Source of the DNA: a bacterium
GTDB lineage: Bacteria > Zhuqueibacterota > Zhuqueibacteria > Oceanimicrobiales > Oceanimicrobiaceae
Length of the DNA: 64,000 bases
Direction: 5' to 3'
NCBI GenBank assembly: GCA_037446635.1
Contig: JBBIIG010000001.1
Coordinates: 213,638-277,637, forward strand
Shown: positions 1-64,000 of the stretch, in pieces
How the letters are laid out: each line of letters starts with the position of its first letter
Position numbering within the stretch: position 1 is the first letter of the stretch
Notes under the pieces: generated by a model
Databases searched by the model: none
Told to the model about the DNA's origin: nothing
Seen by the model: only the letters and a program-made list of their open reading frames with translations
Program-made: the position numbers and the translations under genes

Positions 1-1
1 C

Positions 2-1042
2 TTCCCCCGCGCCGCCTGGCAATTCATTCAATTCGACCGCCCGCTTTATTACACCTTCGGAATCAATCCGGAGCTTGACGACAAAATGCGCGAGTCCTTT
101 GTTGAGCGCCGCGCCGGCGGCAACTGGCCCATCAACGATCCGTCGCCCATTCTGGCGCGGATGCGGCTTATCAAGAACGACGGCGATTGGACAATGGGGC
201 TGAAAAAAGCCATCGAGATTTCGGCGCTGGCGCACCTCGAGGCCATCAAATCCATCGAGCCCGGGATGAACGAGTGCGAAATTCAGGCGGTGTTTGAATA
301 CGTCTATCGTAAAAACGGCTCGCCCCGCAACGGCTACCCCTGCATCGTCGGCTCCGGACCCAACAGCACCATTTTGCATTACAACATCAACAATCGCCAG
401 ATGCGCGACGGCGAAGTGATTTTGATGGATTGCGCCGCGGAGTACGGCTACTATTCCGCCGACATCACCCGCACCGTGCCGGTGAACGGCAAATTCAGCA
501 ATGAGCAGCGGGAGATTTATGAAATCGTTTTGGCAGCGCAGGAGGCCGGCATCAAAATGGTGAAGCCGGGCATCAAGAAAAGTGAGATCGACGACGCCAT
601 CAGCGAAATTCTCGGCAGCGGGCTGGTGAAGTTAGGGTTCATCAAAGATAAAAAAGATCACCGCCTGTTCACGCTGCATGGCTACGCCCACTGGATTGGA
701 CTGGAGGTGCACGACGTCGGTAGTTACACCGAAAACGGCAAATCGGTGACGCTGCAGCCCGGCATGGTGTTCACCATCGAGCCGGGGATTTACGTGCGCC
801 CGGACGTGTTCGACAAAATGAAAGAGCGCGGCTACGGCGAAGAAGAGATTGCGAACATTCGCCCGAAGGTTGAAAAGTACATGCACATCGGCGTGCGCAT
901 TGAGGATGATATTGTGGTTACAGAAAGCGGTTACGAAAACCTCAGCGCCGCGGTGCCGCGGGAGATCGACGCCATCGAAAAACTGATGCGGGAAAAGGGC
1001 ATCGGCAACGAGGCGCTCACGAATTCAGTCACCCAAAAATAG
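2..1042 (+). CDS. Xaa-Pro aminopeptidase (M24B), 5'-truncated by window edge
   Basis: Frame is open from position 2. Metal-ligand motifs: LMDCAAEYGYYSADITRT, HWIGLEVHDVG, TIEPGIY, GVRIEDD. Confidence 0.92.
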   Translation, partial: FPRAAWQFIQFDRPLYYTFGINPELDDKMRESFVERRAGGNWPINDPSPILARMRLIKNDGDWTMGLKKAIEISALAHLEAIKSIEPGMNECEIQAVFEYVYRKNGSPRNGYPCIVGSGPNSTILHYNINNRQMRDGEVILMDCAAEYGYYSADITRTVPVNGKFSNEQREIYEIVLAAQEAGIKMVKPGIKKSEIDDAISEILGSGLVKLGFIKDKKDHRLFTLHGYAHWIGLEVHDVGSYTENGKSVTLQPGMVFTIEPGIYVRPDVFDKMKERGYGEEEIANIRPKVEKYMHIGVRIEDDIVVTESGYENLSAAVPREIDAIEKLMREKGIGNEALTNSVTQK

Positions 1043-1048
1043 GCGGGG

Positions 1049-1444
1049 TCAGGGCCAGACATCCGGCGTGGCCAGCTCCAGCGAGTTGCCGCTGGGATCG
1101 CGAAAATAGATCGATCGGCCGCCCTCAGGCCACTGGTGTTCAATTTCAATGGGAATGTTCAACTCGGCCAGCCGCATTCGCCAAAAATCCAAATCCTTGT
1201 GCGCGATGGTAAAGGCGGCGTGCCCCTCGCCGACCGCGCCGTGGGTGGCCGCCGCGGAACCGGGCTGGCGGGTTTCTTCCGGGTTAAAAAGCAGCAGCAT
1301 GCTTTCCCCCACGCGAAAAAAGACGTGGCGGTTGCCGCTTTTAGAATAAGTCGCCAACTCAAAGAGGGTTCGATAAAATCGCTCGGACTCATCGATGTCG
1401 GTGACGTAGAGCGCGGTTTCAAGAATTTGGTTGATCAGCGCCAT
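1049..1444 (-). CDS. VOC/glyoxalase family protein
   Basis: ILETALYV at the N-terminus, GHAAF, and SIYFRDPSGNSLEL at the C-terminus. Confidence 0.88.
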   Translation of the reverse strand: MALINQILETALYVTDIDESERFYRTLFELATYSKSGNRHVFFRVGESMLLLFNPEETRQPGSAAATHGAVGEGHAAFTIAHKDLDFWRMRLAELNIPIEIEHQWPEGGRSIYFRDPSGNSLELATPDVWP

Positions 1445-1800
1445 ATTTTTTCAGAATACATGCGGGCACGACTTGCAAAATACTCATATTTTGTGGTGGC
1501 ATGTGATAAAAGTAAAGAAATCAAGTCATTTTCTTTCAGCCAATCCGGAACGTTGACTGTTTTCTTATGTAACATGGGTTTCACCGCTACTTAAATTTAA
1601 GCAAAAAATAATTCAATGAGCGCTAAATAGCAAGTGTCAAATAAAGTTTAAAAGATGACAAAAAATTGCTCGCGAAAATTTCCCCACCCTTCCCTTGCTT
1701 TTTAAATCTCCCTGCCTTATATTCAGCACGGCAAAATTAAACCGCCTGCCTCATGATTCGTCTCAAAGCCATACTGATTAAAAACTCTGGAGCTTGACCT

Positions 1801-2478
1801 ATGCTGCCACTTGCCAAAGCGCTGTGGTCTTCGGTAGGCAAGAAATTTATCATGGCCCTCACGGGTTTAGCCATGGTGATTTTCCTCGTCGAACACCTCA
1901 GCGGCAACCTACTTTTGTTCAGTCCAAATCCCAATCCCTACAACAAATATTCGCATTTTCTACTGAGCTTTGGCTGGCTGCTCTATGTTGCTGAGTTTAT
2001 TCTGATCGCGATTCTGCTTTTTCACATGGTTTCCGCTATCAGCATCACGCTCGGCAAAAAGAAAGCGCGGCCCATCGATTACGCCAAAACTGCCAACGCC
2101 GGCGGCCCCAGCAAAAAGTCCATCGCTTCCACAACCATGATTTACACCGGCATCGCGCTGTTTATCTTTCTAGTGATTCATTTGAAGACGTTCAAGTTTG
2201 GCCCGGTTTACCTCACCGATGTCGATGGCCAGGAGATGCGCGACTTGCATGCATTAGTCTGGGAGGTCTTCCGCAAACCTGGCTACGTCATCTGGTACGT
2301 CGCCGCGATGATCTTCCTCGGCTCGCATTTATGGCACGGCTTCTGGAGCGCGTTCCAATCGCTGGGCATCAGCCATCCGCGCTACACGCCGATCATTTAC
2401 GGCGCCGGCATTTTCGTGGCTGTGGTTTTGGCGGTGGGATTTCTCGGCATTCCACTCTGGATATTTTTTATGGGCTGA
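1801..2478 (+). CDS. sdhC: Succinate dehydrogenase cytochrome b subunit (b558 type)
   Basis: SSVGKKFIMALTG, HLSGNL, HLWHGFWSAFQSLG; about 5 TM helices; lies upstream of sdhA. Confidence 0.93.
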   Translation: MLPLAKALWSSVGKKFIMALTGLAMVIFLVEHLSGNLLLFSPNPNPYNKYSHFLLSFGWLLYVAEFILIAILLFHMVSAISITLGKKKARPIDYAKTANAGGPSKKSIASTTMIYTGIALFIFLVIHLKTFKFGPVYLTDVDGQEMRDLHALVWEVFRKPGYVIWYVAAMIFLGSHLWHGFWSAFQSLGISHPRYTPIIYGAGIFVAVVLAVGFLGIPLWIFFMG

Positions 2479-2519
2479 ACTATTCCTAAACTGTTAAGAA
2501 ACGACAAGGGCACTCGTGA

Positions 2520-2677
2520 CTAAGGCTCATCAAATACAGTGGATGGATGGATCACTGGATTAATGCCGACCTGTCATTGATCCATTAATCCAAAGCTCCA
2601 TTACTCCACGTTCTAATCAACCGAGATTTTATTAACATAGAACTTGGCAGTTTTAAAAGCTGTGTTATTAATTCAGG
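2520..2677. repeat. Dispersed ~150-bp intergenic element, copy 1
   Basis: Aligns with 55212-55359; 34-nt core CATTGATCCATTAATCCAA(A/C)GCTCCATTACTCCA has one mismatch. Confidence 0.75.
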
Positions 2678-2692
2678 ATAGGAGCATGATAG

Positions 2693-4606
<1,914 letters not shown>

Positions 4607-4627
4607 GTATTGCTGTGAGGAATTTCA

Positions 4628-4966
4628 ATGAAGAATCTAACGCGAATAACCTTTCATCCAAACGTCATGGGTGGCAAACCTTGCATTCGCGGAATGCGAG
4701 TGACCGTCGGTACGATTGTGGGACTTGTTGCTGGCTTTTTTAAGAAACAAAGAATGGAAGCACAGCACTGGTCGATGATAGGTGATCCGAGAGCATCCGA
4801 TAGCACAATAATGGAGTGGGCACGAGCAAATGGTTATGTTCTATTTACCCATGATCTGGACTTTGGGACATTATTAGCAACGACAAAAGCACAAACAGGC
4901 TCTCGAAAAAGAGCGTTGATAACCATAGACGAATCTAAATCTCGAGTACGCGTATTGCCGTTTTAG
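4628..4966 (+). pseudogene. In-frame fusion of DUF433 antitoxin N-terminus and internally deleted DUF5615 PIN toxin
   Basis: RITFHPNVMGGKPCIRGMRVTV (DUF433) joined to HWSMIGDPRASDSTIMEWARANGYVLFTHDLDFG...RVRVLPF (DUF5615); lower GC than sdh. Confidence 0.75.
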
Positions 4967-5000
4967 TAATCACGTAAAACATTGGAGAGTTAAGAAAACA

Positions 5001-5750
5001 ATGCAAAACATGACCCTCAACCTCAAAATCTGGCGGCAAAAAAATTCACACAGCAAAGGCCAGTTCGTCACTTACAAACTCGAGAACGTATCTCAGCACA
5101 TGTCCTTTCTGGAAATGTTGGACGTCCTCAACGAGAAGCTCATCAAAGAAGGACAGGATCCGGTGGAATTCGACAACGACTGCCGCGAGGGCATCTGCGG
5201 CATGTGCAGCATGGTGATCAACGGCGTGGCGCACGGCCCGTGGAAAGCCACCGCCACCTGCCAGCTTCACATGCGGCAGTACAAGGACGGCGACACCATC
5301 GTCATCGAGCCGTGGCGGGCGCGCGGCTTTCCAGTTATCAAAGATTTGGTGGTGGACCGCAGCGCGTTCGATCGCATCATCGCCGCAGGCGGCTACATTT
5401 CCATGAACGTCGGTGGCGCGCCGGACGCCAACGCCCTCCCCATTCCCAAAGACATCGCCGAGGAAGCGATGGACGCGGCAGCCTGCATTGGCTGCGGCGC
5501 GTGCGTGGCGGCGTGTCCCAACGCTTCGGCGTCGCTATTTGTGGCCGCCAAAATCTCGCAGCTTGCGCTGCTGCCGCAGGGGCAACCCGAACGCAAACGC
5601 CGTGTGCTGCGCATGGTGGAACAAATGGACAAAGAGGGCTTCGGCGATTGCTCCAATCATGGGGAATGCGAAGCCGTTTGCCCGAAGGAAATTTCCATTT
5701 CCCACATCGCGCGCATGAGGCGGGAGTATTGGCGGGCGATGTTCAGTTGA
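5001..5750 (+). CDS. sdhB: Succinate dehydrogenase iron-sulfur subunit
   Basis: [33 protein letters not shown]. Confidence 0.97.
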
Positions 5751-5759
5751 CATCGGACG

Positions 5760-5786
5760 TTTACTAAACTTTGGAAGTTTAGTAAA
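5760..5786. repeat. Palindrome TTTACTAAACTT-tgg-AAGTTTAGTAAA
   Basis: 12-bp perfect arms; related copy at 22955-22987. Confidence 0.8.
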
Positions 5787-5808
5787 ACATGATGCTTCAC
5801 GCGGATTC

Positions 5809-5843
5809 AAAAACCACACGGAAAAGCCGGTGTGGTTTTTTTT
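5809..5843 (+). terminator. Rho-independent terminator of sdh operon
   Basis: AAAAACCACAC...GTGTGGTTTTT hairpin followed by a T-run. Confidence 0.75.
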
Positions 5844-5863
5844 GTTCATGTATGCTTTTCCGA

Positions 5864-5922
5864 AAAATATTTGGTTGACAACCAAATATTTTCTCAATAT
5901 TTTCGACTGAAAACCAAATATT
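5864..5922 (+). promoter_or_regulatory. Sigma-70 promoter with overlapping palindromic operator
   Basis: TTGACA(5875)-17-TATTTT(5898). The -35 sits in a 14-bp-arm palindrome (5864-5892); an extra AACCAAATATT is at 5912. Confidence 0.65.
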
Positions 5923-5931
5923 GTGCGGCAC

Positions 5932-7194
5932 ATGAAAGAAATACTCCACTTGCTGAATCCCCATTGGAGAGGCGCGGAACTCAAACTGGGAGTCACGCGG
6001 CTGGACTATTTGCAGGCGCTACTTTCTAACCTTGAACGACAGGAAGTGAGCATACTCGTCGGCTCACGCCGCGTTGGCAAAACCACTCTCATGTTTCAAG
6101 CCATTCACCATTTGATCGCCCACAAAGGGATTACGCCAAATCAAATCCTCTACGTCTCCCTCGATCATCTGGCGCTGGCAGATTTTACTATACCAAAAAT
6201 AATCGAAGGCTTTCGAGCTGAGTTTCGGCATCCCCGTGACCGACCTTTGTATCTGTTTTTCGATGAAATTCAAAACGTCTCCGAATGGTCACAGCACTTG
6301 AAAAATCTGGTTGATTTCGAAAAGGTGAGAATATGTGTCGCTGGCTCCTCGTCCTTGCTGCTGAAACAACAGGAAAGCTATTTGACCGGGCGCACGCTGC
6401 GTATGATGATTTTCCCACTGAGCTACCGTGAGTTTTTGACGTTCAAAAACGTGATGCCCGGTCCGACGGAATTGTATCGTCATGATGGACTGTTGATCGA
6501 CTATCTTTATCAAGGGGGGTATCCGGAACAAATTCTTTCTCCCCATCCCACTTACCTCGTGGACTTGCTCGATAATGTGATCAATAAAGACATAGTCCGT
6601 GTCTATAGCATCAAAAGTCCGGAAGTTTTAAACAAGCTTTTGCTGCTGCTTGCCCAACGCCTTGGCCAGCGCACCAGCCATAGCAAGCTGAAAAATATTC
6701 TACGCGTATCACACGATATGGTACGCGATTACATCGGGCATTTGAAGGACGCATATCTCATCTACGAGGTACCGAAATTTTCCTATTCGGTAAACGAGCA
6801 AGTTTATGCCGAGAAAAAATATTACTTCGCCGATACCGGACTGCGCACGGCTCTGCTTGGACAGCGAGACCTCGGCGGGCTAGCGGAAAACGCGCTTTTC
6901 CTTTATTTACAAAAACGATTTGGCCAGGTCTTCTACGGCCGCGCCAATAGCTACGAAGCCGATTTCGTTGTTCTGGAGCACGGACAGCCGCGCATTTATG
7001 AATCAAAATTCAGCGAGCAAATCAATGACGACGAGCTGAAACCACTGCTGAAATTCTTGAACAAGTTCAAACCAGAAGCCCATGCTGCCGAAGCAACCGT
7101 GGCCACTCGCTCTATTCGTGAATCTCGTGTCAGCGCAGAGAAGCCGATACAGTTCATCCCGCTTTGGATGCTTTTCATGCAAGGCAACTATTGA
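5932..7194 (+). CDS. AAA+ superfamily ATPase (AAA_14/DUF4143 type)
   Basis: GSRRVGKTT, FFDEIQ, AGSS, GGYPE, KYYFADTG, C-terminal EADFV...YESK nuclease-like motif. Confidence 0.9.
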   Translation: MKEILHLLNPHWRGAELKLGVTRLDYLQALLSNLERQEVSILVGSRRVGKTTLMFQAIHHLIAHKGITPNQILYVSLDHLALADFTIPKIIEGFRAEFRHPRDRPLYLFFDEIQNVSEWSQHLKNLVDFEKVRICVAGSSSLLLKQQESYLTGRTLRMMIFPLSYREFLTFKNVMPGPTELYRHDGLLIDYLYQGGYPEQILSPHPTYLVDLLDNVINKDIVRVYSIKSPEVLNKLLLLLAQRLGQRTSHSKLKNILRVSHDMVRDYIGHLKDAYLIYEVPKFSYSVNEQVYAEKKYYFADTGLRTALLGQRDLGGLAENALFLYLQKRFGQVFYGRANSYEADFVVLEHGQPRIYESKFSEQINDDELKPLLKFLNKFKPEAHAAEATVATRSIRESRVSAEKPIQFIPLWMLFMQGNY

Positions 7195-7387
7195 CGAGCG
7201 CAGTGGCCAAACCGACTGGCGTTTTTAACTCCGTCAAAAACCCGCGAAATTTTAGTTTCTAACTAAAAATCCTGTAAAGAAATCTCTACAACTGTTTTAT
7301 AGAATTGATAGAAACGATTTCGAATTAATACAAATCATTCGTCTTTAAATTGACGACATTCACACCCCAAACCGAAAGGAGCAAATC

Positions 7388-7735
7388 ATGGCAGCGCCAG
7401 TTGTTCATTTTGAAGTCATCGGAAAGGATGGCAAAAAATTGCAGAACTTCTACAGCAAACTATTCGACTGGAAAATCAACGCCGACAATCCCCTGAATTA
7501 CGGACTGGTGGAAGCAGGATCGGGCGGCATCGGCGGCGGCATTGGCGCCGCGCAGCCCGGACAACCCGCATCCGTAACGTTTTACGTGGGCGTGCCAGAC
7601 GTCAAAGCGGCATTGAAAAAGGCCGAAAGCCTGGGCGGAAAAACCGTGGTGCCCGAAACCGAGATTCCTAACATGGTCACGTTCGGAATGTTCGCGGATC
7701 CGGAAGGCAACCACGTGGGGGTGGTGCAGCAGTAA
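7388..7735 (+). CDS. VOC/glyoxalase family protein
   Basis: PVVHFEV, FYSKLFDW, GGIG, FADPEGN; AAGGAG RBS. Confidence 0.9.
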   Translation: MAAPVVHFEVIGKDGKKLQNFYSKLFDWKINADNPLNYGLVEAGSGGIGGGIGAAQPGQPASVTFYVGVPDVKAALKKAESLGGKTVVPETEIPNMVTFGMFADPEGNHVGVVQQ

Positions 7736-7884
7736 TTGCTGGTGGTTCCTCCCTCATTTTCGCTTTTTTAAAAATGGAGGAGGTTCGTACCATTACCTAC
7801 GGTTCACAATTTGTTTTTTAGAAATAAAAAACAAACTGCAAATGGAGAATTGTGAATTGTCAATTGTCAATTGTGAACTATGGA

Positions 7885-10377
7885 TTAAAGCAATGACACC
7901 GGATCCACATCCACCGAAAGCTGGATGCCGCGAGTTTGAAACTCGGCGCGAAATTTTTTCTCCGCGTCGCGTACCGCCTGCCGGATGACTTTGCCGGCGG
8001 GATCGCGGCGTTTGCTTTCTTTGATGAGAATGTGCCAGCGGTACTTGTTCTGAATTTTCACCAGCGGTGAGGGCGTCGGGCCGAGCACCTCAAATGGACC
8101 CTTTTGACTTTTTAAAACCTGAGCAAAATTCTCCGCCGACTCCATCACCTTCTTTTCATCCTTGCCTTTGAAAAGGATCGAAATGATTCGTCCGAACGGC
8201 GGATAAAGCAGCTCTCGGCGATCTTCAATTTCTTTGTTAAAAAATTTCACGAAGTCATGGGTTTTGGCGCAGACGAGACAGAAATGGAAGGGTGAATAGG
8301 TTTGGATGATCACCTCGCCGGGCAAATCCTTACGCCCGGCGCGGCCCGCAACCTGAGTCAAAAGTTGGAAGGCGCGCTCGCTGGCGCGGAAGTCGGGCAG
8401 AAACAAACCGATGTCGGCGTTGATTACTCCAACCAATGTCACTTTCTGGAAATCCAAGCCTTTGGCGATCATTTGGGTGCCGAGGAGGATATCGTATTTG
8501 CCGCGCTCGAAATCCTGCAAAATGCGATCGTGCGCCCACTTGCGGCCGGTGGTATCTAAATCCATGCGCACCGCCCGCGCTTCGGGAAAACGGAGCTTAA
8601 TTTCTTCTTCCACTTGCTGGGTGCCGAGCCCTCGAAACAGAATATCGACGCCGCCGCACTCGGGGCAAACTTCGGGTGCCTTTTTTGAGTAACCGCAGTA
8701 GTGGCAGCGCAAACGCCGACCGCGTAAATGATAGGTCAACGAAATCTGGCAATTTTTGCAATTCTCGATAAAACCGCACTCTTTGCATTTAATAAAATTA
8801 GAAAAACCGCGCCGGTTGAGTAGCAAAATAACCTGCTGGTGATGGGCGAGGCGTTTTTCAATTTCCTGCACCAGCAGCCGGGAAAACACCGGCATCTCTT
8901 TTTTGCCGGATAACCGCTGCTCCTTTTGCAGCTCGATGATTTCAACTTTCGGCATCGGCACATCATCCACGCGCCGGCGCAATTCCAGTAATTGATATTT
9001 GCCAATTTTTGCGTTGTAATACGATTCCGCCGAAGGAGTGGCCGAGCCGAGGATCACAACGGCGTTGTTCAACTTGGCGCGCATCACCGCCACATCGCGG
9101 CCGTGATAGCGTGGATTGGGTTCCGCCTGTTTGTAGGAATCCTCCTGCTCCTCATCCACGACAATTAACCCTAACTTTCGCACCGGCGCAAAAATCGCCG
9201 AACGCGGCCCAATCGCCACCCGCGCCTCGCCGCTTTTGAGTCTGCGCCAGGAATCATAACGTTCTTCCGGGGACATGGCGCTGTGCAGCACCGCCACTTT
9301 CTCTTTGAAATGAGAACGGAAGCGCTGCACGGTTTGCGGGGTCAACGAAATTTCCGGCACCAGCACAATGGCGTCTTTTCCCTTTTCCAAAATCGCATAA
9401 ATGGCTTCGATATAAACCTGCGTCTTGCCGCTGCCGGTGACGCCGTGCAGCAAAAAGGGGGTGAATTGGTTTTGTTCGATGGCGGCCGCGATGCGCGCGA
9501 AAGCGGCTTGTTGCTCTTCATTAAGAGTAATTTTGGGCGGCTCGAAAATTTCCGCGTGTTGATAATAATCCCGCGGCGCCTCTTTTTCATAAAATTCGAC
9601 CAGCGAGCGTTTTTGGAGAGATTTCAACGTGCTCAAGCCGATGCCGCTAATGAACAGCAAATCTTTCTGGCTAATTTCGGCCGCGGTTTCTTTCAAAAAC
9701 TGTAAGCAGCGAATCTGGCGCGCGGTTAATTTTCGTTTGCCGTCTATTTTTGAATTCCAATCGTCCGTGTCGCTAATTGCTGGGTTCAGCCGCACGCATT
9801 TCACCAGTCGGGCTTGAGTTTTGGATTTTGGCAGGAGGTGCTGGAGGTGGACAAATCCCTGCGCCTGTAGTTCATTAATGCTGGACATCAAGTTGCGCGC
9901 GCCGATTCGTTTCATCAGCTGGGTCACTGGCAGCCGGCCGCTCTTGGCCAGATAGCGCACAATTTGCGCCTGGCGCGGGGCGGCGTTTTTCAACATCCAA
10001 CCGAGGGACGAAACATGTTGCGCCGCCAATTCCACGTATTGTTTGGATCGTTGAAACAAAATGGCGGGGAGGGCGGCGCGCAGGGCGTCGCCCAGCGGGC
10101 TTAGATAGTAATCGGAAATCCAAAGGGCTAAGCGATAAAGTTCCTCCGAAAACAGCGGCTGGGAGTCCAACACGTCCTGGATGTCCCGCAATTCAGACTC
10201 TGGCAAATCTGTGCGCTCTTTGCGCTCGACGATAAAGCCGGTGAGCCGACGTTTGCCAAAGGGCGCCAGCACCCGACTGCCAATTTTGGCAAGAGGAGCC
10301 AGCTCCGGTGGCAAACGATAGGTGAAGGCGCGATCGATAGTTTGCGGAAAAACAACGTCGGCGAATGGGGCTTCCAT
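7885..10377 (-). CDS. priA: Primosomal protein N' (replication restart helicase)
   Basis: GVTGSGKT, DEEQ, SATPS, four CxxC Zn-finger pairs, QVAGRAGR. Confidence 0.96.
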   Translation of the reverse strand: MEAPFADVVFPQTIDRAFTYRLPPELAPLAKIGSRVLAPFGKRRLTGFIVERKERTDLPESELRDIQDVLDSQPLFSEELYRLALWISDYYLSPLGDALRAALPAILFQRSKQYVELAAQHVSSLGWMLKNAAPRQAQIVRYLAKSGRLPVTQLMKRIGARNLMSSINELQAQGFVHLQHLLPKSKTQARLVKCVRLNPAISDTDDWNSKIDGKRKLTARQIRCLQFLKETAAEISQKDLLFISGIGLSTLKSLQKRSLVEFYEKEAPRDYYQHAEIFEPPKITLNEEQQAAFARIAAAIEQNQFTPFLLHGVTGSGKTQVYIEAIYAILEKGKDAIVLVPEISLTPQTVQRFRSHFKEKVAVLHSAMSPEERYDSWRRLKSGEARVAIGPRSAIFAPVRKLGLIVVDEEQEDSYKQAEPNPRYHGRDVAVMRAKLNNAVVILGSATPSAESYYNAKIGKYQLLELRRRVDDVPMPKVEIIELQKEQRLSGKKEMPVFSRLLVQEIEKRLAHHQQVILLLNRRGFSNFIKCKECGFIENCKNCQISLTYHLRGRRLRCHYCGYSKKAPEVCPECGGVDILFRGLGTQQVEEEIKLRFPEARAVRMDLDTTGRKWAHDRILQDFERGKYDILLGTQMIAKGLDFQKVTLVGVINADIGLFLPDFRASERAFQLLTQVAGRAGRKDLPGEVIIQTYSPFHFCLVCAKTHDFVKFFNKEIEDRRELLYPPFGRIISILFKGKDEKKVMESAENFAQVLKSQKGPFEVLGPTPSPLVKIQNKYRWHILIKESKRRDPAGKVIRQAVRDAEKKFRAEFQTRGIQLSVDVDPVSLL

Positions 10378-10437
10378 GAAAATCAATATAAAAGATTAAT
10401 CGGACTGCCGCAATCGCGATTTTCGTTTTGGGGAAAT

Positions 10438-10471
10438 AAAAAACCCCGGAGTCTTTGAGGCTCCGGGGTTT
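10438..10471 (-). terminator. Rho-independent terminator after sigma factor gene
   Basis: AAAAAACCCCGGAG...CTCCGGGGTTT hairpin. Confidence 0.8.
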
Positions 10472-10492
10472 GCCGTTCCAAAGCGCGGGCTA

Positions 10493-11350
10493 CTAACCGA
10501 GATACTTTCGCAGCGGTTCCAGCCGCGAACGGTGCCGCATGCGGCGCAATGCCTTCTCTTTGATTTGGCGAACACGCTCACGGGTGAGTTGGAAATGCTC
10601 GCCAATTTCTTCCAGAGTCAGCGGGCGATCACCCTCGAGGCCGAAATAGAGCCGGATGATCTCCGCTTCGCGCGGCTTGAGAGTCACCAACACTTTGTCA
10701 ATTTCCTCTTTTAGCGACTCCTGCATCAACGAGTCGTCGGGAGGGGCGTACTTGTCGCTCTCCAGCACGTCGAGCAGGTTGTTGCCTTCATCTTCTTTGA
10801 ATGGCTCATCCAACGAGAGATGGCGCGCGGAGGTTTTCAAGACATCGGCTACTTCGTAATCGGTCATTTCCATGGTGTCCGCCACTTCCGACATGCTGGG
10901 CTCGCGGCCAAATTCTTTTTCCAACTTTTCCAGCACGCGGCCAACCTTATTGATGGCGCCGACGCGGTTCAACGGCAGCCGCACCACCCGCGACTGCTCG
11001 GCCAATGCCTGCAAGATCGACTGACGAATCCACCACACAGCATAAGAAATGAATTTAAAGCCGCGGGTTTCGTCAAACCGCTGAGCGGCTTTGATGAGAC
11101 CGAGGTTCCCCTCGCTGATCAAATCCTGCAGCGGCAGCCCCTGGCCCTGGTATTCCTTGGCCACGCTGATCACGAACCGCAAATTCGCTTTCACCAACTT
11201 ATCCAGCGCCTTGGATTCACCCTTACGGATGCGGCGCGTCAACTCGATTTCTTCAGCAGGAGGAAGCGGGGTAAAACCGCCAATCTCCTCAAGATATTTT
11301 TCAATGGATTGTTTTGGCCGGTTATCTACTTTTTTTTGCTTTTTTGCCAT
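10493..11350 (-). CDS. RNA polymerase sigma factor, RpoD/SigA family (short, no region 1.1)
   Basis: ANLRFVISVAKEY, DLISEGNLGL, FISYAVWWIRQ, TLEEIG...TRERVRQI. Confidence 0.95.
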   Translation of the reverse strand: MAKKQKKVDNRPKQSIEKYLEEIGGFTPLPPAEEIELTRRIRKGESKALDKLVKANLRFVISVAKEYQGQGLPLQDLISEGNLGLIKAAQRFDETRGFKFISYAVWWIRQSILQALAEQSRVVRLPLNRVGAINKVGRVLEKLEKEFGREPSMSEVADTMEMTDYEVADVLKTSARHLSLDEPFKEDEGNNLLDVLESDKYAPPDDSLMQESLKEEIDKVLVTLKPREAEIIRLYFGLEGDRPLTLEEIGEHFQLTRERVRQIKEKALRRMRHRSRLEPLRKYLG

Positions 11351-11640
11351 GACCAATTCGTTTACCCTTTCAATATATGATTTTATCTATAGTTAAATAT
11401 AGTCTCTTTCTTTAGGCTGTTTTCGACCACTTTATACCAGCACAGCCAATATTTTGTTTCCCATGAATTAAGATTAGCGGAGACAAACTGAGCGCTTAAA
11501 TTTTCGCTGAGGGTTAGTTTAAAATCCACTGTTGTAGCTGACGGGCCGCCTGACTTCCTTTTTAGAAGCCACGCCAGTATCGTTAGATAACGACTCCTGA
11601 CGCTCTCTCCTCCCTTCACCTCAAGTTTAAAACAGCCGTA

Positions 11641-11669
11641 AATATAATGTCCTAAATAGGCGTTGTCAA
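11641..11669 (-). promoter_or_regulatory. Sigma-70 promoter for sigma factor gene
   Basis: Minus strand TTGACA-17-TATATT. Confidence 0.6.
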
Positions 11670-11818
11670 GTTATATTTTCGTTTTGGCGGTTTCATTTTG
11701 GCTGTCTATATATAGCGCTTATGGAATCGAATTGCATAAAATATGCTAATTTTACTTATGTTACCATTTAGCGGCTAAAGAAAACAAGAAAGTAGCCGAT
11801 GAACAAGAGACCAATAAG

Positions 11819-12712
11819 ATGATGAAAACTTCAAAAACCACCCTTCCGCTGGCCGAACGCCCTGCTTACAAAGGCTTAGTCCAGCTTAGCGAGCACCTCA
11901 TAAAAGTGGTTCGCGAGAAAAAAGAGCACCTGAAAATGGCGCAGGAGCAGTTGTCGCAAACCGGCAAATTGGCTACTCTGGGCACGCTGGGCGCGGAAAT
12001 CGCCCACGAGCTCAACAACCTGCTGACCATCATCAGCGCGGAGGCGGATGAAATTCAAGATTCCGTAAATGACGGGCGGCTGGATTGGCAGCAGACCTCC
12101 AATTCCGCCAAAAATATCAAACATTATGCCCAACGCATGCGCTTGATTGTCGATCACATCCGCGAGTACACCTGGGACGACAGCCATTCCAATCGCATCC
12201 CGGTGGATATAAATGATGTCATCCGAGATTCCCTCATCTTGCTGAATTCTTCGCTAAAAAAAGACGGGATTGAGGTGAGAGCGGGGCTGACGGAAAATCT
12301 TCCCCATATTTGGGGCCATCGCAACAAATTGGAGTCGGTCTTTCAAAACTTGATCGCCAACGCGCGCGATGCCCTGCGGGCCTCTGGCAAAAAAGAAAAT
12401 AAAACCATCCAAATTCTGACTCAAAAAATAAACGAAGAACAAATTGCAGTTAAAATTTCCGACAACGGCTGCGGCATGACCGACGAAGTGCAACGTAAAG
12501 TCTTCCAACCGTTTTTTACCACAAAAGGCCGCGGTGAAGGTACCGGACTGGGTTTATCTATCGCTTACTCAATTATCAAAGAACATCAAGGTGACATTTT
12601 TCTGCAATCTGAAGTGGGCGCAGGAACGGAATTTATTGTCGTGCTTCCAGTGGAGAGAAGACACATCAATGAGGCTGAACGGAGTGAAAAAAAACATTTT
12701 GATCATCGATGA
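11819..12712 (+). CDS. Cytoplasmic histidine kinase (NtrB-like HisKA + HATPase)
   Basis: AHELNN H-box, NLIANARDA, DNGCG, PFFTTK, GTGLGL. Confidence 0.92.
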   Translation: MMKTSKTTLPLAERPAYKGLVQLSEHLIKVVREKKEHLKMAQEQLSQTGKLATLGTLGAEIAHELNNLLTIISAEADEIQDSVNDGRLDWQQTSNSAKNIKHYAQRMRLIVDHIREYTWDDSHSNRIPVDINDVIRDSLILLNSSLKKDGIEVRAGLTENLPHIWGHRNKLESVFQNLIANARDALRASGKKENKTIQILTQKINEEQIAVKISDNGCGMTDEVQRKVFQPFFTTKGRGEGTGLGLSIAYSIIKEHQGDIFLQSEVGAGTEFIVVLPVERRHINEAERSEKKHFDHR

Positions 12713-13094
12713 CGAACAAATCATCCGCGATATTTTGACCCGCCGGCTCGAGCGGCTGGGGTTTCAGGTGTTGACGGCGGGCGACGGCTCACAGGGAATC
12801 GAGATCATCAAAAACATCGGACTGGATTTGGTTATTTGCGATATCAAATTGCCCAACGGGGTATCGGGAATGGAGGTGCTGTGTGCGCTGAAGCAAAGCC
12901 AGCCGCTGACGCCTTTCGTGGCCACCTCCGGGCTCCATTCCACCAGCTCCACCGTGCAGGAAATCATTCAAAACGGCGCGGCGCTTTTTTTGAAAAAGCC
13001 CTTCTCGTCTCTAAACGAAGTGGCCGACCAAATTAGCCGCTTGCTCAACGTTCCCACGCCGTCAAATCGTCCACCGACCACCGCGGTCGCCTGA
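12669..13094 (+). CDS. Single-domain response regulator (receiver)
   Basis: ILIIDDE, ICDIKLP, ATSG, LKKPF; overlaps the kinase 3' end. Confidence 0.9.
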   Translation: MRLNGVKKNILIIDDEQIIRDILTRRLERLGFQVLTAGDGSQGIEIIKNIGLDLVICDIKLPNGVSGMEVLCALKQSQPLTPFVATSGLHSTSSTVQEIIQNGAALFLKKPFSSLNEVADQISRLLNVPTPSNRPPTTAVA

Positions 13095-14750
13095 AAAGCG
13101 GTTGGAAATCACCACAACCGTTCCAATCAGAATAAACAAAAATACGCTGTACGCTGCCGCCGAACCGAGATTGAAAATCCGCAGTTGCGAAATGATTTCC
13201 ACGGAAATCGGGCGGTTGGAATAATTATAAAGCAAAATGGAAGCGACGAACTCCCCCACTGCCAACACATACGCCAACAGCGCGCCCGAAACCACCCCCG
13301 GCGCAATCAACGGCAGCATCACTTTGCGGAAACTAAACCACCACGAAGCGCCCAAATTGCGCGCCGATTCCTCCAGCGACGGATCAAATTGTTCCAACGC
13401 GGCATACGTGGAACGGAACACCACCGGCAGGTTGCGGATGAAATAGGCCAGCGGCAAAATCCAGAACGTGCCCACTAAAATTTTTCCGGCCGACAAAAAA
13501 CTGGGCCGATTGAACGCAACAATCAACCCGATGGCCACCACCGTGCCGGGGATCGCCCACGGCAGCATGGTAAGCGCCTCCACCACCTTCTTTCCCCAAA
13601 ATCGTTTTCGAATCAGCAAATACGCCGCAACCACTCCGAAGGCCACATTTGCCGCCGTTGCCAGCGTCGCCATTTTCACGCTATTGGCCACTGGCTCCAC
13701 CACTCGCGGCTCGTTAAACAAACTGAGGTAGTTCTCAAACGTGTAGGCTGGAGGGAGAATCTCCCAGGTCCAGGCGCCGTTTTTTACAAAAGAAATCAAC
13801 ACCACTGTGAGGTGGGGGAGGATCAAAAACACCACCAGCCCGATGCCAGCGAAGCCCATTATCCAGCGCCGCCAGCCGCGGCGGACGGGCTTCGGCTGCA
13901 ACCGCACGCCCTTTCCCGAGGCAGTATAAAGTCTCCCTCCAGAGTACCAACGCAGCAGCACCAAAAATAGAATCGAAATGGCGGTGAGAATCACCGACTG
14001 GGTGATCGCCAGCCCCATTTCACCGTTCAATTTGCTGTTATAAATTTCCAGGCTCAAAATGCGGAAGCCGCCGGCGAAAATGAACGGCGCGCTAAACGAC
14101 GCCATCGACGTCATAAACACCAGCAGCGCCGCGCCGCCCAGCGCCGGCGTGAGCAGCGGCAGCGTAACTTTTCGCAAGATTAGCCAGCGACCGGCGCCCA
14201 AATTTTGCGCCGCCTCCAGCAGCGAAACATCCATTTCGCTAAAGGCCGTCGAGGTGAAAAGATAAAAATAAACATACATACTGTAAGTGTGCACCACTAA
14301 AATCGCCGCTACGCCTCTGAGGGCAAACGGCGGCGCATCCAGTCGAAATATCGCCTGCAAAAACCGCGGCAGGATGCCGCTTTCTCCAAACAGAAATAGA
14401 AACGCGAGCACGCCCACCAGCGGCGGCATCACCACCGGCAGCACCGCGATCGCCGAAAAAAGTTTGCGCCCCGGAAACGTGTAGTGGGTGAACACATACG
14501 CCAGCGCCACGCCCATCACTCCAGAAAATAGAACCGTCAAAATTGAAACATAGACACTGCCCCAGAGGGCCTGCAAACTGGCCGGGTGCTCGAGGTTAAA
14601 AAAATCGCGATAGTAGTTGGCGGTGATTCCCTCCTCCGTCGCAAAACTCTGAATCAAAATTTGCAAATTGGGATACAGGACATACGCCAGCAGAATGAAT
14701 AAAATCGGCAGAAGAAGAACCAGCAGCGGAAGATGTTTGCGAAGGATCAT
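13062..14750 (-). CDS. Fe3+/polyamine-type ABC transporter permease (FbpB-like, duplicated)
   Basis: Two EAA loops (LLEAAQNLGA, LEESARNLGA); about 12 TM helices. Confidence 0.92.
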   Translation of the reverse strand: MILRKHLPLLVLLLPILFILLAYVLYPNLQILIQSFATEEGITANYYRDFFNLEHPASLQALWGSVYVSILTVLFSGVMGVALAYVFTHYTFPGRKLFSAIAVLPVVMPPLVGVLAFLFLFGESGILPRFLQAIFRLDAPPFALRGVAAILVVHTYSMYVYFYLFTSTAFSEMDVSLLEAAQNLGAGRWLILRKVTLPLLTPALGGAALLVFMTSMASFSAPFIFAGGFRILSLEIYNSKLNGEMGLAITQSVILTAISILFLVLLRWYSGGRLYTASGKGVRLQPKPVRRGWRRWIMGFAGIGLVVFLILPHLTVVLISFVKNGAWTWEILPPAYTFENYLSLFNEPRVVEPVANSVKMATLATAANVAFGVVAAYLLIRKRFWGKKVVEALTMLPWAIPGTVVAIGLIVAFNRPSFLSAGKILVGTFWILPLAYFIRNLPVVFRSTYAALEQFDPSLEESARNLGASWWFSFRKVMLPLIAPGVVSGALLAYVLAVGEFVASILLYNYSNRPISVEIISQLRIFNLGSAAAYSVFLFILIGTVVVISNRFSGDRGGRWTI

Positions 14751-14759
14751 TGGGAGCGG

Positions 14760-15875
14760 TCAGTTTTCCAAAAGAATGACATCGGAGGGAGACACCCGCA
14801 GCATCACGCTCTCCCCTATTTTTTTGAGGGAACCCGACTCCGCCAATTGGCGAACCCGCAGTGGCTGTCCGCCGGCCTCAACCTGATAATCGACGAATGC
14901 CCCGGCAAAGCTGATGCGTTTGATGACGGCGGGGAAAGAATTGAAATCATTGTCCACAGCGTTTGCAAAGCGAATGCTCTCAGGCCGGATGCTAACCGCA
15001 ACAGATTGCCGGGGAACCGGCGGCGCGCCGTTCACCGCCAGCTTGATGGTCACCGTCTGCGCTGGCCGGCGCTGCGGCGTAATTTCGAGCTGAGCGCTGC
15101 CGGCTTGGGAGGTCACCACTTGGCCCTCTAAAATATTCGAATGTCCAACAAAATTGGCCACGAAGCGATCGGCCGGCCGCTGGTAAATTTCCGCGGGCGC
15201 GCCCACTTGATGGCACACCCCGTCCTTCATCACCGCGATGCGGTCGGAAAGGGCGAGGGCTTCTTCCTGATCGTGGGTCACATAAATCGTGGTGATGCCC
15301 AATCGCCGCTGCAGCGCCCGCAGCTCGTCGCGGGTTTCTTCCCGCAGCCGGGCGTCCAGATTGCTCAGTGGTTCATCCAGCAAAAGAATCACCGGCTCGA
15401 TCACAATGGCGCGGGCGATGGCCACCGACGGCAAGCGAAAGTGGGATAATGCCCAGAGCTGCTGGCCGCCGGAAAGCTCGGTTACTTTGCGCTGCTCGAA
15501 ATCGGCCAGCTCCACTAATTTCAGGGCGTCGCGTACCCGCTGTTTGATGTCTGGCTTCGCTACGCCGCGCGCTTCAAGTCCAAACGCGGCATTCTTGAAA
15601 ACCGTCATGTGCGGGAACAGGGCATAGTTTTGAAAGACCATGCCGGTGTTGCGGCGATGGGGCGGCAGAAAGGTCACATCGCGATCATCAAAAAAAATTT
15701 GCCCGGCGGTGGGAAACTCGAAGCCGGCAATCATGCGCAGGGTGGTGGTTTTGCCGCAGCCGCTGGGACCCAGCAGGCTGAAGAATTCCCCCTGCTGGAT
15801 TTCAAGATCGAGATTGCTGACGGCCGCGGTTGCGCCGAAAAACTTGCTGAGATTTTTAAGAATGACTTTTGACAT
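14760..15875 (-). CDS. ABC transporter ATP-binding protein (FbpC/PotA-like) with insertion at signature motif
   Basis: GPSGCGKTT, LSGGQQ, LLLDEP, VTHDQEEA, TOBE-like tail. Confidence 0.92.
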   Translation of the reverse strand: MSKVILKNLSKFFGATAAVSNLDLEIQQGEFFSLLGPSGCGKTTTLRMIAGFEFPTAGQIFFDDRDVTFLPPHRRNTGMVFQNYALFPHMTVFKNAAFGLEARGVAKPDIKQRVRDALKLVELADFEQRKVTELSGGQQLWALSHFRLPSVAIARAIVIEPVILLLDEPLSNLDARLREETRDELRALQRRLGITTIYVTHDQEEALALSDRIAVMKDGVCHQVGAPAEIYQRPADRFVANFVGHSNILEGQVVTSQAGSAQLEITPQRRPAQTVTIKLAVNGAPPVPRQSVAVSIRPESIRFANAVDNDFNSFPAVIKRISFAGAFVDYQVEAGGQPLRVRQLAESGSLKKIGESVMLRVSPSDVILLEN

Positions 15876-15878
15876 GTA

Positions 15879-15907
15879 TTGACATTCTTAGTCAAAATTA
15901 TTATTCT
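15879..15907 (+). promoter_or_regulatory. Sigma-70 promoter antisense to ABC operon
   Basis: TTGACA-17-TATTCT. Confidence 0.55.
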
Positions 15908-16107
15908 TGTGTCGTGAAAGAATTAACTTTCGAAACACTATTTAGGAATAGCCGCAGCCATATTAATTGCGCTGTTGGTCGGTGTCTTTTTTACAGAAAC
16001 AAAGTTGCAAGCCTTGAAAATAACCATGAGAATAGTAAGTTATGTTGCATTAATAGGTATTTCGCTATGGCTGCACACCTTAAGCAAGGACAAAGGCGAA
16101 TAATAGA

Positions 16108-16227
16108 ATGTTCAGTGACCCATTCTACGTGGCCTTTTTAATTTTGATCCTATCAGTTATGGGCGGGGTCGGTCTAGTTTTGTTGTATGAAAAGTTGAGC
16201 ACTAAGCAAAAAAAGAACAAAAGCTAG
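16108..16227 (+). CDS. 39-aa single-TM peptide with basic tail
   Basis: MFSDPFYVAFLILILSVMGGVGLVLLYEKLSTKQKKNKS (own translation). Confidence 0.45.
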   Translation: MFSDPFYVAFLILILSVMGGVGLVLLYEKLSTKQKKNKS

Positions 16228-16275
16228 AAACCCTCGGCCGGCTCCTTATACTCAATCTTCATAATCGATTATCGA

Positions 16276-17310
16276 TCATCCCTTTCCCTTAATCCGCTCA
16301 TCCCAATACTTCATCCACTCCTGCGATTTCTCCGAAAATATTTTCCAATCGATGGGCATGGGACGAATTTCAGTGGCGGTGATCCACGGGGGTAATTTTT
16401 CTTTTGGAGTGTCTTTTCGCGTGGGAATGCGAAAATATTTTTCCGCCTGAATCACAAAGCTCTCGGTTGTGGTGATGAATTCATAAAATCGTTTTGCCCA
16501 CTCCGGATGTTTGCAATTGGCGATGATAGCCAGTCCCTCCACCAGTACCGGCGTGCCGCTTTTGGGGATCACATAATCAAATGGATACTGGTAAACCTGT
16601 TTCTGCAGCTCGATATCCGGCATATTCCACAGCGTGATCAGCGCCTCCTGCCGCGCGACTTGCAAATACATCAGCGTGGGATTGGCGGGATAGGATTTGG
16701 TGTTGGCGTCTAATTTTCGCAGCCACTCGTAGCCGCGTTCCGGCGAACCGGTTTCCTGATAAAAGCGCCAGATCATGGCCGAAAAAATGGCGCGCATGGT
16801 GCCGGAGGCTAGCGGGTAGCGAATGACGATTTTACCTTTCCATTTCGGGTCCAGCAAATCATCCCAGTCCTGCGGCGCGGTCTCGCGGGTCAGCACCTGC
16901 GAGTTGAAGGTGATGACTTCCGGGGTAAGAAAAGTTCCGTACCAGCGGTGCAGCGAGTCCCGCTGCGAAAGCTCGATGTGTTCGGACCAACTGGGTTGGT
17001 ACGGCTGCAGCAGACCCTCTTCGGCGGCGATCATAAACATGTCGGAGGGCGCACCCCACCAGATGTCCGCTTGCGGGTTGCTTTTTTCGGAGCGCACGCG
17101 ATCGAGCACATCCTGCGAACCCATGTCCAACCACTGCACGCGCACACCGGGATGGGCCGCTTCAAAGCGGCGGGCGAAGTCATCCACTAACTCTTTGCCG
17201 TGCGGGGAATAGATGACGACGCGATCCTCTCTGACGCGATCGGTGGAGGCGCCGCAGCCAAACACAAAAAGGAAAAATATCAGGAAGTAAACGAGTGATG
17301 ATTTTTGCAT
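16276..17310 (-). CDS. ABC transporter substrate-binding lipoprotein (Fe3+-type)
   Basis: Lipobox VFGC; ADIWWG, WDDLLDPKWKG, SGT motifs. Confidence 0.9.
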   Translation of the reverse strand: MQKSSLVYFLIFFLFVFGCGASTDRVREDRVVIYSPHGKELVDDFARRFEAAHPGVRVQWLDMGSQDVLDRVRSEKSNPQADIWWGAPSDMFMIAAEEGLLQPYQPSWSEHIELSQRDSLHRWYGTFLTPEVITFNSQVLTRETAPQDWDDLLDPKWKGKIVIRYPLASGTMRAIFSAMIWRFYQETGSPERGYEWLRKLDANTKSYPANPTLMYLQVARQEALITLWNMPDIELQKQVYQYPFDYVIPKSGTPVLVEGLAIIANCKHPEWAKRFYEFITTTESFVIQAEKYFRIPTRKDTPKEKLPPWITATEIRPMPIDWKIFSEKSQEWMKYWDERIKGKG

Positions 17311-17361
17311 GGCGAAAAATAGCGAACGACGACAAAAAAGTCAAAGGCTATTTCCGCAAGC

Positions 17362-17392
17362 ACCTTGCGAAGGCTTGAAGCCTTCGCAAGGT
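17362..17392. repeat. REP-like palindrome ACCTTGCGAAGGCTT-g-AAGCCTTCGCAAGGT
   Basis: 15-bp perfect arms. Confidence 0.75.
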
Positions 17393-17402
17393 TGAAACGA
17401 GG

Positions 17403-19136
17403 TCACTGCTCCAAATTCTTCTCCCGCGCCACCGTCGCCACAAACGGCGCGGAGCGCGGCACTTTGGGCAAGCCGAGAATCTCGCGGGCGCGGTTGAGGG
17501 CGTCGTCGATGTTGCCAAAAACATTGTCTTCGTGAATTTTATCAAGCAGGCCGGCGCGCTGCATGGTCACCAGCGGCTGCGCATGGACGCCAGAGAGGAT
17601 CAATATGGTTCCTTCTTTTTTGGTTTTCTCGAACACGTCTTCCAGCGCGCGCAAGCCAGTGGCATCCAGCGCGAAGACATGGCGCATGCGCAGAATCAGA
17701 ATCTTCGGCGCCTTTTCCACGGTGCGCAAAGCATCCTTAAATTTGTCGGCAGCGCCAAAAAAAAAGGTGCCGTAAATTTCAAACACTTCCACCCCGGGCG
17801 GCACCTCGCGCCTGGCGATAGAATTAGGATCGTCGGTTTCTTCCTCGTCCTCTTGCAGCGATTTGGTGACGTAGCCCATCTGTGTAACATTGGCCATGCG
17901 CCGCATAAACAGCAGCGCCGCCAGCACCACGCCAGCTTGAATCGCAACCGTAAGATCCACCAGCACGGTGAGCAGAAACGTGATCATCAAAACGGCAAAA
18001 TCGCTTTTGGGGCTTTTGAAAATTTTGACAAACAAATGCCACTCGCTCATGTTATAAGCAACCACTAACAGAATCGCCGCCAGAGTTGGCATGGGGATGA
18101 GTACCGCCCATTTGCCGAAGAAAAGCATGATCAGCAAAAGGGTGACGGCGTGGACGATCCCGGCAACCGGCGTGCGGCCGCCGTTTTTAATGTTGGTGGC
18201 GGTGCGGGCGATGGCACCGGTCGCGGGAATGCCGCCAAAAACCGGCGAGGCGATGTTGGCGATGCCCTGCCCGATCAATTCCATATTTGAGCGGTGGCGG
18301 CTGCCGGTCATGCCGTCGGCCACCACAGCCGACAGCAGCGACTCAATGCCGGCCAACAGTGCGATGGTCAGCGCTGGTTGAAATAATTTTTGCACCAGCT
18401 CAAGAGTTATGCTCGGCAAACGCGGCGCCGGCAGCGTGTTGGGAACGCTGCCGAAGCGGCTGCCAATCGTATCAACAGAAAGGTTTAGGATGCTCACGGC
18501 CGCCGTGGTAACGAGAAGCGCAATCAACGAACCGGGTATGCGATGGGTTATCAGCGGCCAAAATCGGATAATCAACAACGCCATCAACCCGATACCCAGC
18601 GCTTGATAATTGAAGGTGGCGGCGTGCTCGACGTACGCCAGGCATTTTTCAATAAATTCAGCGGGGACGTTTGAAATTTGCAGCCCCAAAAAGTCGCGAA
18701 CCTGAGTTACGGCGATAATCAGCGCAATGCCGGCGGTGAAGCCGACGGTCACGGGATACGGGATGAACTTGATAATCGCGCCGAAACCCGCCAACCCCAT
18801 CATAACCAGCAGCACGCCGGCGATAAGCGTGGCGACGGCCAGCCCGTTGTAGCCGTGTTGCGCCACGATGCTGTAAACGATCACGATGAACGCGCCAGTG
18901 GGACCGCCAATCTGCACCCGGCTGCCGCTTAACACAGAAATCAAAACTCCAGCTACTACGGCTGTGTACAACCCTTGCTCCGGTTTGACACCGGAGGCAA
19001 TGGCAAAGGCAATCGCCAGCGGCAGCGCCACGATCCCCACAATCACTCCGGCGACGAGATCATGGGTGAGCTGTTGGCGTGAATACCCCTCCCGGAAAAT
19101 AGTTATCAACTTTGGCTCGAGCCTGGTGTGCGGCAT
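17403..19136 (-). CDS. SulP/SLC26 anion permease with STAS domain
   Basis: [36 protein letters not shown] (FFGAA, DATG). Confidence 0.94.
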
Positions 19137-19288
19137 AAAACCTGATTTCCTGTTACTAAAAATAAATGGCCAAAATACAAAATCAGGATACTTTAACAAA
19201 ACTAAAATTTGGTTAAAGCGGGAAAATTTTAGCGGTTAAGTTGAGTTAAAGGGATTGAGAACCTAACATAATCTTTCCTCCTCCCTCC

Positions 19289-19328
19289 AAGAACCGTCCG
19301 CGCTGAGTCGTGGGCGGTTCTTTTTTTT
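19289..19328 (+). terminator. Rho-independent terminator with no upstream + strand CDS
   Basis: GAACCGTCC...GGGCGGTTC followed by T8. Confidence 0.7.
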
Positions 19329-19359
19329 GGTAAGCTGGAAGTTTACCAAGTTAATAGCA

Positions 19360-19659
19360 TCACGCCCAATCTGGCCAATCAATCGTTCGCCAGAATCGAT
19401 AGGCAAGCTCCCAGGCAATCGCCCCAATTATGATTCCAAACCCGATGATCACATAATGGATGAGAACGAATCGCGCCTGTGCAAAATGGTATCCAAACAG
19501 CGCGCTGAAAATAACCACGCTGCCAAAACAGGCGTATTTCGCCAGATGCCAGAGCTTGTTCAAATCGCGGTTGCCTTTGGAAAAAGCGATGCCGTCCATC
19601 AGCGAGTTGCATAAAAATCCAAAAACGATCAACAGGCCGATAACAATTGCCGAGCCCAT
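19360..19659 (-). CDS. Small hypothetical membrane protein (about 3 TM)
   Basis: Strong AAGGAGG RBS; hydrophobic segments. Confidence 0.7.
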   Translation of the reverse strand: MGSAIVIGLLIVFGFLCNSLMDGIAFSKGNRDLNKLWHLAKYACFGSVVIFSALFGYHFAQARFVLIHYVIIGFGIIIGAIAWELAYRFWRTIDWPDWA

Positions 19660-19835
19660 ACTTTGCCTCCTTTCTTAAATAATTTTTCAGCTACAATTAA
19701 ACGTCGTGCTGGATGTTCAAAAAAGTGATATTGAAAATTTGCTATTTTTTCAAGCCGCAACCTCGAGATTTTGATTGTTGACATTCCAAAATAATCTCTA
19801 TACATTGTTTTGGTTATTCTGCTTGGGAGAATTGT

Positions 19836-20165
19836 ATGAGCAAAATTTTCTTATTGGTCATCCTTCTAATGGCAGCATCTTGCGCCGTCATGAAAAAAAA
19901 CGAAAATGAAAGCCGGCCCAAGACCACCGTGAAAGTGGAAAACCGTAATTGGCTCGATATGGACATTTATGTTCTCCACAGCTCGCAGCGAATACGGCTC
20001 GGCACGGTCACCGGTCTAAGCGAAAAAACTCTCATCATTCCAAATCACGTGCTGGGCGCGCCAACCCTGCGATTTGTTGCAGACCCCATCGGCGCACGCG
20101 GCCAGTCGGTCACTCACGACATCGCGGTTCTACCCGGCGATCAAATCATCCTCTACATTCCTTAA
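19836..20165 (+). CDS. Small hypothetical lipoprotein
   Basis: Lipobox AASC; GGAG RBS; TTGACA-17-TACATT promoter at 19778-19806. Confidence 0.78.
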   Translation: MSKIFLLVILLMAASCAVMKKNENESRPKTTVKVENRNWLDMDIYVLHSSQRIRLGTVTGLSEKTLIIPNHVLGAPTLRFVADPIGARGQSVTHDIAVLPGDQIILYIP

Positions 20166-20172
20166 CTCTTTT

Positions 20173-22479
20173 ATGCCCAAGTTTCCAGCCATTCTTTTCG
20201 ATATAAAAGTAGTGACCTTAATTGGCTTATTTTGTCATCCGACGCTGGCACAAGAACATAGGGAGCCCGATATGACCAAAATGGTTTCGGCAAAAGCCCT
20301 GGACCAAATTCACATTCAGATAGATTTCGAAAACGAAAAGTACACGTTCTCAAAAAATGATGTGAAGCTCGCCGGCGCCGAGATTCTCGAGATTAAAGCC
20401 GAGGGAAACTCGGTCTTCCTGAAAACCAGCGCCCTGGACTATCGAAAGAATTATTACGTTGGCATCAAAAGATATGGTAAACTCCCGGTTGATTTGGGAG
20501 TTCTACTGGATGAACTGAAATCCGAAAAACCACTGGGCTGCATCGTTGAAAACGGCCAAACCGTCTTCCGCGTGTTTGCACCTCGGGCCACCTCAGTGAC
20601 GCTGGTGTTATTTGAAACCCACGCTGACTCCACTGGCTCAGAATTCAACATGCAAAAAGACTCGGAGGGCGTTTGGGAGTTTGCCATCGAAGGAACTCAA
20701 TGGGGAAAATACTACGGCTACAAAGTAGCGGGGCCTGTCGACGCGACCGAGCAATTCGCCCCCAAAACCGTCATCGCCGACCCGTACTCGAAAGCGGTGT
20801 GCACGAAAAACTCGTATCTCCACGAAGCCAAAAGCATCATCCTCAAAACCGATGACTACGATTGGGAAGGCGACGCGCCGCTCTCCATTAAATGGGAAGA
20901 CCTGATCATCTACGAAGCGCACGTGCGCGACCTGACCGCGCATCCCTCTTCCGGCGCTAAAGAAAAAGGCACGTACCGAGGTTTCATTGAAACCGGAACC
21001 CGCGGCGGCGTGAATCACATTCTGGAATTGGGGGCGAACGCGGTGGAGCTGCTCCCCATTCATGAATTCGGCAACATCGAAATTCCGTACCAGAAAAACG
21101 TCAACGGCGTGGTCAACACCTGGAATCCCTACGAACGCAATCACTGGGGCTACATGACGTCGTACTTTTTCGCCCCGGAGTCCTATTACGCCAGCGACGG
21201 CAATATGCGCCCCGGCGACTACTGCGGAATTCGCGGCCAGCAGGTGAACGAATTCAAAGACCTGGTGAAAGCCTTGCACAAAAAAGGCATCGCGGTGATT
21301 CTCGACGTGGTTTACAATCACGTCTCGGAATACGATCTCAATGCGCTCAAGTACATCGACAAGAAGTACTACTTCCGCCTCGATCCCAAAATGGATTTCG
21401 TGGCGCTCAGCGGCTGCGGCAACGATTTCAAAACCGCGCGGCCGATGGCGCGGCGGCTGATCGTTGACAGCGTCAAATACTGGCTGCAAGAATATCACAT
21501 CGATGGCTTCCGTTTCGATCTGGCGACGCTCATCGATTGGGAGACGGTGGAGGCAATCACGGAGGCCGCCAAGAAAGTTAATCCAAATGTGATCTTGATC
21601 GCCGAGCCCTGGGGCGGCGGCAAATACGATCTCGGCGGATTCTCGCAGCGCGGCTGGGGCGCGTGGAACGATCTCATCCGCAATGGCGTCAAAGGCCAAA
21701 ATCCGCACAACGCGCCGGGCTGGATTTTCGGCAGCTTCTGCTGCGGCAACAATCCGAAAACTCTCGCGGCTTACGTGCGCGGCTCGACGCACGAATACGG
21801 CGGGCCGTTTGTGAAGCCAGCGCATTCGATCAACTATCTTGAGTCGCACGACGATCACACCCTTGGCGATTTCATTCGCATCGCCAGCGGTGAAGTCGAT
21901 CCGTCGCAGCCGGTCAATGGCGAGTACGCGAAGCTTACTTCTTCGCAACTCAAGCTTCACAAACTGGCGGCGGTGTTTCTTTTCACCAGCCAGGGGCCGA
22001 TCATGATTTCCGAGGGGCAGGAATTTGGCCGCAGCAAAGTCATCGCGCCCACTGACGCGCCCGATGAACACGTCGGCTTCATCGATCACAATTCCTACAA
22101 CAAAGACAACGAAACCAACTGGCTCAACTTCGATCACAAAGAAATGAATCGCGAGCTAGTGGATTACTACCGCGGGTTGATTGATTTGAGAAAAAATCAT
22201 CGCGCCCTGCGTTGGACGCCCGGCGAGAAGATCCATTTCCTCAAATCCGAGAGCCCGTTTGCGCTTGGTTTTCATCTCCCCAAAGAAGCGTCGGGAGATA
22301 AGTGGGATTTCGTTGTGCTGATGAATGCGAATCCTGAGCAAACAGTTTCATTTGATTTGCCCAAGGGATTTTGGCGGAAAGTGGTGGACGGGCAGCGCGC
22401 CGGCAGAGAACCGTTTGGGGAGATCATTTCGGAAAAAGTAACGGCGCCAGCGGTGACAGGTGTGGTTTTAATCCAATAA
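20173..22479 (+). CDS. Pullulanase/isoamylase-type GH13 with CBM48
   Basis: FRVFAPRA, IYEAHVRD, WGY, DVVYNH, DGFRFDL, AEPW, ESHDD. Confidence 0.93.
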   Translation: MPKFPAILFDIKVVTLIGLFCHPTLAQEHREPDMTKMVSAKALDQIHIQIDFENEKYTFSKNDVKLAGAEILEIKAEGNSVFLKTSALDYRKNYYVGIKRYGKLPVDLGVLLDELKSEKPLGCIVENGQTVFRVFAPRATSVTLVLFETHADSTGSEFNMQKDSEGVWEFAIEGTQWGKYYGYKVAGPVDATEQFAPKTVIADPYSKAVCTKNSYLHEAKSIILKTDDYDWEGDAPLSIKWEDLIIYEAHVRDLTAHPSSGAKEKGTYRGFIETGTRGGVNHILELGANAVELLPIHEFGNIEIPYQKNVNGVVNTWNPYERNHWGYMTSYFFAPESYYASDGNMRPGDYCGIRGQQVNEFKDLVKALHKKGIAVILDVVYNHVSEYDLNALKYIDKKYYFRLDPKMDFVALSGCGNDFKTARPMARRLIVDSVKYWLQEYHIDGFRFDLATLIDWETVEAITEAAKKVNPNVILIAEPWGGGKYDLGGFSQRGWGAWNDLIRNGVKGQNPHNAPGWIFGSFCCGNNPKTLAAYVRGSTHEYGGPFVKPAHSINYLESHDDHTLGDFIRIASGEVDPSQPVNGEYAKLTSSQLKLHKLAAVFLFTSQGPIMISEGQEFGRSKVIAPTDAPDEHVGFIDHNSYNKDNETNWLNFDHKEMNRELVDYYRGLIDLRKNHRALRWTPGEKIHFLKSESPFALGFHLPKEASGDKWDFVVLMNANPEQTVSFDLPKGFWRKVVDGQRAGREPFGEIISEKVTAPAVTGVVLIQ

Positions 22480-22490
22480 TCAAAGAACAA

Positions 22491-22928
22491 TTATTTTTTA
22501 CTAAGATGCGGGTACCCTTTCTCTCCCCCATCCCCATTCGAAACCGGAAACCCCAGCTCCGCCCAACCTTTCTGCACCACGTTGCCGAACATATCGCGCT
22601 TGCCGCTAAACCCGCCATCGACGTTGGCTAAATTCTGGTAGCCCACCTGCTCCAGAATTTGACACGCCAGGTACGAACGCGGCCCCGCAGCGCAGCCAAT
22701 AATCAGTTTCGCGTCCTTTGCAAAATTCCTTTCGAACACGTCCACAAAATCAGGATTGTCTTCCATCATCTGAATTTCGGAGTTAAAATCTTTGATGGGA
22801 ATATTATAGGCCTCCGCGGGACGCCCTTTTTGAAACTCCAATTGCGAACGGACGTCCACGTAAACGTAGCCGTCGTTTTTATCCAAAAGCTCCTTGGCTT
22901 GCGCCGGGGTTATTTGTTTGAATGGCAT
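22491..22928 (-). CDS. Rhodanese-like domain protein
   Basis: VDVRS, active-site CAAGPRS, DGGF; AAGGAG RBS. Confidence 0.9.
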   Translation of the reverse strand: MPFKQITPAQAKELLDKNDGYVYVDVRSQLEFQKGRPAEAYNIPIKDFNSEIQMMEDNPDFVDVFERNFAKDAKLIIGCAAGPRSYLACQILEQVGYQNLANVDGGFSGKRDMFGNVVQKGWAELGFPVSNGDGGEKGYPHLSKK

Positions 22929-22954
22929 CGTTTTCACTCCTTTGCTTGTTACCG

Positions 22955-22987
22955 GCGTTTACTAAACCTTAAAGGTTTAGTAAACGC
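22955..22987. repeat. Palindrome GCGTTTACTAAACCTT-a-AAGGTTTAGTAAACGC
   Basis: 16-bp perfect arms; same family as 5760-5786. Confidence 0.8.
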
Positions 22988-23069
22988 TACAAAGCTTTTT
23001 CATTGCAACTTTGTGAGAGCCTGCTAAATTAATTTGCAAAATATAAAAAAACCGAGGGAGGAAATCCAA

Positions 23070-24371
23070 TTGAAAATTTCGAGAATGATTCTAACGCTTC
23101 TCAGCTTTATCTGCGCCGTCTCTTCTGCAAAAGCAAGCGGTACCAACGAGATGTACGGCAAGCCCCTCAAAGAAATCCGCATCTCCGGCGCGCGTTATAC
23201 CGACACTCACATCCTCACCCGCGAGCTGGCGTCCAAAGTCGGCCAGCCCTATTTGAAAGAGAACGCCGAAAAAGATTATGCCCGGCTGGATCGGCTGGAT
23301 ATTTTCAGCTCAGTTAAAATTACGCCGCTGTTAGAAAATGATAGCGTGGCGCTGCAAATCGACGTGAAAGAAATTTTCCCGTACCTGCCCTTTTTCAGTT
23401 ACGAAGTTACGGACGAAAACGGCTTTGCCGGCGGGCCGGGATTTCAATCGGTGAACTTGCTGCGGCGCGATATTTTCTTTTTTGGCGCGGCGCGCTTCGG
23501 CGGCGCCACCAACATCAATTTTTTGTACGAAAACCCGTGGATTGCCGGCAACCATTTTTCGGTGCGGTTTGAATTTTATCAGCGCGACCGCTTCAACGAT
23601 CTCGATGATTTCAACGAAATCGCCAGCGAAGCCAATTTGCAAATTGGCAGCTTCATCGGCGAGTACGGCCGCATCGGCGGGCGGCTCGGTTTTCTTTCCA
23701 TCAAAAGCGATTCCGCGGGGCGCACGCTCGCGACCAGCAATCGCGACAACCTGCCGACCCTCGGATTTTATATCGGATACGACAGCCGCGACCTGTGGTC
23801 GAATCCCCACCGCGGCTGGCACAATGAATTCGAGATTTCCAAAAGCGGCGGCTTGCTCGGCGCGGACGGCGACTACTGGTCGTTTACGTTCGATGTTCGC
23901 CGGTACCTGCCCATCATTAATCGCCACACCCTCGCGATCTTCTCCCTCGCCACCTTGCGCATCGGCGACGTGGGCGACGAAATTCCACCGCATCAGGATT
24001 TTCACATCGGCGGCACCAACAGCGTGCGCGGCTGGGAATTGGATTCGCGGCGCGGCAAGCATCAGTTCCTCAACACCGCGGAATATCGCTTCACACTGCT
24101 GGAACCGCGTCTGCTCACCGCGCCTTTTGGACTAACCTTCGACATCGGACTCCAACTCGCCCTCTTCGGCGATCTCGGCATCGCGTGGGACGAATCCGAG
24201 CAATTCAAGTCCGATAACTTCATCGGCGGCTTCGGTTTTGGTCTGCGGTTTCTCGTTCCCTTCGTCAACATGTTCCGCGTGGATTTTGGCTTCGGCGAGC
24301 CGGGGGAAAGCATTCGGCTGCACATCGGCGCATTTGAGAAACCGGTGGCGCAGCGGTTCCGGGTGCGGTAA
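23070..24371 (+). CDS. Omp85/BamA-TamA family outer-membrane protein with one POTRA domain
   Basis: Signal peptide, POTRA (RLDRLDIFSSV), GGTNSVRGW lid motif, GFGLR. Confidence 0.85.
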   Translation: MKISRMILTLLSFICAVSSAKASGTNEMYGKPLKEIRISGARYTDTHILTRELASKVGQPYLKENAEKDYARLDRLDIFSSVKITPLLENDSVALQIDVKEIFPYLPFFSYEVTDENGFAGGPGFQSVNLLRRDIFFFGAARFGGATNINFLYENPWIAGNHFSVRFEFYQRDRFNDLDDFNEIASEANLQIGSFIGEYGRIGGRLGFLSIKSDSAGRTLATSNRDNLPTLGFYIGYDSRDLWSNPHRGWHNEFEISKSGGLLGADGDYWSFTFDVRRYLPIINRHTLAIFSLATLRIGDVGDEIPPHQDFHIGGTNSVRGWELDSRRGKHQFLNTAEYRFTLLEPRLLTAPFGLTFDIGLQLALFGDLGIAWDESEQFKSDNFIGGFGFGLRFLVPFVNMFRVDFGFGEPGESIRLHIGAFEKPVAQRFRVR

Positions 24372-24375
24372 AATG

Positions 24376-24402
24376 TCAAACACCGTCTCAGACGGTGTTT
24401 GA
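24376..24402. repeat. Palindrome TCAAACACCGTCT-c-AGACGGTGTTTGA
   Basis: 13-bp perfect arms between convergent genes. Confidence 0.7.
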
Positions 24403-24542
24403 TCGGTTATCAAAATCAACCAAAAATTTCTGACACGCCAAATGGCGCTGAATTTGACCCGGCGATCTTGCATTATTGGGGAAGAATATGCCTGCCTGCA
24501 TCTGCGAAGACGGATCCGCCAAGCGAACACACGCCAGTAAAA

Positions 24543-27500
24543 TTAAAGTTTTGCCGGCCTGCGCAGGCGGGCACTCGGCCTCTTGCGAGTCTTCGCCGTC
24601 TTTGTTTTCGCGGCGCGCTTCTTTTTTGCTGGAACACTGTTTCCATCCAGCGCCGACAACAACTTCTCCACCTTGAACTCCGACTCCTTCTCCGCTTGCC
24701 GCCATTTGTCAATGATGGCGAATACATCCGCAATGGCTTTGGCTGCTTTCGTTTTCACTACTTTCGGCTGCGACGTGATCTGTATGACGGCAACGCTAAA
24801 CAGCCACCACAGCAGCTTCTCGAAATTTTCTTTGTTGAACCACAAAATCTCATTGAAGCGGTTCACTTTCAGAAACTGTTGAACGTCTGCAGATTTCAAC
24901 AAGCGCCTCAGCAGATGATGTACCCGGTTTTTGTTTGCCCGTCCAGCAGGCGGGCCTCCCTGAAGATCGTCAGGCGAGCCGTCTTCGGAAAAATACCAAC
25001 TTTGCTGCGCCACGAGCAGCGCCACCAGTTGCCGCGCCTCCCACTTTTGGCCTTCATCCAATCCCAACTTGCCGAGCACATTTTGCAGCCGCTTGCCCAA
25101 CAGCCACTCGTCGAACCAACTGCGGCTCAACATTTCGAAATCTTTTTCTTTGAGAATTTTGCCGATCGCATGGGTGCACAACCAGCCAAACGCAACCGCG
25201 TCCACAAACGGGCCGTCTGCAAATTCATCTTTCAAAATTTTTGCTGCCGCCGAAAATAACTTCGCCTTCGCCATCGGGAAACGGCGGCCCACGGACTCCA
25301 TTTGCAGAAAGGACTCCATTCTCGCGCGCACCGTTTTCGCCAGCAGATTTTCCTTGCCGCGACCCGATGAAAAATGCTTGGCCTGCGTTAAAAACTCCGA
25401 ATACTTCTTTTCAAAATCATCCAAAAATACTTTTGCATTTTTTTTGTTTGACCGAGCTTCCGAAAACCGTTGCAGCATCTCAGCATTCACGAGGGCATCG
25501 TAGGTTTGGTGCAGCGGCATGAGATACAGCTCCCGCAGCGCCTCATCAATGCTGGGCACGCCGCGCCCGTTGAGATGCGCTGCAAGCTGGGCGTAGTGCC
25601 GCCACTCGTTGTCGTGCACCTGGCGAAAATCAAGATAGACGTGGTATTTGTACGCGCCCAGTTCCACGTACAAGCCGTGCTCGCACAACTCTTTGCTGTT
25701 GCGAAGGTATTCGAGTCCCGACACGTGGTCGCGGAAAATGCAAAAATAATTTTCGTTGTGATAGATGCCGAGCCCCTGTCCGAGATCGCGCTGAATCAAT
25801 CGCGTTTCATCGCCGACACCGGTTTTGACCGCGAACGCCGTGGAGTAGCGAATCCAGCCGCGCGCATCGGCAAATTTATTGTTATAAATCACCAGCGCCC
25901 GTTCATCGCCAAAACGATTCGAGTACGCAAAGACATTTTCGTTGACGCTGCCATCGGGATTGAAAAAATCATACAGGAGAAAATTTTCCACTTCGGCGAA
26001 GAGATAGCGTTTTTTCATCAACGGAAAAATTTCGCGCACGTGGCGCTGCACCAGCCACTCGTCCACCGGCTCGTCCCAATACGCGCGGCGGTACTCCATG
26101 CCGTATTTTTCGGTGAAGCCTTCAATCTGGCCGTGGCCAAACATGGGCAGGCCGGGCATGGTCACCAGCATCGTGCAGACGCCGAAGTATTTGTCGTCTT
26201 TGCCGAATTGCGCCACCGCGGTGTCCTCGTCCGGATTGTTCATGAAATTAACGTAGCGCTTCAAAATTTCCGGATTGAACTGAATAGTATTTTTGATGGT
26301 ATCGCGGTACTTTTGATTTTCCTCATTTTTCAGCATGTTCATAAACGCGCTGTTGTACACGCGATGCATCCCAAGCGTGCGGACAAAATATCCCTCCATC
26401 AACCAGAAGGCCTCGGCCAGCAGCAGCGTGTCCGGCGCTTCAACGGCCACGCGATCCACGACCTCACGCCAGAATTCATTGGGCATGGCTTTGTTGAACT
26501 CATCTTTCGTCAATCCGTGACCGGCGCGCGAGGGAATGTCGCCGCCCGTGCCCGGTTCCGGAAACCACAGCCGCTGATAATGACGTTTCGTCAACGTCAT
26601 CGCCGCGTCGAAGCGAATCACCGAAAAATTGTGCGCCACATGCAGAATCGTCCGAATCACCGCCTCACGAACTTCCGGATTCAAGTAATTCAGTTGCGCG
26701 GTGTCATTCCACGGCATGCGGGTGCCGTCGTTGCCGTGATAAATGTAGCGCACGTCGCCGGTCCAAAAATCGTGGCGTTTGAACACCACCGCCGCGTCCT
26801 GCCGGCTGTAATATTTATCGTCGATGAAAATTCCGTAGCGCGGATCGGACGACAAATTCGGGCCATTGAACGAATACGAGGGGAACGGCGGATACGGCAG
26901 GGAGATGTACCAGTCGGGATGCTCGCGCACCCAGCGCGAATCGATGCCGGTGTGATTGGGCACCATGTCGCAGCCGAGGCGGATGCCGCGCAGGCCGCAG
27001 CGATATTTCAAATTTTGCAGCGCCTCCCAGCCGCCTAATTCGTGGGCGATTTCATAATCAAACAGCGAATAGGCCGAAGACTCCGCCTCCGGATTGCCAC
27101 ACAATTGCTTGATGCGCTTTGAGGCCGGGCTGCGCTCCCAGATGCCGATGAGCCAGAGCCCGGTGAAGCCCCAGCGCGCGAGGGTGTCGAGTTCCTCGTC
27201 CGGAATTTGATCAAGCCGGGTGATGGCGCGCTGGTATTTTTTTGAAAGCTGATCGAGCCACACGAGTGTGCTTTTGGCGATGAGCACCAGCCGCGGCATC
27301 CAGTGCAGATCCGGGCTGAAACGCTCGGGCTCATACTCGTGCTGCCAAAACGACGGCGCGACCGTGGGCGGCGGCCCGAAGAAGATCGCTTTGATTTCTT
27401 CCTTGATCAAATCGAAACTGGCGAGCAGGCGCAGCAGCAACCCTTCGATCAGCATTCCCCAATGCAGGCGAATGAAGTGGAGCTGATCTTCCAGCGAATG

Positions 27501-28211
27501 CGGGGCGTTCTTTGCCGGCAACCGCAGAAACTCGACGAGATTGAAACCGGCGGCAATTTTCGGCTGCGTTTCAAAAAACTCGTGCAGGCTGTGCATCATG
27601 CTTACATAAACGGTTTCCTTTTCCAGCGGCTCGTCATCGAACAATTCCAGAAACGGCGAAAACGCCGGGTTAAGATTGGCCAGCCACAGCAGCAGCATTT
27701 CTTCCAAAACCAATTCGCGGTTGGCAACGCCGGCAGTGCTGCCTTGCAGATAAAGTCGCGGCGCGGTTTTCCCTTTGTAAACTTCCAGCGGCGGAAACTC
27801 TTCGAGAAACTTCAGCAGCGTTTTATCGACCGGCTCTTCACCGTGTTTGTTTTGCAACCAGTCAAGCGCCTCGCGGAACACCTGCGGCTTCACTTGCTTG
27901 CGGTAGTGGGCGATGACAATGTGCAGAATCTCGTCGATCAATCCCAGCGCGTTGATCTGACCGGCTTTCACCGCCTGTTCGGGATGGCTGGCCAGATCGC
28001 GCTTCTCATTCATCTTTTGGGCAAAAATTCGCGCGGCGTGGAAATCCGCAAACACCACGTTGCCCGTGGAGGTGAAGAGATGATCATCGAACTGGTATTT
28101 TTCCCGCGCCCGTCGCGAGACATGAAACTCCATTGCGGGAGAAGAAAGGAACTCATGAGTCGATTCAACGTCGCCAAACTTCCGGAATCGAATTCGCAGC
28201 AATTTCGCCAA
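24543..28211 (-). CDS. Large GH13 alpha-amylase family protein
   Basis: DMVPNH, WNDTAQLNY, IRFDAAM, AEAFW, NNPDE; GAGGAG RBS before a TTG start. Confidence 0.9.
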   Translation of the reverse strand: MAKLLRIRFRKFGDVESTHEFLSSPAMEFHVSRRAREKYQFDDHLFTSTGNVVFADFHAARIFAQKMNEKRDLASHPEQAVKAGQINALGLIDEILHIVIAHYRKQVKPQVFREALDWLQNKHGEEPVDKTLLKFLEEFPPLEVYKGKTAPRLYLQGSTAGVANRELVLEEMLLLWLANLNPAFSPFLELFDDEPLEKETVYVSMMHSLHEFFETQPKIAAGFNLVEFLRLPAKNAPHSLEDQLHFIRLHWGMLIEGLLLRLLASFDLIKEEIKAIFFGPPPTVAPSFWQHEYEPERFSPDLHWMPRLVLIAKSTLVWLDQLSKKYQRAITRLDQIPDEELDTLARWGFTGLWLIGIWERSPASKRIKQLCGNPEAESSAYSLFDYEIAHELGGWEALQNLKYRCGLRGIRLGCDMVPNHTGIDSRWVREHPDWYISLPYPPFPSYSFNGPNLSSDPRYGIFIDDKYYSRQDAAVVFKRHDFWTGDVRYIYHGNDGTRMPWNDTAQLNYLNPEVREAVIRTILHVAHNFSVIRFDAAMTLTKRHYQRLWFPEPGTGGDIPSRAGHGLTKDEFNKAMPNEFWREVVDRVAVEAPDTLLLAEAFWLMEGYFVRTLGMHRVYNSAFMNMLKNEENQKYRDTIKNTIQFNPEILKRYVNFMNNPDEDTAVAQFGKDDKYFGVCTMLVTMPGLPMFGHGQIEGFTEKYGMEYRRAYWDEPVDEWLVQRHVREIFPLMKKRYLFAEVENFLLYDFFNPDGSVNENVFAYSNRFGDERALVIYNNKFADARGWIRYSTAFAVKTGVGDETRLIQRDLGQGLGIYHNENYFCIFRDHVSGLEYLRNSKELCEHGLYVELGAYKYHVYLDFRQVHDNEWRHYAQLAAHLNGRGVPSIDEALRELYLMPLHQTYDALVNAEMLQRFSEARSNKKNAKVFLDDFEKKYSEFLTQAKHFSSGRGKENLLAKTVRARMESFLQMESVGRRFPMAKAKLFSAAAKILKDEFADGPFVDAVAFGWLCTHAIGKILKEKDFEMLSRSWFDEWLLGKRLQNVLGKLGLDEGQKWEARQLVALLVAQQSWYFSEDGSPDDLQGGPPAGRANKNRVHHLLRRLLKSADVQQFLKVNRFNEILWFNKENFEKLLWWLFSVAVIQITSQPKVVKTKAAKAIADVFAIIDKWRQAEKESEFKVEKLLSALDGNSVPAKKKRAAKTKTAKTRKRPSARLRRPAKL

Positions 28212-28243
28212 AATGCTCTCCTCGAGATTTAAGTATGAAATTG

Positions 28244-28277
28244 ACCGTAGGGGTAATTCATGAATTACCCCTACGGT
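28244..28277. repeat. GTAG-type REP palindrome
   Basis: Perfect 34-bp palindrome; 28-bp core is identical to 60348-60375. Confidence 0.85.
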
Positions 28278-28408
28278 GAATATAACTTCGATGAGATTCT
28301 TTGTAAAGGGAAAACTTGCGGCAGAGTTTGCGACAAAACAAGATGTGAGGTTCTGTGAGAGATTTGAACCTCCCCCGGATCGATTGCACCAGAGGAGGTT
28401 CGATTTAT

Positions 28409-30178
28409 TTATCGAATGAGCAGCATTTTCCGAACCTGGAAAAACGAGCCGGCTTGCAAGCGATACACGTAAATTCCGCTGGCCAGCTGCCGGCCAGCGT
28501 CATCGCGGCCATCCCACTGCGTTTGATGCGAGCCGCCATCTTGCTGCTGGTGCACCAGCGTGCGGATTTTTTCACCCAGCGTGTTAAACACTTCCAAACG
28601 CACGGCATGACGCCCCGCCGGCAGTTCGTACCGAATCAATGTTACAGGATTAAAGGGATTCGGGAAGTTTTGCTGCAAACGAAATCCTGCCGGCAGATTG
28701 GGGGACTCGCCTGTCACACTGGTAACGTTCACGGTGACTTCGTTGGAAAGGACGCTTTCCCCTTCGTCGTATTGTGCGCTGACGGCATAAAAGTAGGTGG
28801 TACCCACGACGGTGTTATTGTCGATAAAGCTCAGGATGTTGGCCTCCACCGAGCCAATTAAATTCTGACTCTCCGCGGTAACTGGCGAAGTCTCGCTGCG
28901 GTAGATGTTGAAGCTTTGCAGGGCCGCCGTCTTTGATAGAGAATACAATCTCTGCGAATTGGCATTGTGATATGAACCGCTGAATTCGTGGCCGCCTGAT
29001 ACTCCAGACAGACTCCTTTCTTTCATTACCGCTGATTTTTTTTCTCCTTCAAAATTGGACGACGCCAACGCAGCCGTCGTAACATTTGAAGTCACGATCG
29101 CGCGAATAATGAAATTACCTGGGAATCCCAAATCGCCGCTGCGGACAAACGCTCCAGTGGAGGGATTTCGTAACCACGACCGCAGAGCATCGATTGAGTT
29201 GGTATCTCGGTCAATGGCAAAATCTCCGGTTTCACCCGACACAAAAAAGAGCGCAATATAAAAATCGCCGTTTGCAATAGAGATAGGGGTTGGAAACTCG
29301 GCTTGAATTAAACCGGCCTCGTTGAATGTAACAATGCCATCAAACACCGGTGAGTTGACCGGGCCGACGTTCATTGCAGCCGGATCCAGATAAACGCGCA
29401 CCCCGTAATCATCCGGCTCTACATCCCCACTAGCGCCGAATACAAAAGAAATTAAATTAACTGGATACGAGGGAGGCGTAAACCTTACGGCCAGCTCAGC
29501 GCCATCAAAATTTCCTCTTATGCCAATTTCAGCCGAGCCATCGTCATACGCTATCTCGGTTGTATCGCGAAGCGGCGGGGCCCCCGGCGATTGCCAATTA
29601 AGCTGCACACCCTCTGTAATCAGCGCGGCCGTCAGATTAAGCGGCGGATCCAAGATAATAATGCACGGCGTAACCGGCGCGGCGTTCCAGGCGCCGGTGA
29701 CGCTGCTGCCGCCGCATTGATTGTTGGAATAGGAAAAACTGCCACTGACGGATTGCCCGTCCTCCGAAAACGTTCCGCTGAGGGAGCCGGAACTAATGGT
29801 GGGAATGTTGTAGCTGATGTTAAAACTATTGCCAGAAACAGTAACAGGAAAGTTTTTAACCTCCACGGTGGTGCAGCCACCGACGTTTCGAAAAATGATG
29901 CGAAACGTATCGATGGTGGTCTGGTTAATCAAGTTGAAGCGGACGTCGTTGTTACCGGTCCACAGCCCCTCACAAAGCTCGTTGCCCCCCGCGACCGCGT
30001 CCGCCATTTGCGGCCCGCGATCCGAAAAAGTGAACATCTCGCCGTTGGCCTGAGTGATCGTAACCACGGTCACCGGCTGAACTGTGGCCGCATCCGTTTC
30101 AATTTGTTGCCCTTGTAGGGACACGAACGAGCCGATCACCAACAGCGTCACCACTACAACAGTTGTTGTTTTTTTCAT
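28409..30178 (-). CDS. Secreted modular protein with FN3-like segments and T9SS-type/FlgD-like C-terminal domain
   Basis: Signal peptide; PPLNL...LNW and YFYAVSA FN3-like parts; LQQNFPNPFNP...WDGRDD...ASGIYVYRL tail. Confidence 0.85.
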   Translation of the reverse strand: MKKTTTVVVVTLLVIGSFVSLQGQQIETDAATVQPVTVVTITQANGEMFTFSDRGPQMADAVAGGNELCEGLWTGNNDVRFNLINQTTIDTFRIIFRNVGGCTTVEVKNFPVTVSGNSFNISYNIPTISSGSLSGTFSEDGQSVSGSFSYSNNQCGGSSVTGAWNAAPVTPCIIILDPPLNLTAALITEGVQLNWQSPGAPPLRDTTEIAYDDGSAEIGIRGNFDGAELAVRFTPPSYPVNLISFVFGASGDVEPDDYGVRVYLDPAAMNVGPVNSPVFDGIVTFNEAGLIQAEFPTPISIANGDFYIALFFVSGETGDFAIDRDTNSIDALRSWLRNPSTGAFVRSGDLGFPGNFIIRAIVTSNVTTAALASSNFEGEKKSAVMKERSLSGVSGGHEFSGSYHNANSQRLYSLSKTAALQSFNIYRSETSPVTAESQNLIGSVEANILSFIDNNTVVGTTYFYAVSAQYDEGESVLSNEVTVNVTSVTGESPNLPAGFRLQQNFPNPFNPVTLIRYELPAGRHAVRLEVFNTLGEKIRTLVHQQQDGGSHQTQWDGRDDAGRQLASGIYVYRLQAGSFFQVRKMLLIR

Positions 30179-30304
30179 GGCGCCCTCGTAGTTAGTTGAT
30201 TAATTTATTGTTCGCTCTTAGAGTTGAACAATATCAAAAAACTTTTGTAAAGCTAAATACGTGAGGAGGAAGGATTAACAAGAAAATGGAAAAAAGCGAC
30301 GTTA

Positions 30305-30727
30305 TTAATTTCCCGCCTCGACCAACTTCTTAATCTTTTCGTTATCCTTCTCGATGCCGCTGCTGATGGTTTTGATGGTTTCGGGAGACAGGTCATCTTC
30401 ATAAAAGCTGGTGCGCACCATCAGGGTGCCGTTAGGAATGGATTTGAGCAGGATCACGGCATCGCCCGTTAGCGGGCCGCCAAAGCGGCGGTAGCCAATT
30501 TTTTCATTTTCAACGAATTCTGTGATCTCGACGTTGTACTGAATCAGCGGGGTGTCGGCATCCCCGGCAATCACCTTCGCCTGCGTCCCCACGCCCGCCT
30601 GGCCATCGGAGTAGCCCTGAACCTCTTTGACGAAATTGAAGAGCTTGGTCCAGTTTTTGGGATGAATTTGCGCCCACACTTTTTCCGCCGAAGCGTTGAT
30701 CAAAATGGAACGAGTGATTTCGGTCAT
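30305..30727 (-). CDS. SRPBCC family protein
   Basis: ITRSILINASAEKVW; GVGT; ITEFVENEKI. Confidence 0.8.
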   Translation of the reverse strand: MTEITRSILINASAEKVWAQIHPKNWTKLFNFVKEVQGYSDGQAGVGTQAKVIAGDADTPLIQYNVEITEFVENEKIGYRRFGGPLTGDAVILLKSIPNGTLMVRTSFYEDDLSPETIKTISSGIEKDNEKIKKLVEAGN

Positions 30728-30784
30728 GGGGCGTCTCCAGTTCTATAAGTTTGTAAACATTGCTTATCTAAGCAAAGTTTTTTT

Positions 30785-30880
30785 AACCGCAAAGATCGCA
30801 AAGATGGCGGAAAGGCCGCTAATGAAGACCATTTTTTCCCTTTGCGCCCTTTGCATTTTCTTAGCGACCTTTGCGGTAAA
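30785..30880. repeat. Imperfect inverted repeat of ~9-nt units (CGCAAAG.../CTTTGCG...)
   Basis: AACCGCAAAGATCGCAAAG ... CTTTGCGCCCTTTGC...CTTTGCGGT. Confidence 0.6.
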
Positions 30881-30921
30881 GTTACGCAGGCAGGTGATTC
30901 TGCTAAGCTGTATTTGGCAAA

Positions 30922-31287
30922 CTAAGCGGGAACCGCACTGGCGCTGAGGGATTCGGTAATTTTTTTCTTAACTTCGCCGTCGTCAAGCTGCCGCAAAAGC
31001 TCATCAATCGACTTGCCGATGGCCGACCAATTGTTTTTGCCAAAAACTTTATCGCCAAACAAAAAATAACCGTTCGGGCATTTATATAGAATCACGCTTT
31101 TGAAATCACCCACGTAGCCGGTTTTTAAAATTTCTTCGCCCTTAAATTGGACGGTGGTGTCCTTCACATGCAAAACACGGCTGACGGTATTGAGCTGGTT
31201 GAGGAATCTTCGACCCTCGGCAGTTTGGAGATTGGTTTCGAGGTCAAGCGAGATGGCATCTTTGGGCTTTGCGGCTTTTTCAGACAT
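30922..31287 (-). CDS. Hypothetical protein
   Basis: 121-aa ORF with GGAGG RBS, co-oriented with neighbours. Confidence 0.75.
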   Translation of the reverse strand: MSEKAAKPKDAISLDLETNLQTAEGRRFLNQLNTVSRVLHVKDTTVQFKGEEILKTGYVGDFKSVILYKCPNGYFLFGDKVFGKNNWSAIGKSIDELLRQLDDGEVKKKITESLSASAVPA

Positions 31288-31382
31288 GCACTTTCTTCCT
31301 CCAATAGATAACGTAAGCTTGCTGGCGTAAAAGCAACGCGAAAATACACATTATCTCAGGGAAATGCAAGAAAAAATCCGTT

Positions 31383-32522
31383 TCAACTGCCGTTGCTAAA
31401 AACGGCTTTCGTGTCGGGCGCGCTCCCTTCTTCAATTGCCTTCAAGATAAAGTTGGCGTACTTGCGATGTCCGGAATTGTTGAAGTGTGAATTGGGAAGC
31501 TTCATGTAATCGCTTTCATCGAGAAAATCCGGGATATATGCCTCGAACTCTCTGAAAAAATTTTGATGGTATCGGATGCTGTTGGCTGGCTGCTGTCTTC
31601 GCGGGTGAATTGGGATCACGAACATCATAAAACGCGCGCCAACCTTTTCCGAAGCGGATTTGATTCGCAGCAGAGATTCGCGAACGCGATCATAAACCGG
31701 ACTGGCGGCCTCATTTTCCGAATCGGCGAACGCCTCACGCTTGATTTTGGAAGCGGCCACCACCAAATAGGTGCCGACCACCGTTTTCGTCAACGCATTT
31801 CGCAGCGCTGATTTAAACGGCACGGCGTTCTGCAGCGAATCGGTCGCGGCGTTGTTTTTGGCAAGATAATACTCGTAGGCCTGCTGCGGAGTCATGTAAT
31901 TTCCATCGTCGTCGAAGGCGTATAAAAATTTGGCGTTGGTCACGTGATAGAGATTTTTGAACGGCATCATTGGCCGCGGCGCAATGAAATCGTTGCCGAT
32001 ATAAAACATCACCGCAACGATATCCGGTTTCAGCAGCGGCGCATATTTTTCTGCGAGATAAGCATATTGGTGGGGATCCGTACCCGGAATGCCCAAATTG
32101 AAGGTAACGAATCCCTGCTGGCCAACCAGATCCACAAACGATTTTGTGATGGGTCGGGCGCTGGATCCCCAGGTGAAGGAATCGCCGAGAAAAAGTATTT
32201 TCGGTTGCTGTGCAGGGAGAGGCCGATCGAATTCCGCGCTGCGAAAGCCGTCGGAGTTGATGTAAATGTCATCGCTCCATTTTTTGTAATCGGGGTTGGC
32301 TTTGAACACGCCCTCGCCATCGGTACAAAACGAGCTGTCCACCTCCAAACGCTCGACGACCCGAAAGCGCGAATAGCGAGGAACATAGCCCGGCCGCTTG
32401 CCTATCAGCCGCAGCGCGGCTTCGGCAAAAAGCAAAGTCCCCATCGCAGAGACGAGCAACAGGGCAACGTTGAACAACAATTTGTTATTTTGTTTTTGCC
32501 GTTCCGTGGTTGCTTCACCCAA
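31383..32522 (-). CDS. SGNH/GDSL hydrolase family protein
   Basis: INSDGFR, LGDSFTWG, NLGIPG, GND, SHFNNSGH; N-terminal TM anchor. Confidence 0.88.
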   Translation of the reverse strand: MGEATTERQKQNNKLLFNVALLLVSAMGTLLFAEAALRLIGKRPGYVPRYSRFRVVERLEVDSSFCTDGEGVFKANPDYKKWSDDIYINSDGFRSAEFDRPLPAQQPKILFLGDSFTWGSSARPITKSFVDLVGQQGFVTFNLGIPGTDPHQYAYLAEKYAPLLKPDIVAVMFYIGNDFIAPRPMMPFKNLYHVTNAKFLYAFDDDGNYMTPQQAYEYYLAKNNAATDSLQNAVPFKSALRNALTKTVVGTYLVVAASKIKREAFADSENEAASPVYDRVRESLLRIKSASEKVGARFMMFVIPIHPRRQQPANSIRYHQNFFREFEAYIPDFLDESDYMKLPNSHFNNSGHRKYANFILKAIEEGSAPDTKAVFSNGS

Positions 32523-32558
32523 AAAATTTAAGTGCGACCTCTCAGTTTAGCTGGCTGC

Positions 32559-33083
32559 TCATTTCAACAAAGTGAGCTTGCGGGATTGAACAAACCCTTC
32601 GGTTTGCATACGATAAAAATAAACGCCGCTGGCCAACGCGCCGGCGTCCAACTGCAGCTTGTATTCACCGGCGGCCAAGCGATCATCCAATAGCGTTGCC
32701 ACTTCGCGCCCACGCAGATCGTAAAGCTTAATGCTGACTTGTGAGGTTTGAGGGACGGCAAACTGGATGGTGGTCGCCGGGTTGAATGGGTTAGGATAAT
32801 TTTGGTCGAGCCGGAAAGAATTGGGAAGGCTGTTGGGAATCGGCTCAACTGAAGTCACAATGTCCACGCCCACCCAGAACCCTGAGACATGAATGATCGC
32901 TTGCGTGCTGCTCACGCCAATCGCCGGCTGGCCAATGGTGCCGAGGATTTGAAATTGCGAATTGGCAATCGGCGTACCGCCGCTGCCGAGCACAAAACGC
33001 GCGATCTGAATTTGCGCCGCCAACGGATTCGCCGCAGCGGCTGCTAACCCAAAAACCAGAACGAACGCAATTAATTTGTTCAC
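32559..33083 (-). CDS. Small secreted protein with T9SS-type C-terminal domain
   Basis: Signal peptide, GSGG...TIGQP...SGFW domain, LDQNYPNPFNP...ASGVYFYR tail. Confidence 0.87.
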   Translation of the reverse strand: MNKLIAFVLVFGLAAAAANPLAAQIQIARFVLGSGGTPIANSQFQILGTIGQPAIGVSSTQAIIHVSGFWVGVDIVTSVEPIPNSLPNSFRLDQNYPNPFNPATTIQFAVPQTSQVSIKLYDLRGREVATLLDDRLAAGEYKLQLDAGALASGVYFYRMQTEGFVQSRKLTLLK

Positions 33084-33103
33084 GATTTTTCTCCCGAAAT
33101 TGG

Positions 33104-34741
33104 TTACCGATTCATACCCAGTGGAGCATCCTGCGTTTCAGTGTCTCTGCTGGAAAGGGATTCGAGGCGCGCCTTCAGATCGTCAATTTGCTTCTGCTGT
33201 TCTTTAATGGCTTCGACCAGCAATCCCACCAGATGGCCGTAATCCACCGACTTCGCATCTTGGCCATTATTTTCGAACTTCACCACTTCCGGCACCACCT
33301 CCCCTACCTCCTCGGCGATCAAACCGATATCGGCGCGGCCGTCTTTTTTCCATTGGTAGGAAACGCCGCGCAGTAACCGCACTTTTTGCAGCGCGCTTTC
33401 AATAGTTTGAATGTTGGTTTTCCAGCGGCGGGAGCTGGGGTTGCCGGGATAAGCTTCGGTTTGAATGCTGCCATCGGGAAATTCGAGCGCGGTTCCGATC
33501 ACCACGCGATTCGTCGTACCATCCAAAGTTAGAGCCGCACTATCAACGCCTAATCGTTCAAATTCCAGATTGCCAAAACTCTCCAGGCCAACATGCATAT
33601 CCCACTGCGTTTGAGTATCATCCATTCGCAGACGAACTGCCGGAGAAAGAAGGTGCAGTTGCGCTCCCGGAGTTGTGGTTCCAATTCCCACGTTGCCAAC
33701 GTCATCGACAAAAACCGCATCGACCGGGTTGCCGTCCGCCGCATTCAAAGCATTGAGGTTGACGTCGTCGGTCGCCCCATTCACGGAACGAACCACCGCG
33801 CCATCGGCAATTTTAGCCGCGGTGACGGCATCGTCAGCCAGCTTCGCGGTGGAGACGCCGTCGTCGGCCAGCGACAGGGTTACATCGCCGGTGGTTCCGC
33901 CGCCGGTCAAACCGGTTCCCGCGGTCACCGAAGTTATGTCGCCGTCGCCGCTGCCGGCCGCAGCAATGATGAGGGTGTTGCCGTCGGGTGTGATAGTGAC
34001 GTTGGTACCCGCGCTCAGACTGACGCCGTCAGTAAGCCCATTCAACGTTTTGACCACTTCCTCGGCGGCGATTTTGTCCGCCGTAACCGCGCCGTTTGCT
34101 AACTTGGCGTTGGTGACGCCGGCGTCGGCAATCGACAAACTCACTTCGCCGGTGGTGCCGCCGCCGGCCAATCCAGCACCGGCGGTCACCGCGGTGATGT
34201 CGCCGTCGCCGCTGCCGGCCGCAGAAATAGTGAGGGTGTTGCCGCTGGGGGTGATGGTGACGTTTTCTCCGGCGGACAACACCACGTCTTCTTTCAGACT
34301 ATTCACGCTGCGCACCACGGTGTTTGGGGCGATTTTGCCGGAGGTCACGGAGTTGTCGGCGATGGAACGCGCGTGCAAACTATAGGGCGCAGCAGTAAGC
34401 TCGATGCGCGGGGTCAATTCGGCCCCTTCCCCAACCGTAATTCCCAACCAATATTGTTTGTCGAACGCCAAATTCAGCGGCGTGGTTTTTCCTAAAATGA
34501 CGCCGAACAGCCCGCCGACGACGGGCACGGTGTGCTCCTCCATCCAAAGCGCCGAACCGCCGGAGCTGACGTCATAAATTTTGAACATGATGGTGTAGTC
34601 GCGATCGGTGACAACGGAACCGCCGGGCAGAGCCAGAATCCCCTGATAGCTGAGTGTGGTGGGGACCTGCGCCAAAGTGCTCCGGTTAGAAAATAACGCC
34701 AACGAAAAAACGACTGTAAAAAACCATGCTGTCTTCTTCAT
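33104..34741 (-). CDS. Secreted fibre-like protein with C-terminal peptidase S74 intramolecular chaperone
   Basis: [11 protein letters not shown]-domain, tandem GDGDIT.VTAG.GL.GGGTTG repeats, [14 protein letters not shown]...IGLIAEEV...VDY...EAIKEQQ. Confidence 0.88.
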
Positions 34742-34874
34742 GCTGCAATCCTTTCTAATGAAAAAAAATTGATACTGGCCGCAAAGCAGGTTAGATTCGA
34801 TATGAATTAAACGGCCTTATTATAATACAGCTTAGGGGTTAGAAGTGGGGAAAGTGAGGGAGGATTTTTTAGGA

Positions 34875-34917
34875 TTTTAAGTTGAGACTCATCTCTGAGA
34901 TGAGTCTCAACTTAAAA
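34875..34917. repeat. Perfect palindrome with 21-bp arms (REP-like or terminator)
   Basis: TTTTAAGTTGAGACTCATCTC-t-GAGATGAGTCTCAACTTAAAA. Confidence 0.8.
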
Positions 34918-34920
34918 GAA

Positions 34921-36135
34921 CTACTTCTGCGCCGCGTAATCCAGTGTCTGCTGCCAGACGCGCAGCACGTTGCCGCTGAGAATTTTTTCGATATTGGTTT
35001 CGGAGTAGCCGCGCTTGAGGAGATGATAAATTAGCTTCGGGTAATCGGCTGCGGATTTTAAATCTTTTGGCAGCGAATCGCCCACGCCGTCGAAATCAGA
35101 GCCGAGGCCCACGTGATCGATACCGGCGATTTTCACCACATGATCGATGTGAGCCACCACATCTGCAATGGTGGCATAGGGATAAGGATTTTGCTTTTTA
35201 TATTCATCCATCTCGGTTTTCACGCGATGATCCCTTTCGTCCGCGATGCCGCGGCTGGACATAAATTGCTTGCGGTGCGCCCAATATTTGTTGTCGTATT
35301 TATTGGCCGTCTCGGTCAAAAATGACGAGCCAAAATTGATTTGAATCACCCCGCCCTTCTGCGCCAGCGCCCGCAGCATGTCGTCATCCACGTTGCGTTC
35401 CCAGCCGGGCGTGAAGTGACGGCAACTGGAGTGCGAGCAAATCGGCGGCGTTTTGGACAACCGCAGTACTTGATAAAATGTTGAATCCGAAACGTGCGAA
35501 ATATCCACCATGATCCCGACGCGGTTCATCTCCGCCACCACCTTTTTGCCAAATGAACTCAAACCGTTCCAGCCTTTGTCAGGATCATAAGAGGAATCAC
35601 AAATGAGATTTTTTTTGCCGTGGGTCAGCGTGATATAACGAATTCCGTTTTCAAAAAAATATTTCACATTCTTCAGATCATCTTCGATGGCCGAGCCGTT
35701 TTCCATTCCATACGGCAGCGAAATTAAGCCTTTGGCAAAATTATTTTTTACATCCGCGGGGGTGAGTGCGCTGGCAAATTTATCCGGATGCTTCGCGATG
35801 ATGCTATCCATCATAGCGATTAATTTCTCGGCGTGTCTTTTGGAGGCGCCGGGCGTCTGCTGATATGACGCCGGAATAAAAATGGACATGAACGGCGCGT
35901 CCAGCCCTCCTTCTTTGGCGCGCGGGTAATCGAAATCGCCTTTGGCGGTCTTTTGCGAAATGTCCTCCATTTCTTCGAGTAAACGGTAGGGAACATCAAC
36001 ATGACCATCTAAAATGATGGTGGAAGCTGCAATCCGCCGGGCGCGGGCGTAAAGTTCCGGATCGTAACCCGCGGGAGTTTTATCGCTGTTCGTACTCATC
36101 ATTACCGCAATAAGAATTAAGTTGATGGCGATCAC
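34921..36135 (-). CDS. Membrane dipeptidase (M19)
   Basis: DGHVD, GMEN, TLTH, DISH, SHS, GLGSDFDG. Confidence 0.93.
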   Translation of the reverse strand: MIAINLILIAVMMSTNSDKTPAGYDPELYARARRIAASTIILDGHVDVPYRLLEEMEDISQKTAKGDFDYPRAKEGGLDAPFMSIFIPASYQQTPGASKRHAEKLIAMMDSIIAKHPDKFASALTPADVKNNFAKGLISLPYGMENGSAIEDDLKNVKYFFENGIRYITLTHGKKNLICDSSYDPDKGWNGLSSFGKKVVAEMNRVGIMVDISHVSDSTFYQVLRLSKTPPICSHSSCRHFTPGWERNVDDDMLRALAQKGGVIQINFGSSFLTETANKYDNKYWAHRKQFMSSRGIADERDHRVKTEMDEYKKQNPYPYATIADVVAHIDHVVKIAGIDHVGLGSDFDGVGDSLPKDLKSAADYPKLIYHLLKRGYSETNIEKILSGNVLRVWQQTLDYAAQK

Positions 36136-36162
36136 GTTTACCCTCCGGTTTGTTTTGCAATT

Positions 36163-37764
36163 CTAATTCTCGTCGATGAAATCGTTGTTGATTTTTCGAT
36201 CCACCTTCGGCCGCGTCTCGCGGTTGGCGACCTTCCAGCCAGTGAGATAAACCAGCCGAGCGATGCGCGCCATTTTGTTGAAATTGATTTTATCGACCGT
36301 ATCGGTGACTTTGTGATAATCTTCGTGCACCCCGGAAAAATAAAAGATGATCGGGATGCCGCGCCGGGCGTAGTTGTAGTGATCGCTGCGATAATAAAAG
36401 CGATTGGGGTCGCTTTCCGTGTTGTAGGTGTAATCGAAATTCAGCCCAATCATCTCGTTGGCCGCGAGGTTGATTTGATGCAGCTCCTGCGACAGAAAAT
36501 CCGAGCCGATGATGTAAACCGAGTTGGAGTCGTTGCGGCCGATCATGTCCATGTTCAATTGTGCCACAGTGTTTTGCAGCGGCACCAGCGGATGCTCAGT
36601 ATAATACCGCGAGCCGAGCAATCCCTTTTCCTCCCCGGTGTGTGAGATAAAAATCAAGCTGCGTTTGGGCCGCTCGGGATTTTTGGCAAAGGCGCGGGCA
36701 ATTTCTAACATCGCGGTGGTGCCGCTGCCGTCGTCATCGGCGCCGTTAAACACGTCGCCGCTGTCATCGATGCCCACGTGATCGTAGTGGGCGCCAAACG
36801 CCACCACCTCATTTTTCAAAACCGGCTCTGCGCCTTCGAGATAGGCCACCACATTTTGAGTGATTTTGGTTTCCGTTTGAACCTTCAAATTCAGCGTCAC
36901 TTGCGTCTTCTTGATTTCAAACGACTGCGGCGCTTGTTTCTCCAAGATTTTTGCGCGCAGCGACTCCACCGTCCAACCGCTGCTGGCAAGCAGTGAATTG
37001 GCGAGCGTACTGGTAACGTAAAGCAGCGGCAAATCATCCGCATCGTCCGCGAGTTTGACGCTCACACGATTGAACCAGCGCCGCGCCAGCGGGTCTGTGC
37101 GAGACACGAGCCGGTCGTTAATAATCAACAGCGCGGCGGCGCCGACTTTCTTCGCAGCAGCCGATTTCGTCCGGCCATCACGAAACGTTGGCGGAGCAAT
37201 AAAAAATTTTTTGACGCCGGAGGAATCCTGGAACTTCGGCGTTCCTGAAAACATCAACAAAATTTTACCCGCGCAGTCAACGGCTTCGAAATCATCATAT
37301 TTCCGGCTGTCGTCGGTGAATCCAAAACCGGCGAACACCACCGGCGCAGTTATCGAGCGGTCCTCCCGCAGGTGGCCGACCGCCGCAAAATCTCTGGATA
37401 TCGAAAAAACGGTTGGCCTGTTTTTATCGGCCGAAGAAACGATCAAGTTGGTCAGACTGTCAAATCGGCTCTCACGAATGAAGAAGCTTTGAAACATAGA
37501 ATTCTGGCCGGGCGGCGGCGTGAGTCCCGCCAGACGATACTGGGCCTCCAAAAATTTCGCGGCGATGTTTAAGCCGCGATGCCCGGTGTCCCTCCCCTCC
37601 AATTCATCCGCTGCCAGAAAGCTCAGGATCGCCTTCATAGACTCCGGTTGAATGGCGTCGAAACCGGGGCGCGCGGCATCGGGGACGGGCGTGGTTGCAA
37701 TAAGCAAAAGGCTGCACGTCAAAACGACAGCCGTGAGGGAACGAGTCATCATGCCTTTCTTCAT
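36163..37764 (-). CDS. M28 family aminopeptidase with PA domain
   Basis: GAHYDH, GADDDGSG, GEEKGLLGS, NMDMIGR, RSDH, DYH. Confidence 0.93.
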   Translation of the reverse strand: MKKGMMTRSLTAVVLTCSLLLIATTPVPDAARPGFDAIQPESMKAILSFLAADELEGRDTGHRGLNIAAKFLEAQYRLAGLTPPPGQNSMFQSFFIRESRFDSLTNLIVSSADKNRPTVFSISRDFAAVGHLREDRSITAPVVFAGFGFTDDSRKYDDFEAVDCAGKILLMFSGTPKFQDSSGVKKFFIAPPTFRDGRTKSAAAKKVGAAALLIINDRLVSRTDPLARRWFNRVSVKLADDADDLPLLYVTSTLANSLLASSGWTVESLRAKILEKQAPQSFEIKKTQVTLNLKVQTETKITQNVVAYLEGAEPVLKNEVVAFGAHYDHVGIDDSGDVFNGADDDGSGTTAMLEIARAFAKNPERPKRSLIFISHTGEEKGLLGSRYYTEHPLVPLQNTVAQLNMDMIGRNDSNSVYIIGSDFLSQELHQINLAANEMIGLNFDYTYNTESDPNRFYYRSDHYNYARRGIPIIFYFSGVHEDYHKVTDTVDKINFNKMARIARLVYLTGWKVANRETRPKVDRKINNDFIDEN

Positions 37765-37852
37765 ACAAACCTTTCTTCTGAGATCTCTGTTTGTAAAAAT
37801 ATTCAACCGCCGGCGGCAATTCAATCGGGACGAAATAATCGGCATCGGGGTA

Positions 37853-39142
37853 TCACACCCGCAAATTCTCCCGCACTTCTTTGTCTTTACTCACCCGCCA
37901 GATTTTAGAATCGAGATAATAATGCTGCATCGCCCAGCCTAACAAAAATGCCGCAAAGATGCGCTCGCCCAAATGCAGCTCCGCCGGCTTCTGAACCCCA
38001 GCCATCATGCCCAGCGAATTCAAGACTACCTGATCCAATTTCAACCCGGTGAGATTTTGCAGCCAGTCGATCCACGGCCCGCGATAAAAAATCAAGGTGA
38101 ACAGAAGGCCGACCATTGCATACACCGCAAAATTTTTGAAAAGTGTTTTCACCCAACGATAACTGCGCTCGGTTTTGTTTTTATACTTGTTTTGTGCAAA
38201 CGAATAGACAATACAGTGATATTGAATGTTATGACCAATGGTCACCAGCGGCACGATGAATACCGCCATGATCGGATGACTGAACGCCACGAAATGCAGC
38301 GGCACAATCAACAGCATGTAGAGCAACTTGCTGCCGTTCAAAATCTGGCCATCGCGCCAGAGTTTGATCTGAAACGCAATGTAACCGGTAATCGTGACGA
38401 GATACAGAGCCCAAGTCAGCGGATATACCACTGAGCCGATGCTGACATTCCCGATCAGCGGCGTCCGCAAGCCGAGGTCCGGGAAACCGGGGGTGCGGGC
38501 ATAAAACGGACTGGCCATGAACATCGCCAGCGGCAGGTAAAGACTCAGGTTGAAAAACCAGTAATCGATTTTGTTGGTGAGATCGCCGTAGTCGTTGGCC
38601 TTGCGTTTGTAAAGCGCAAAAAATCCCCAGTGCTGTCGCACGACGTGATAGTAGGCCCACAAGCGGAAGAAAACAAAAAAGAGAATTCCACCTCCAGCCA
38701 AAGTAGCTTCCGAAAAAGTGACACCGAGACGCTTACTGAAACTGCCAAACGCGTAGGGCAAAACGATGGCAATCGGTCCGACGAAAAACCACAGAAACGA
38801 GCGGCGGATTTCCCGGCCGCGCACCCGCCATTCATCCGGATCGAAGAGCGTGCGGCCGAGCGTTGCCCACACATGCGGCGCATCCAATAGCAGCGCCCAG
38901 CTTAAAACCACCAGCAAATACAAATTCAACGTGATGGTTTGCCCGCCAATTTGAATGATGGAAAACGCATCGTTGAGCGGATCATCCAGCGTGCGAATCG
39001 CAAGCCAAATCACACCGACGTACAGCCAGCCCGCCAATGTCGAGCCAATATAAAACAGCAAATCTTTCTGCGGACTCAAAATCCACGTGAAGCGAATGCG
39101 ACTCGAAATATAATTGGGGAATGCGACGTTCAGTTCGGCCAT
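37853..39142 (-). CDS. Polytopic membrane protein with conserved His motifs
   Basis: PHVWAT, YHVVRQHWGF, GHNIQYH, QHYYLDSKIW; many TM segments. Confidence 0.8.
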   Translation of the reverse strand: MAELNVAFPNYISSRIRFTWILSPQKDLLFYIGSTLAGWLYVGVIWLAIRTLDDPLNDAFSIIQIGGQTITLNLYLLVVLSWALLLDAPHVWATLGRTLFDPDEWRVRGREIRRSFLWFFVGPIAIVLPYAFGSFSKRLGVTFSEATLAGGGILFFVFFRLWAYYHVVRQHWGFFALYKRKANDYGDLTNKIDYWFFNLSLYLPLAMFMASPFYARTPGFPDLGLRTPLIGNVSIGSVVYPLTWALYLVTITGYIAFQIKLWRDGQILNGSKLLYMLLIVPLHFVAFSHPIMAVFIVPLVTIGHNIQYHCIVYSFAQNKYKNKTERSYRWVKTLFKNFAVYAMVGLLFTLIFYRGPWIDWLQNLTGLKLDQVVLNSLGMMAGVQKPAELHLGERIFAAFLLGWAMQHYYLDSKIWRVSKDKEVRENLRV

Positions 39143-39339
39143 GCGCGAAAATAATTGTTCGACTTTAAAAATGCAAGCAGAGATTTTTGGCATGAAAAAA
39201 ACAATTACGGGGATTGATAAGCAAAATGGGGTTAGAACTGCTTGAAAGCACAGCAACGCTACTGATGAGAAAATCGGATCAACAGAGATATCAGTTTTCG
39301 GGCAATCCGCGTTCTACACCATCTTTTCAAAAGAAACTA

Positions 39340-40653
39340 TCACAGCTTGCGAAAAACCTGCGCGACGGCCTCAACCGTGTTTGCTACATCCCCCTCCGAA
39401 TGAGCCAGCGAAACGAACGCTGCCTCAAACTGCGACGGCGCAAAATAGCTGGCGCCTGCCCGCCCAGAGCCTAAGGCAGACGGGCGGCTCAGCATTTCGT
39501 GGAAGAATTTGGCGTAACGTTGGGTGTCGGCAGTTTTGGCGGTGGGCCAATCCACTACAGTTTCGGAAGTAAAAAACATTCCTAACATCGAGCCGACGCG
39601 GGTTTGGAAAATCGGCACACCGGCAGACTCGGCGGCTTGTTTAATGCCATCAGCCAATTGGCTGGCGAGTTTTTCGAGTTTGGGATAAGTGTCCGGCTGT
39701 TTCAAAATTTTCAGTGTGGCGATGCCGGCGGTCATGGCCACCGGATTCCCCGCAAGTGTGCCAGCCTGATAAACCGGCCCCACCGGCGCAATGAGCTGCA
39801 TAATCTCTTTGCGTCCGCCGTACGCGCCCACCGGCAATCCCCCGCCGATGATTTTGCCGAGACAGGTGAGGTCGGGCATGATGCTGTACAACTGCTGAGC
39901 GCCGCCGTACGCTACCCGAAAGCCGGTAATGATTTCATCGAAAATCAATAGCGAATTATGAGCCTGCGTAATCTCGCGCAGACCTTCGAGGAATCCGGGT
40001 TGCGGCAGCACGACGCCCATGTTGCCCGCCACCGGCTCGACAATCACGCCGGCAATCTCATTCGGAAATTTTTCGAAAAGTTGGCGGACGGAATCGAGAT
40101 CGTTGTAGCGCGCCACGAGGGTATCCCCCACCGCGGTTTTGGGCACGCCCGGACTATCCGGCAGTCCCAACGTGACCACACCGGATCCCGCTTGCACCAG
40201 CAGCATGTCCGCGTGACCATGATAGCACCCCTCGAATTTGATGATCTTGTCGCGTTTGGTGTACGCGCGTGCCAGCCGCAGTGCGCTCATGGTGGCCTCG
40301 GTGCCGGAGTTCACAAACCGCACCATCTCGATGGACGGCACGGCCTCCACCACCATCTGCGCCAACTCCACTTCTACTTCGGTGGGCGCGCCGTAACTGG
40401 TACCGTTGCGAAGGGCGCGAGTCACGGCTTCAGTCACTTCCGGATGGGCGTGGCCGAGGATCATTGGTCCCCACGAGCAGACGTAGTCGGTGTAGCGGTT
40501 GCCATCGACATCAAACAGATACGGCCCCTCGGCGCGAGCGATGAACCGCGGCACGCCGCCCACAGCTTTGAAAGCGCGCACCGGACTATTGACGCCACCG
40601 GGGAGAAGCTCTTGGGCGCGAGTGAAGAGTTTTTCGGAGTTTTGGGTTTTCAT
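39340..40653 (-). CDS. hemL: Glutamate-1-semialdehyde 2,1-aminomutase
   Basis: [46 protein letters not shown]. Confidence 0.97.
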
Positions 40654-40734
40654 TGGTATTCTACCTTCGACTTGTTCAGAAATCTTTGAAAGAACAGGCA
40701 TAGGCAGCCCGCTGAAAACTGGCTTTCATAGATC

Positions 40735-41133
40735 TCACCAAAGATAAGTCAAGCCATGCTTTGAGTATTCTTTGATTTCGCTATCTTTTGAAATCAGTCT
40801 GAGTTTTTCGTTTATTGCCTGCCAAATGATGAGTCGGTCAAACGGATCTTTATGCTTGAGTTTTGGAAGATTGTGGAAGGAAGCCGCTTGATGTTCGGAT
40901 ATTTGTAGAGTCTCGATTCCTACCTCTTTTGCTTTTTCGGGTAGATCATCCGGGGAGATGCCTTTCAATGCCAGTTTTCCAATTGCGAACTGTAGAGAAA
41001 TTTCCCAAAACGTAATGACGCTCACATAGATTTCATTCTCAGGATTTCTGATTGCATCTTGAACCTTATTTGAGAGCCGTTCATCCTCAAACAGAGTCCA
41101 AAGAAAGGCATGGGTATCGAGCAGATATCTCAT
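40735..41133 (-). CDS. vapC: VapC-family PIN toxin
   Basis: YLLDTHAFLW, SVITFWEI, HKDPFDRLII, LISKD. Confidence 0.9.
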   Translation of the reverse strand: MRYLLDTHAFLWTLFEDERLSNKVQDAIRNPENEIYVSVITFWEISLQFAIGKLALKGISPDDLPEKAKEVGIETLQISEHQAASFHNLPKLKHKDPFDRLIIWQAINEKLRLISKDSEIKEYSKHGLTYLW

Positions 41134-41369
41134 GACTCAAAGAGTTCTTGTTCGGTCATTTTGAAACCATCTTTGAGTTCAAAAGTCGCCTTTCCCTTCA
41201 AAATACCCAACGGGCGTTCGCTCTTTCTTATATATTTTTCGTAAGGCACAATGATGGCAATCTTGTCACTCGTTTTGTTTTTACTGACAATGATTTCTTC
41301 GCCGTTTTTTACCATTTCAAAAACTTTTGCGAAATTGTTTTTGATTTGCGAATAAGTTATGGTCTTCAT
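41130..41369 (-). CDS. Phd/YefM-family antitoxin
   Basis: KTITYSQIKNNF...GEEIIVSK...RPLGILKG; ATGA overlap with the toxin gene. Confidence 0.87.
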   Translation of the reverse strand: MKTITYSQIKNNFAKVFEMVKNGEEIIVSKNKTSDKIAIIVPYEKYIRKSERPLGILKGKATFELKDGFKMTEQELFES

Positions 41370-41462
41370 TTGTTAAATCCCGTTTGACAATTCAAGTAGT
41401 AGAATCTAATCCTGAGAATCAAATAAAACAACGGAAAAATAGCGCCCCAGTCTATCCTCAGG

Positions 41463-41560
41463 CACTTCGCCGCATCCTTTGCATGATACGTCAAAAATCA
41501 CATCCGCGCCGGCGCGTTTGAATTTCCAGCGCGATGGCCTGCACGTTGATCCTGCCGTTT
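41463..41560 (-). pseudogene. Degenerate duplicate of hemB 3' end
   Basis: Aligns with 42433-42540, with small indels. Confidence 0.85.
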
Positions 41561-41577
41561 CCACGCTTAAAACAATA

Positions 41578-42423
41578 TCAACCATGATGATGATTTTCGT
41601 CCTTTGGCTTCGGTTTTCGATAAAATCTTAGATTAAAGTTATCTTCGATTGCTTCTTTCAATCTTTCTGGACAACAAAACGACAAACATGGTGTACCCAA
41701 ACCTAAACTTAATCCACCGCGCCAAAGTAATTCTTTGTCATCTTCTGTTACAAAAACCTGTGATTGTTTGCAAAGCGCAGCAAGTACTAACTCAAAATCT
41801 TCGTTTGGCATTAAAGAGTTTTTTGCAAGCTCCTGTTCGTATATAAATCCTTTTTTCATATACCAGTCTGATCCAAAAACTTTAATATATTCGAGGATGG
41901 AAACCCGATGTTTTCTTAACAAATCGTCAATCAGAGTGAACACGGATTTCAGTCCTTTTTTCCATTCTACAAACAGCCTTTGCATGTCAAGATAGTGTAA
42001 AGCCTCTTTAGTGTGAGACTTGTTAATGAATTTATCAATGTTTTGCTGACTTGATTCGAAGAAGTCCCAGCCTTGCCACTCCTCACATAAATTATACCAA
42101 TAATAGGAATTACCAATCTCATCAATATTGGGTTCTTTCTTGAATAGTCTTTGCCCAATATCATTTATTTCTTTGGAAATTAATTTCTTTAGAGGGTGGT
42201 TTTTATTTGAGCTTTTATCTTTAGTTGTACCCTTAACCATTGAGTATAATTCATAGACACATTTTCGAAATGTCACAACCTTGAATTTGGATTCTCTCAA
42301 AGTATCGAGAACCTCAAGTCCTTTACTAGACTCACCAACGATGTGTGCGAGTACGTTCGTATCAATAAAAGCGCTTTTTTCGGTAGGATACATTACCATT
42401 TGTTGTACATCTAATGGTTCCAT
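41578..42423 (-). CDS. AT-rich extended PIN-like domain protein
   Basis: FIDTNVL, YELY, NEDFELV, FVTED; start overlaps the hemB stop (TGATG). Confidence 0.7.
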   Translation of the reverse strand: MEPLDVQQMVMYPTEKSAFIDTNVLAHIVGESSKGLEVLDTLRESKFKVVTFRKCVYELYSMVKGTTKDKSSNKNHPLKKLISKEINDIGQRLFKKEPNIDEIGNSYYWYNLCEEWQGWDFFESSQQNIDKFINKSHTKEALHYLDMQRLFVEWKKGLKSVFTLIDDLLRKHRVSILEYIKVFGSDWYMKKGFIYEQELAKNSLMPNEDFELVLAALCKQSQVFVTEDDKELLWRGGLSLGLGTPCLSFCCPERLKEAIEDNFNLRFYRKPKPKDENHHHG

Positions 42424-43394
42424 CACCCCAGCCACTTCGCCGCATCCTTTGCGTGATAGGTCAAAATCACATCGGCGCCGGCGCGTTTGATGGACGTGAG
42501 AATTTCCAGCGTGATACCCTGCTCGTTTATCCAGCCGTTTTGCGCCGCGGCTTTCACCATTGAGTACTCGCCGCTGACGTTGTATGCCGCGAGCGGCAAA
42601 TCAAATCGCTCCTTCACCCGGCGAATCACATCGAGAAAGGCCAGCGCCGGTTTCACCATCAACATATCCGCGCCTTCCTTCACATCCAGCTCCGCTTCGC
42701 GCAACGCCTCGCGCACGTTGGCGGGATCCATTTGATGCGTGCGGCGGTCGCCAAACTTCGGCGCGGACTCCGCGGCGTCGCGGAACGGACCGTAAAAACT
42801 GGAGGCGTATTTCACCGCGTAACTCAAAATGGGAACTTTGTCAAATCCGGCTTTGTCGAGGCCATCGCGGATGGCGCCCACCATGCCATCGAGCATGCCG
42901 GAGGGCGCGACGATATCCGCGCCGGCGTGGGCGTGCGAGGTCGCCTGCTTCGCCAGCAGCGGCAACGTGACATCGTTGTCCACGGTTTGATCTTTGATCA
43001 CGCCGCAGTGGCCGTGGTCAGTGTACTCGCAAAAACAGACATCGGTGATGACGAGGATGCCCGACACCGTTTCCTTCACCGCGCGCACCGCCTGCTGAAT
43101 GATGCCGTTGTCGTTGTAGGAATCGGAGCCGTATGCATCCTTCGATTTCGGAATGCCAAACAGCATAATGGCCGGGATGCCGAGCGACTTGGCTTCCTCG
43201 ACTTCCTTCACAAGATTGTCGATGGAAAGCTGATACTGACCGGGCATCGAGGCGATAGGCTTTTTGGCTTTCGCCTCGTGGGTCACAAACAAAGGATAGA
43301 TGAAATCATCCACGGAGAGTTTGGTTTCGCGCACCATGCGCCGAATCTCGGCGGTGCCACGCAAACGACGAGGACGGATGTGGGGTTTATGCAT
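42423..43394 (-). CDS. hemB: Porphobilinogen synthase (Zn-type)
   Basis: [40 protein letters not shown]. Confidence 0.97.
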
Positions 43395-43556
43395 AGCGCA
43401 CCTTTCTGATTAAAAATTGGACGTAGATTTCGCAGCTGAACGCAGATTAAATTTTTTTGCCACGGATTCGCACGGAGGAAACACAGATTTTTTTTATTGA
43501 GATATTCGAACTACATTGCATCCGTGGGCATCTGTGTCAATCAGTGGTTTAATCTT

Positions 43557-44978
43557 TTAATTGCTATATGAATCAGCGGTTGCTGAAACCGTCGTCGGCT
43601 TTTTGCAAAACGCTGCCACCTTTTCAGCAACCCCTTCCGACTGCACGATGCAATCTCCCACGGAAATTCCGCCGCGGAAATTGCCGGAGATGAAAATTCC
43701 CGGATGATTGCGCTCAAAATTTTCGGCGGCTTCGATGCGCTGCTGGTGTCCCAACTCATATTGCGGAATCGCTTTCTCCCAACGCTTGATTTTCACGATG
43801 TCCGGCTGTCCCGCGAGTCCCATAATTTCGCGCAGATCGTTTTGCACTAATTTCAAGAGTTCATCATCGTCTCGACTCACCAACTCCGGCTGACGCATGC
43901 CGCCAACAAATGTAGTTAATGCAATGCCGCCCTCCGGCGCGCGATTCGGAAAAATGGTCGAGCTCCAAATCGTGCCGAGGAGGTTGCGCTTCTCGACTTT
44001 CGGCACGAGAAATCCGAAGCCGTCGAGGGGCCGGCAAGGCGGCTGCTTTTTGAATCCTAAGAATACCATTGCCACCGGAGGATAAACAATTTCGTGGAGT
44101 TTTTCGGAAAGCGTCGAGTCGAATGGTTGCAGCAAACTTGCTGTGACGTACGCCGGAGTGGTGAAGATCACACTTTTCGCCGTCACGATTTTCGACTGGC
44201 CGGCTTGGGTGTATTCGACTCTCCACGAATCATCATTTCGGTAAATTCTTTTGATTTCAGTTTTGGTTTGAATATTCTCGCGCAGATTCTTTTTCAAACC
44301 TTCCACCAATTCGGCCATGCCGTTTTGAAAAGAGAAAAGTTGGGCGCGAGTTTTGTCGGTCTCCGTGCGTTTCTTCCGCTCCTTCGCCCCTTTGATGGCG
44401 CCTTTGATCAAGCTGCCATAATTTTTTTCGAGGGCATAAATTTTGGCCACGGCGCTGCGCACGCTCAGCCGCTCCGGATCGCCGGCATAAACTCCGGCCA
44501 CAAACGGATTGATGGCGTAATCGAGAAATTCCTGTCCGAGCCGGCGTTTCACAAATTCGGCAATGGTTTCTTCTTTGTCCGCCGGCGCGGGAGAAATGAA
44601 CGGCTCGGCGAACAATCGCAGCTTGGCTTTCCACGAAAACAATTTTGATTTGAGAAACTGCGGCGGATTCATGGGCAGGGGCTGCAGCACGCCACCGCGC
44701 AAAACATATCGGCGACTTGCCGAGGCATTGGCGTTGACGCGACTCTCCTCCACTCCGACGGCTTTGATGAATCCGCGAATTTTGGGCGAAGTGTCGAGCG
44801 TGCTGTTGGGACCGTAGTCGATGAGAAAGCCATCGTGCTGCTCGCTCAAAATGGCGCCGCCGATGTGATCGGATTTTTCGAGGACCAAAATTTCGAAGCC
44901 GCTGCGCTGGAGGCGAAAGGCGGTGGCGAGTCCGGAGATACCGGCACCGATGATGAGGGTATCTTTTTCGAGGGTCAT
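43557..44978 (-). CDS. hemY: Protoporphyrinogen/coproporphyrinogen oxidase, HemY type
   Basis: IIGAGISGL, GPNS, GVYAGDP, GFGFLVP, IPQY. Confidence 0.93.
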   Translation of the reverse strand: MTLEKDTLIIGAGISGLATAFRLQRSGFEILVLEKSDHIGGAILSEQHDGFLIDYGPNSTLDTSPKIRGFIKAVGVEESRVNANASASRRYVLRGGVLQPLPMNPPQFLKSKLFSWKAKLRLFAEPFISPAPADKEETIAEFVKRRLGQEFLDYAINPFVAGVYAGDPERLSVRSAVAKIYALEKNYGSLIKGAIKGAKERKKRTETDKTRAQLFSFQNGMAELVEGLKKNLRENIQTKTEIKRIYRNDDSWRVEYTQAGQSKIVTAKSVIFTTPAYVTASLLQPFDSTLSEKLHEIVYPPVAMVFLGFKKQPPCRPLDGFGFLVPKVEKRNLLGTIWSSTIFPNRAPEGGIALTTFVGGMRQPELVSRDDDELLKLVQNDLREIMGLAGQPDIVKIKRWEKAIPQYELGHQQRIEAAENFERNHPGIFISGNFRGGISVGDCIVQSEGVAEKVAAFCKKPTTVSATADSYSN

Positions 44979-45062
44979 TTGCTTTGATTCAAATTTGCCA
45001 CAAAGGCACAGAGGTCACCGAGTAAAACACCATTCTTGTTAACCAGTAGAAGGCCCATGAAA

Positions 45063-45203
45063 TGCCATTTCGAGCGAAGCGAGAAATCTGACGGAGAATA
45101 GAGTCAGCGATTACGCTCATAGTTGATTTGATCAAGGGACGATCTGATTGCCGCCAGATTTCTCACCTCGACAAAAGCAAAAGCGTCGAGGTTCGAAATG
45201 ACA
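45063..45203. repeat. Bipartite inverted-repeat element
   Basis: TGCCATTTCGAGCGAAGCGAGAAATCT ... AGATTTCTC...TTCGAAATGACA, with an internal hairpin. Confidence 0.7.
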
Positions 45204-45220
45204 ATTTCCAATGGTCATTA

Positions 45221-46471
45221 TCAAACAGCCGACTCAACTTGCACTCCCTCCCAACACACCGCCTCCGTAATATGCTCGCACTGATGGCAACGCGTCGTGC
45301 GCCTCGCTTCCGAGAATTTTGGCAATTCCTGTCCGCCAATGCGGATCGGCTCAGCCGAAATCGGGCGCAACTGGCCGTTGGATGGTAACTGCACCTGCGA
45401 GATTGTCGCCTCGGCCAACGCTTGGATGAACAGCGGGTGCGAATTCAATCCACTGGTGACTTCATAATGCTGAATGCCGAACTCCTTCGCCTGATCGCGA
45501 ATCAGCATGTTGAGCTCGAACAGCGTCTCGATGTGATCGGTGACAAACGCCACCGGGATAATGAGCACCGCTTTGTGTCCAGCGTCGGCAAGTTCTTTGA
45601 GTTTGTCCGGCGTGCTGGGCGTCAGCCACTCGGCAGGACCGACTTTGCTTTGAAACGCCACGTGAAATGGCAAATCGCGTCCGCGGAAATTCATCACCTG
45701 CTCGACAGTGGAGTGAATGAGACAGCAATAGGGATCGCGGCGCTTCTTCATTTCATAAAGCGGCGTGCCGTGCGCGCTGAACACGAGCTGCATGTCCTCG
45801 CGCGCCTCTTTCGGAAATCGCTTCAGCCCCTCGTCGATGCGGCTGCTGATGGCCTGCACGAACTTCGGATGCGCCGCGTATTCGTAAACATAGGTCGTTG
45901 GCCATTTCGGGATTTCGCCGTTCTGCTCCAGCATCCACCAATAAACCAGCGACGATCCCGTGGTAGTTTTCGAATACTGCGGATAGAGCGGCAGCAGCAC
46001 CACTTTGGTCACGCCATCGCGCTGCATCTGCGCCGCGGCTTCTTCAGAGGTGGGATGCCAGTAGCGCATGGCAATATACACGCGGAATGTCACGCCCGCC
46101 GCTTTGCCGTAAGTCTGATTCAACTCGCGTTCGAGATTCTCGGCCTGCTCGCGCGTGAGTCGGTTGATGGGCGAGCCGCCGCCGATTTTCTGGTAATCGT
46201 GTCCCACCCGCTGCGACCGCCGCGTGGAGATAAATTTCGAAAGCCAATGCCGCAAAATTCCCCCAAACGGCAAATCGATGATCGCGGGATCCATGAACAG
46301 ATTGTAGAGAAATGGCTCAACATCGGCGCCGGTGTCCGGCCCGCCGAGGTTCATCAACACCACGCCAATGGTGTCGCCGGACTCGGCTTGAAGCGGTGCG
46401 GCGGGATAGTAATTGCCGGTGATTAATCGTTCATCGTATTTGTATTTTTTGAGAAAGGTTCGAGCGTCCAA
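45221..46471 (-). CDS. hemH: Ferrochelatase with Cys-rich C-terminal extension
   Basis: LMNLGGP, GGGSP, AMRYWHP, LYPQYS, FSAHG, FQSKVG..WL.P, DHIETL.E. Confidence 0.95.
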   Translation of the reverse strand: MDARTFLKKYKYDERLITGNYYPAAPLQAESGDTIGVVLMNLGGPDTGADVEPFLYNLFMDPAIIDLPFGGILRHWLSKFISTRRSQRVGHDYQKIGGGSPINRLTREQAENLERELNQTYGKAAGVTFRVYIAMRYWHPTSEEAAAQMQRDGVTKVVLLPLYPQYSKTTTGSSLVYWWMLEQNGEIPKWPTTYVYEYAAHPKFVQAISSRIDEGLKRFPKEAREDMQLVFSAHGTPLYEMKKRRDPYCCLIHSTVEQVMNFRGRDLPFHVAFQSKVGPAEWLTPSTPDKLKELADAGHKAVLIIPVAFVTDHIETLFELNMLIRDQAKEFGIQHYEVTSGLNSHPLFIQALAEATISQVQLPSNGQLRPISAEPIRIGGQELPKFSEARRTTRCHQCEHITEAVCWEGVQVESAV

Positions 46472-46504
46472 GTTTCTGACTCCTGATCTGATTTTTAACT
46501 ACGA

Positions 46505-46695
46505 GGATTAATGGATAGTTGGATCAATGGATCAATGAACGGCGAGGAGTGGTGGAGTAATGGAGTGATGGAGTAGTGTAACTCAAAACTCTGCTTTGAG
46601 ATGCAAACCAGAGGTTTGCGTTACGTCCAACATCAATCTATTGATCCATTAATCCAATAATCCGACACTCCACCACTCCAATACTCCACCACTGC
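46505..46695. repeat. Inverted arrays of 8-nt units (GGAGTAAT/GGATTAAT versus ATTAATCC/ATACTCC)
   Basis: 8-nt periodicity on both arms; similar arrays at 48138-48300. Confidence 0.75.
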
Positions 46696-46697
46696 AG

Positions 46698-48098
46698 TTA
46701 TACCGTTCGCGAATACACCGGCGTCTCCTGCGGCTTCGGCTGCTTTAGATATTTGTCGAAAACCATGGCGATGTTGCGGATGAGCAGCCGCCCCATTTCA
46801 GTGACGACGATTTTGCCGTTCGGCCATTCGATGAGTCCGTCGGCGGCGAAGCGTTCCAATTGCGGCAGCGCGTCTTCAAAATAATTGTCAAAGTTGATGT
46901 TGAATTTTTTCTCCACGCGTGATTTGTCCAATTCGAAATCGCACATGAGGCGCATAATCACATAACGCCGCAACTGATCGTCGTCGGTGAGACGGTAGCC
47001 GCGCTGCGTCGCCAGCTTGCCGCTTTCAATTCGTTTATAGTAGTGCGGGATGTCTTTGAGATTCTGCGCATACACGTTGCGCAACTGACTGATGCTCGAC
47101 ATCCCGAGTCCGTAGAGATCGCAGCCCCACTTCGTCGAGTAGCCCTGAAAATTGCGGTACAGCGTTTTCTCCCGCAGCGCCTGCGTCAGGGAGTCGTTCT
47201 CTTTGGCGAAATGATCCATGCCGATGTAAACATAGCCCACCGACGTGAGCTTCTCGATAGTTGTTTTCAAAATGCTCAGTTTCTCTGCAGCTTTTGGCAG
47301 TGTGCTTTCGTCAATTACGCGTTGATGTTTTTTCATCCACGGCACGTGGGCGTAATTGAAAATGGCCAGACGGTCCGGCGAAATATCGATGATGCGGTCG
47401 AGGGTGCGTTGGAACGAGGCCTCGGTTTGAAACGGTAGCCCGTAAATCAGGTCGAGGTTGATGCTGTCGAAGCCCCGCGCTCGCAAACCGTCGAAAGCCC
47501 AGCGCGTCAGCTCTTCGGATTGCAGGCGATTGACGGCCTGTTGCACCTGCGGCTCGAAATCCTGTACGCCCATACTGGCGCGATTAAACCCAACGTCGCG
47601 CAGGGCGTCGAGATGAGCTTCGGTCATGCCGCGCGGATCAATTTCAACGCCAATCTCAGCGTCGGGATGAAATTCGAAATGCTCGCGGGTGGCCGCAAAC
47701 AAGCGGCGAATCTGATCCGGATCGAGGTACGTGGGCGTGCCGCCGCCCCAGTGTAGCTGGGCAACCTTTCTCCCTTTTTTCGTCCGTGCCGCAATAAGTT
47801 TGATTTCTTCAATTATATAGTTGAGATAATCCTCGATGCGCTGGCGGTTGCGAGTGATGATCATCGTGCAGCCGCAAAAGTAGCACAGCGTGTCGCAAAA
47901 AGGCAGATGAAAATACAGCGACAAATCCGCGGGACTTTCGAGCTCGTTGGTTTCGCGAATTTCTTTATCGAATGCTGCCGCCGCGAATCGATCAGTAAAT
48001 TGCGGCGCGGTGGGATAGCTGGTGTAGCGCGGCCCCGGCTGATCGTACCGCCGCAGCATCTCGATGTCTACTTGCAGAGTTTTTGTTGGCGTTGACAT
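46698..48098 (-). CDS. hemN: Oxygen-independent coproporphyrinogen III oxidase
   Basis: GPRYTSYPTA, CDTLCYFCGC radical-SAM motif, GGGTP, RNFQGY. Confidence 0.96.
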   Translation of the reverse strand: MSTPTKTLQVDIEMLRRYDQPGPRYTSYPTAPQFTDRFAAAAFDKEIRETNELESPADLSLYFHLPFCDTLCYFCGCTMIITRNRQRIEDYLNYIIEEIKLIAARTKKGRKVAQLHWGGGTPTYLDPDQIRRLFAATREHFEFHPDAEIGVEIDPRGMTEAHLDALRDVGFNRASMGVQDFEPQVQQAVNRLQSEELTRWAFDGLRARGFDSINLDLIYGLPFQTEASFQRTLDRIIDISPDRLAIFNYAHVPWMKKHQRVIDESTLPKAAEKLSILKTTIEKLTSVGYVYIGMDHFAKENDSLTQALREKTLYRNFQGYSTKWGCDLYGLGMSSISQLRNVYAQNLKDIPHYYKRIESGKLATQRGYRLTDDDQLRRYVIMRLMCDFELDKSRVEKKFNINFDNYFEDALPQLERFAADGLIEWPNGKIVVTEMGRLLIRNIAMVFDKYLKQPKPQETPVYSRTV

Positions 48099-48137
48099 TG
48101 ACTACTCAATTGGTTTATTTATGTTCAAGTGGTGAGG

Positions 48138-48300
48138 GAGTATTGGAGTAATGGAGTTTTGGAGTACTGGGGTACTGAAAAAGGAAACGTCAAACGTGAG
48201 ACATGAAACGAAAATTTTGACTTTTGAAATCTGCAATTTGCAGTCTGCAATTCCATTGATCCATTAATCCATTGATCCAACAATCCAACTCAACACTCCA
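48138..48300. repeat. Inverted arrays of 8-nt and 7-nt units
   Basis: GGAGTATT/GGAGTAAT ... TCTGCAA units ... CCATTGATCCATTAATCC. Confidence 0.7.
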
Positions 48301-48308
48301 GAACTCGA

Positions 48309-49373
48309 TTACTCCATCGAGGAACCCCGCAACTTTTCACTCTCCTCCTTCACAAACTCAACCATGGCCTTTGCGTTTTCCACCGGCGTCTGCGGCAGAA
48401 TGCCGTGGCCTAAATTGAAAACGTGGCCGGCACCATCGCCGGCCTTTTCTAAAATTTTGATGACTTCCGCGCGCAGCCGATCCTTCGGCGCAAACAATGC
48501 GCACGGATCTAAATTGCCCTGCAACGCGACTCTATCTCCAACTTGTTTGCGAACTAATGCAAGATCGGCGGTCCAGGAAAGTCCGAGGGCATCGGCGCCG
48601 ATTTTTGACAGCGGTTCGAGGGAGTAACGCGCATCGCGGGCAAAAACGATGATCGGCTCGCCACTGCGTTTGATGCTCTGCACGACTTGCTTCAAATACG
48701 GCAGCGAGAATTCCCGAAAATCATCGGGGGATAACTGGCCGGCCCAGCTGTCGAAAATCTGCACCACTTGCGCACCGGCTTCAATCTGCGCGCTGAGAAA
48801 ATCGGCCACAGCGACGGTTAGTTTCTCCAACAAATTTTTTAGGAGCCCGGGGGACGTGTACATCAGACTTTTGATTTTCGTGAAATCCTTCGAACCCTGT
48901 CCTTCGACCATATACGCCGCCAGCGTCCACGGCGCGCCGGCAAATCCGATGAGCGGCACGCGGCCGTTCAATTCTTTGCGAACCAGTTTCAGTGCCTGCA
49001 AAACAAAATCGAGACCTTCTTCCGGAATCACCGGCCGCAGCTTCTCGAAATCCTTGGGATCGCGCAGTGGCGCCTCGAACACCGGCCCCCGACCTTCGTG
49101 AAAATTCAGCGCCATGCCCATGGCTTCGGGAATGACGAGAATATCGGAAAAAATAATGGCCGCGTCAACCCCGATAATGTCCACTGGCTGCAGCGTTACC
49201 TCGGCGGCCAACTCCGGCGAGTGGCACATCGTCATGAAATCGGCCTTCGCGCGGACTTTCTGATATTCGGGCAAATAGCGGCCAGCTTGTCGCATGATCC
49301 ACACTGGCGTTCTCGGCGTCGGCTCGCGGCGGCAGGCTTTGATGAGCAGATCGTTTTTTAGTTTTTCAGTCAT
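48309..49373 (-). CDS. hemE: Uroporphyrinogen decarboxylase
   Basis: WIMRQAGRYLPEY, FSDIL, QIFDSW, QGNLDP, FNLGHG. Confidence 0.97.
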   Translation of the reverse strand: MTEKLKNDLLIKACRREPTPRTPVWIMRQAGRYLPEYQKVRAKADFMTMCHSPELAAEVTLQPVDIIGVDAAIIFSDILVIPEAMGMALNFHEGRGPVFEAPLRDPKDFEKLRPVIPEEGLDFVLQALKLVRKELNGRVPLIGFAGAPWTLAAYMVEGQGSKDFTKIKSLMYTSPGLLKNLLEKLTVAVADFLSAQIEAGAQVVQIFDSWAGQLSPDDFREFSLPYLKQVVQSIKRSGEPIIVFARDARYSLEPLSKIGADALGLSWTADLALVRKQVGDRVALQGNLDPCALFAPKDRLRAEVIKILEKAGDGAGHVFNLGHGILPQTPVENAKAMVEFVKEESEKLRGSSME

Positions 49374-49394
49374 TAGCAAAATTCCACTATTCTT

Positions 49395-49423
49395 GTAGGG
49401 AACGCATTCTATGCGTTCCCTAC
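49395..49423. repeat. GTAG-type REP palindrome overlapping hemD stop
   Basis: GTAGGGAACGCAT-tct-ATGCGTTCCCTAC. Confidence 0.75.
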
Positions 49424-50209
49424 TTCGGTATAAAAATCCGCGATGGCTTGGGCTAAATCTGGAATCGTGGATTTCGCCGGCACAATGTTTGCCAGCAATT
49501 CCAGCTCGCGCAACGCCTCTGCGGTGACGCCGCCAATTGCGGCGATCTTGCATCCGTGTTTCAGCCAGCGTTCTATTTTATCGCGCCCAATTAACGCAAC
49601 AAAATTTCGAACCGTCGCGGGACTGGTGAAGGTCAGCACATCAACTGAATGGCCATTGAGCGCTTTGGCAATTTCGGAAGAATTGCATTGCGCTGGCGGT
49701 TGATTTTTGTAAACTGCCACGGTATCGACCTGCGCGCCTAATTTGACTAACTCATTCACCAAAACCTCGCGACTTTCTTGAGCTTTCGGAATGAGGATTC
49801 GCTTCCCGCGCAGGTCGATCTCGGAGAAAGCTTTCGCCAACCCTTCGGCGCGAAATTCCTCGGGCACGAGATCGACGCGCACGCCGATTTCTTGCAACGC
49901 CATTTTCGTTCTTTCTCCTACGGCTGCGATTTTCGCCGCATTCAATTCGGAAATGGAGCGGCCTCTTCCCTCGAGTCGTTTCACAAAAAATCTCACCCCG
50001 TTAACGGAAGTAAAAATCAGCCAGTCATAGCGAGATAGATTTTCGAGAGCAGCGTCGCAGGCTTCCCATGAATCCGGTGGCACGATTTCAATCGTTGGAA
50101 TCGCAATCACCTCCGCGCCCAAATGTTTGAGCGGCGCGATGAGCTCATGCGCTTGATCTTGCGCGCGGGTGACGATGATTCGTTTTCCGGCGAGTGGCTT
50201 CTTCATCAC
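49409..50209 (-). CDS. hemD: Uroporphyrinogen-III synthase
   Basis: IIVTRA, FTSVNGV, AVGERT, VYKN, FTSPATV, AIGGVT. Confidence 0.93.
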   Translation of the reverse strand: MMKKPLAGKRIIVTRAQDQAHELIAPLKHLGAEVIAIPTIEIVPPDSWEACDAALENLSRYDWLIFTSVNGVRFFVKRLEGRGRSISELNAAKIAAVGERTKMALQEIGVRVDLVPEEFRAEGLAKAFSEIDLRGKRILIPKAQESREVLVNELVKLGAQVDTVAVYKNQPPAQCNSSEIAKALNGHSVDVLTFTSPATVRNFVALIGRDKIERWLKHGCKIAAIGGVTAEALRELELLANIVPAKSTIPDLAQAIADFYTEVGNA

Positions 50210-51114
50210 GAGTTCTCTTTCAAAACCAACGCCACTTTTTCGGCAACGGCCCTGGCCTCTTCAATTCTGCCAGCAACTTTTTCTTTTCTAAAATGACTTC
50301 CATCTTCTTCCGCTACAAATGCGTGGAAGATCATTTGCCCGCCGTTGATTTCACAAAAGCCGCCCATCGGTGTCTGGCAGCCGCCGCCCATCGCTGCGAG
50401 AAATGTGCGCTCGGCGATGACGGCAATTTCCGTGAGTTGATGATTCAGCGGTTTCAGCAGAGATTCGGTCTCGTGATCGTTTTCACGAATCTCGACGCCC
50501 ACGGCGCCCTGTCCTACAGCCGGGATCATCAAATCATAGTTCAAATATTGCTGGATGCGGTGCTGCCAACCCATCCGGGTTAAACCAGCTGCCGCGAGAA
50601 CGATACCGTCGTATTCTTCACTCTCCGCTTTTCGCAGCCGCGTGTCGATGTTACCGCGAATAGCGATGATTTCAAAGTCCGGCCGCAGCGTCAGCAACTG
50701 AGATTTTCGTCGCAAACTGCTGGTGCCGATTTTCGCGCCCGCCGGCATTTCCTCCAAATTCTTTTTAAAGTGCGTCACAAAAACGTCGCGCGGGTCAACT
50801 CGCTCGGTGATGGCGCCAATCTTCAATCCCGCCGGAAATTCAGTTGGTAGGTCTTTCATACTGTGCACCGCAATATCGATTTCATTTTCGAGCAGTTTGT
50901 CCTCGATCTCCTTCACGAAAACGCCTTTGCCCGGCATCCGGCTCAATGCGGTGTCCAAAACCTTGTCGCCGGTGGTGACGATCTCGATGATCTGAATTTG
51001 CAGTTGCGGCTGGAGTTGCAAAAGCTGGTCGATGACGGCGTGGGTCTGAGCTTTGGCTAACGCACTGCGCCGGGTACCGACGCGCAGTGGTCTATTTAAA
51101 TCGTAGGAATACAA
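50206..51114 (-). CDS. hemC: Hydroxymethylbilane synthase
   Basis: GTRRSALA, GKGVFVKEIE, VHSMKD, GTSSLRR, GGGCQTP. Confidence 0.96.
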   Translation of the reverse strand: MYSYDLNRPLRVGTRRSALAKAQTHAVIDQLLQLQPQLQIQIIEIVTTGDKVLDTALSRMPGKGVFVKEIEDKLLENEIDIAVHSMKDLPTEFPAGLKIGAITERVDPRDVFVTHFKKNLEEMPAGAKIGTSSLRRKSQLLTLRPDFEIIAIRGNIDTRLRKAESEEYDGIVLAAAGLTRMGWQHRIQQYLNYDLMIPAVGQGAVGVEIRENDHETESLLKPLNHQLTEIAVIAERTFLAAMGGGCQTPMGGFCEINGGQMIFHAFVAEEDGSHFRKEKVAGRIEEARAVAEKVALVLKENS

Positions 51115-52422
51115 TTACGCTCTGTTTTCTCCGCGAAGCGAATCGGATGACAACCCAAAGAGATTGCGAACGGCAGCGGTGTAGCTCTGGCCGTTGCCCT
51201 CGGCAGCTTCCGCTCGCAAACGCACGATGGGCTGATGCAGCATTTTGTTGACGATGCGCCGAGCCAACTCCTGCACTACCTGCACGTCGTGCTCTGGCAG
51301 CTCGGCTTGCAGACGGCGCAGCGCGCGTTCCACTTCCTGCGACTGAATATCTTCCGCGAAACTGCGCAGGTCGGTGATCACAGGCGTGACTTCCAGCGAC
51401 TGCCGCCACGCCGCAAAATTGGCCATTTCTTGTTCAATGATATTTTTCGCTTTGGTGATTTCCGCGCAGCGTTTGCCGCCGTTGCTGTCCAACTCAGATT
51501 TGAGATGATCGATATTATAAAGCTTAACTGAATTCAGAGCGCTGACTTCCGGATCGACGTCCCGGGGGACGGCCATGTCAACGATCAGCAGCGGGCGGAA
51601 CCCACGGTTGGCCAGCGTTTGCTGCACCATCCCTTTGCTCAACACAACATGCGGCGCGCCAGTCGAGCTGATAACCACGTCCGCATTTTTGAGGCAATCT
51701 TCGAGTTTATCAAATCCAAAGAATTTGACATTGAGTCTGGCAGCAACGTCTTTCACTTTTTCTTCCGTGCGATTGATCACTGTAACATCGCTTGCCCCAC
51801 CTTTCAACAGCGCCTTCACCGCCAACAAACTCATTTTGCCCATGCCGATTACCAAAATGTTGAGACCGGTCAGCCCGCCGAACGATTTCTTCACCAACGC
51901 CACCGCGGCATGGCTGACCGAAGCCGAGTGCTCGCTGAGGGCGGTTTCGGTGCGCACGCGCTTGCCGACGGTCAACGCATTGCGGAACAGCGCCGAAAGC
52001 AGCGGCCCAACGGTTTTGAATTTTTGCGCTGCCTCAAACGCCTCTTTAATTTGACCCTGAATTTGCGCTTCTCCTAAAATCATCGATTTCAAGCCACTGG
52101 CAACCGAGAAAAGATGCTGCTCCACCTCAGCGCCTTCAAGAACGTAGAGATAGGGCTCAAAATCTTTGCGGGGCGTTTTTTTAAAATTGGAAACAAATTC
52201 CTTTATTTGTTGGATACCCGCCTGCGCGTTTTTTACCGCCGCATAAATTTCGACGCGATTGCAGGTGGAGAGAATTACGGCTTCTTCAATTTGCGAGTAC
52301 GAATTTTCATGCTTGAAGAGTTTGACCAAAGCCTCGGCTAAAATGGAGGGGTGAAAGGCGAGTTTTTCACGAAGTTCTACTGGGGCCGTTTCATGGTTAA
52401 GTCCTATCAAAACATAGTGCAT
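51115..52422 (-). CDS. hemA: Glutamyl-tRNA reductase
   Basis: GLNHETAPVELRE, catalytic STCNRVE, GEAQI, IGMGKM, DMAVPRD, dimerisation domain (NKMLHQP). Confidence 0.97.
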   Translation of the reverse strand: MHYVLIGLNHETAPVELREKLAFHPSILAEALVKLFKHENSYSQIEEAVILSTCNRVEIYAAVKNAQAGIQQIKEFVSNFKKTPRKDFEPYLYVLEGAEVEQHLFSVASGLKSMILGEAQIQGQIKEAFEAAQKFKTVGPLLSALFRNALTVGKRVRTETALSEHSASVSHAAVALVKKSFGGLTGLNILVIGMGKMSLLAVKALLKGGASDVTVINRTEEKVKDVAARLNVKFFGFDKLEDCLKNADVVISSTGAPHVVLSKGMVQQTLANRGFRPLLIVDMAVPRDVDPEVSALNSVKLYNIDHLKSELDSNGGKRCAEITKAKNIIEQEMANFAAWRQSLEVTPVITDLRSFAEDIQSQEVERALRRLQAELPEHDVQVVQELARRIVNKMLHQPIVRLRAEAAEGNGQSYTAAVRNLFGLSSDSLRGENRA

Positions 52423-52445
52423 AAGATTGATTCGCCTCAATTACT

Positions 52446-52464
52446 AATAATAACGATTATTATT
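52446..52464. promoter_or_regulatory. Fur-like box in hemA leader
   Basis: AATAATAACGATTATTATT; 13/19 match to GATAATGATAATCATTATC. Confidence 0.55.
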
Positions 52465-52479
52465 TATCGCCGCTGCTTT

Positions 52480-52495
52480 ATCAAAAATAGTGCCA
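52480..52495 (-). promoter_or_regulatory. Sigma-54 (-24/-12) promoter of hem operon
   Basis: TGGCACTATTTTTGAT, with consensus spacing TGGCAC-N5-TTG(C>A)W. Confidence 0.65.
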
Positions 52496-52587
52496 TCAAT
52501 AGTAGTAGCCCGGCCCATAACGTTATCCTCTTGAAAATGCAGTTATTATCGTCCCTCTCAAACTTCACTTTTAATGTCCTCCCTGGC

Positions 52588-52615
52588 CGGTTTTTTTCCA
52601 ATATGAAAAAAACCG
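52588..52615. promoter_or_regulatory. Candidate activator-binding site (UAS)
   Basis: CGGTTTTTTTC-CAATAT-GAAAAAAACCG, about 95-120 bp upstream of the -24 box; core resembles 60257-60273. Confidence 0.55.
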
Positions 52616-52679
52616 AACTAAATTGAAAAGTCAGATACGACGCCAGCGCTCATAAAAGTGAAATCAACAAAAATTGTTG

Positions 52680-52708
52680 TTGACATTGGAGATTTTTTTT
52701 GATATTAT
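52680..52708 (+). promoter_or_regulatory. Sigma-70 promoter of porin/iron operon
   Basis: TTGACA-17-TATTAT. Confidence 0.7.
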
Positions 52709-52746
52709 GGTGGCCTACAAATTCAAATTAGTCAATAACTTAACTC

Positions 52747-52763
52747 ATAATCGGAACGATTAT
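52747..52763. promoter_or_regulatory. Fur-like box in porin leader
   Basis: ATAATCG-GAA-CGATTAT perfect inverted repeat (ATAAT-N7-ATTAT). Confidence 0.55.
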
Positions 52764-52785
52764 TAAATTGAAGGAGAAAAAACAA

Positions 52786-54084
52786 ATGGCAAGATTTTTG
52801 TTGATTTTGGTAAGCATTTTTTTGGTTTTTGGTTTTCAAGCCGTCGTAGCGCAGCAATCGACCGAGCAGGACACCCTGCGTGAGTTGATGCGCCGCATTG
52901 ATATCTTAACGGAAGAAATAGAAAAATCCAAACTGGGCGAAGTGGCCGAGCCAAAATACGAAAGCCGCTTTGGAATGGGGCCGGCGGCGTCGCGAGTTTA
53001 TCAATTAACTAAAACCGGCGTTTCTATTTCAGGCTACGGGGAGGTGGTTTATAATAATTTTGCCCGCGAGCAGGATAACGGCGTTGCAGCCACTCGCCGG
53101 GACCAAATTGACTACCTGCGCCACATCACCTATTTTGGGTTTCGTTTCAATGATTGGCTGCTTTTCAATTCTGAAATCGAATTTGAACACGCTAAAACCG
53201 GCAGCGGTTCACCTGGAGAGGTTGCGATTGAGTTTGGTTACGTCGAGGCGAGGCTTCATTCCGCTGTCAACTTTCGCGCGGGAATGGTGCTGGTGCCAGT
53301 GGGAATTGTGAACGAATTTCATGAGCCTTCCACCTTTCACGGCGCGCTTCGCCCCGAAACCGAACAGCAGGTCATCCCCACCACCTGGCGAACCAATGGC
53401 TTCGGATTTGTTGGTGAAACCAAAACCGGGGTAGGCTATAAACTCTATCTGATCGAAAGCTTGAACGCCGCCAATTTTTCCTCCAGCGGCATTCGTAGCG
53501 GCCGGCAAAACGGCGCGCAGGCGATCGCGGAAGACCTGGCGATCGCCGGCAAGTTGAATTACACCGGCGTCACTGGTTTGGACATTGGCGGCTCGTTCTA
53601 CGTCGGCAACACCGCGCAAGCCCTGACGGACACTTCCGGCAATGAAATTGACGCCCGGCTGGCCTTGTTTTCACTCCATTTTATGTTTGCACGAAAAGGG
53701 CTGGAGTTGCGCGGCCTCTTCGCTCAATCCACCATTTCCGACGTCGAAGAATTGAATGTCGTGCGCGGGTTCACCGGCGCAAATTCCATCGGCGAAAGAC
53801 AATACGGTTACTACTTTACGCTGGCGTATGACCTGCTGCCGCTGCTGGCTAAAGGAACAACGCACTATCTTGCGCCGTTCGTGCAATATGAAAAACTCAA
53901 CACTCAGGCGGAAGTGCCCGCTGGCTTTGCCAAAAATCTCGCGCGCGAACGCAGCAACTTGACGCTGGGACTAACCTATAAACCGCATCCCAACGTGGCG
54001 TTCAAACTCGATTACATCAACCGCGACGACGAGGCCAACAGCGCGCTCGATCAATTTAATGTTGCAGTCAATTACCTGTTCTAA
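52786..54084 (+). CDS. Outer-membrane porin-like beta-barrel (porin O/P-like)
   Basis: Signal peptide, coiled coil, ISGYGE, FNSEIEFEH, NEFHEP, C-terminal YLF; AAGGAG RBS. Confidence 0.82.
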   Translation: MARFLLILVSIFLVFGFQAVVAQQSTEQDTLRELMRRIDILTEEIEKSKLGEVAEPKYESRFGMGPAASRVYQLTKTGVSISGYGEVVYNNFAREQDNGVAATRRDQIDYLRHITYFGFRFNDWLLFNSEIEFEHAKTGSGSPGEVAIEFGYVEARLHSAVNFRAGMVLVPVGIVNEFHEPSTFHGALRPETEQQVIPTTWRTNGFGFVGETKTGVGYKLYLIESLNAANFSSSGIRSGRQNGAQAIAEDLAIAGKLNYTGVTGLDIGGSFYVGNTAQALTDTSGNEIDARLALFSLHFMFARKGLELRGLFAQSTISDVEELNVVRGFTGANSIGERQYGYYFTLAYDLLPLLAKGTTHYLAPFVQYEKLNTQAEVPAGFAKNLARERSNLTLGLTYKPHPNVAFKLDYINRDDEANSALDQFNVAVNYLF

Positions 54085-54088
54085 CCAG

Positions 54089-54631
54089 ATGATCAACTTT
54101 TGGAATTTAGTTCTATTGACTTTGGTTGTATTCTCAACAAGCTTTGGCCAGGTTTTCAAAAACCAGGAAGAGGTTTTGAAGGAGGCCTTTCCAAAAAATT
54201 GCACGGTGGATAGAAAGGTCGCTTTTCTAACCCCGGAGCAGATCAATAAAATTGAAAAACTGGCCAAAGCAAAATTAGAATCCAAATTGATAACCTATTA
54301 TGTTGGCAGTCTGGAGGACAGCACGATCGGATACGCCTTCTTTGAAACCAACGTGGTTCGCACCAAGCCAGAGACCTTTGTGGTGACTCTCAACCCGGAT
54401 GGCTCCATCAAATTCGTTGATATTCTCGCGTTTTATGAGCCGCTGGACTACCTCCCCACCCCACGTTGGCTGAAACTGTTCAACGGGAAAATTCTAAGCG
54501 ATAACCTCTGGCCCAAACGCGAAATTCACAACATCACCGGGGCGACGCTTTCGGTGCAAGCGATCACGCTGGGGACGCGAAAAATCCTTGCCATTTATCA
54601 GGTCGCCATTCAACCGGAGAAAACCCATTGA
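54089..54631 (+). CDS. Periplasmic FMN-binding protein
   Basis: Signal peptide, FYEP.DY, ITGATLS flavinylation motif. Confidence 0.85.
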   Translation: MINFWNLVLLTLVVFSTSFGQVFKNQEEVLKEAFPKNCTVDRKVAFLTPEQINKIEKLAKAKLESKLITYYVGSLEDSTIGYAFFETNVVRTKPETFVVTLNPDGSIKFVDILAFYEPLDYLPTPRWLKLFNGKILSDNLWPKREIHNITGATLSVQAITLGTRKILAIYQVAIQPEKTH

Positions 54632-55161
54632 AGTACATGCAAAACGGCGGCTACCAGAGCTCGCATCTGATGCGGCTGACGCTGCTACTAACGTTACTAT
54701 TTTTGACCGGATTCTGGGTCACCAACTTCGCGCTCTATTTTGCAAAGATGAGTCTGTCGCCGCTTTCGGTCAAAAATTATTACCTCGGCTCGGAAGAAAA
54801 TTACACCATGCCGCGCACCTACCAATCGATGCTGGAAGTCACGCACTCGCATCTGCCGATGATGGCGTTGGTGGTGCTGCTGGTTACGCATCTGCTCATC
54901 TTCGTGCCCTACGCACCGCGAACTAAAGTTCTGCTGATTGTTGGCGGATTCGCACTCGCGCTGCTCAATGAATCCGCCGGCTGGCTGGTGCGGTTTGTTC
55001 ATCCGGCGTTCGCCTGGTTGAAGGTGATGTCGTTCGCTTTATTTCAAATCGTGCTGGGATTTCTCATTTTTGCATTGGCGTTTTTTCTGATTAGCGGACG
55101 CGCCGTGAAGTTTAATTCCCCAAAATCACCACCGCCGCGCGGACGTTCCAAAACGCCATGA
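54628..55161 (+). CDS. Hypothetical membrane protein (about 4 TM, His-containing)
   Basis: EVTHSHL...LVTHLL; translationally coupled to the FMN-binding gene. Confidence 0.8.
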   Translation: MKYMQNGGYQSSHLMRLTLLLTLLFLTGFWVTNFALYFAKMSLSPLSVKNYYLGSEENYTMPRTYQSMLEVTHSHLPMMALVVLLVTHLLIFVPYAPRTKVLLIVGGFALALLNESAGWLVRFVHPAFAWLKVMSFALFQIVLGFLIFALAFFLISGRAVKFNSPKSPPPRGRSKTP

Positions 55162-55211
55162 GATTTAATTTCTAACCCGCTCTATTTCAAATAGCAACCG
55201 GGCTTTCTTGG

Positions 55212-55359
55212 CTAAGGTGATTAAATATGATGGATTACTGGATTAATTCGGTTGGCCTTTCATTGATCCATTAATCCAACGCTCCATTACTCCAAATTGT
55301 AACAACTTAGATTTCATTGTCATAAACTTGTTGGACTTCAAGATTTGTCAATATTCAGG
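55212..55359. repeat. Dispersed ~150-bp intergenic element, copy 2
   Basis: Aligns with 2520-2677. Confidence 0.75.
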
Positions 55360-55369
55360 CTAAAAGCAC

Positions 55370-57373
55370 ATGAGACAAAAAATCGTTTTTGCGTTCATCC
55401 TCTCGCCGCTGCTGTTTGCGGTCGTCTTCCTACTGCTGCCAGCCGACAACGCCGCTAATCGAGCCTCGGATCCCGCCGGCAACGGCGTTTCCAATTCAGC
55501 AGCCGTCTCCGCGGACAGGCTAATCTTTCTCTTACAATATATCAGCATCGACTACGGCGGCGCGGTGGCAAACCAGCGCGTCATCAATGAATTCGAATAC
55601 AGCGAAATGCTGGACTTCGCAGCCACCGCGGACGAATGGTACTCGCAACTCCGTGGGAAAAACAGCGATCCTTTCACGCAGCAAAAACTTCAGCAGCTAA
55701 AAAGTTTAGTCGAAAGCAAAGCCAACTGGTCTGAAATCAAAGACAGCGCCGGCGAGCTGATTCATCAATTGTCGCAAGAATTGAACGTCATCCCCTACCC
55801 AACGAAAACTCCCAATTTGAAAGTGGGGCAAAATCTTTATCGCCAGGTCTGCGCCGACTGCCACGGCAGCAGCGGCGATGGCCGCGGCCCCGCGGCGGCG
55901 TGGCTCAATCCGCCGCCGAGCAATTTCCAAAACAATGAACGAATGAACTTGGCCACGCCCCACCAATTTTTCAACGCCATCACCTTCGGCGTCGCCGGCA
56001 CCGCCATGCCTTCCCATCAGCAGGCGCTCAGCGACCAACAACGGTGGGACATCGCCTTTTATTTGATGACGTTGCGGCAGGGATTCAATCCGCGGACACC
56101 GGCGGGCGACGTCAAGCTTTCGGTGAACGAACTTGCCGGCGCTTCCAACACCGAGCTCGCGGCAAAACTTAAATTCGACGCGAAGAATATCGACGAATCG
56201 AATCTTTTTTCCACGGTGGATTACTTTCGCCAAAATCCGCCGCAGGTCAGCGTTGAAGAGCAGCTTACCTTCACCCGCCAAAAACTGCACGAAAGTTTGA
56301 CGGCTTACAAAAACGCCGATTTCACCGGCGCGCTGAACGCCATCACCGACGCCTACCTTGCCGGCGTGGAGCCATTGGAAGCGCAGCTCCGAAGGGCGGA
56401 TGTAACGGCCCTCGAAATGGAATTCAGCAAATTACGCAACGCCATTCTCACGCAGCGGCCGTTCTTTGAGGTCGAGGTGCACTACGACAACCTCGACCGG
56501 CGGCTCAACGAAATCCGCACCGCCGGACCATCGGTCGCGCAGCGCGGCTTCGTTCTGCTGCAGTCGTTGACCATCATTTTAAGAGAAGGCATCGAAGCGA
56601 TTCTACTCATCGCGTTGATGTTCACCTACCTGGTTTCCGCCGGCTACAGCAATCTGAAAAAATACGTCGTCAGCGGCGCGCTCGCGGGGCTGGCTGCCGG
56701 CGGGCTAGCCTGGTTTACCGCGCAGTTTTTGCTGACGATCTCCATCATCCAGCAGGAGGCGCTGGAAGGAATCACCTCTTTGCTGGCGGCGGCGGTGCTG
56801 TTTTTCGTCAGCTTTTGGATCATTCACAAAGTCGATATTCGCAAGTGGAAAACTTTCATCCGCACGAAAGCAGAAAAAGCGCTGGGGACCGGCAGCGGCC
56901 TGGCGTTGTCCGCGGTAGCGTTTCTGGCGGTATTTCGGGAAGCCTTTGAAACGGTTTTGTTCTATCAGGTTTTGTGGCTGCGCAGCGATGCCGAACGAAC
57001 GAGCGTCGTGCTCGGCTTCGTGCTGGGCGCGGCGGCGCTAGCCTTGGTTCTCTACCTCGTTTTCAAATTAGGTGCGAGGCTGCCGCTGAAACCGTTTTTC
57101 ATTAGCACCGGGATTCTGTTAGGCATGCTGGCGTTCATGTTTGCCGGCTACGGCGTGCGCGAGTTGCAGAACATCGGCGTGTTGAAAGAGACCCTGCTGC
57201 CGTGGGATCTCCGCTGGCCGGTTTTAGAAATTCATCCCACCGTGGAAGGCCTCGCGCTACAAATGGCAATGCTGATTTCGTTTATCCTGGGGTGGTTTTC
57301 AGTGTTAGCGGAAAAATTGAAAAAAGCGGAAAAGCGGATTCGTTTGCGGCCGGTGGCGGTCAAAACGGATTAA
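55370..57373 (+). CDS. Cytochrome c / FTR1 iron permease fusion (PbrT-like)
   Basis: CADCH heme motif, GTAMP axial Met, REGIE and REAFE FTR1 motifs. Confidence 0.92.
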   Translation: MRQKIVFAFILSPLLFAVVFLLLPADNAANRASDPAGNGVSNSAAVSADRLIFLLQYISIDYGGAVANQRVINEFEYSEMLDFAATADEWYSQLRGKNSDPFTQQKLQQLKSLVESKANWSEIKDSAGELIHQLSQELNVIPYPTKTPNLKVGQNLYRQVCADCHGSSGDGRGPAAAWLNPPPSNFQNNERMNLATPHQFFNAITFGVAGTAMPSHQQALSDQQRWDIAFYLMTLRQGFNPRTPAGDVKLSVNELAGASNTELAAKLKFDAKNIDESNLFSTVDYFRQNPPQVSVEEQLTFTRQKLHESLTAYKNADFTGALNAITDAYLAGVEPLEAQLRRADVTALEMEFSKLRNAILTQRPFFEVEVHYDNLDRRLNEIRTAGPSVAQRGFVLLQSLTIILREGIEAILLIALMFTYLVSAGYSNLKKYVVSGALAGLAAGGLAWFTAQFLLTISIIQQEALEGITSLLAAAVLFFVSFWIIHKVDIRKWKTFIRTKAEKALGTGSGLALSAVAFLAVFREAFETVLFYQVLWLRSDAERTSVVLGFVLGAAALALVLYLVFKLGARLPLKPFFISTGILLGMLAFMFAGYGVRELQNIGVLKETLLPWDLRWPVLEIHPTVEGLALQMAMLISFILGWFSVLAEKLKKAEKRIRLRPVAVKTD

Positions 57374-57428
57374 ATGACAGGCGGATCAGGCCAAGTTTTT
57401 CCTCCTTTATTTTTCTTTTTGGTTGCGC

Positions 57429-59402
57429 TCAATTGGAATGCCGCTGCTGCGAACTAGTGATGTGGTACTCCTTCATTTTCCGCCACAACGTGGTGCGGCC
57501 AATTCCCAAAATTTTGGCCACCAGATCATAGTTCCAATCGAATTCCTGCAGCGTCGCGGCGATGTGATTTTTTTCCAAATTCTTCAAACTCAAATCGGCG
57601 GCGTCGGCGCGGTGGTTGGTCGCGGTAGGTTTGAACATATTTTGGGGGAAATCTGCCTTGCTTAAATATTTTCCCAAACACAACGCCGCCGCCCGCTCGA
57701 TGGCGTTCTCCAACTGGCGCACGTTGCCGGGCCAATCGTATTCGCACAACAGCTTCTGCGCTTCCTCGTCGATGCCGTAAATGGTTTTGTGAATTTTTTC
57801 CGCGTATTTTTTGGTGAAAAATTCCGCCAGCGGCAGAATATCTTCTCGATGATCTCGCAGCGGCGGAATGGTGATTTGAATCACATTCAAACGATAATAC
57901 AAATCCTGCCGGAACAATCCCTGCGCGATCATCTCTTCCAAATCGCGGTTGGTCGCGGTAATCAATCGCACATCCACCTTCAGCGTTTGATGACTTCCCA
58001 CGGGCTTGATTTCTCCCTCTTGCAAAAAGCGCAAAAGTTTAACCTGCATCGCCAGAGAGGTTTCGCCAATTTCGTCCAAAAAAATGGTGCCGTGGTTGGC
58101 CGCTTCGATTAAACCTTTTTTGTTGTGAGTGGCGCCCGTGAACGCGCCGCGCACGTGCCCAAACAACTCGCTCTCCAGCAAACTTTCCGGCAGAGCGCCG
58201 CAGTTGACGACAATGAAAGGATTTTGCGCGCGGCTGCTGTGCTCGTGAATGGCGCGGGCAATCAATTCTTTGCCGGTGCCGCTCTCGCCATCGATGAGCA
58301 CGGAAATATCGGTCTGCGCGATGCGCGCCACCAGCTCCAGAATATTCTGCATCGCCGGACTTTTGCCAATGATGTTCCCGAAACGATATTCTTCTCGTGA
58401 ATTGACCCAGGCGATAAAATCATCCACTTCGCGATCGATGAGCTGTTCGATCACCGCGGCCACCTTCTGATGTTCTTTCAAATTGCTGGCGACGATTTTT
58501 TCCAGATCGCGCTTGTTGTAATAATAAATGTTGTACACGTCCGAAAGGTTGAGCTTTTCAAAAACATCCGGCTGCGAATCGTCCAGATAAGAGACAAACA
58601 ACAGCGGCCGGTTATTGCGCCGGCTCATCATTCTTGAGATCTGCTGCTGTTCAAAAATCGGCGCGAAATCTTTGCTGTACATCAGCAGCAAGTCGATAGA
58701 CGGCAGAACCTGACTGAGCTGCTCGGTCTTAATTTTCGCGCCGCCAAAACGCTCAATCAACGACGCGCTCTTGTTATGAAAATCCACAAGGAAAAGTTCG
58801 CCAATATTCTGCTCTTTTAGTTTTTTAACGAGCGGCTCAAAGGAATAACCGTCCGCGGCGATCAGCGCTTTGTGGTCTTTGAGATCGCCGAACATTTTCT
58901 GGGCGATCTCCACCAGCACTGATTCCGCGGTGATGGCGTTTTTTTGAACATTAAGCTGGATTCGGATTTTCTCCGCCAACCACAAACCGCGCTGAAAAAG
59001 TTTATTTAACTTCGGACCCACCAGGTTCAAACTGCGGGACTTTTCAAACGCCTTCCGAAAGTCTTCAAGCGAATGCGTCATCTCCCCCGCTGCATCCATG
59101 CCAATTGCCAGCCGGAAAAATTCACGCAGGGCATCCGGGCCATCGGCGCGGAAACGACGGCTTTGCAAAACCTCAGCCGGCGCTTCGTATTCTTTTTGCA
59201 GTTCCACATAAAATTTTGAAATCAAAATGTCCCGCTGCTCTGCCACCGCGAAGATTTGTATTCTCTCCCCAGCTTGATAGACAAACATCTCCTGCGCCGA
59301 AAGTTTTTTGCCGGCAAACTCGGCGAGAGTGGTCAAGTTGCGCGCCCAGCTCTCCCGCGCTTGTGACTCGGAATAATCAAAACCGAAGGTAAAAATTGGC
59401 AT
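57429..59402 (-). CDS. Sigma-54-dependent activator with N-terminal degenerate glutamyl-tRNA reductase domain
   Basis: [38 protein letters not shown], Fis HTH; N-terminal ~335 aa is collinear with HemA. Confidence 0.9.
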
Positions 59403-59408
59403 AGCCGC

Positions 59409-60236
59409 TTATTGAAAATTATGAAACTTTGAAAAAAACAAATTGACAATGATAAACGAAAACAACAACCAGTTGAACCCGATCACCGACACCACGGCCG
59501 CTCGCAAACCCTGCCAGCCGACGATTTTCCGCGTCACATAGTGCGCGAGGTAAATGGCCCACGAAATCACCACCGCCAGCAGTTTTGGGTCTAGCGCCCA
59601 GCGGCCCTCCCAGACCCTCGTCCCCATGTAGAACCCCAGAACGATGCCAAGGCTCACCACAATTAAGCCGATGTTCACGGCTTGATTGCTGAGCTTGTCC
59701 ACATATTCCAATGACGGCAGCCGCTGAAAAAAAATCCCCAACTTTCTCGTGCGCATTTCCCGCGCCAACAAAATGTACATGATGCTGGTGATGAACGAGA
59801 TACTGAACGCTGCGTAAGCGGAGATCATAATCGCCACGTGCACCTCAAACAACAGTATGGTGCTCAGCAACTCGGCAAGCGGTTTATCGAAGTCAATGAA
59901 AGCGCTGGAGATGCCGTGTAAGATGAGAATGATGGGAATGAAAAACACGCCCATCGTCATCACTTTGGCGCGAATTTCGATGATGAGATAGACCAGCACA
60001 AAAAACCAGGCGCAGGTGGTCAGCACCTGAAAGACGTCGCCCACTGGAATGTGCTGTAGTTTCAAACCGAGCAAGATCAAATAAATGGTATGACACCCGG
60101 CTGAGAGCGCCAGCCAAAATCGCAGCCGAGACTCGGTTGCCTGTTTTTTTATTCGGAAATAATAAAAATAATAGCCGAAGCTCACGCCGTACAAAACGAA
60201 CACCAGCCAACTGAGAGACCGCAGAATTTCGATCAC
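59409..60236 (-). CDS. HemX/CcsA-like cytochrome c assembly family membrane protein
   Basis: HIP, EVHV...AY, RLPSLE, WEGRWALDPK, GWQG.RAA, C-terminal FH; about 8 TM helices. Confidence 0.9.
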   Translation of the reverse strand: MIEILRSLSWLVFVLYGVSFGYYFYYFRIKKQATESRLRFWLALSAGCHTIYLILLGLKLQHIPVGDVFQVLTTCAWFFVLVYLIIEIRAKVMTMGVFFIPIILILHGISSAFIDFDKPLAELLSTILLFEVHVAIMISAYAAFSISFITSIMYILLAREMRTRKLGIFFQRLPSLEYVDKLSNQAVNIGLIVVSLGIVLGFYMGTRVWEGRWALDPKLLAVVISWAIYLAHYVTRKIVGWQGLRAAVVSVIGFNWLLFSFIIVNLFFSKFHNFQ

Positions 60237-60256
60237 TTTTCACCCAAAAATTTTCG

Positions 60257-60273
60257 ATTTTCATTTTGAAAAT
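60257..60273. promoter_or_regulatory. Palindrome at promoter of ccsA-activator operon
   Basis: ATTTTCA-TTT-TGAAAAT, overlapping the -10 of a minus-strand TTGCAT-17-TATTTT promoter. Confidence 0.55.
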
Positions 60274-60342
60274 AGGAAATCCTGCTCTGAAATGCAAGCA
60301 CGGAATAGGTAAGGATAATTCTCCCTTTCCGTATCTTGGTTA

Positions 60343-60426
60343 AAAGGGTAGGGGTAATTCATGAATTACCCCTACCCTTTCAGCACCCTTCAGTTAAAGG
60401 AAAAGGGTAATTTGTGAATTACCCTT
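60343..60426. repeat. GTAG-type REP palindrome plus degenerate second copy
   Basis: Perfect 38-bp palindrome at 60343-60380; AAGGGTAATTTGTGAATTACCCTT at 60403-60426. Confidence 0.85.
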
Positions 60427-60536
60427 ACGCCCTCTTTCCGCAGCTTTAAGGCAAAGTATTTATATTTATAGCATGTTATGCCAAATAACCTTCCGTTCTG
60501 CATCCATCAATTTTTAAGACGTGAGGAGGAATGTAG

Positions 60537-62753
60537 GTGAAAATTTTCTCGAATCTCAAAGGCGATTTCATGGGGGGACTCACCACCGCCGTCATCACAC
60601 TGCCCTGGGCGATTGCATTCGGAATTGTGGCGTATGCGCCGCTGGGCGAACAGTACATTGCGCAAGGCGCGCTCGCCGGACTGTATAGCGTGATCGTTTC
60701 CGGACTGCTGGCCAGCGTCCTCGGCGGAACCACCGGACTCATCTCGCTGCCGACCGCACTGCAAGCGGTGATGACAACGTCAATTGTCACCACGATTCTC
60801 AAGAATCCGGAAATCGCCGCGCTCGGGAGCAATCAGGTCACGGTGGTTTTGGTGCTGACGGCCATGGCCATTGCGATGGCAGCGATATTTCAGTTGATCC
60901 TCGGCGCCAGCGGCGGCGGCAAGCTGGTGAAGTTCATCCCCTATCCGGTGATCGCCGGCTTTATGAACGGCATTGCCATCATCATTTTCATGGGACAATT
61001 GCGTCCGCTGTTTGGCGTGGCGAAAGATGCCTCGCTCATCGGCATTTTCACGGGGGCGGTTCCGTTCCGCTACGATACGCTGATCGTTGGCGCGGTCACC
61101 ATCGTCGCGATGCTTACCACGCGCAAATTGACCAAAGCCATTCCCGGCTCGCTGGTCGGTTTGCTGTGCGGCGTGGCGGCGTATTTTGTCATCGGCAAAT
61201 TTTTTAATCCGGCTCTCATGCAAGTCACCAACAACCCGCTGATCATCGGGCCCATTCCCAGCGCGTTTCCAACTCCGAAGCAAGTGGCAGCTTTCTTCAG
61301 CGTGGCGGATGTCATCTCGCCGCGGCTGATCGGCATGTTGGTTGTGCCCGCGCTCACCCTCGGCGTGCTGGCGTCCATCGATACTCTGTTGACCTCCGTA
61401 GTTACCGACATGTTCACTCGCACCAAACACAACAGCGTGAAGGAATTGTTCGCGCAGGGCGCGTCAAATCTTTCCGCGGCGGTGTTTGGTGGATTGCCCG
61501 TCGCCGGTTCCACCCTGCATGCGCTCGTTAACATCAACGCCGGCGGCCGCACCATGCTGGCCGGCATTTTTCACAGCCTGATTGTTTTGTTCATCGTGCT
61601 ATTTCTCGGCAGCCTCGTGCAGTGGATTCCCATGGCGGTGCTGGCGGGCATTCTGCTCATCACCGCCTTCACGATGGTGGAAGCGGAGAGCATCAACCTG
61701 TCGCTGAAAAAATCGGCGCTGGGGAATTTGCTGGTGCTGGTGGCGGTGGCCGCCATCACCGTCGCGGTGGATTTGATGATCGCCGTCGTGGTGGGTCTGG
61801 TCATCACCGCGTTTTTGTTTATCAAAGAGCAGATCAACAAAACCATCATTCGCCGGACGTTCACGGCCAATTTGATTCATTCGAAAAAAATCCGCAATCA
61901 CGACGCCATGAAAATTCTCGAAGAAAAAGGCGAGTCGATCAAAGTGTATGAGCTGAGCGGATCGATTTTCTTCGGCACCTGCGACAAGCTGTTTGCGGAG
62001 ATGGAAAAAGATTTCGACCGCTTCTGCATTATTCTCGATTTCAAACGGGTGCACACCATCGACCTCACCGGTGCGCAACTGCTGAAACAGATCATCGATC
62101 GCGTTAAAGAGAAGGGCAACCACGTGCTGCTCAGCTACCTCGATTTGCCCGGCAATGTCGACAAGCAGCGGCTGCGGCGTTTCATGGCGGACGCCGGCGT
62201 CATCAAAGCCGTGGGCGAGGATTTCATTTTTGCGGACACCGACCACGCGCAGGAATGGGCCGAAGACGCGCTCATCCAAAAAGAGCTGGCGGCGCAGGTT
62301 GAAAAAGCCCAGCTCGATCTTTCCAATTTCAGCGTCTTCGCGGAATTCGACGCGGAGCAATTGGAAACGATCCGCCAGCATTTGCATCCGCTGCATTTCA
62401 ACAAATCCGACATCGTGTTCAAAGAGGGCGACCCCGGCGACAAGATTTATTTCATCCTCTCCGGGGGAGTGAGCGTGCTCGCCAGCGTCTCGGACAACGG
62501 CCGCGCCCGCCGCCTCACCACCTTTGGCGAGGGCGTCTTTTTCGGCGACATGGCCATCCTCGAGGGCAAGCCCCGTTCCGCCACCGTCCGCGCCGACAGC
62601 GACACCGAGCTGCTCTATATGTCCGTGGACGACTTCCAGCACCTCGTGAAAAACGAACCGCTGATTGCCTCGAAGATGCTGATGGGCATGGCCAAAGAAC
62701 TCTCGTACCGCCTGCGGCTGACGAGTATTGAGGTGAGGACGCTGGAGGAGTAG
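60537..62753 (+). CDS. SulP/SLC26 transporter with STAS and cyclic-nucleotide-binding domains
   Basis: PWAIAFG, IPYPVIAGF, STAS (IFFGT, IDLTG), FGDMAILEGKPRSATV; GAGGAGG RBS. Confidence 0.92.
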   Translation: MKIFSNLKGDFMGGLTTAVITLPWAIAFGIVAYAPLGEQYIAQGALAGLYSVIVSGLLASVLGGTTGLISLPTALQAVMTTSIVTTILKNPEIAALGSNQVTVVLVLTAMAIAMAAIFQLILGASGGGKLVKFIPYPVIAGFMNGIAIIIFMGQLRPLFGVAKDASLIGIFTGAVPFRYDTLIVGAVTIVAMLTTRKLTKAIPGSLVGLLCGVAAYFVIGKFFNPALMQVTNNPLIIGPIPSAFPTPKQVAAFFSVADVISPRLIGMLVVPALTLGVLASIDTLLTSVVTDMFTRTKHNSVKELFAQGASNLSAAVFGGLPVAGSTLHALVNINAGGRTMLAGIFHSLIVLFIVLFLGSLVQWIPMAVLAGILLITAFTMVEAESINLSLKKSALGNLLVLVAVAAITVAVDLMIAVVVGLVITAFLFIKEQINKTIIRRTFTANLIHSKKIRNHDAMKILEEKGESIKVYELSGSIFFGTCDKLFAEMEKDFDRFCIILDFKRVHTIDLTGAQLLKQIIDRVKEKGNHVLLSYLDLPGNVDKQRLRRFMADAGVIKAVGEDFIFADTDHAQEWAEDALIQKELAAQVEKAQLDLSNFSVFAEFDAEQLETIRQHLHPLHFNKSDIVFKEGDPGDKIYFILSGGVSVLASVSDNGRARRLTTFGEGVFFGDMAILEGKPRSATVRADSDTELLYMSVDDFQHLVKNEPLIASKMLMGMAKELSYRLRLTSIEVRTLEE

Positions 62754-62939
62754 GATATTCTAAGTTAGACCGTAAAAATTTATCGATTAATTCTACAACT
62801 TAGGAGAGGTACGACTCAGCATGACATCTTCGCTCACACCTGTAAATAGGAGAAGGACTCCTAATAGGGATCCTCCTTTAACCCCCAAGACATCTGGGAA
62901 ACAACATTCGAATTACCTTAAAGCAAAAAGGAGAATACC

Positions 62940-64000
62940 ATGAAATCTAAACAGACACTCTTTGTTTACCTTTATTTTATATTAGTTCCTCAATTTTTCT
63001 TACAGGCGCAAGTACCACGGTTAATATCTTATCAAGGAGTGCTAACAGACGCCTCGGGGAATATCAGACCAGATGGAGATTACGACTTCACGTTTACGCT
63101 TTTCGATGGCAGTACTGGGGGAAATATGCTATGGAGCGAAACTAAGAGCCTATCCATCGAACATGGCTTGTTTAATACTCATTTAGGTGATCAAACAGGC
63201 TTTCCAGTGTCACTGCTCTTCGACAAACAATACTGGTTAAGTATCAAAGTTGGCAATGATCAATTATCGGACCGCATTCCGCTAACTAGTGTCGGATATA
63301 GTTTGAATGCTCTTCGTGCAGATTCAGCACAGGTTGCTAAGGTTGCTCAGACTGTGCCTAACAATGCAGACCTACTGATCCGCACTATAAAAGTAAAGAA
63401 TCAAGATTCTGGACAAGCCGGCTATTTTGAGATTAGCAACCCTTCCAGTCAAGACTATGCTCTAGAAGTTAAAAGTAATGCAGTTGGAGGGGCAGCAGCT
63501 CTTCAAGTTGTTGCGCGGGGTGAAGGTCCGGCTGCGCATTTCTCCAATAATCAAGGAAACGATTTTGACGCTGTAGAGATTCGCACAAACGGCAATGGAG
63601 AAGCACTCTTTGTCTATACGTCAGGGAGTGGAAATGCAATTGAAGCACAAACAGCAGGCGCTGGTTATGCTGGATATTTTAGAGGGAACGTCTATAGCAC
63701 TGGCAGTTATGAAGGTTCAGATATTCGTTGGAAGAAAAATATCTCCACGATGGAAAACGCTATGGGTAAAGTTATGAAACTTCGTGGCATCCAGTTCGAA
63801 TGGAACATCGATGAGTATCCTGATAGGGGTTTCCGTGAAGGAAAGCAGATCGGTCTCATAGCCCAAGAAGTTGAAGAGATTCTCCCCGAGTTGGTTAGAA
63901 AAGATCAGGATGGATACAAAGCAATTGATTATGAAAAAATAACAGCTGTGCTCATCGAGGCTCTCAAAGAGCAACAGCGAGAAATAAAGGAACTAAAGGC
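62940..64000 (+). CDS. Secreted fibre-like protein with S74 chaperone, 3'-truncated; absent from ORF track
   Basis: Own translation: MKSKQTLF...AQVPRLISYQGVL...FDKQYWL...SDIRWKKNI...IGLIAQEV...IDYEK...EALKEQQ; AAGGAG RBS. Confidence 0.88.
   Translation, partial: MKSKQTLFVYLYFILVPQFFLQAQVPRLISYQGVLTDASGNIRPDGDYDFTFTLFDGSTGGNMLWSETKSLSIEHGLFNTHLGDQTGFPVSLLFDKQYWLSIKVGNDQLSDRIPLTSVGYSLNALRADSAQVAKVAQTVPNNADLLIRTIKVKNQDSGQAGYFEISNPSSQDYALEVKSNAVGGAAALQVVARGEGPAAHFSNNQGNDFDAVEIRTNGNGEALFVYTSGSGNAIEAQTAGAGYAGYFRGNVYSTGSYEGSDIRWKKNISTMENAMGKVMKLRGIQFEWNIDEYPDRGFREGKQIGLIAQEVEEILPELVRKDQDGYKAIDYEKITAVLIEALKEQQREIKELK

Follow-up and report, generated by a model that had tools for sequence, protein, structure and literature searches.

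A HemX-linked fusion of a pseudo-HemA to a sigma-54 activator as a predicted regulator of heme supply in KSB1 (Zhuqueibacterota) bacteria

Why should a glutamyl-tRNA reductase (GluTR, HemA) fold be joined to a sigma-54 activator, and what might such a protein control when it is encoded beside a hemX-type gene and close to a hem operon? The question is raised by a 64,000-nucleotide stretch of a Zhuqueibacterota genome (contig JBBIIG010000001.1; hereafter the window), for which an earlier note had proposed that HemX-HemA feedback was rewired into a transcriptional switch through a HemA decoy. In our analysis the best overall explanation, to which we give a probability of roughly 0.6, is an activator of heme supply that is gated by HemX. 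The features on which the argument turns are collected in Table 1.

Table 1. Coordinates, within the window, of the genes, domains and regulatory sites discussed in the text
Feature	Position	Strand	Remarks
hem cluster remainder: hemC, hemD, hemE, hemN, hemH, hemY, hemB, an unrelated ORF, hemL	39340..51114	-
hemA, intact glutamyl-tRNA reductase	51115..52422	-	TIGR01035, 458 bits
AT-rich palindrome in hemA leader	52446..52464	.	previously called a Fur-like box
sigma-54 (-24/-12) promoter of hem operon	52480..52495	-	TGGCAC-N5-TTGA
tandem enhancer	52595..52629	-	TTTTCA-N3-TGAAAA type; 134 nt upstream of -24 site
parts of tandem enhancer	52595-52609 (strong), 52615-52629 (weak)	-	20-bp period
sigma-70 promoter of iron operon	52680..52708	+	TTGACA-17-TATTAT; 11/12 consensus positions
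neighbouring operon, four genes	52768..57373	+	divergent from hem operon
pseudo-HemA::sigma-54 activator fusion, 657 aa	57429..59402	-	domain profiles, ORF
Fis-type HTH, aa 606-646	57465..57587	-	recognition helix strongly conserved
AAA+ sigma-54 activation domain and lid, aa 344-599	57606..58373	-	with LDEI
sensor part, aa 1-338	58389..59402	-	GluTR catalytic and NADPH-binding folds
hemX-type gene, 275 aa, 8 helices	59409..60236	-	PF01578; proposed sensor and anti-activator
single perfect operator	60258..60272	-	TTTTCA-AAA-TGAAAA; overlaps -10 of hemX promoter
candidate sigma-70 promoter of hemX-activator operon	60269..60297	-	TTGCAT-17-TATTTT

Profile searches of the fusion protein returned the domain order GlutR_N, Shikimate_DH, Sigma54_activat, AAA lid and HTH_8, with GlutR_dimer (PF00745) absent; the matches included PF00158 (E 4e-75) and, for the C-terminal Fis-type HTH, PF02954 (E 2e-14), while TIGR01035 scored 121 bits against a cut-off of 210 and none of the NCBIfam activator models exceeded its cut-off (best 367 bits versus 795). 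Identity between the N-terminal part and the window's genuine HemA is 23%. The fusion has neither the TCNR cysteine nor a GxGxxG motif, and it retains Walker A, Walker B and GAFTGA. An alignment extended this picture, as the catalytic cysteine occurred in 0/63 fusions versus 44/44 HemA proteins, the second glycine of GxGxxG was present in five of the 63, and the GluTR substrate-binding residues were not conserved among the fusions. Their activation loop read GAFTGA in 58 cases, GSFTGA in one and GAFSGA in one, was truncated in one and was broken in two. The structure model of the sensor (pLDDT 88.7; top Foldseek match 1GPJ, E 2e-17) keeps the whole two-domain GluTR fold. Judged from these residues and motifs, the N-terminal part is a catalytically dead glutamyl-tRNA reductase fold and the remainder an intact sigma-54 activator module, and the fusion described in the earlier note is thus borne out. 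Retention of the entire two-domain fold might suggest a sensor that serves as a glutamyl-tRNA or NADPH decoy, or that heterodimerises with real HemA to read pathway flux; we rejected this highly improbable reading, as the dimerisation domain is missing, the substrate-binding residues and GxGxxG are not conserved, and hemA-less genomes have kept the module.

Upstream of the real hemA, the -24/-12 promoter and palindrome claimed previously were both confirmed, the palindrome being a tandem pair that ranks first in the 4.6-Mb genome both alone and together with the promoter (1/2867 candidate promoter sites). The -12 element has A in place of C, as in many relatives. The enhancer matrix was trained on ten genomes belonging to other orders than that of the window, and an enhancer was called at a pair score of at least 20. 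By this measure the hem operon carried the pair in 24/24 training and 13/14 held-out activator genomes, in one of seven genomes without the activator, and in 0/60 non-KSB1 hemA loci; in G011, the lone held-out miss, the activation loop is broken (GAVAEA) and the -24/-12 site has decayed. Across genomes the enhancers lie ~95-225 nt upstream of the -24/-12 promoter. A -24/-12 target, an upstream palindromic enhancer and rpoN in the genome, the attributes by which a sigma-54 activator is recognized, are all present. Could the enhancer and promoter nevertheless serve a different activator, with the fusion regulating something else? G076, which carries the enhancer and a regulator-type hemX with no detectable activator, speaks for this; against it, the site tracks the fusion in the counts above, decays where the activation loop is broken (G011), is found on the fusion's own promoter, and in G009, G145, G146 and L256 belongs to a target operon directly beside the fusion. 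We regard a different activator as quite improbable.

Neither is the fusion a one-off lacking conserved context, the outcome that the earlier note had named as damaging to its proposal. It is present in 64 of the 165 published KSB1 genomes (65 matches, minus two unpublished, plus G069), a count in which related genomes are not independent samples, and in 62 of 63 loci the gene immediately upstream is hemX, a contig edge accounting for the lone miss. The co-occurrence survey suggested at that time shows the fusion together with hemX and with sigma-54 motifs before hemA in KSB1; rpoN is present in 67/70 genomes tested and in the window's own. For one metagenome fusion (L256 and L257), the 10 kb upstream contain no hemX. 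A genome scan with the narrow alignment A1 returned 18 fusions, KSB1-type or without an informative taxon, the remaining matches being ordinary HemA loci; the representative search yielded divergent fusions (e.g., P0048 and P0068), and these carry no taxonomy. Our literature searches, whose coverage of subscription journals was thin, found no description of the fusion. In a quick tree all true HemA rows fell in one clade, separate from the fusions, and in three fusion-less genomes (G075, G084 and G085) hemX directly precedes real hemA. It is likely that the fusion arose from an ancestral hemX-hemA pair that was duplicated: the copy behind hemX would have lost catalysis and exchanged its dimerisation domain for the AAA+/HTH module.

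The activator also occurs in 22 genomes without hemA, and hemC is missing from all 22; ferrochelatase and hemE were missing from the five tested for them, and each of five tested for heme-copper oxidase has several subunits of it. Strict tandem-pattern searches found nothing in the hemA-less genomes searched, and the targets there were identified by single-site search followed by matrix scoring. A blind single-site search of four such genomes gave the same lipoprotein gene each time, and the enhancer element precedes this gene in 16/16 close orthologues having upstream DNA. The lipoprotein gene belongs to an operon with a TonB receptor and a membrane protein. Within two genera the lipoprotein is found in hemA-less species (G149, G150 and G152; G009) and is absent where hemA is present (G148 and G151; G008), and in two families it occurs in 13/18 hemA-less versus 3/9 hemA-bearing genomes. 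No target was found in four of the 12 hemA-less activator genomes that are at least 90% complete (G065, G087, G139 and G159); the activation loop of G159 reads GAFPGA. In a few genomes the element stands ahead of other genes as well, those of a secreted subtilase and a FecA-like receptor, targets not obviously explained by heme homeostasis.

The best model for the TonB receptor was the heme-receptor model TIGR01785 (176-180 bits against a cut-off of 317), with the B12 model at 146-164 bits. Canonical heme receptors have a histidine in the loop between FRAP and NPNL; none of four TonB receptors examined has a histidine between these motifs, and the lipoprotein is without conserved histidine or methionine. 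Rfam gave no match in the window or in eight target loci, nor a cobalamin riboswitch in the eight loci, and the only ESM Atlas matches of the lipoprotein and of the 241-aa membrane protein were unnamed clusters. The operon probably imports heme. Since the same element heads a TonB-receptor operon where hemA and hemC have been lost, the regulon looks like one of heme supply, and we consider it very likely, from these sequence comparisons, that the fusion serves heme supply as an enhancer-binding protein of the sigma-54 class, acting on the hem operon or, where that is lost, on the lipoprotein-TonB operon. The circuit had been proposed as a control of hem synthesis; the hem operon does appear to be targeted, but the scope is broader, in that the circuit persists without hem genes at the TonB-receptor operon.

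What signal reaches the activator? The neighbouring hemX-type gene, 6 nt ahead of the fusion ORF, confirms the hemX/ccsA-like gene reported before, and it has the features by which HemX is recognized in the available text of PMC5801465: PF01578, eight helices and an adjoining GluTR-fold gene. His133 and His272 are found in 59/59 aligned sequences and His232 in 48/59; all three align with CcsBA histidines (P-His1, P-His2 and TM-His, assigned by position following the available text of PMC10663686), and His133 and His272 map to the periplasm-facing heme-ligand positions of CcsA. HemX also has an invariant cytoplasmic FxxRLP loop, and conserved patches of the sensor read LAxKIFG, QRxLWLxEKxR and YN. 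The WWD motif of HemX is eroded, the position of the tryptophan before DPK being occupied for the most part by L, W or F, with W in 16/59. Its TIGR03144 score in the window is 117 bits against a cut-off of 188, and no ccsB adjoins hemX, separate maturation genes being located elsewhere. The second copies inspected in G002, G038 and G117 have the full WWD motif and stand behind a 430-465-aa gene, which we read as ccsB. With its eroded WWD and no partner ccsB, we rejected HemX as a CcsA cytochrome c synthase.

As an input route we favour, on balance, one in which heme-loaded HemX restrains the activator through the GluTR fold and heme scarcity frees it. HemX would bind heme in the membrane via its CcsA-type histidines; heme-loaded HemX would bind the dead GluTR fold and keep the activator inactive or destabilise it, in a PspA-PspF-like manner. 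When heme is scarce, the freed activator would oligomerise on the enhancer, bound at tandem TTTTCA-N3-TGAAAA sites upstream of the -24/-12 promoter, and open that promoter, turning on the lipoprotein-TonB receptor operon in lineages that have no hem operon and the hem operon in the others. Both heme as the signal and the binding of HemX to the sensor are what we infer here. The earlier proposal of rewired feedback through a HemA decoy accordingly stands in part: the pairing of a pseudo-HemA activator with HemX and the hem enhancer are conserved, and physical control by HemX is the inferred portion.

Alternatively, the same regulon might be run by a dead GluTR fold that itself senses heme or another small molecule, with HemX a co-transcribed heme shuttle or acting on real HemA. 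The fusion without adjoining hemX and the hemX of G076 without a detected activator are compatible with this, as are a few Met and Tyr positions conserved in 45-48 of 59 sensor rows; however, no His or Cys is conserved in even half of those rows, whereas the HemX histidines are invariant, and hemX remains attached to the fusion in genomes that have no real HemA to act on. We judge a self-sensing GluTR fold unlikely. Less likely still is a positive or redox/oxygen-type input, by which heme bound to HemX would report respiratory state or outside heme and switch the activator on. Uptake systems such as Has and Fec are induced by their own substrate, a protease and an iron receptor are among the targets here, and CcsA has its periplasm-facing heme site at the positions of the two invariant histidines; but the same element drives synthesis genes, which heme would then induce in a positive feedback loop, and HemX acts negatively in Bacillus and Staphylococcus according to the available text of PMC5801465 and PMC10991733. 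Restraint by HemX, our preferred reading, has its own counter-evidence: the S. aureus genetics in the available text of PMC5801465 do not agree with HemX simply repressing GtrR directly, and that text gives no known HemX partner; we count these genetics against restraint.

In the window's family the activator may also damp its own sigma-70 promoter. The operator there, second in the genome when scored as a pair, suggests autorepression of the hemX promoter, which falls below the scanner threshold and was picked out by eye, guided by its conservation in relatives. The palindrome claimed at the regulator's promoter is thus present, but autoregulation through it is not general, the site being shared by the family of the window with just one sister family. 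The intervening iron-uptake operon is likewise real and is a conserved neighbour within the window's family, encoding an unassigned 438-aa exported protein, an FMN_bind protein, a 177-aa membrane protein and a cytochrome c-FTR1 iron permease; its suggested link to the circuit went unsupported, since it is divergent with a canonical sigma-70 promoter of its own, making it a neighbour and not a demonstrated target. A sigma-54 promoter for this operon was rejected, the second-ranked match pairing a porin-like gene's own start codons with the hem enhancer. The Fur-like boxes also failed: scored against the E. coli Fur consensus, they match 13/19 positions, as do 724 sites in the genome, with up to 16/19 elsewhere, and we rejected them as no better than background. 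One of them, the palindrome in the hemA leader, is kept in the one congener and overlaps a possible second sigma-70 promoter.

The control of HemA by HemX has been open since 1994, with mechanism and HemX partner undefined in the available text of PMC5801465 and PMC10991733. The module would turn the action of HemX on a GluTR fold into a transcriptional read-out, and a simple reporter could then test heme binding, contact surface and direction of control. It would also extend the input domains of sigma-54 activators by one derived from an enzyme and place heme synthesis under sigma-54 control, and it predicts a new operon for heme import, together with heme auxotrophy among respiring lineages of KSB1. 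Tentatively, HemX might be seen as a membrane heme receptor in direct partnership with a GluTR fold, an old HemX-HemA contact that in KSB1 would have turned into a membrane anti-activator paired with a pseudoenzyme-gated sigma-54 activator, running synthesis or, after loss of the pathway, a hitherto unrecognised lipoprotein-TonB heme importer that has no histidine at the canonical position.

Several known systems resemble parts of this arrangement. CcsA/CcsBA (PDB 7S9Y) shares the HemX fold (TM-score 0.69) and histidines, HemX differing in its eroded WWD and the absence of an adjacent ccsB; glutamyl-tRNA reductase (PDB 1GPJ, 4N7R and 5CHE) shares the catalytic and NADPH-binding folds of the sensor, from which the catalytic cysteine, substrate residues, nucleotide motif and dimerisation domain are all gone. 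PspF carries no regulatory domain of its own, and the PspA that restrains it is a coiled-coil protein. In PspF-PspA, as proposed for HemX, a separate protein restrains a sigma-54 activator (available text of PMC4987338); unlike PspA, the predicted anti-activator is an eight-helix heme-handling membrane protein that would act through an enzyme-derived domain. The same text gives NtrC, NifA, NorR, PrpR and RtcR the same layout of an N-terminal regulatory domain, GAFTGA AAA+ domain and C-terminal HTH, and the same palindromic enhancers upstream of -24/-12 promoters. The fusion differs from known sigma-54 activators in that its input domain is a dead glutamyl-tRNA reductase and its predicted targets are heme supply genes, with an enhancer often farther than the usual 80-150 bp. 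HrrSA and ChrSA of Corynebacterium likewise give heme-dependent transcriptional control of hem genes (available text of PMC10991733) and use a kinase and response regulator, whereas the KSB1 system has no phosphorelay and uses sigma-54. A comparable setting is HemX-GtrR (HemA) of Bacillus subtilis and Staphylococcus aureus, also a PF01578 gene by a GluTR-fold gene and linked to heme feedback; hemX adjoins such a gene in 106 of 113 hemX genomes in the available text of PMC5801465. There, HemX lowers the abundance of an active enzyme with the transcript unchanged, whereas the KSB1 neighbour is a dead copy fused to an activator, in a pair that survives loss of the whole heme pathway.

The fusion ORF joins a dead glutamyl-tRNA reductase (GluTR/HemA) fold to a sigma-54 activator and lies six bases downstream of hemX on the same strand; a domain search found no GlutR_dimer domain in its 657 residues. 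Its sensor (residues 1–338) is 23% identical to intact HemA, and the predicted structure (pLDDT 88.7) best matched glutamyl-tRNA reductase 1GPJ (E-value 2e-17). A divergent four-gene operon ending in a cytochrome c-FTR1 fusion sits between the regulator and hemA, rpoN is present in the genome, and two further PF01578 genes have lengths that suggest CcmF and CcmC. A 285-residue ORF, without an NCBIfam match and with a start that we take to resemble a PIN domain, separates hemB from hemL within the hem cluster; several members of the family retain, close to the module, a SulP-STAS-cNMP transporter divergent from hemX.

Coordinates of features in the window and, where a locus (L) is named, elsewhere
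Feature	Position	Strand	Remarks
hemX, 275 aa	59409–60236	−	PF01578 domain match
Fusion ORF, 657 aa	57429–59402	−	GlutR_N, Shikimate_DH, Sigma54_activat, AAA lid, HTH_8
hemA, intact	51115–52422	−	first gene before hemC, D, E, N, H, Y, B, L
Hem-operon enhancer	52595–52629		tandem TTTTCA-N3-TGAAAA
−24/−12 site	52480–52495		
Sigma-70-like promoter	52456–52484	−	10/12
Palindrome	52748–52762		TAATCG-GAA-CGATTA
Iron operon	52768–57373	+	
285-aa ORF	41578–42435	−	
SulP-STAS-cNMP transporter	60537–62753	+	
Subtilase	L184:3193–4332	−	
Subtilase	L186:1365–2510	+	
Subtilase	L259, downstream of 8592	−	
FecA-like TonB receptor	L170:5389–7530	+	after hemL
FecA-like TonB receptor	L259:4703–6871	+	after hemL
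438-aa gene homologue	L222:1214–2506	−	

The earlier note had left open whether the fusion was a one-off; it proved to have a conserved context across Zhuqueibacterota (KSB1). A sensor-domain profile search identified it in 65 of 167 phylum genomes; two unpublished genomes were then dropped and G069, with a truncated ORF 89% identical to the fusion of G073, was added, giving 64 of 165 published genomes. HemX was encoded directly upstream at 62 of 63 loci, the sole exception being a contig edge, and one metagenome locus (L256) had a fusion without hemX in the 10 kb upstream. The catalytic cysteine was present in 0/63 fusions versus 44/44 HemA proteins, the substrate and nucleotide motifs were lost as well, and GAFTGA was intact in 58/63, so that by sequence the fusion has the features of a sigma-54 enhancer-binding protein and not those of an active GluTR; its partner is likewise HemX-like and not CcsA. 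The activation loop was broken in L022 (GAFPGA; G159) and L180 (GAVAEA; G011), two genomes in which the circuit seems to be decaying. A hemA above cut-off was found in 48 genomes, 42 of which also carry the fusion, and 22 other genomes have the fusion without hemA; both were missing in 95 of 167, so heme synthesis is a minority trait in KSB1. Among the 79 rows of a quick tree, every true HemA fell into a single clade (SH-aLRT 99) that excluded the fusions, which fits a single origin, a claim limited by long branches. The divergent fusions P0048 and P0068, the latter partly keeping the GExQ motif, branch nearest to true HemA and are possible intermediates. Two HemA variants were also seen: P0150 (837 residues), an intact HemA joined to two repeats, presumably AsnC/AhbAB-like, and a second hemA of G007 (L152, G007:C58), which has a changed nucleotide motif and is not preceded by the enhancer.

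Upstream of hemA, a GG[CT][AG][CT]-N5-TTG site was found 53–194 nt before the gene in 27 of 47 regions, and 25 of these 27 had a tandem TTTTCA-N3-TGAAAA pair with a 20–22 bp period; of the other two, one lies on a truncated contig and one in a fusion-less genome. A matrix trained on the tandem-pair regions was used to score as much as 1.3 kb of DNA before hemA (two loci were excluded as too short), and a pair score of at least 20 was reached in 24/24 training genomes. The association of fusion, hemX and sigma-54 motif proposed earlier held in the survey, with such a score in 13/14 held-out activator genomes (in most of which a siroheme-synthase gene comes first) versus 1/7 without the activator, and in 0/60 non-KSB1 hemA loci (top score 10). 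Circularity for the window was avoided by retraining on 10 genomes from other orders; with this matrix, no site in the genome outranked the one before its hemA, and, scored as a pair, the promoter of the regulator itself took second place. In the single held-out failure, G011, the broken activation loop accompanies a decayed −24/−12 site, indicating that activator and site decay together. The activator very probably binds this enhancer; use by a different activator, which could account for G076, where enhancer and hemX are present and a search detected no activator, seems far-fetched beside the held-out counts. In the window's genome hemA may not rely wholly on sigma-54, since its −12 region overlaps a candidate second sigma-70 promoter; this sigma-70-like match, over the −12 element and an AT-rich palindrome, also occurs in the congener G054. 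For the regulator's own promoter, the window's family and one sister family together gave 19 loci, and in 17 of them a strong single site, usually on the inferred sigma-70 −10, preceded hemX. In 38 further fusion loci no site scored 10 or more, two rows having been left out for mis-set windows, so autoregulation is predicted to be lineage-limited.

All 22 activator genomes without hemA also lacked hemC. Completeness was 90% or higher in 12 of them, and assembly gaps probably explain some of the remainder (in G096, hemL adjoins the fusion). Neither ferrochelatase nor hemE was found in five that were tested, and several heme-copper oxidase subunits were found in each of five tested for these. 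A blind search of five such genomes for a perfect single site, followed by matrix scoring, identified one and the same 160-residue lipoprotein gene in four, followed in all four by a 770-residue TonB receptor and, wherever the sequence examined extended that far, a 241-residue membrane protein. The element preceded 16/16 close orthologues with upstream DNA (a further one had only 8 nt) and 2/11 distant homologues, both in activator genomes. This operon adjoins the activator in G009, G145, G146 and L256. Within two families the lipoprotein occurred in 13/18 genomes without hemA versus 3/9 with it, and within two genera the two swap cleanly, a pattern and not a statistic, as kin are not independent. 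The receptor scored 176–180 bits against a heme-receptor model and 146–164 against a B12 model, both far under cut-off; it has no His in the FRAP–NPNL interval, where heme receptors carry one, and no cobalamin riboswitch was found at its loci. No target was found in activator genomes G065, G087, G139 and G159.

The iron-uptake operon, which the earlier note had drawn into the circuit, has its own sigma-70 promoter, and the proposed Fur-like boxes matched no better than background. A palindrome just before its first gene, also in G054 and G068, is a candidate metal-regulator site; the gene following the operon in G057 is presumably DtxR/MntR-like, and in G166 the TonB-receptor operon is immediately followed by a homologue of the window operon's unassigned 438-residue gene. 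The enhancer element itself precedes a FecA-like receptor in two loci (pair scores 22 and 36), possibly a real iron-uptake link in another family, and, with a −24/−12-like site, a secreted subtilase beside the regulator in three (G127, G135 and a metagenome contig); that it might serve to release protein-bound heme is no more than conjecture.

These comparisons establish, at the level of sequence, a dead GluTR sensor and intact activator tightly coupled to hemX, a specific predicted enhancer with its promoter, and two operons as alternative targets. As these operons would be alternative routes of heme supply, we infer that the signal is heme; HemX would be its receptor. HemX matches the CcsA fold (TM-score 0.69), and its His133 and His272 (59/59) and His232 (48/59) align with CcsBA histidines, so that by position only, judged from the available part of PMC10663686, they would be heme ligands. 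By helix topology, its invariant FxxR loop would be cytoplasmic if the N-terminus is outside, and hemX is kept in genomes without real HemA. Conserved histidines would also suit a HemX that signals positively or as a redox sensor, which we consider improbable. Direct sensing by the pseudoenzyme, which retains the GluTR fold, is somewhat less doubtful, though its sensor has no His or Cys of comparable conservation. That the sensor reads tRNA or HemA, as its fold might suggest, is very improbable. In the simplest model, heme-loaded HemX would hold or destabilise the activator, and to this overall model we give a probability of roughly 0.6.

We regard the sigma-54 heme-supply circuit, in which an inactive copy of the enzyme that opens the pathway is coupled to HemX, as real and, to judge from its predicted parts, phylum-wide. 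It is apparently undescribed: we found no description of the fusion in the literature searched, which covers few subscription journals, and the main text of the one paper on the phylum that came up (PMC11683472) mentions neither heme nor sigma factors. In the accessible parts of PMC5801465 and PMC10991733, HemX of Bacillus and Staphylococcus acts post-transcriptionally by an undefined mechanism, and the circuit's chief value is that this mechanism becomes directly testable. Three fusion-less KSB1 genomes, with hemX directly before real hemA, share the arrangement seen in the former source, in which hemX lies beside the GluTR gene in 106 of 113 hemX genomes. The proposed control of the activator by HemX would resemble that of the sigma-54 activator PspF by PspA, as described in the part of PMC4987338 available.

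Follow-up and report, generated by a model that had tools for sequence, protein, structure and literature searches.

Why should a bacterium that already has a hemA gene carry, 5 kb from the real hemA operon, a second sequence resembling glutamyl-tRNA reductase (GluTR) in one frame with the motor and DNA-binding parts of a sigma-54 activator, and what would such a protein sense and control? The question is raised by a single open reading frame in the window, by which we mean the whole 64,000-nucleotide stretch of bacterial DNA analysed here. A sequence-only reading had assigned positions 58390-59402, which correspond to residues 1-337 of the 657-residue fusion protein, to a catalytically dead GluTR serving an intact sigma-54 activator as its N-terminal input domain, and the Pfam matches, the hemA profile TIGR01035, the fold and the pattern of motif losses all bear this out. 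The parts of the gene are as follows.

57429..59402, minus strand: fusion gene, a 657-residue open reading frame of pseudo-GluTR, sigma-54 AAA+ activator and Fis-type helix-turn-helix (HTH)
58383..59402, minus strand: GluTR-like part, residues 1-340, with catalytic-domain and NADPH-domain fold
58401..58514, minus strand: long helix, residues 297-334, from DSSP on the model, equivalent to the start of the GluTR spinal helix
57873..58373, minus strand: sigma-54 interaction AAA+ domain, residues 344-510 (Pfam Sigma54_activat, PF00158, 251.5 bits)
57465..57587, minus strand: DNA-binding Fis-type HTH, residues 606-646 (Pfam HTH_8, 53.5 bits)

By sequence criteria, residues 1-340 are homologous to GluTR (HemA) and catalytically dead. 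Pfam places GlutR_N at residues 24-147 (34.0 bits against a cut-off of 27) and Shikimate_DH, the NADPH domain of GluTR, at residues 165-302 (32.6 bits against 24.3), and residues 32-337 are collinear with positions 35-337 of the 416 in the NCBIfam hemA profile TIGR01035 (E 4.5e-35). BLASTP against the real HemA of the window (51115..52440, minus strand) gives 23% identity over 317 columns (E 3e-14) and reproduces all four motif pairs that had been quoted for an N-terminus of about 335 residues collinear with HemA. Sequence matches of this part in the PDB are solely the GluTRs 1gpj (E 4.6e-16) and 4n7r (E 9.6e-11), and the predicted fold agrees: the AlphaFold2 model of residues 1-345 (pLDDT 85.8) has 1gpj as its best Foldseek match in the PDB (E 4.7e-18, TMq 0.64), followed by Arabidopsis GluTR chains, with the folds ranking after the GluTRs at E 1e-5 or worse.

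The BLASTP alignment also contains the two substitutions noticed earlier, active-site STCNR to QAGER and the NADPH motif IGMGKM to AADGYS, and the loss is family-wide. None of the 13 fusion proteins in the family alignment has a Cys at the STCNR position, in a region that is variable in 13/13; GxGxxG is likewise gone, and GEPQILGQ is lost in every fusion member aligned. The Cys and GxGxxG are also missing from 13/13 fusion representatives or fragments in a 50%-identity library, and six ordinary GluTRs in that same alignment have all motifs intact. Common to the fusion and GluTR are KxFGxL, RxxxP and the R of KRVRTET. A quick tree splits the fusion branch from 26 true GluTRs (SH-aLRT 95), with long terminal branches. 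We give virtually no credence to the idea that the fusion is a trigger enzyme, that is, a working GluTR joined to a regulator: the homology does run across 300 residues and some sources do label relatives 'glutamyl-tRNA reductase', but nucleophile, GEPQILGQ and GxGxxG have disappeared from every member, the TIGR01035 score (121.4 bits) is far under the equivalog cut-off of 209.55, and a complete hemA lies 5 kb off. In databases the fusion proteins go under 'glutamyl-tRNA reductase' or under 'sigma 54-interacting transcriptional regulator', and a genome annotated with the former would be credited in error with a second HemA.

The AAA+/GAFTGA/HTH module, again as judged from motifs and profiles, is complete. 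The Sigma54_activat match spans profile positions 1-167 of 168, the Walker motif GESGTGKE and Walker B DEIGE are invariant in the family alignment, the GAFTGA loop that contacts sigma-54 (G419-A424) is invariant in 13/13 members, AAA_lid_14 occupies residues 516-599, and the HTH_8 domain holds a 13-residue stretch invariant across the family. All NCBIfam equivalog models fall under their cut-offs for the fusion protein, the best being PrdR with 367 bits against 795. Pfam finds no GlutR_dimer (PF00745) in it, and the AAA+ module stands in that place, the HemA dimerisation domain having been replaced by an AAA+/GAFTGA/Fis-HTH module as first suggested. Helix 297-334, which follows the NADPH domain, aligns in BLASTP to HemA 'IIEQEMANFAAW', with the HemA alignment stopping in its first turns, and in the model it leads straight into the AAA+ domain; this helix may be a coupling or dimerising linker between the dead enzyme domain and the AAA+ domain.

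The junction near 58400 is genuine. It is bridged by a 3128-nt contig from a public run, about 94% alike, that spans 58138-60094 unbroken, and the architecture is present in many independent genome assemblies of the phylum and in 15 protein clusters of a 5.8-billion-protein collection; being conserved in this way, the fusion is not an assembly artefact. At E<=1e-25 the N-terminal part matches 38 of 167 phylum genomes and 18 of the 20 other genomes of the window's own family. As a division into genomes with and without the fusion this threshold is too strict, and the 12/14 negative count that it yields is not a clean control; divergent copies, with frames of 646-745 residues, occur in six of ten rechecked genomes (G002, G007, G008, G011, G121 and G135). 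The negative set thus shrinks to three genomes of family f7, in two of which the hemA upstream region was read, and G067. In one genome (G065, 95% complete, 9% contamination) the fusion is present and HemA has no match at E<=1e-50.

A search of genome contigs with patterns from the AAA+/HTH part returned 80 loci, of which 77 are ordinary sigma-54 activators and only L003-L005 are full-length fusions. Public runs X1 and X2 contributed short, low-depth contigs only, the many apparent joints in the AAA+ region of public-run contigs come from sigma-54 activators of other organisms, and no RNA run is among the public runs listed as holding the stretch.

What the dead domain might sense is suggested by the gene beside it.

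59409..60236, minus strand: gene for a HemX-like membrane protein of 275 residues (Pfam Cytochrom_C_asm, PF01578, 94.5 bits)

This gene ends 6 nt from the fusion gene, with which it is probably co-transcribed, and it lies directly upstream and co-oriented in 24/24 fusion loci (20/20 and 4/4 more). The protein scores 116.5 bits with TIGR03144, under the cut-off of 187.6, and resembles CcsBA (7s9y) in both its model (TMq 0.73) and its profile match (E 5e-7). The model has eight long helices and two short ones, and a by-eye reading under the positive-inside rule suggests that both ends may lie outside the cell. Three histidines, H133, H232 and H272, which we take to be P-His1, TM-His2 and P-His2, are invariant in 21/21 and align with His761, His858 and His897 of 7s9y_A; heme binding by the HemX-like protein is suggested by these aligned histidines. 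The WWD motif (W-x3-W-x-LDPK) is degenerate, reading W209-x3-W213-x2-D216-P-K. In CcsBA two TM and two periplasmic His heme ligands flank the WWD domain, according to the available text of PMC6299221, in which the numbering H761/H858/H897 is not found. Two other Cytochrom_C_asm genes in the genome are able to serve cytochrome c maturation. Among relatives the HemX-like protein is 58-70% identical, against 35-48% for the fusion N-domain.

The N-domain and the HemX-like protein are predicted to form a complex, the ipSAE being 0.72 every time in three runs and 0.00 in the best of three controls, values that express model confidence rather than a measurement. That mark is reached by 116 of 157 solved complexes and by 2 of 215 mismatched pairs, counts that hold only roughly here because our own alignments were used. 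At least 90% of contacts are shared between runs, and the HemX-like partner has a pLDDT of 81. Conserved columns account for 9 of the 19 N-domain contact residues, compared with 38 of 345 overall (p 4e-5), and for 10 of 17 in the HemX-like protein, compared with 91 of 275 (p 0.02); the contacts sit on two conserved K/R-rich loops of the HemX-like protein, read as cytoplasmic, and the predicted interface coincides with the most conserved surface of the N-domain. The modelling thus points to the HemX-like protein as the likely input partner of the dead GluTR domain, and among the four inputs put forward initially (heme, Glu-tRNA, HemX or HemA) the constant neighbour and the complex prediction favour HemX.

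A different reading, in which the dead domain senses a soluble ligand (heme, NADPH, glutamyl-tRNA or glutamate-1-semialdehyde) and the HemX-like neighbour is inherited synteny with no physical role, seems to us unlikely. It draws on two complete genomes without the fusion (G084 and G085) in which 36 nt separate the end of the HemX-like gene from the real hemA, so that adjacency alone could be inherited, on reports of heme binding by several bacterial GluTRs (S. aureus GtrR, in the available text of PMC10991733), and on a fusion subgroup (P0026, P0030, P0032 and P0033) with a conserved Cys (GGC) two positions past the former active site. Yet the substrate and cofactor motifs are the ones that have not been conserved, the N-domain surface that is most conserved is instead the predicted HemX-like interface, and the HemX-like protein is better conserved than the N-domain and never apart from it at the 24 loci.

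The pair of genes is preceded by a palindrome that also occurs, in one-mismatch form, upstream of hemA.

60258..60272, no strand: exact palindrome TTTTCA-N3-TGAAAA, proposed autoregulatory operator
60292-60297 and 60269-60274: sigma-70-like promoter TTGCAT-N17-TATTTT, its -10 box overlapped by the palindrome

The palindrome lies 22 nt upstream of the HemX-like start and, of the 52 intergenic rows in a whole-genome scan, it alone matches exactly. Upstream of the HemX-like gene it is exact in 15 of 20 related loci and has one mismatch in 1 more, and it is missing in four (L118, L130, L131 and L132). A sigma-54-like site is present upstream of the HemX-like gene in 0/20 loci. We note that the protein binding the palindrome could be any of the 31 other Sigma54_activat matches of the genome, or an unrelated repressor.

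The candidate target of the activator is the heme operon itself.

48309..52422, minus strand: proposed target operon hemA-hemC-hemD-hemE (Pfam on window ORFs, as for the single genes below)
51115-52422, minus strand: real hemA, likely ATG at 52422 (PF05201, 184.6 bits)
50206-51114, minus strand: hemC
49409-50209, minus strand: hemD
48309-49553, minus strand: hemE
52480..52495, minus strand: sigma-54-type -24/-12 element TGGCACTATTTTTGAT, found about 58 nt before the likely ATG of hemA
52594..52609, no strand: proposed enhancer (UAS) TTTTCATATTGGAAAA, a one-mismatch palindrome copy

More heme genes follow downstream of hemE on the same strand, to 39340, and the genome carries rpoN (contig C27, 213.7 bits) and 32 Sigma54_activat matches. 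A sigma-54 consensus scan of the 64-kb window alone gave 1 match with at most one mismatch (2.76 expected) and 22 with at most two (38.9 expected); these counts are not above chance, and such a scan is informative only together with comparison between genomes. The hemA upstream regions of 14 of 15 family genomes share a conserved YGGYAY-N5-TTG motif positioned at -57 to -87, and in 14 of 15 the TTTTCA-N3-TGAAAA palindrome is found 114-219 nt upstream of that site, often paired as two copies 20-21 nt apart. The candidate UAS at 52594 starts 114 nt upstream of the -24/-12 element. This fixed arrangement of site and palindrome has been kept though the flanking sequence diverged. Among more distant genomes of other families that have the fusion, the sigma-54-like site is present upstream of hemA in 6/6 and the palindrome in 5/6, the upstream region of the sixth measuring just 152 nt. 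In G002 the module is followed immediately by two exact palindromes and a TGGCATAAAAATTGA site, after which come an ORF and hemA-hemC-hemL. The sole family genome with a hemA that lacks both the sigma-54 site and the palindrome is G067 (94% complete), which is also without the fusion and the HemX-like gene. On this comparative evidence, the hemA operon is the likely output of the fusion activator.

Composites of a palindrome and a sigma-54 site number six in this genome against an estimate of about three by chance, so that the argument for the target depends on conservation across related, non-independent genomes. One candidate composite, on contig C36 in front of a Ser/Thr kinase-PEGA gene, has a one-mismatch palindrome 84 nt upstream of its sigma-54-like site and is probably due to chance in view of the same two numbers.

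The hemA motif might also be taken for a Bacteroidota-type sigma-70 promoter, whose -7 box has the consensus TAnnTTTG, in which case the fusion would be a mere repressor or would have lost its activator function. We consider this very improbable. The sequence TATTTTTG within the hemA element of the window and its closest relatives does fit TAnnTTTG, the window encodes a 287-residue short-type sigma-70, and the -12 position lacks the canonical C, being TTGA or TTGT rather than TTGC. Across 22 sites, however, GG..A and TTG are invariant at sigma-54 spacing and the spacer is free (GGGGT, GCTTG, AACAA), so that TAnnTTTG is not what has been conserved. Nor is the -12 variant peculiar to hemA: 61 of the 107 genome-wide TGGCAY-N5-TTGN sites are intergenic, intergenic sequence being 10% of the genome, and among those 61 a co-oriented gene lies no more than 300 nt away for 49, and the -12 element reads TTGA or TTGT in 27. 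Loss of activator function sits poorly with a AAA+ domain, GAFTGA loop and Walker motifs that are invariant in the family, and an enhancer-like dyad at such a distance upstream is typical of sigma-54 control.

It is also quite unlikely, in our judgement, that the activator controls other genes, such as the porin/FMN-binding/FTR1-cytochrome c iron-uptake cluster or the SulP-cNMP transporter, and that the palindrome is the site of another regulator governing the heme and hemX-like operons. Binding of the palindrome by the fusion protein is a prediction, the porin-to-FTR1 cluster lies between both loci in the window and, in L115 and L122, beside the module, 8/20 loci have the SulP-cNMP gene as divergent neighbour, and an enhancer in the hemA-porin intergenic region could act either way. 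But the porin, FTR1 and SulP genes of the window have no sigma-54-like site in front of them, the sigma-54 site and palindrome track hemA in genomes that have those clusters elsewhere, and G067 has lost the module and both hemA promoter elements together. Enhancer-binding proteins with Fis-type HTH dimers, NtrC among them, bind 17-bp dyads of 7-3-7 geometry, and the palindrome matches this geometry.

We favor a model in which the fusion is a HemX-controlled pseudo-GluTR activator of heme synthesis genes, a reading that we regard as reasonably probable. The ancestral arrangement would have been a hemX-hemA pair, as still present in relatives without the fusion; the hemA copy beside hemX would have shed the dimerisation domain together with the residues for catalysis and NADPH binding, and would have gained the AAA+/GAFTGA/HTH module at the start of the spinal helix. 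Comparative genomics suggests that the HTH dimer binds the 7-3-7 palindrome TTTTTCA-N3-TGAAAAA, and the one or two copies 114-219 nt upstream of the sigma-54 promoter would serve the AAA+ ring in activating hemA-hemC-hemD-hemE, and binding to the copy over the -10 of the sigma-70-like promoter of the HemX-like gene and the regulator would repress the regulator's own synthesis. The dead GluTR domain would dock on the two conserved cytoplasmic loops of the HemX-like protein, and HemX would read heme status, keeping the activator inactive at the membrane or leaving it free to assemble at the hemA enhancer. Because the HemX-like protein keeps the heme-handling fold and the aligned histidines, heme status would decide the state of the activator, and by analogy with Firmicute HemX, heme sufficiency would switch it off. 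The signal is probably heme; its identity and the sign of the response are guesses by analogy.

A broader proposal, which we put forward tentatively and think somewhat doubtful, is that HemX senses heme as a membrane receptor and makes direct contact with the GluTR fold through its two cytoplasmic loops, GIFFxRLPSL and GWQG, and that the pair became a membrane-to-promoter pathway. If true, the pathway in this phylum would run from HemX to the dead GluTR domain, the AAA+ motor and the sigma-54 hemA promoter, and the interface formed by KxFG, RxxxP and the strand-helix at about residues 287-306 would be the HemX contact on active GluTR in Bacillus, Staphylococcus and others. Regulation of GluTR by HemX in Bacillus subtilis was reportedly described by Schroder in 1994. 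In S. aureus and B. subtilis HemX acts after transcription to reduce GluTR abundance, by a mechanism left open, and hemX co-occurs and colocalises with gtrR across phyla, as given in the available text of PMC5801465 (Choby 2018) and PMC10991733; the available text of PMC5801465 further describes eight TM helices with both termini outside, states that direct HemX-GluTR contact was never shown, and has the question of how HemX controls GluTR open since 1994. The fusion family yields a concrete, mutable predicted interface, and the HemX/GluTR-fold pair would have been kept together here under selection for something besides catalysis.

Enhancer-binding proteins are known for their swapped sensor domains, among which the dead GluTR would be a new one. 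The fusion resembles activators of the NtrC, NifA, NorR and XylR class in its AAA+ domain with GAFTGA, lid and C-terminal Fis-type HTH, in a host with rpoN, in the candidate dyad more than 100 nt upstream of a -24/-12 promoter, and in an N-terminal regulatory domain joined through a helix; unlike them, it has as its sensor a degenerate form of GluTR, the very enzyme whose gene it appears to control. To our knowledge, a degenerate GluTR is not among the sensor types of this class, which include REC, GAF, PAS, V4R, ACT, PRD and CARF. The literature searched holds no description of a sigma-54 activator whose sensor derives from an inactive copy of GluTR, the enzyme that opens the pathway, and a 2025 survey of sigma-54 regulons does not mention heme; at this locus heme biosynthesis would come under sigma-54 control.

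The remaining comparisons concern the enzyme and the membrane partner. With GluTR (1gpj, 4n7r) the fusion has in common the fold of the catalytic and NADPH domains as well as the beginning of the spinal helix, but not the Cys nucleophile, GxGxxG or the dimerisation domain. The HemX-like protein has the fold and three aligned histidines of CcsA/CcsBA (7s9y), although its WWD motif is degenerate and TIGR03144 is under the cut-off. Like HemX of B. subtilis and S. aureus, it is a CcsA-family membrane protein with conserved membrane histidines, encoded beside a gene for a GluTR fold, and feedback control of heme synthesis, the known role of HemX, is proposed for it likewise. In contrast to the Firmicute case, the GluTR fold here is a dead domain on a transcription motor and would act on transcription of the hem operon, so that the system would exemplify a post-translational control pair rewired into a transcriptional one. 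Membrane sequestration or partner switching controls transcription factors in Mlc-PtsG, PspF-PspA, NifA-NifL and DhaR-DhaK/L, and we propose that here, too, an activator is checked by a partner that does not bind DNA and reads metabolic state. In this instance, unlike those systems, the partner is predicted to be a heme-handling membrane protein and the docking domain a pseudoenzyme.

The fusion gene of this window encodes a protein in which, as sequence and structural models together establish, a glutamyl-tRNA reductase (GluTR, HemA) domain with a dead active site precedes an intact sigma-54 activator motor and helix-turn-helix, and its pairing with a gene for a HemX-like membrane protein is conserved on the same evidence. 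The relevant features are:

52440 down to 39340, minus strand: nearly complete heme-synthesis cluster on one strand, in the order hemA, hemC, hemD, hemE, hemN, hemH, protoporphyrinogen oxidase (amine-oxidase-type), hemB and a final hemL-type gene (class-III aminotransferase by Pfam)
41578-42435, minus strand: 285-residue open frame with no Pfam match, between hemB and the hemL-type gene
51115-52440, minus strand: the real hemA, complete (GlutR_N 184.6 bits)
52495-52480: sigma-54-like site TGGCACTATTTTTGAT, some 58 nt upstream of the probable hemA ATG
52768-57373, plus strand: four genes between hemA and the regulator, for a porin-like protein (no Pfam match), an FMN-binding protein, a small membrane protein and an FTR1 iron permease-cytochrome c fusion
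57429-59402, minus strand: fusion gene, an open frame of 657 residues
59409-60236, minus strand: HemX-like gene (275 residues, Cytochrom_C_asm 94.5 bits), ending 6 nt before the fusion gene
60258-60272: exact palindrome TTTTCA-N3-TGAAAA, 22 nt before the HemX-like start
60537-62753, plus strand: 738-residue SulP permease with STAS and cyclic-nucleotide-binding domains

Pfam recognizes five domains in the fusion protein. GlutR_N (34.0 bits, cut-off 27) covers residues 24-147 and Shikimate_DH, which is the NADPH domain in GluTR, covers 165-302 (32.6 bits, cut-off 24.3); Sigma54_activat (344-510, 251.5 bits), AAA_lid_14 and HTH_8 follow. The only two GlutR_N matches in the whole genome are this gene and the complete hemA. 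Residues 32-337 also align with the NCBIfam hemA model TIGR01035 (positions 35-337 of its 416, E 4.5e-35), with a score (121.4 bits) far under the equivalog cut-off of 209.55. The sequence-only reading had argued for a dead GluTR from motif pairs shared with the real HemA, including STCNR/QAGER and IGMGKM/AADGYS, and all of these are reproduced by BLASTP of the two proteins (23% identity over 317 columns, E 3e-14); Pfam and the alignment likewise agree with its claim that the HemA dimerisation domain is gone. The GluTR fold that it proposed is recovered in an AlphaFold2 model of residues 1-345 built from an alignment of 21 orthologues (pLDDT 85.8, pTM 0.66), for which the best Foldseek match is GluTR 1gpj (E 4.7e-18, TMq 0.64), the other top matches are six Arabidopsis GluTR chains, and generic Rossmann dehydrogenases rank next at E 1e-5 or worse. 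The only PDB sequence relatives of the N-part are the GluTR entries 1gpj and 4n7r. A single long helix (residues 297-334), corresponding to the first part of the GluTR spinal helix, closes the model and leads into the AAA+ domain. The fusion junction is real, since a public-run contig about 94% alike spans 58138-60094 in one piece, which disposes of the concern that nothing spans it.

Neither a cysteine at the nucleophile column nor GxGxxG is present in any of 13 full-length fusion proteins, and both are again absent from all 13 members of an alignment of fusion representatives and fragments, in which GEPQILGQ is lost as well; true GluTRs aligned alongside (three with the full-length set, six with the representatives) retain every motif. 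The STCNR region varies across the fusion family (QAGER, RNGTR, KSDQG, CEDST and others), and what the family conserves is one long segment, plus RxNxP and YNxYxY..DL in the NADPH-domain remnant. We also note a subgroup (P0026, P0030, P0032 and P0033) with a conserved cysteine in G-G-C, two positions past the former active-site column, that could be a heme or metal ligand.

Searched against a collection of 5.8 billion proteins, residues 1-340 match 18, of which 15 (the window's own included) carry Sigma54_activat and three are ordinary GluTRs; the fusion proteins are named at source either 'glutamyl-tRNA reductase' or 'sigma 54-interacting transcriptional regulator'. At E<=1e-25 the N-part is matched in 38 of 167 genomes of the phylum (a tally that takes in G162, flagged unpublished), and the window's family has it in 18 of 20 further genomes; the open frames measure 650-750 residues. 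This threshold is too strict, because six of ten rechecked genomes (G002, G007, G008, G011, G121 and G135) hold divergent copies with frames of 646-745 residues. Among the best 150 matches of a profile search of 1.84 billion representatives, the sigma-54 module is Pfam-confirmed in P0021, P0026, P0030, P0032, P0053, P0089, P0164 and the fragment P0022; for five of these eight, Pfam gives no GlutR_N match at E<=1e-5. Full-length matches among named genome records number three, labelled by their depositors as candidate division KSB1, uncultured Calditrichaceae and uncultured Cytophagia. A quick, unrooted maximum-likelihood tree separates 28 fusion N-domains, on long branches, from 26 true GluTRs by one branch (SH-aLRT 95), and is compatible with a single origin. 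The representative library also holds other GluTR fusions in which the enzyme domains are all intact (P0057, GluTR plus hemerythrin; P0147, siroheme-synthase N-domain plus GluTR; P0148, GluTR plus NirDL-type siroheme decarboxylase).

A HemX-like homologue lies directly upstream of the fusion gene, and co-oriented with it, at 20 of 20 loci (20 genomes) and in all four more distant genomes; within-family identity is 58-70% for the HemX-like protein against 35-48% for the N-domain. The closest structure to its model (pLDDT 80.3) is CcsBA 7s9y (TMq 0.73), with CcmF next, and three invariant histidines, H133, H232 and H272, align with His761, His858 and His897 of 7s9y_A, which we take to be CcsBA heme ligands. 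According to excerpts from one study, CcsBA ligates heme through two transmembrane and two periplasmic histidines (PMC6299221). The HemX-like gene is one of three Cytochrom_C_asm genes in the genome, and its product scores under the cut-off of the NCBIfam CcsB model. We use the name HemX-like because in G084 and G085, both complete genomes from a family that lacks the fusion, the homologue ends 36 nt ahead of the real hemA, a hemX-gtrR arrangement that, in excerpts from Choby et al. (PMC5801465), co-occurs and colocalises across phyla. We infer that the fusion arose from a hemA copy adjoining hemX.

Complex prediction for the N-domain and the HemX-like protein, each with a 21-row alignment, gives a score of 0.72 in all three runs, while the best control of three scores 0.00. 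Among solved complexes 116 of 157 attain this mark, and among mismatched pairs 2 of 215, counts that hold only roughly here because our own alignments were used. The runs share at least 90% of contacts, with a partner pLDDT of 81, and since no solved HemX-GluTR complex is known to us, the predictor is unlikely to have passed by reproducing one; the prediction supports binding rather than demonstrating it. Predicted contacts involve fusion residues 166, 168-172, 263-266, 287, 290-291, 293, 295, 299, 302-303 and 306 (motifs AxKxFG, RxNxP and YNxYxY..D) and HemX-like residues 157, 161-162, 164, 166, 170, 174-178 and 240-245 (RLPSL and GWQG), and conserved columns are enriched among them on both sides (9/19 vs 38/345, p 4e-5, for the N-domain; 10/17 vs 91/275, p 0.02, for the HemX-like protein). 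The HemX-like segments are the K/R-rich loops that follow membrane helices five and seven, and in a topology read by eye both termini lie outside the cell, so these loops would face the cytoplasm. KxFG and RxxxP of the predicted interface are common to true GluTRs, and the contact may therefore be ancestral.

In the window and at 8 of 20 related loci, the HemX-like gene has the SulP fusion gene as its divergent neighbour. Between the two genes in the window are two G+C-rich perfect inverted repeats (60343-60380, of 38 nt, and 60405-60424), built around GGTAATTCA..TGAATTACC. The porin-to-FTR1 cluster, which also adjoins the HemX-like and fusion genes at loci L115 and L122, may supply iron for heme, and no sigma-54-like site precedes it in the window. 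Further out, the products of 33104-34741 (minus strand) and 62940-63998 (plus strand) end in a Peptidase_S74 (endosialidase chaperone) domain, and nearby open frames carry a T9SS sorting domain or an FlgD-Ig domain.

The TGGCACTATTTTTGAT site is the sole intergenic sigma-54-like site in the window, and taken in the window alone it is not significant (1 match vs 2.76 expected). YGGYAY-N5-TTG is found at -57 to -87 of hemA, amid unalignable DNA, in 14 of the 15 family genomes for which sequence upstream of hemA is available, and a sigma-54-like site lies upstream of hemA in all six other-family genomes with the fusion. The window's genome has rpoN and 32 Sigma54_activat matches, and 61 of its 107 TGGCAY-N5-TTGN sites are intergenic, intergenic DNA being 10% of the genome; for 49 of the 61, a co-oriented gene lies no more than 300 nt away. 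The -12 elements of the 61 read TTGC (30), TTGT (16), TTGA (11) and TTGG (4), and a non-TTGC element is normal in this genome, the canonical C often being absent.

The same 14 family genomes have the palindrome, accepted with at most one mismatch or with a spacer of 4 nt, at 114-219 nt upstream of the hemA site, and six of the 14 have a pair of copies separated by 20-21 nt. It is also upstream of hemA in five of the six other-family genomes, the sixth having only 152 nt of upstream sequence. In G002 the HemX-like and fusion genes are followed immediately by two exact palindromes and then, in order, by TGGCATAAAAATTGA, one open frame (by eye, for a siroheme-synthase-type NAD-binding protein) and hemA-hemC-hemL. 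The copy at 60258-60272, the sole exact one among 52 intergenic rows for the whole genome, overlaps the -10 box of a TTGCAT-N17-TATTTT promoter. An exact palindrome precedes the HemX-like gene at 15 of 20 loci (14 at 30-113 nt, one at 233 nt) and a one-mismatch version at one more; it is absent from the other four (L118, L130, L131 and L132), and none of the 20 has a sigma-54-like site there. The one family genome whose hemA is without both elements, G067 (94% complete), is also without the fusion and the HemX-like gene, its genus-mate G068 has all of them, and G067 is a natural control for the link between regulator and target. In family f7 the fusion is absent from the three genomes tested and both elements from upstream of hemA in the two read. 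G065 (95% complete, 9% contamination) counts against strict co-occurrence, having the fusion and no HemA match at E<=1e-50; the HemA tallies take in G158, flagged unpublished.

Elsewhere in the window's genome, a TGGCATAGCGGTTGCT site (G000:C36:14857-14956, L182) precedes the gene of a PEGA-domain Ser/Thr protein kinase, which is divergent from a GAF-SpoIIE phosphatase gene, and 84 nt upstream of that site is a one-mismatch palindrome, ATTTCATAATGAAAA. The combination is probably due to chance, and we note it because phosphorylation of S. aureus GluTR by a Ser/Thr kinase is reported in excerpts from a review (PMC10991733).

In the simplest reading, the fusion regulator would bind the TTTTCA-N3-TGAAAA dyad, repress its own sigma-70-type promoter through the palindrome there, and activate the sigma-54 hemA promoter from the palindrome as an enhancer; comparative genomics points to the palindrome as the binding site, to hemA as the target and to repression of its own promoter. 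The N-domain, as the complex model suggests, would dock on the cytoplasmic loops of the HemX-like protein. That heme is the signal, with heme sufficiency switching the activator off, is our guess by analogy. HemX reduces GluTR abundance after transcription by a route given as unknown in excerpts from the primary study and a review (PMC5801465; PMC10991733), and the fusion family provides a concrete hypothesis for the contact between HemX and GluTR.

A literature search with subscription journals mostly outside its reach found no published GluTR-derived sensor on a sigma-54 activator and no published sigma-54 control of hemA of this kind. Relative to known systems, the fusion protein has every sequence feature tested for enhancer-binding proteins and belongs to that class, whereas it stands outside the GluTR enzyme family because it fails the tests of four defining GluTR features. 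Its partner fits HemX in fold and synteny, but fails the tests for a cytochrome c synthetase.
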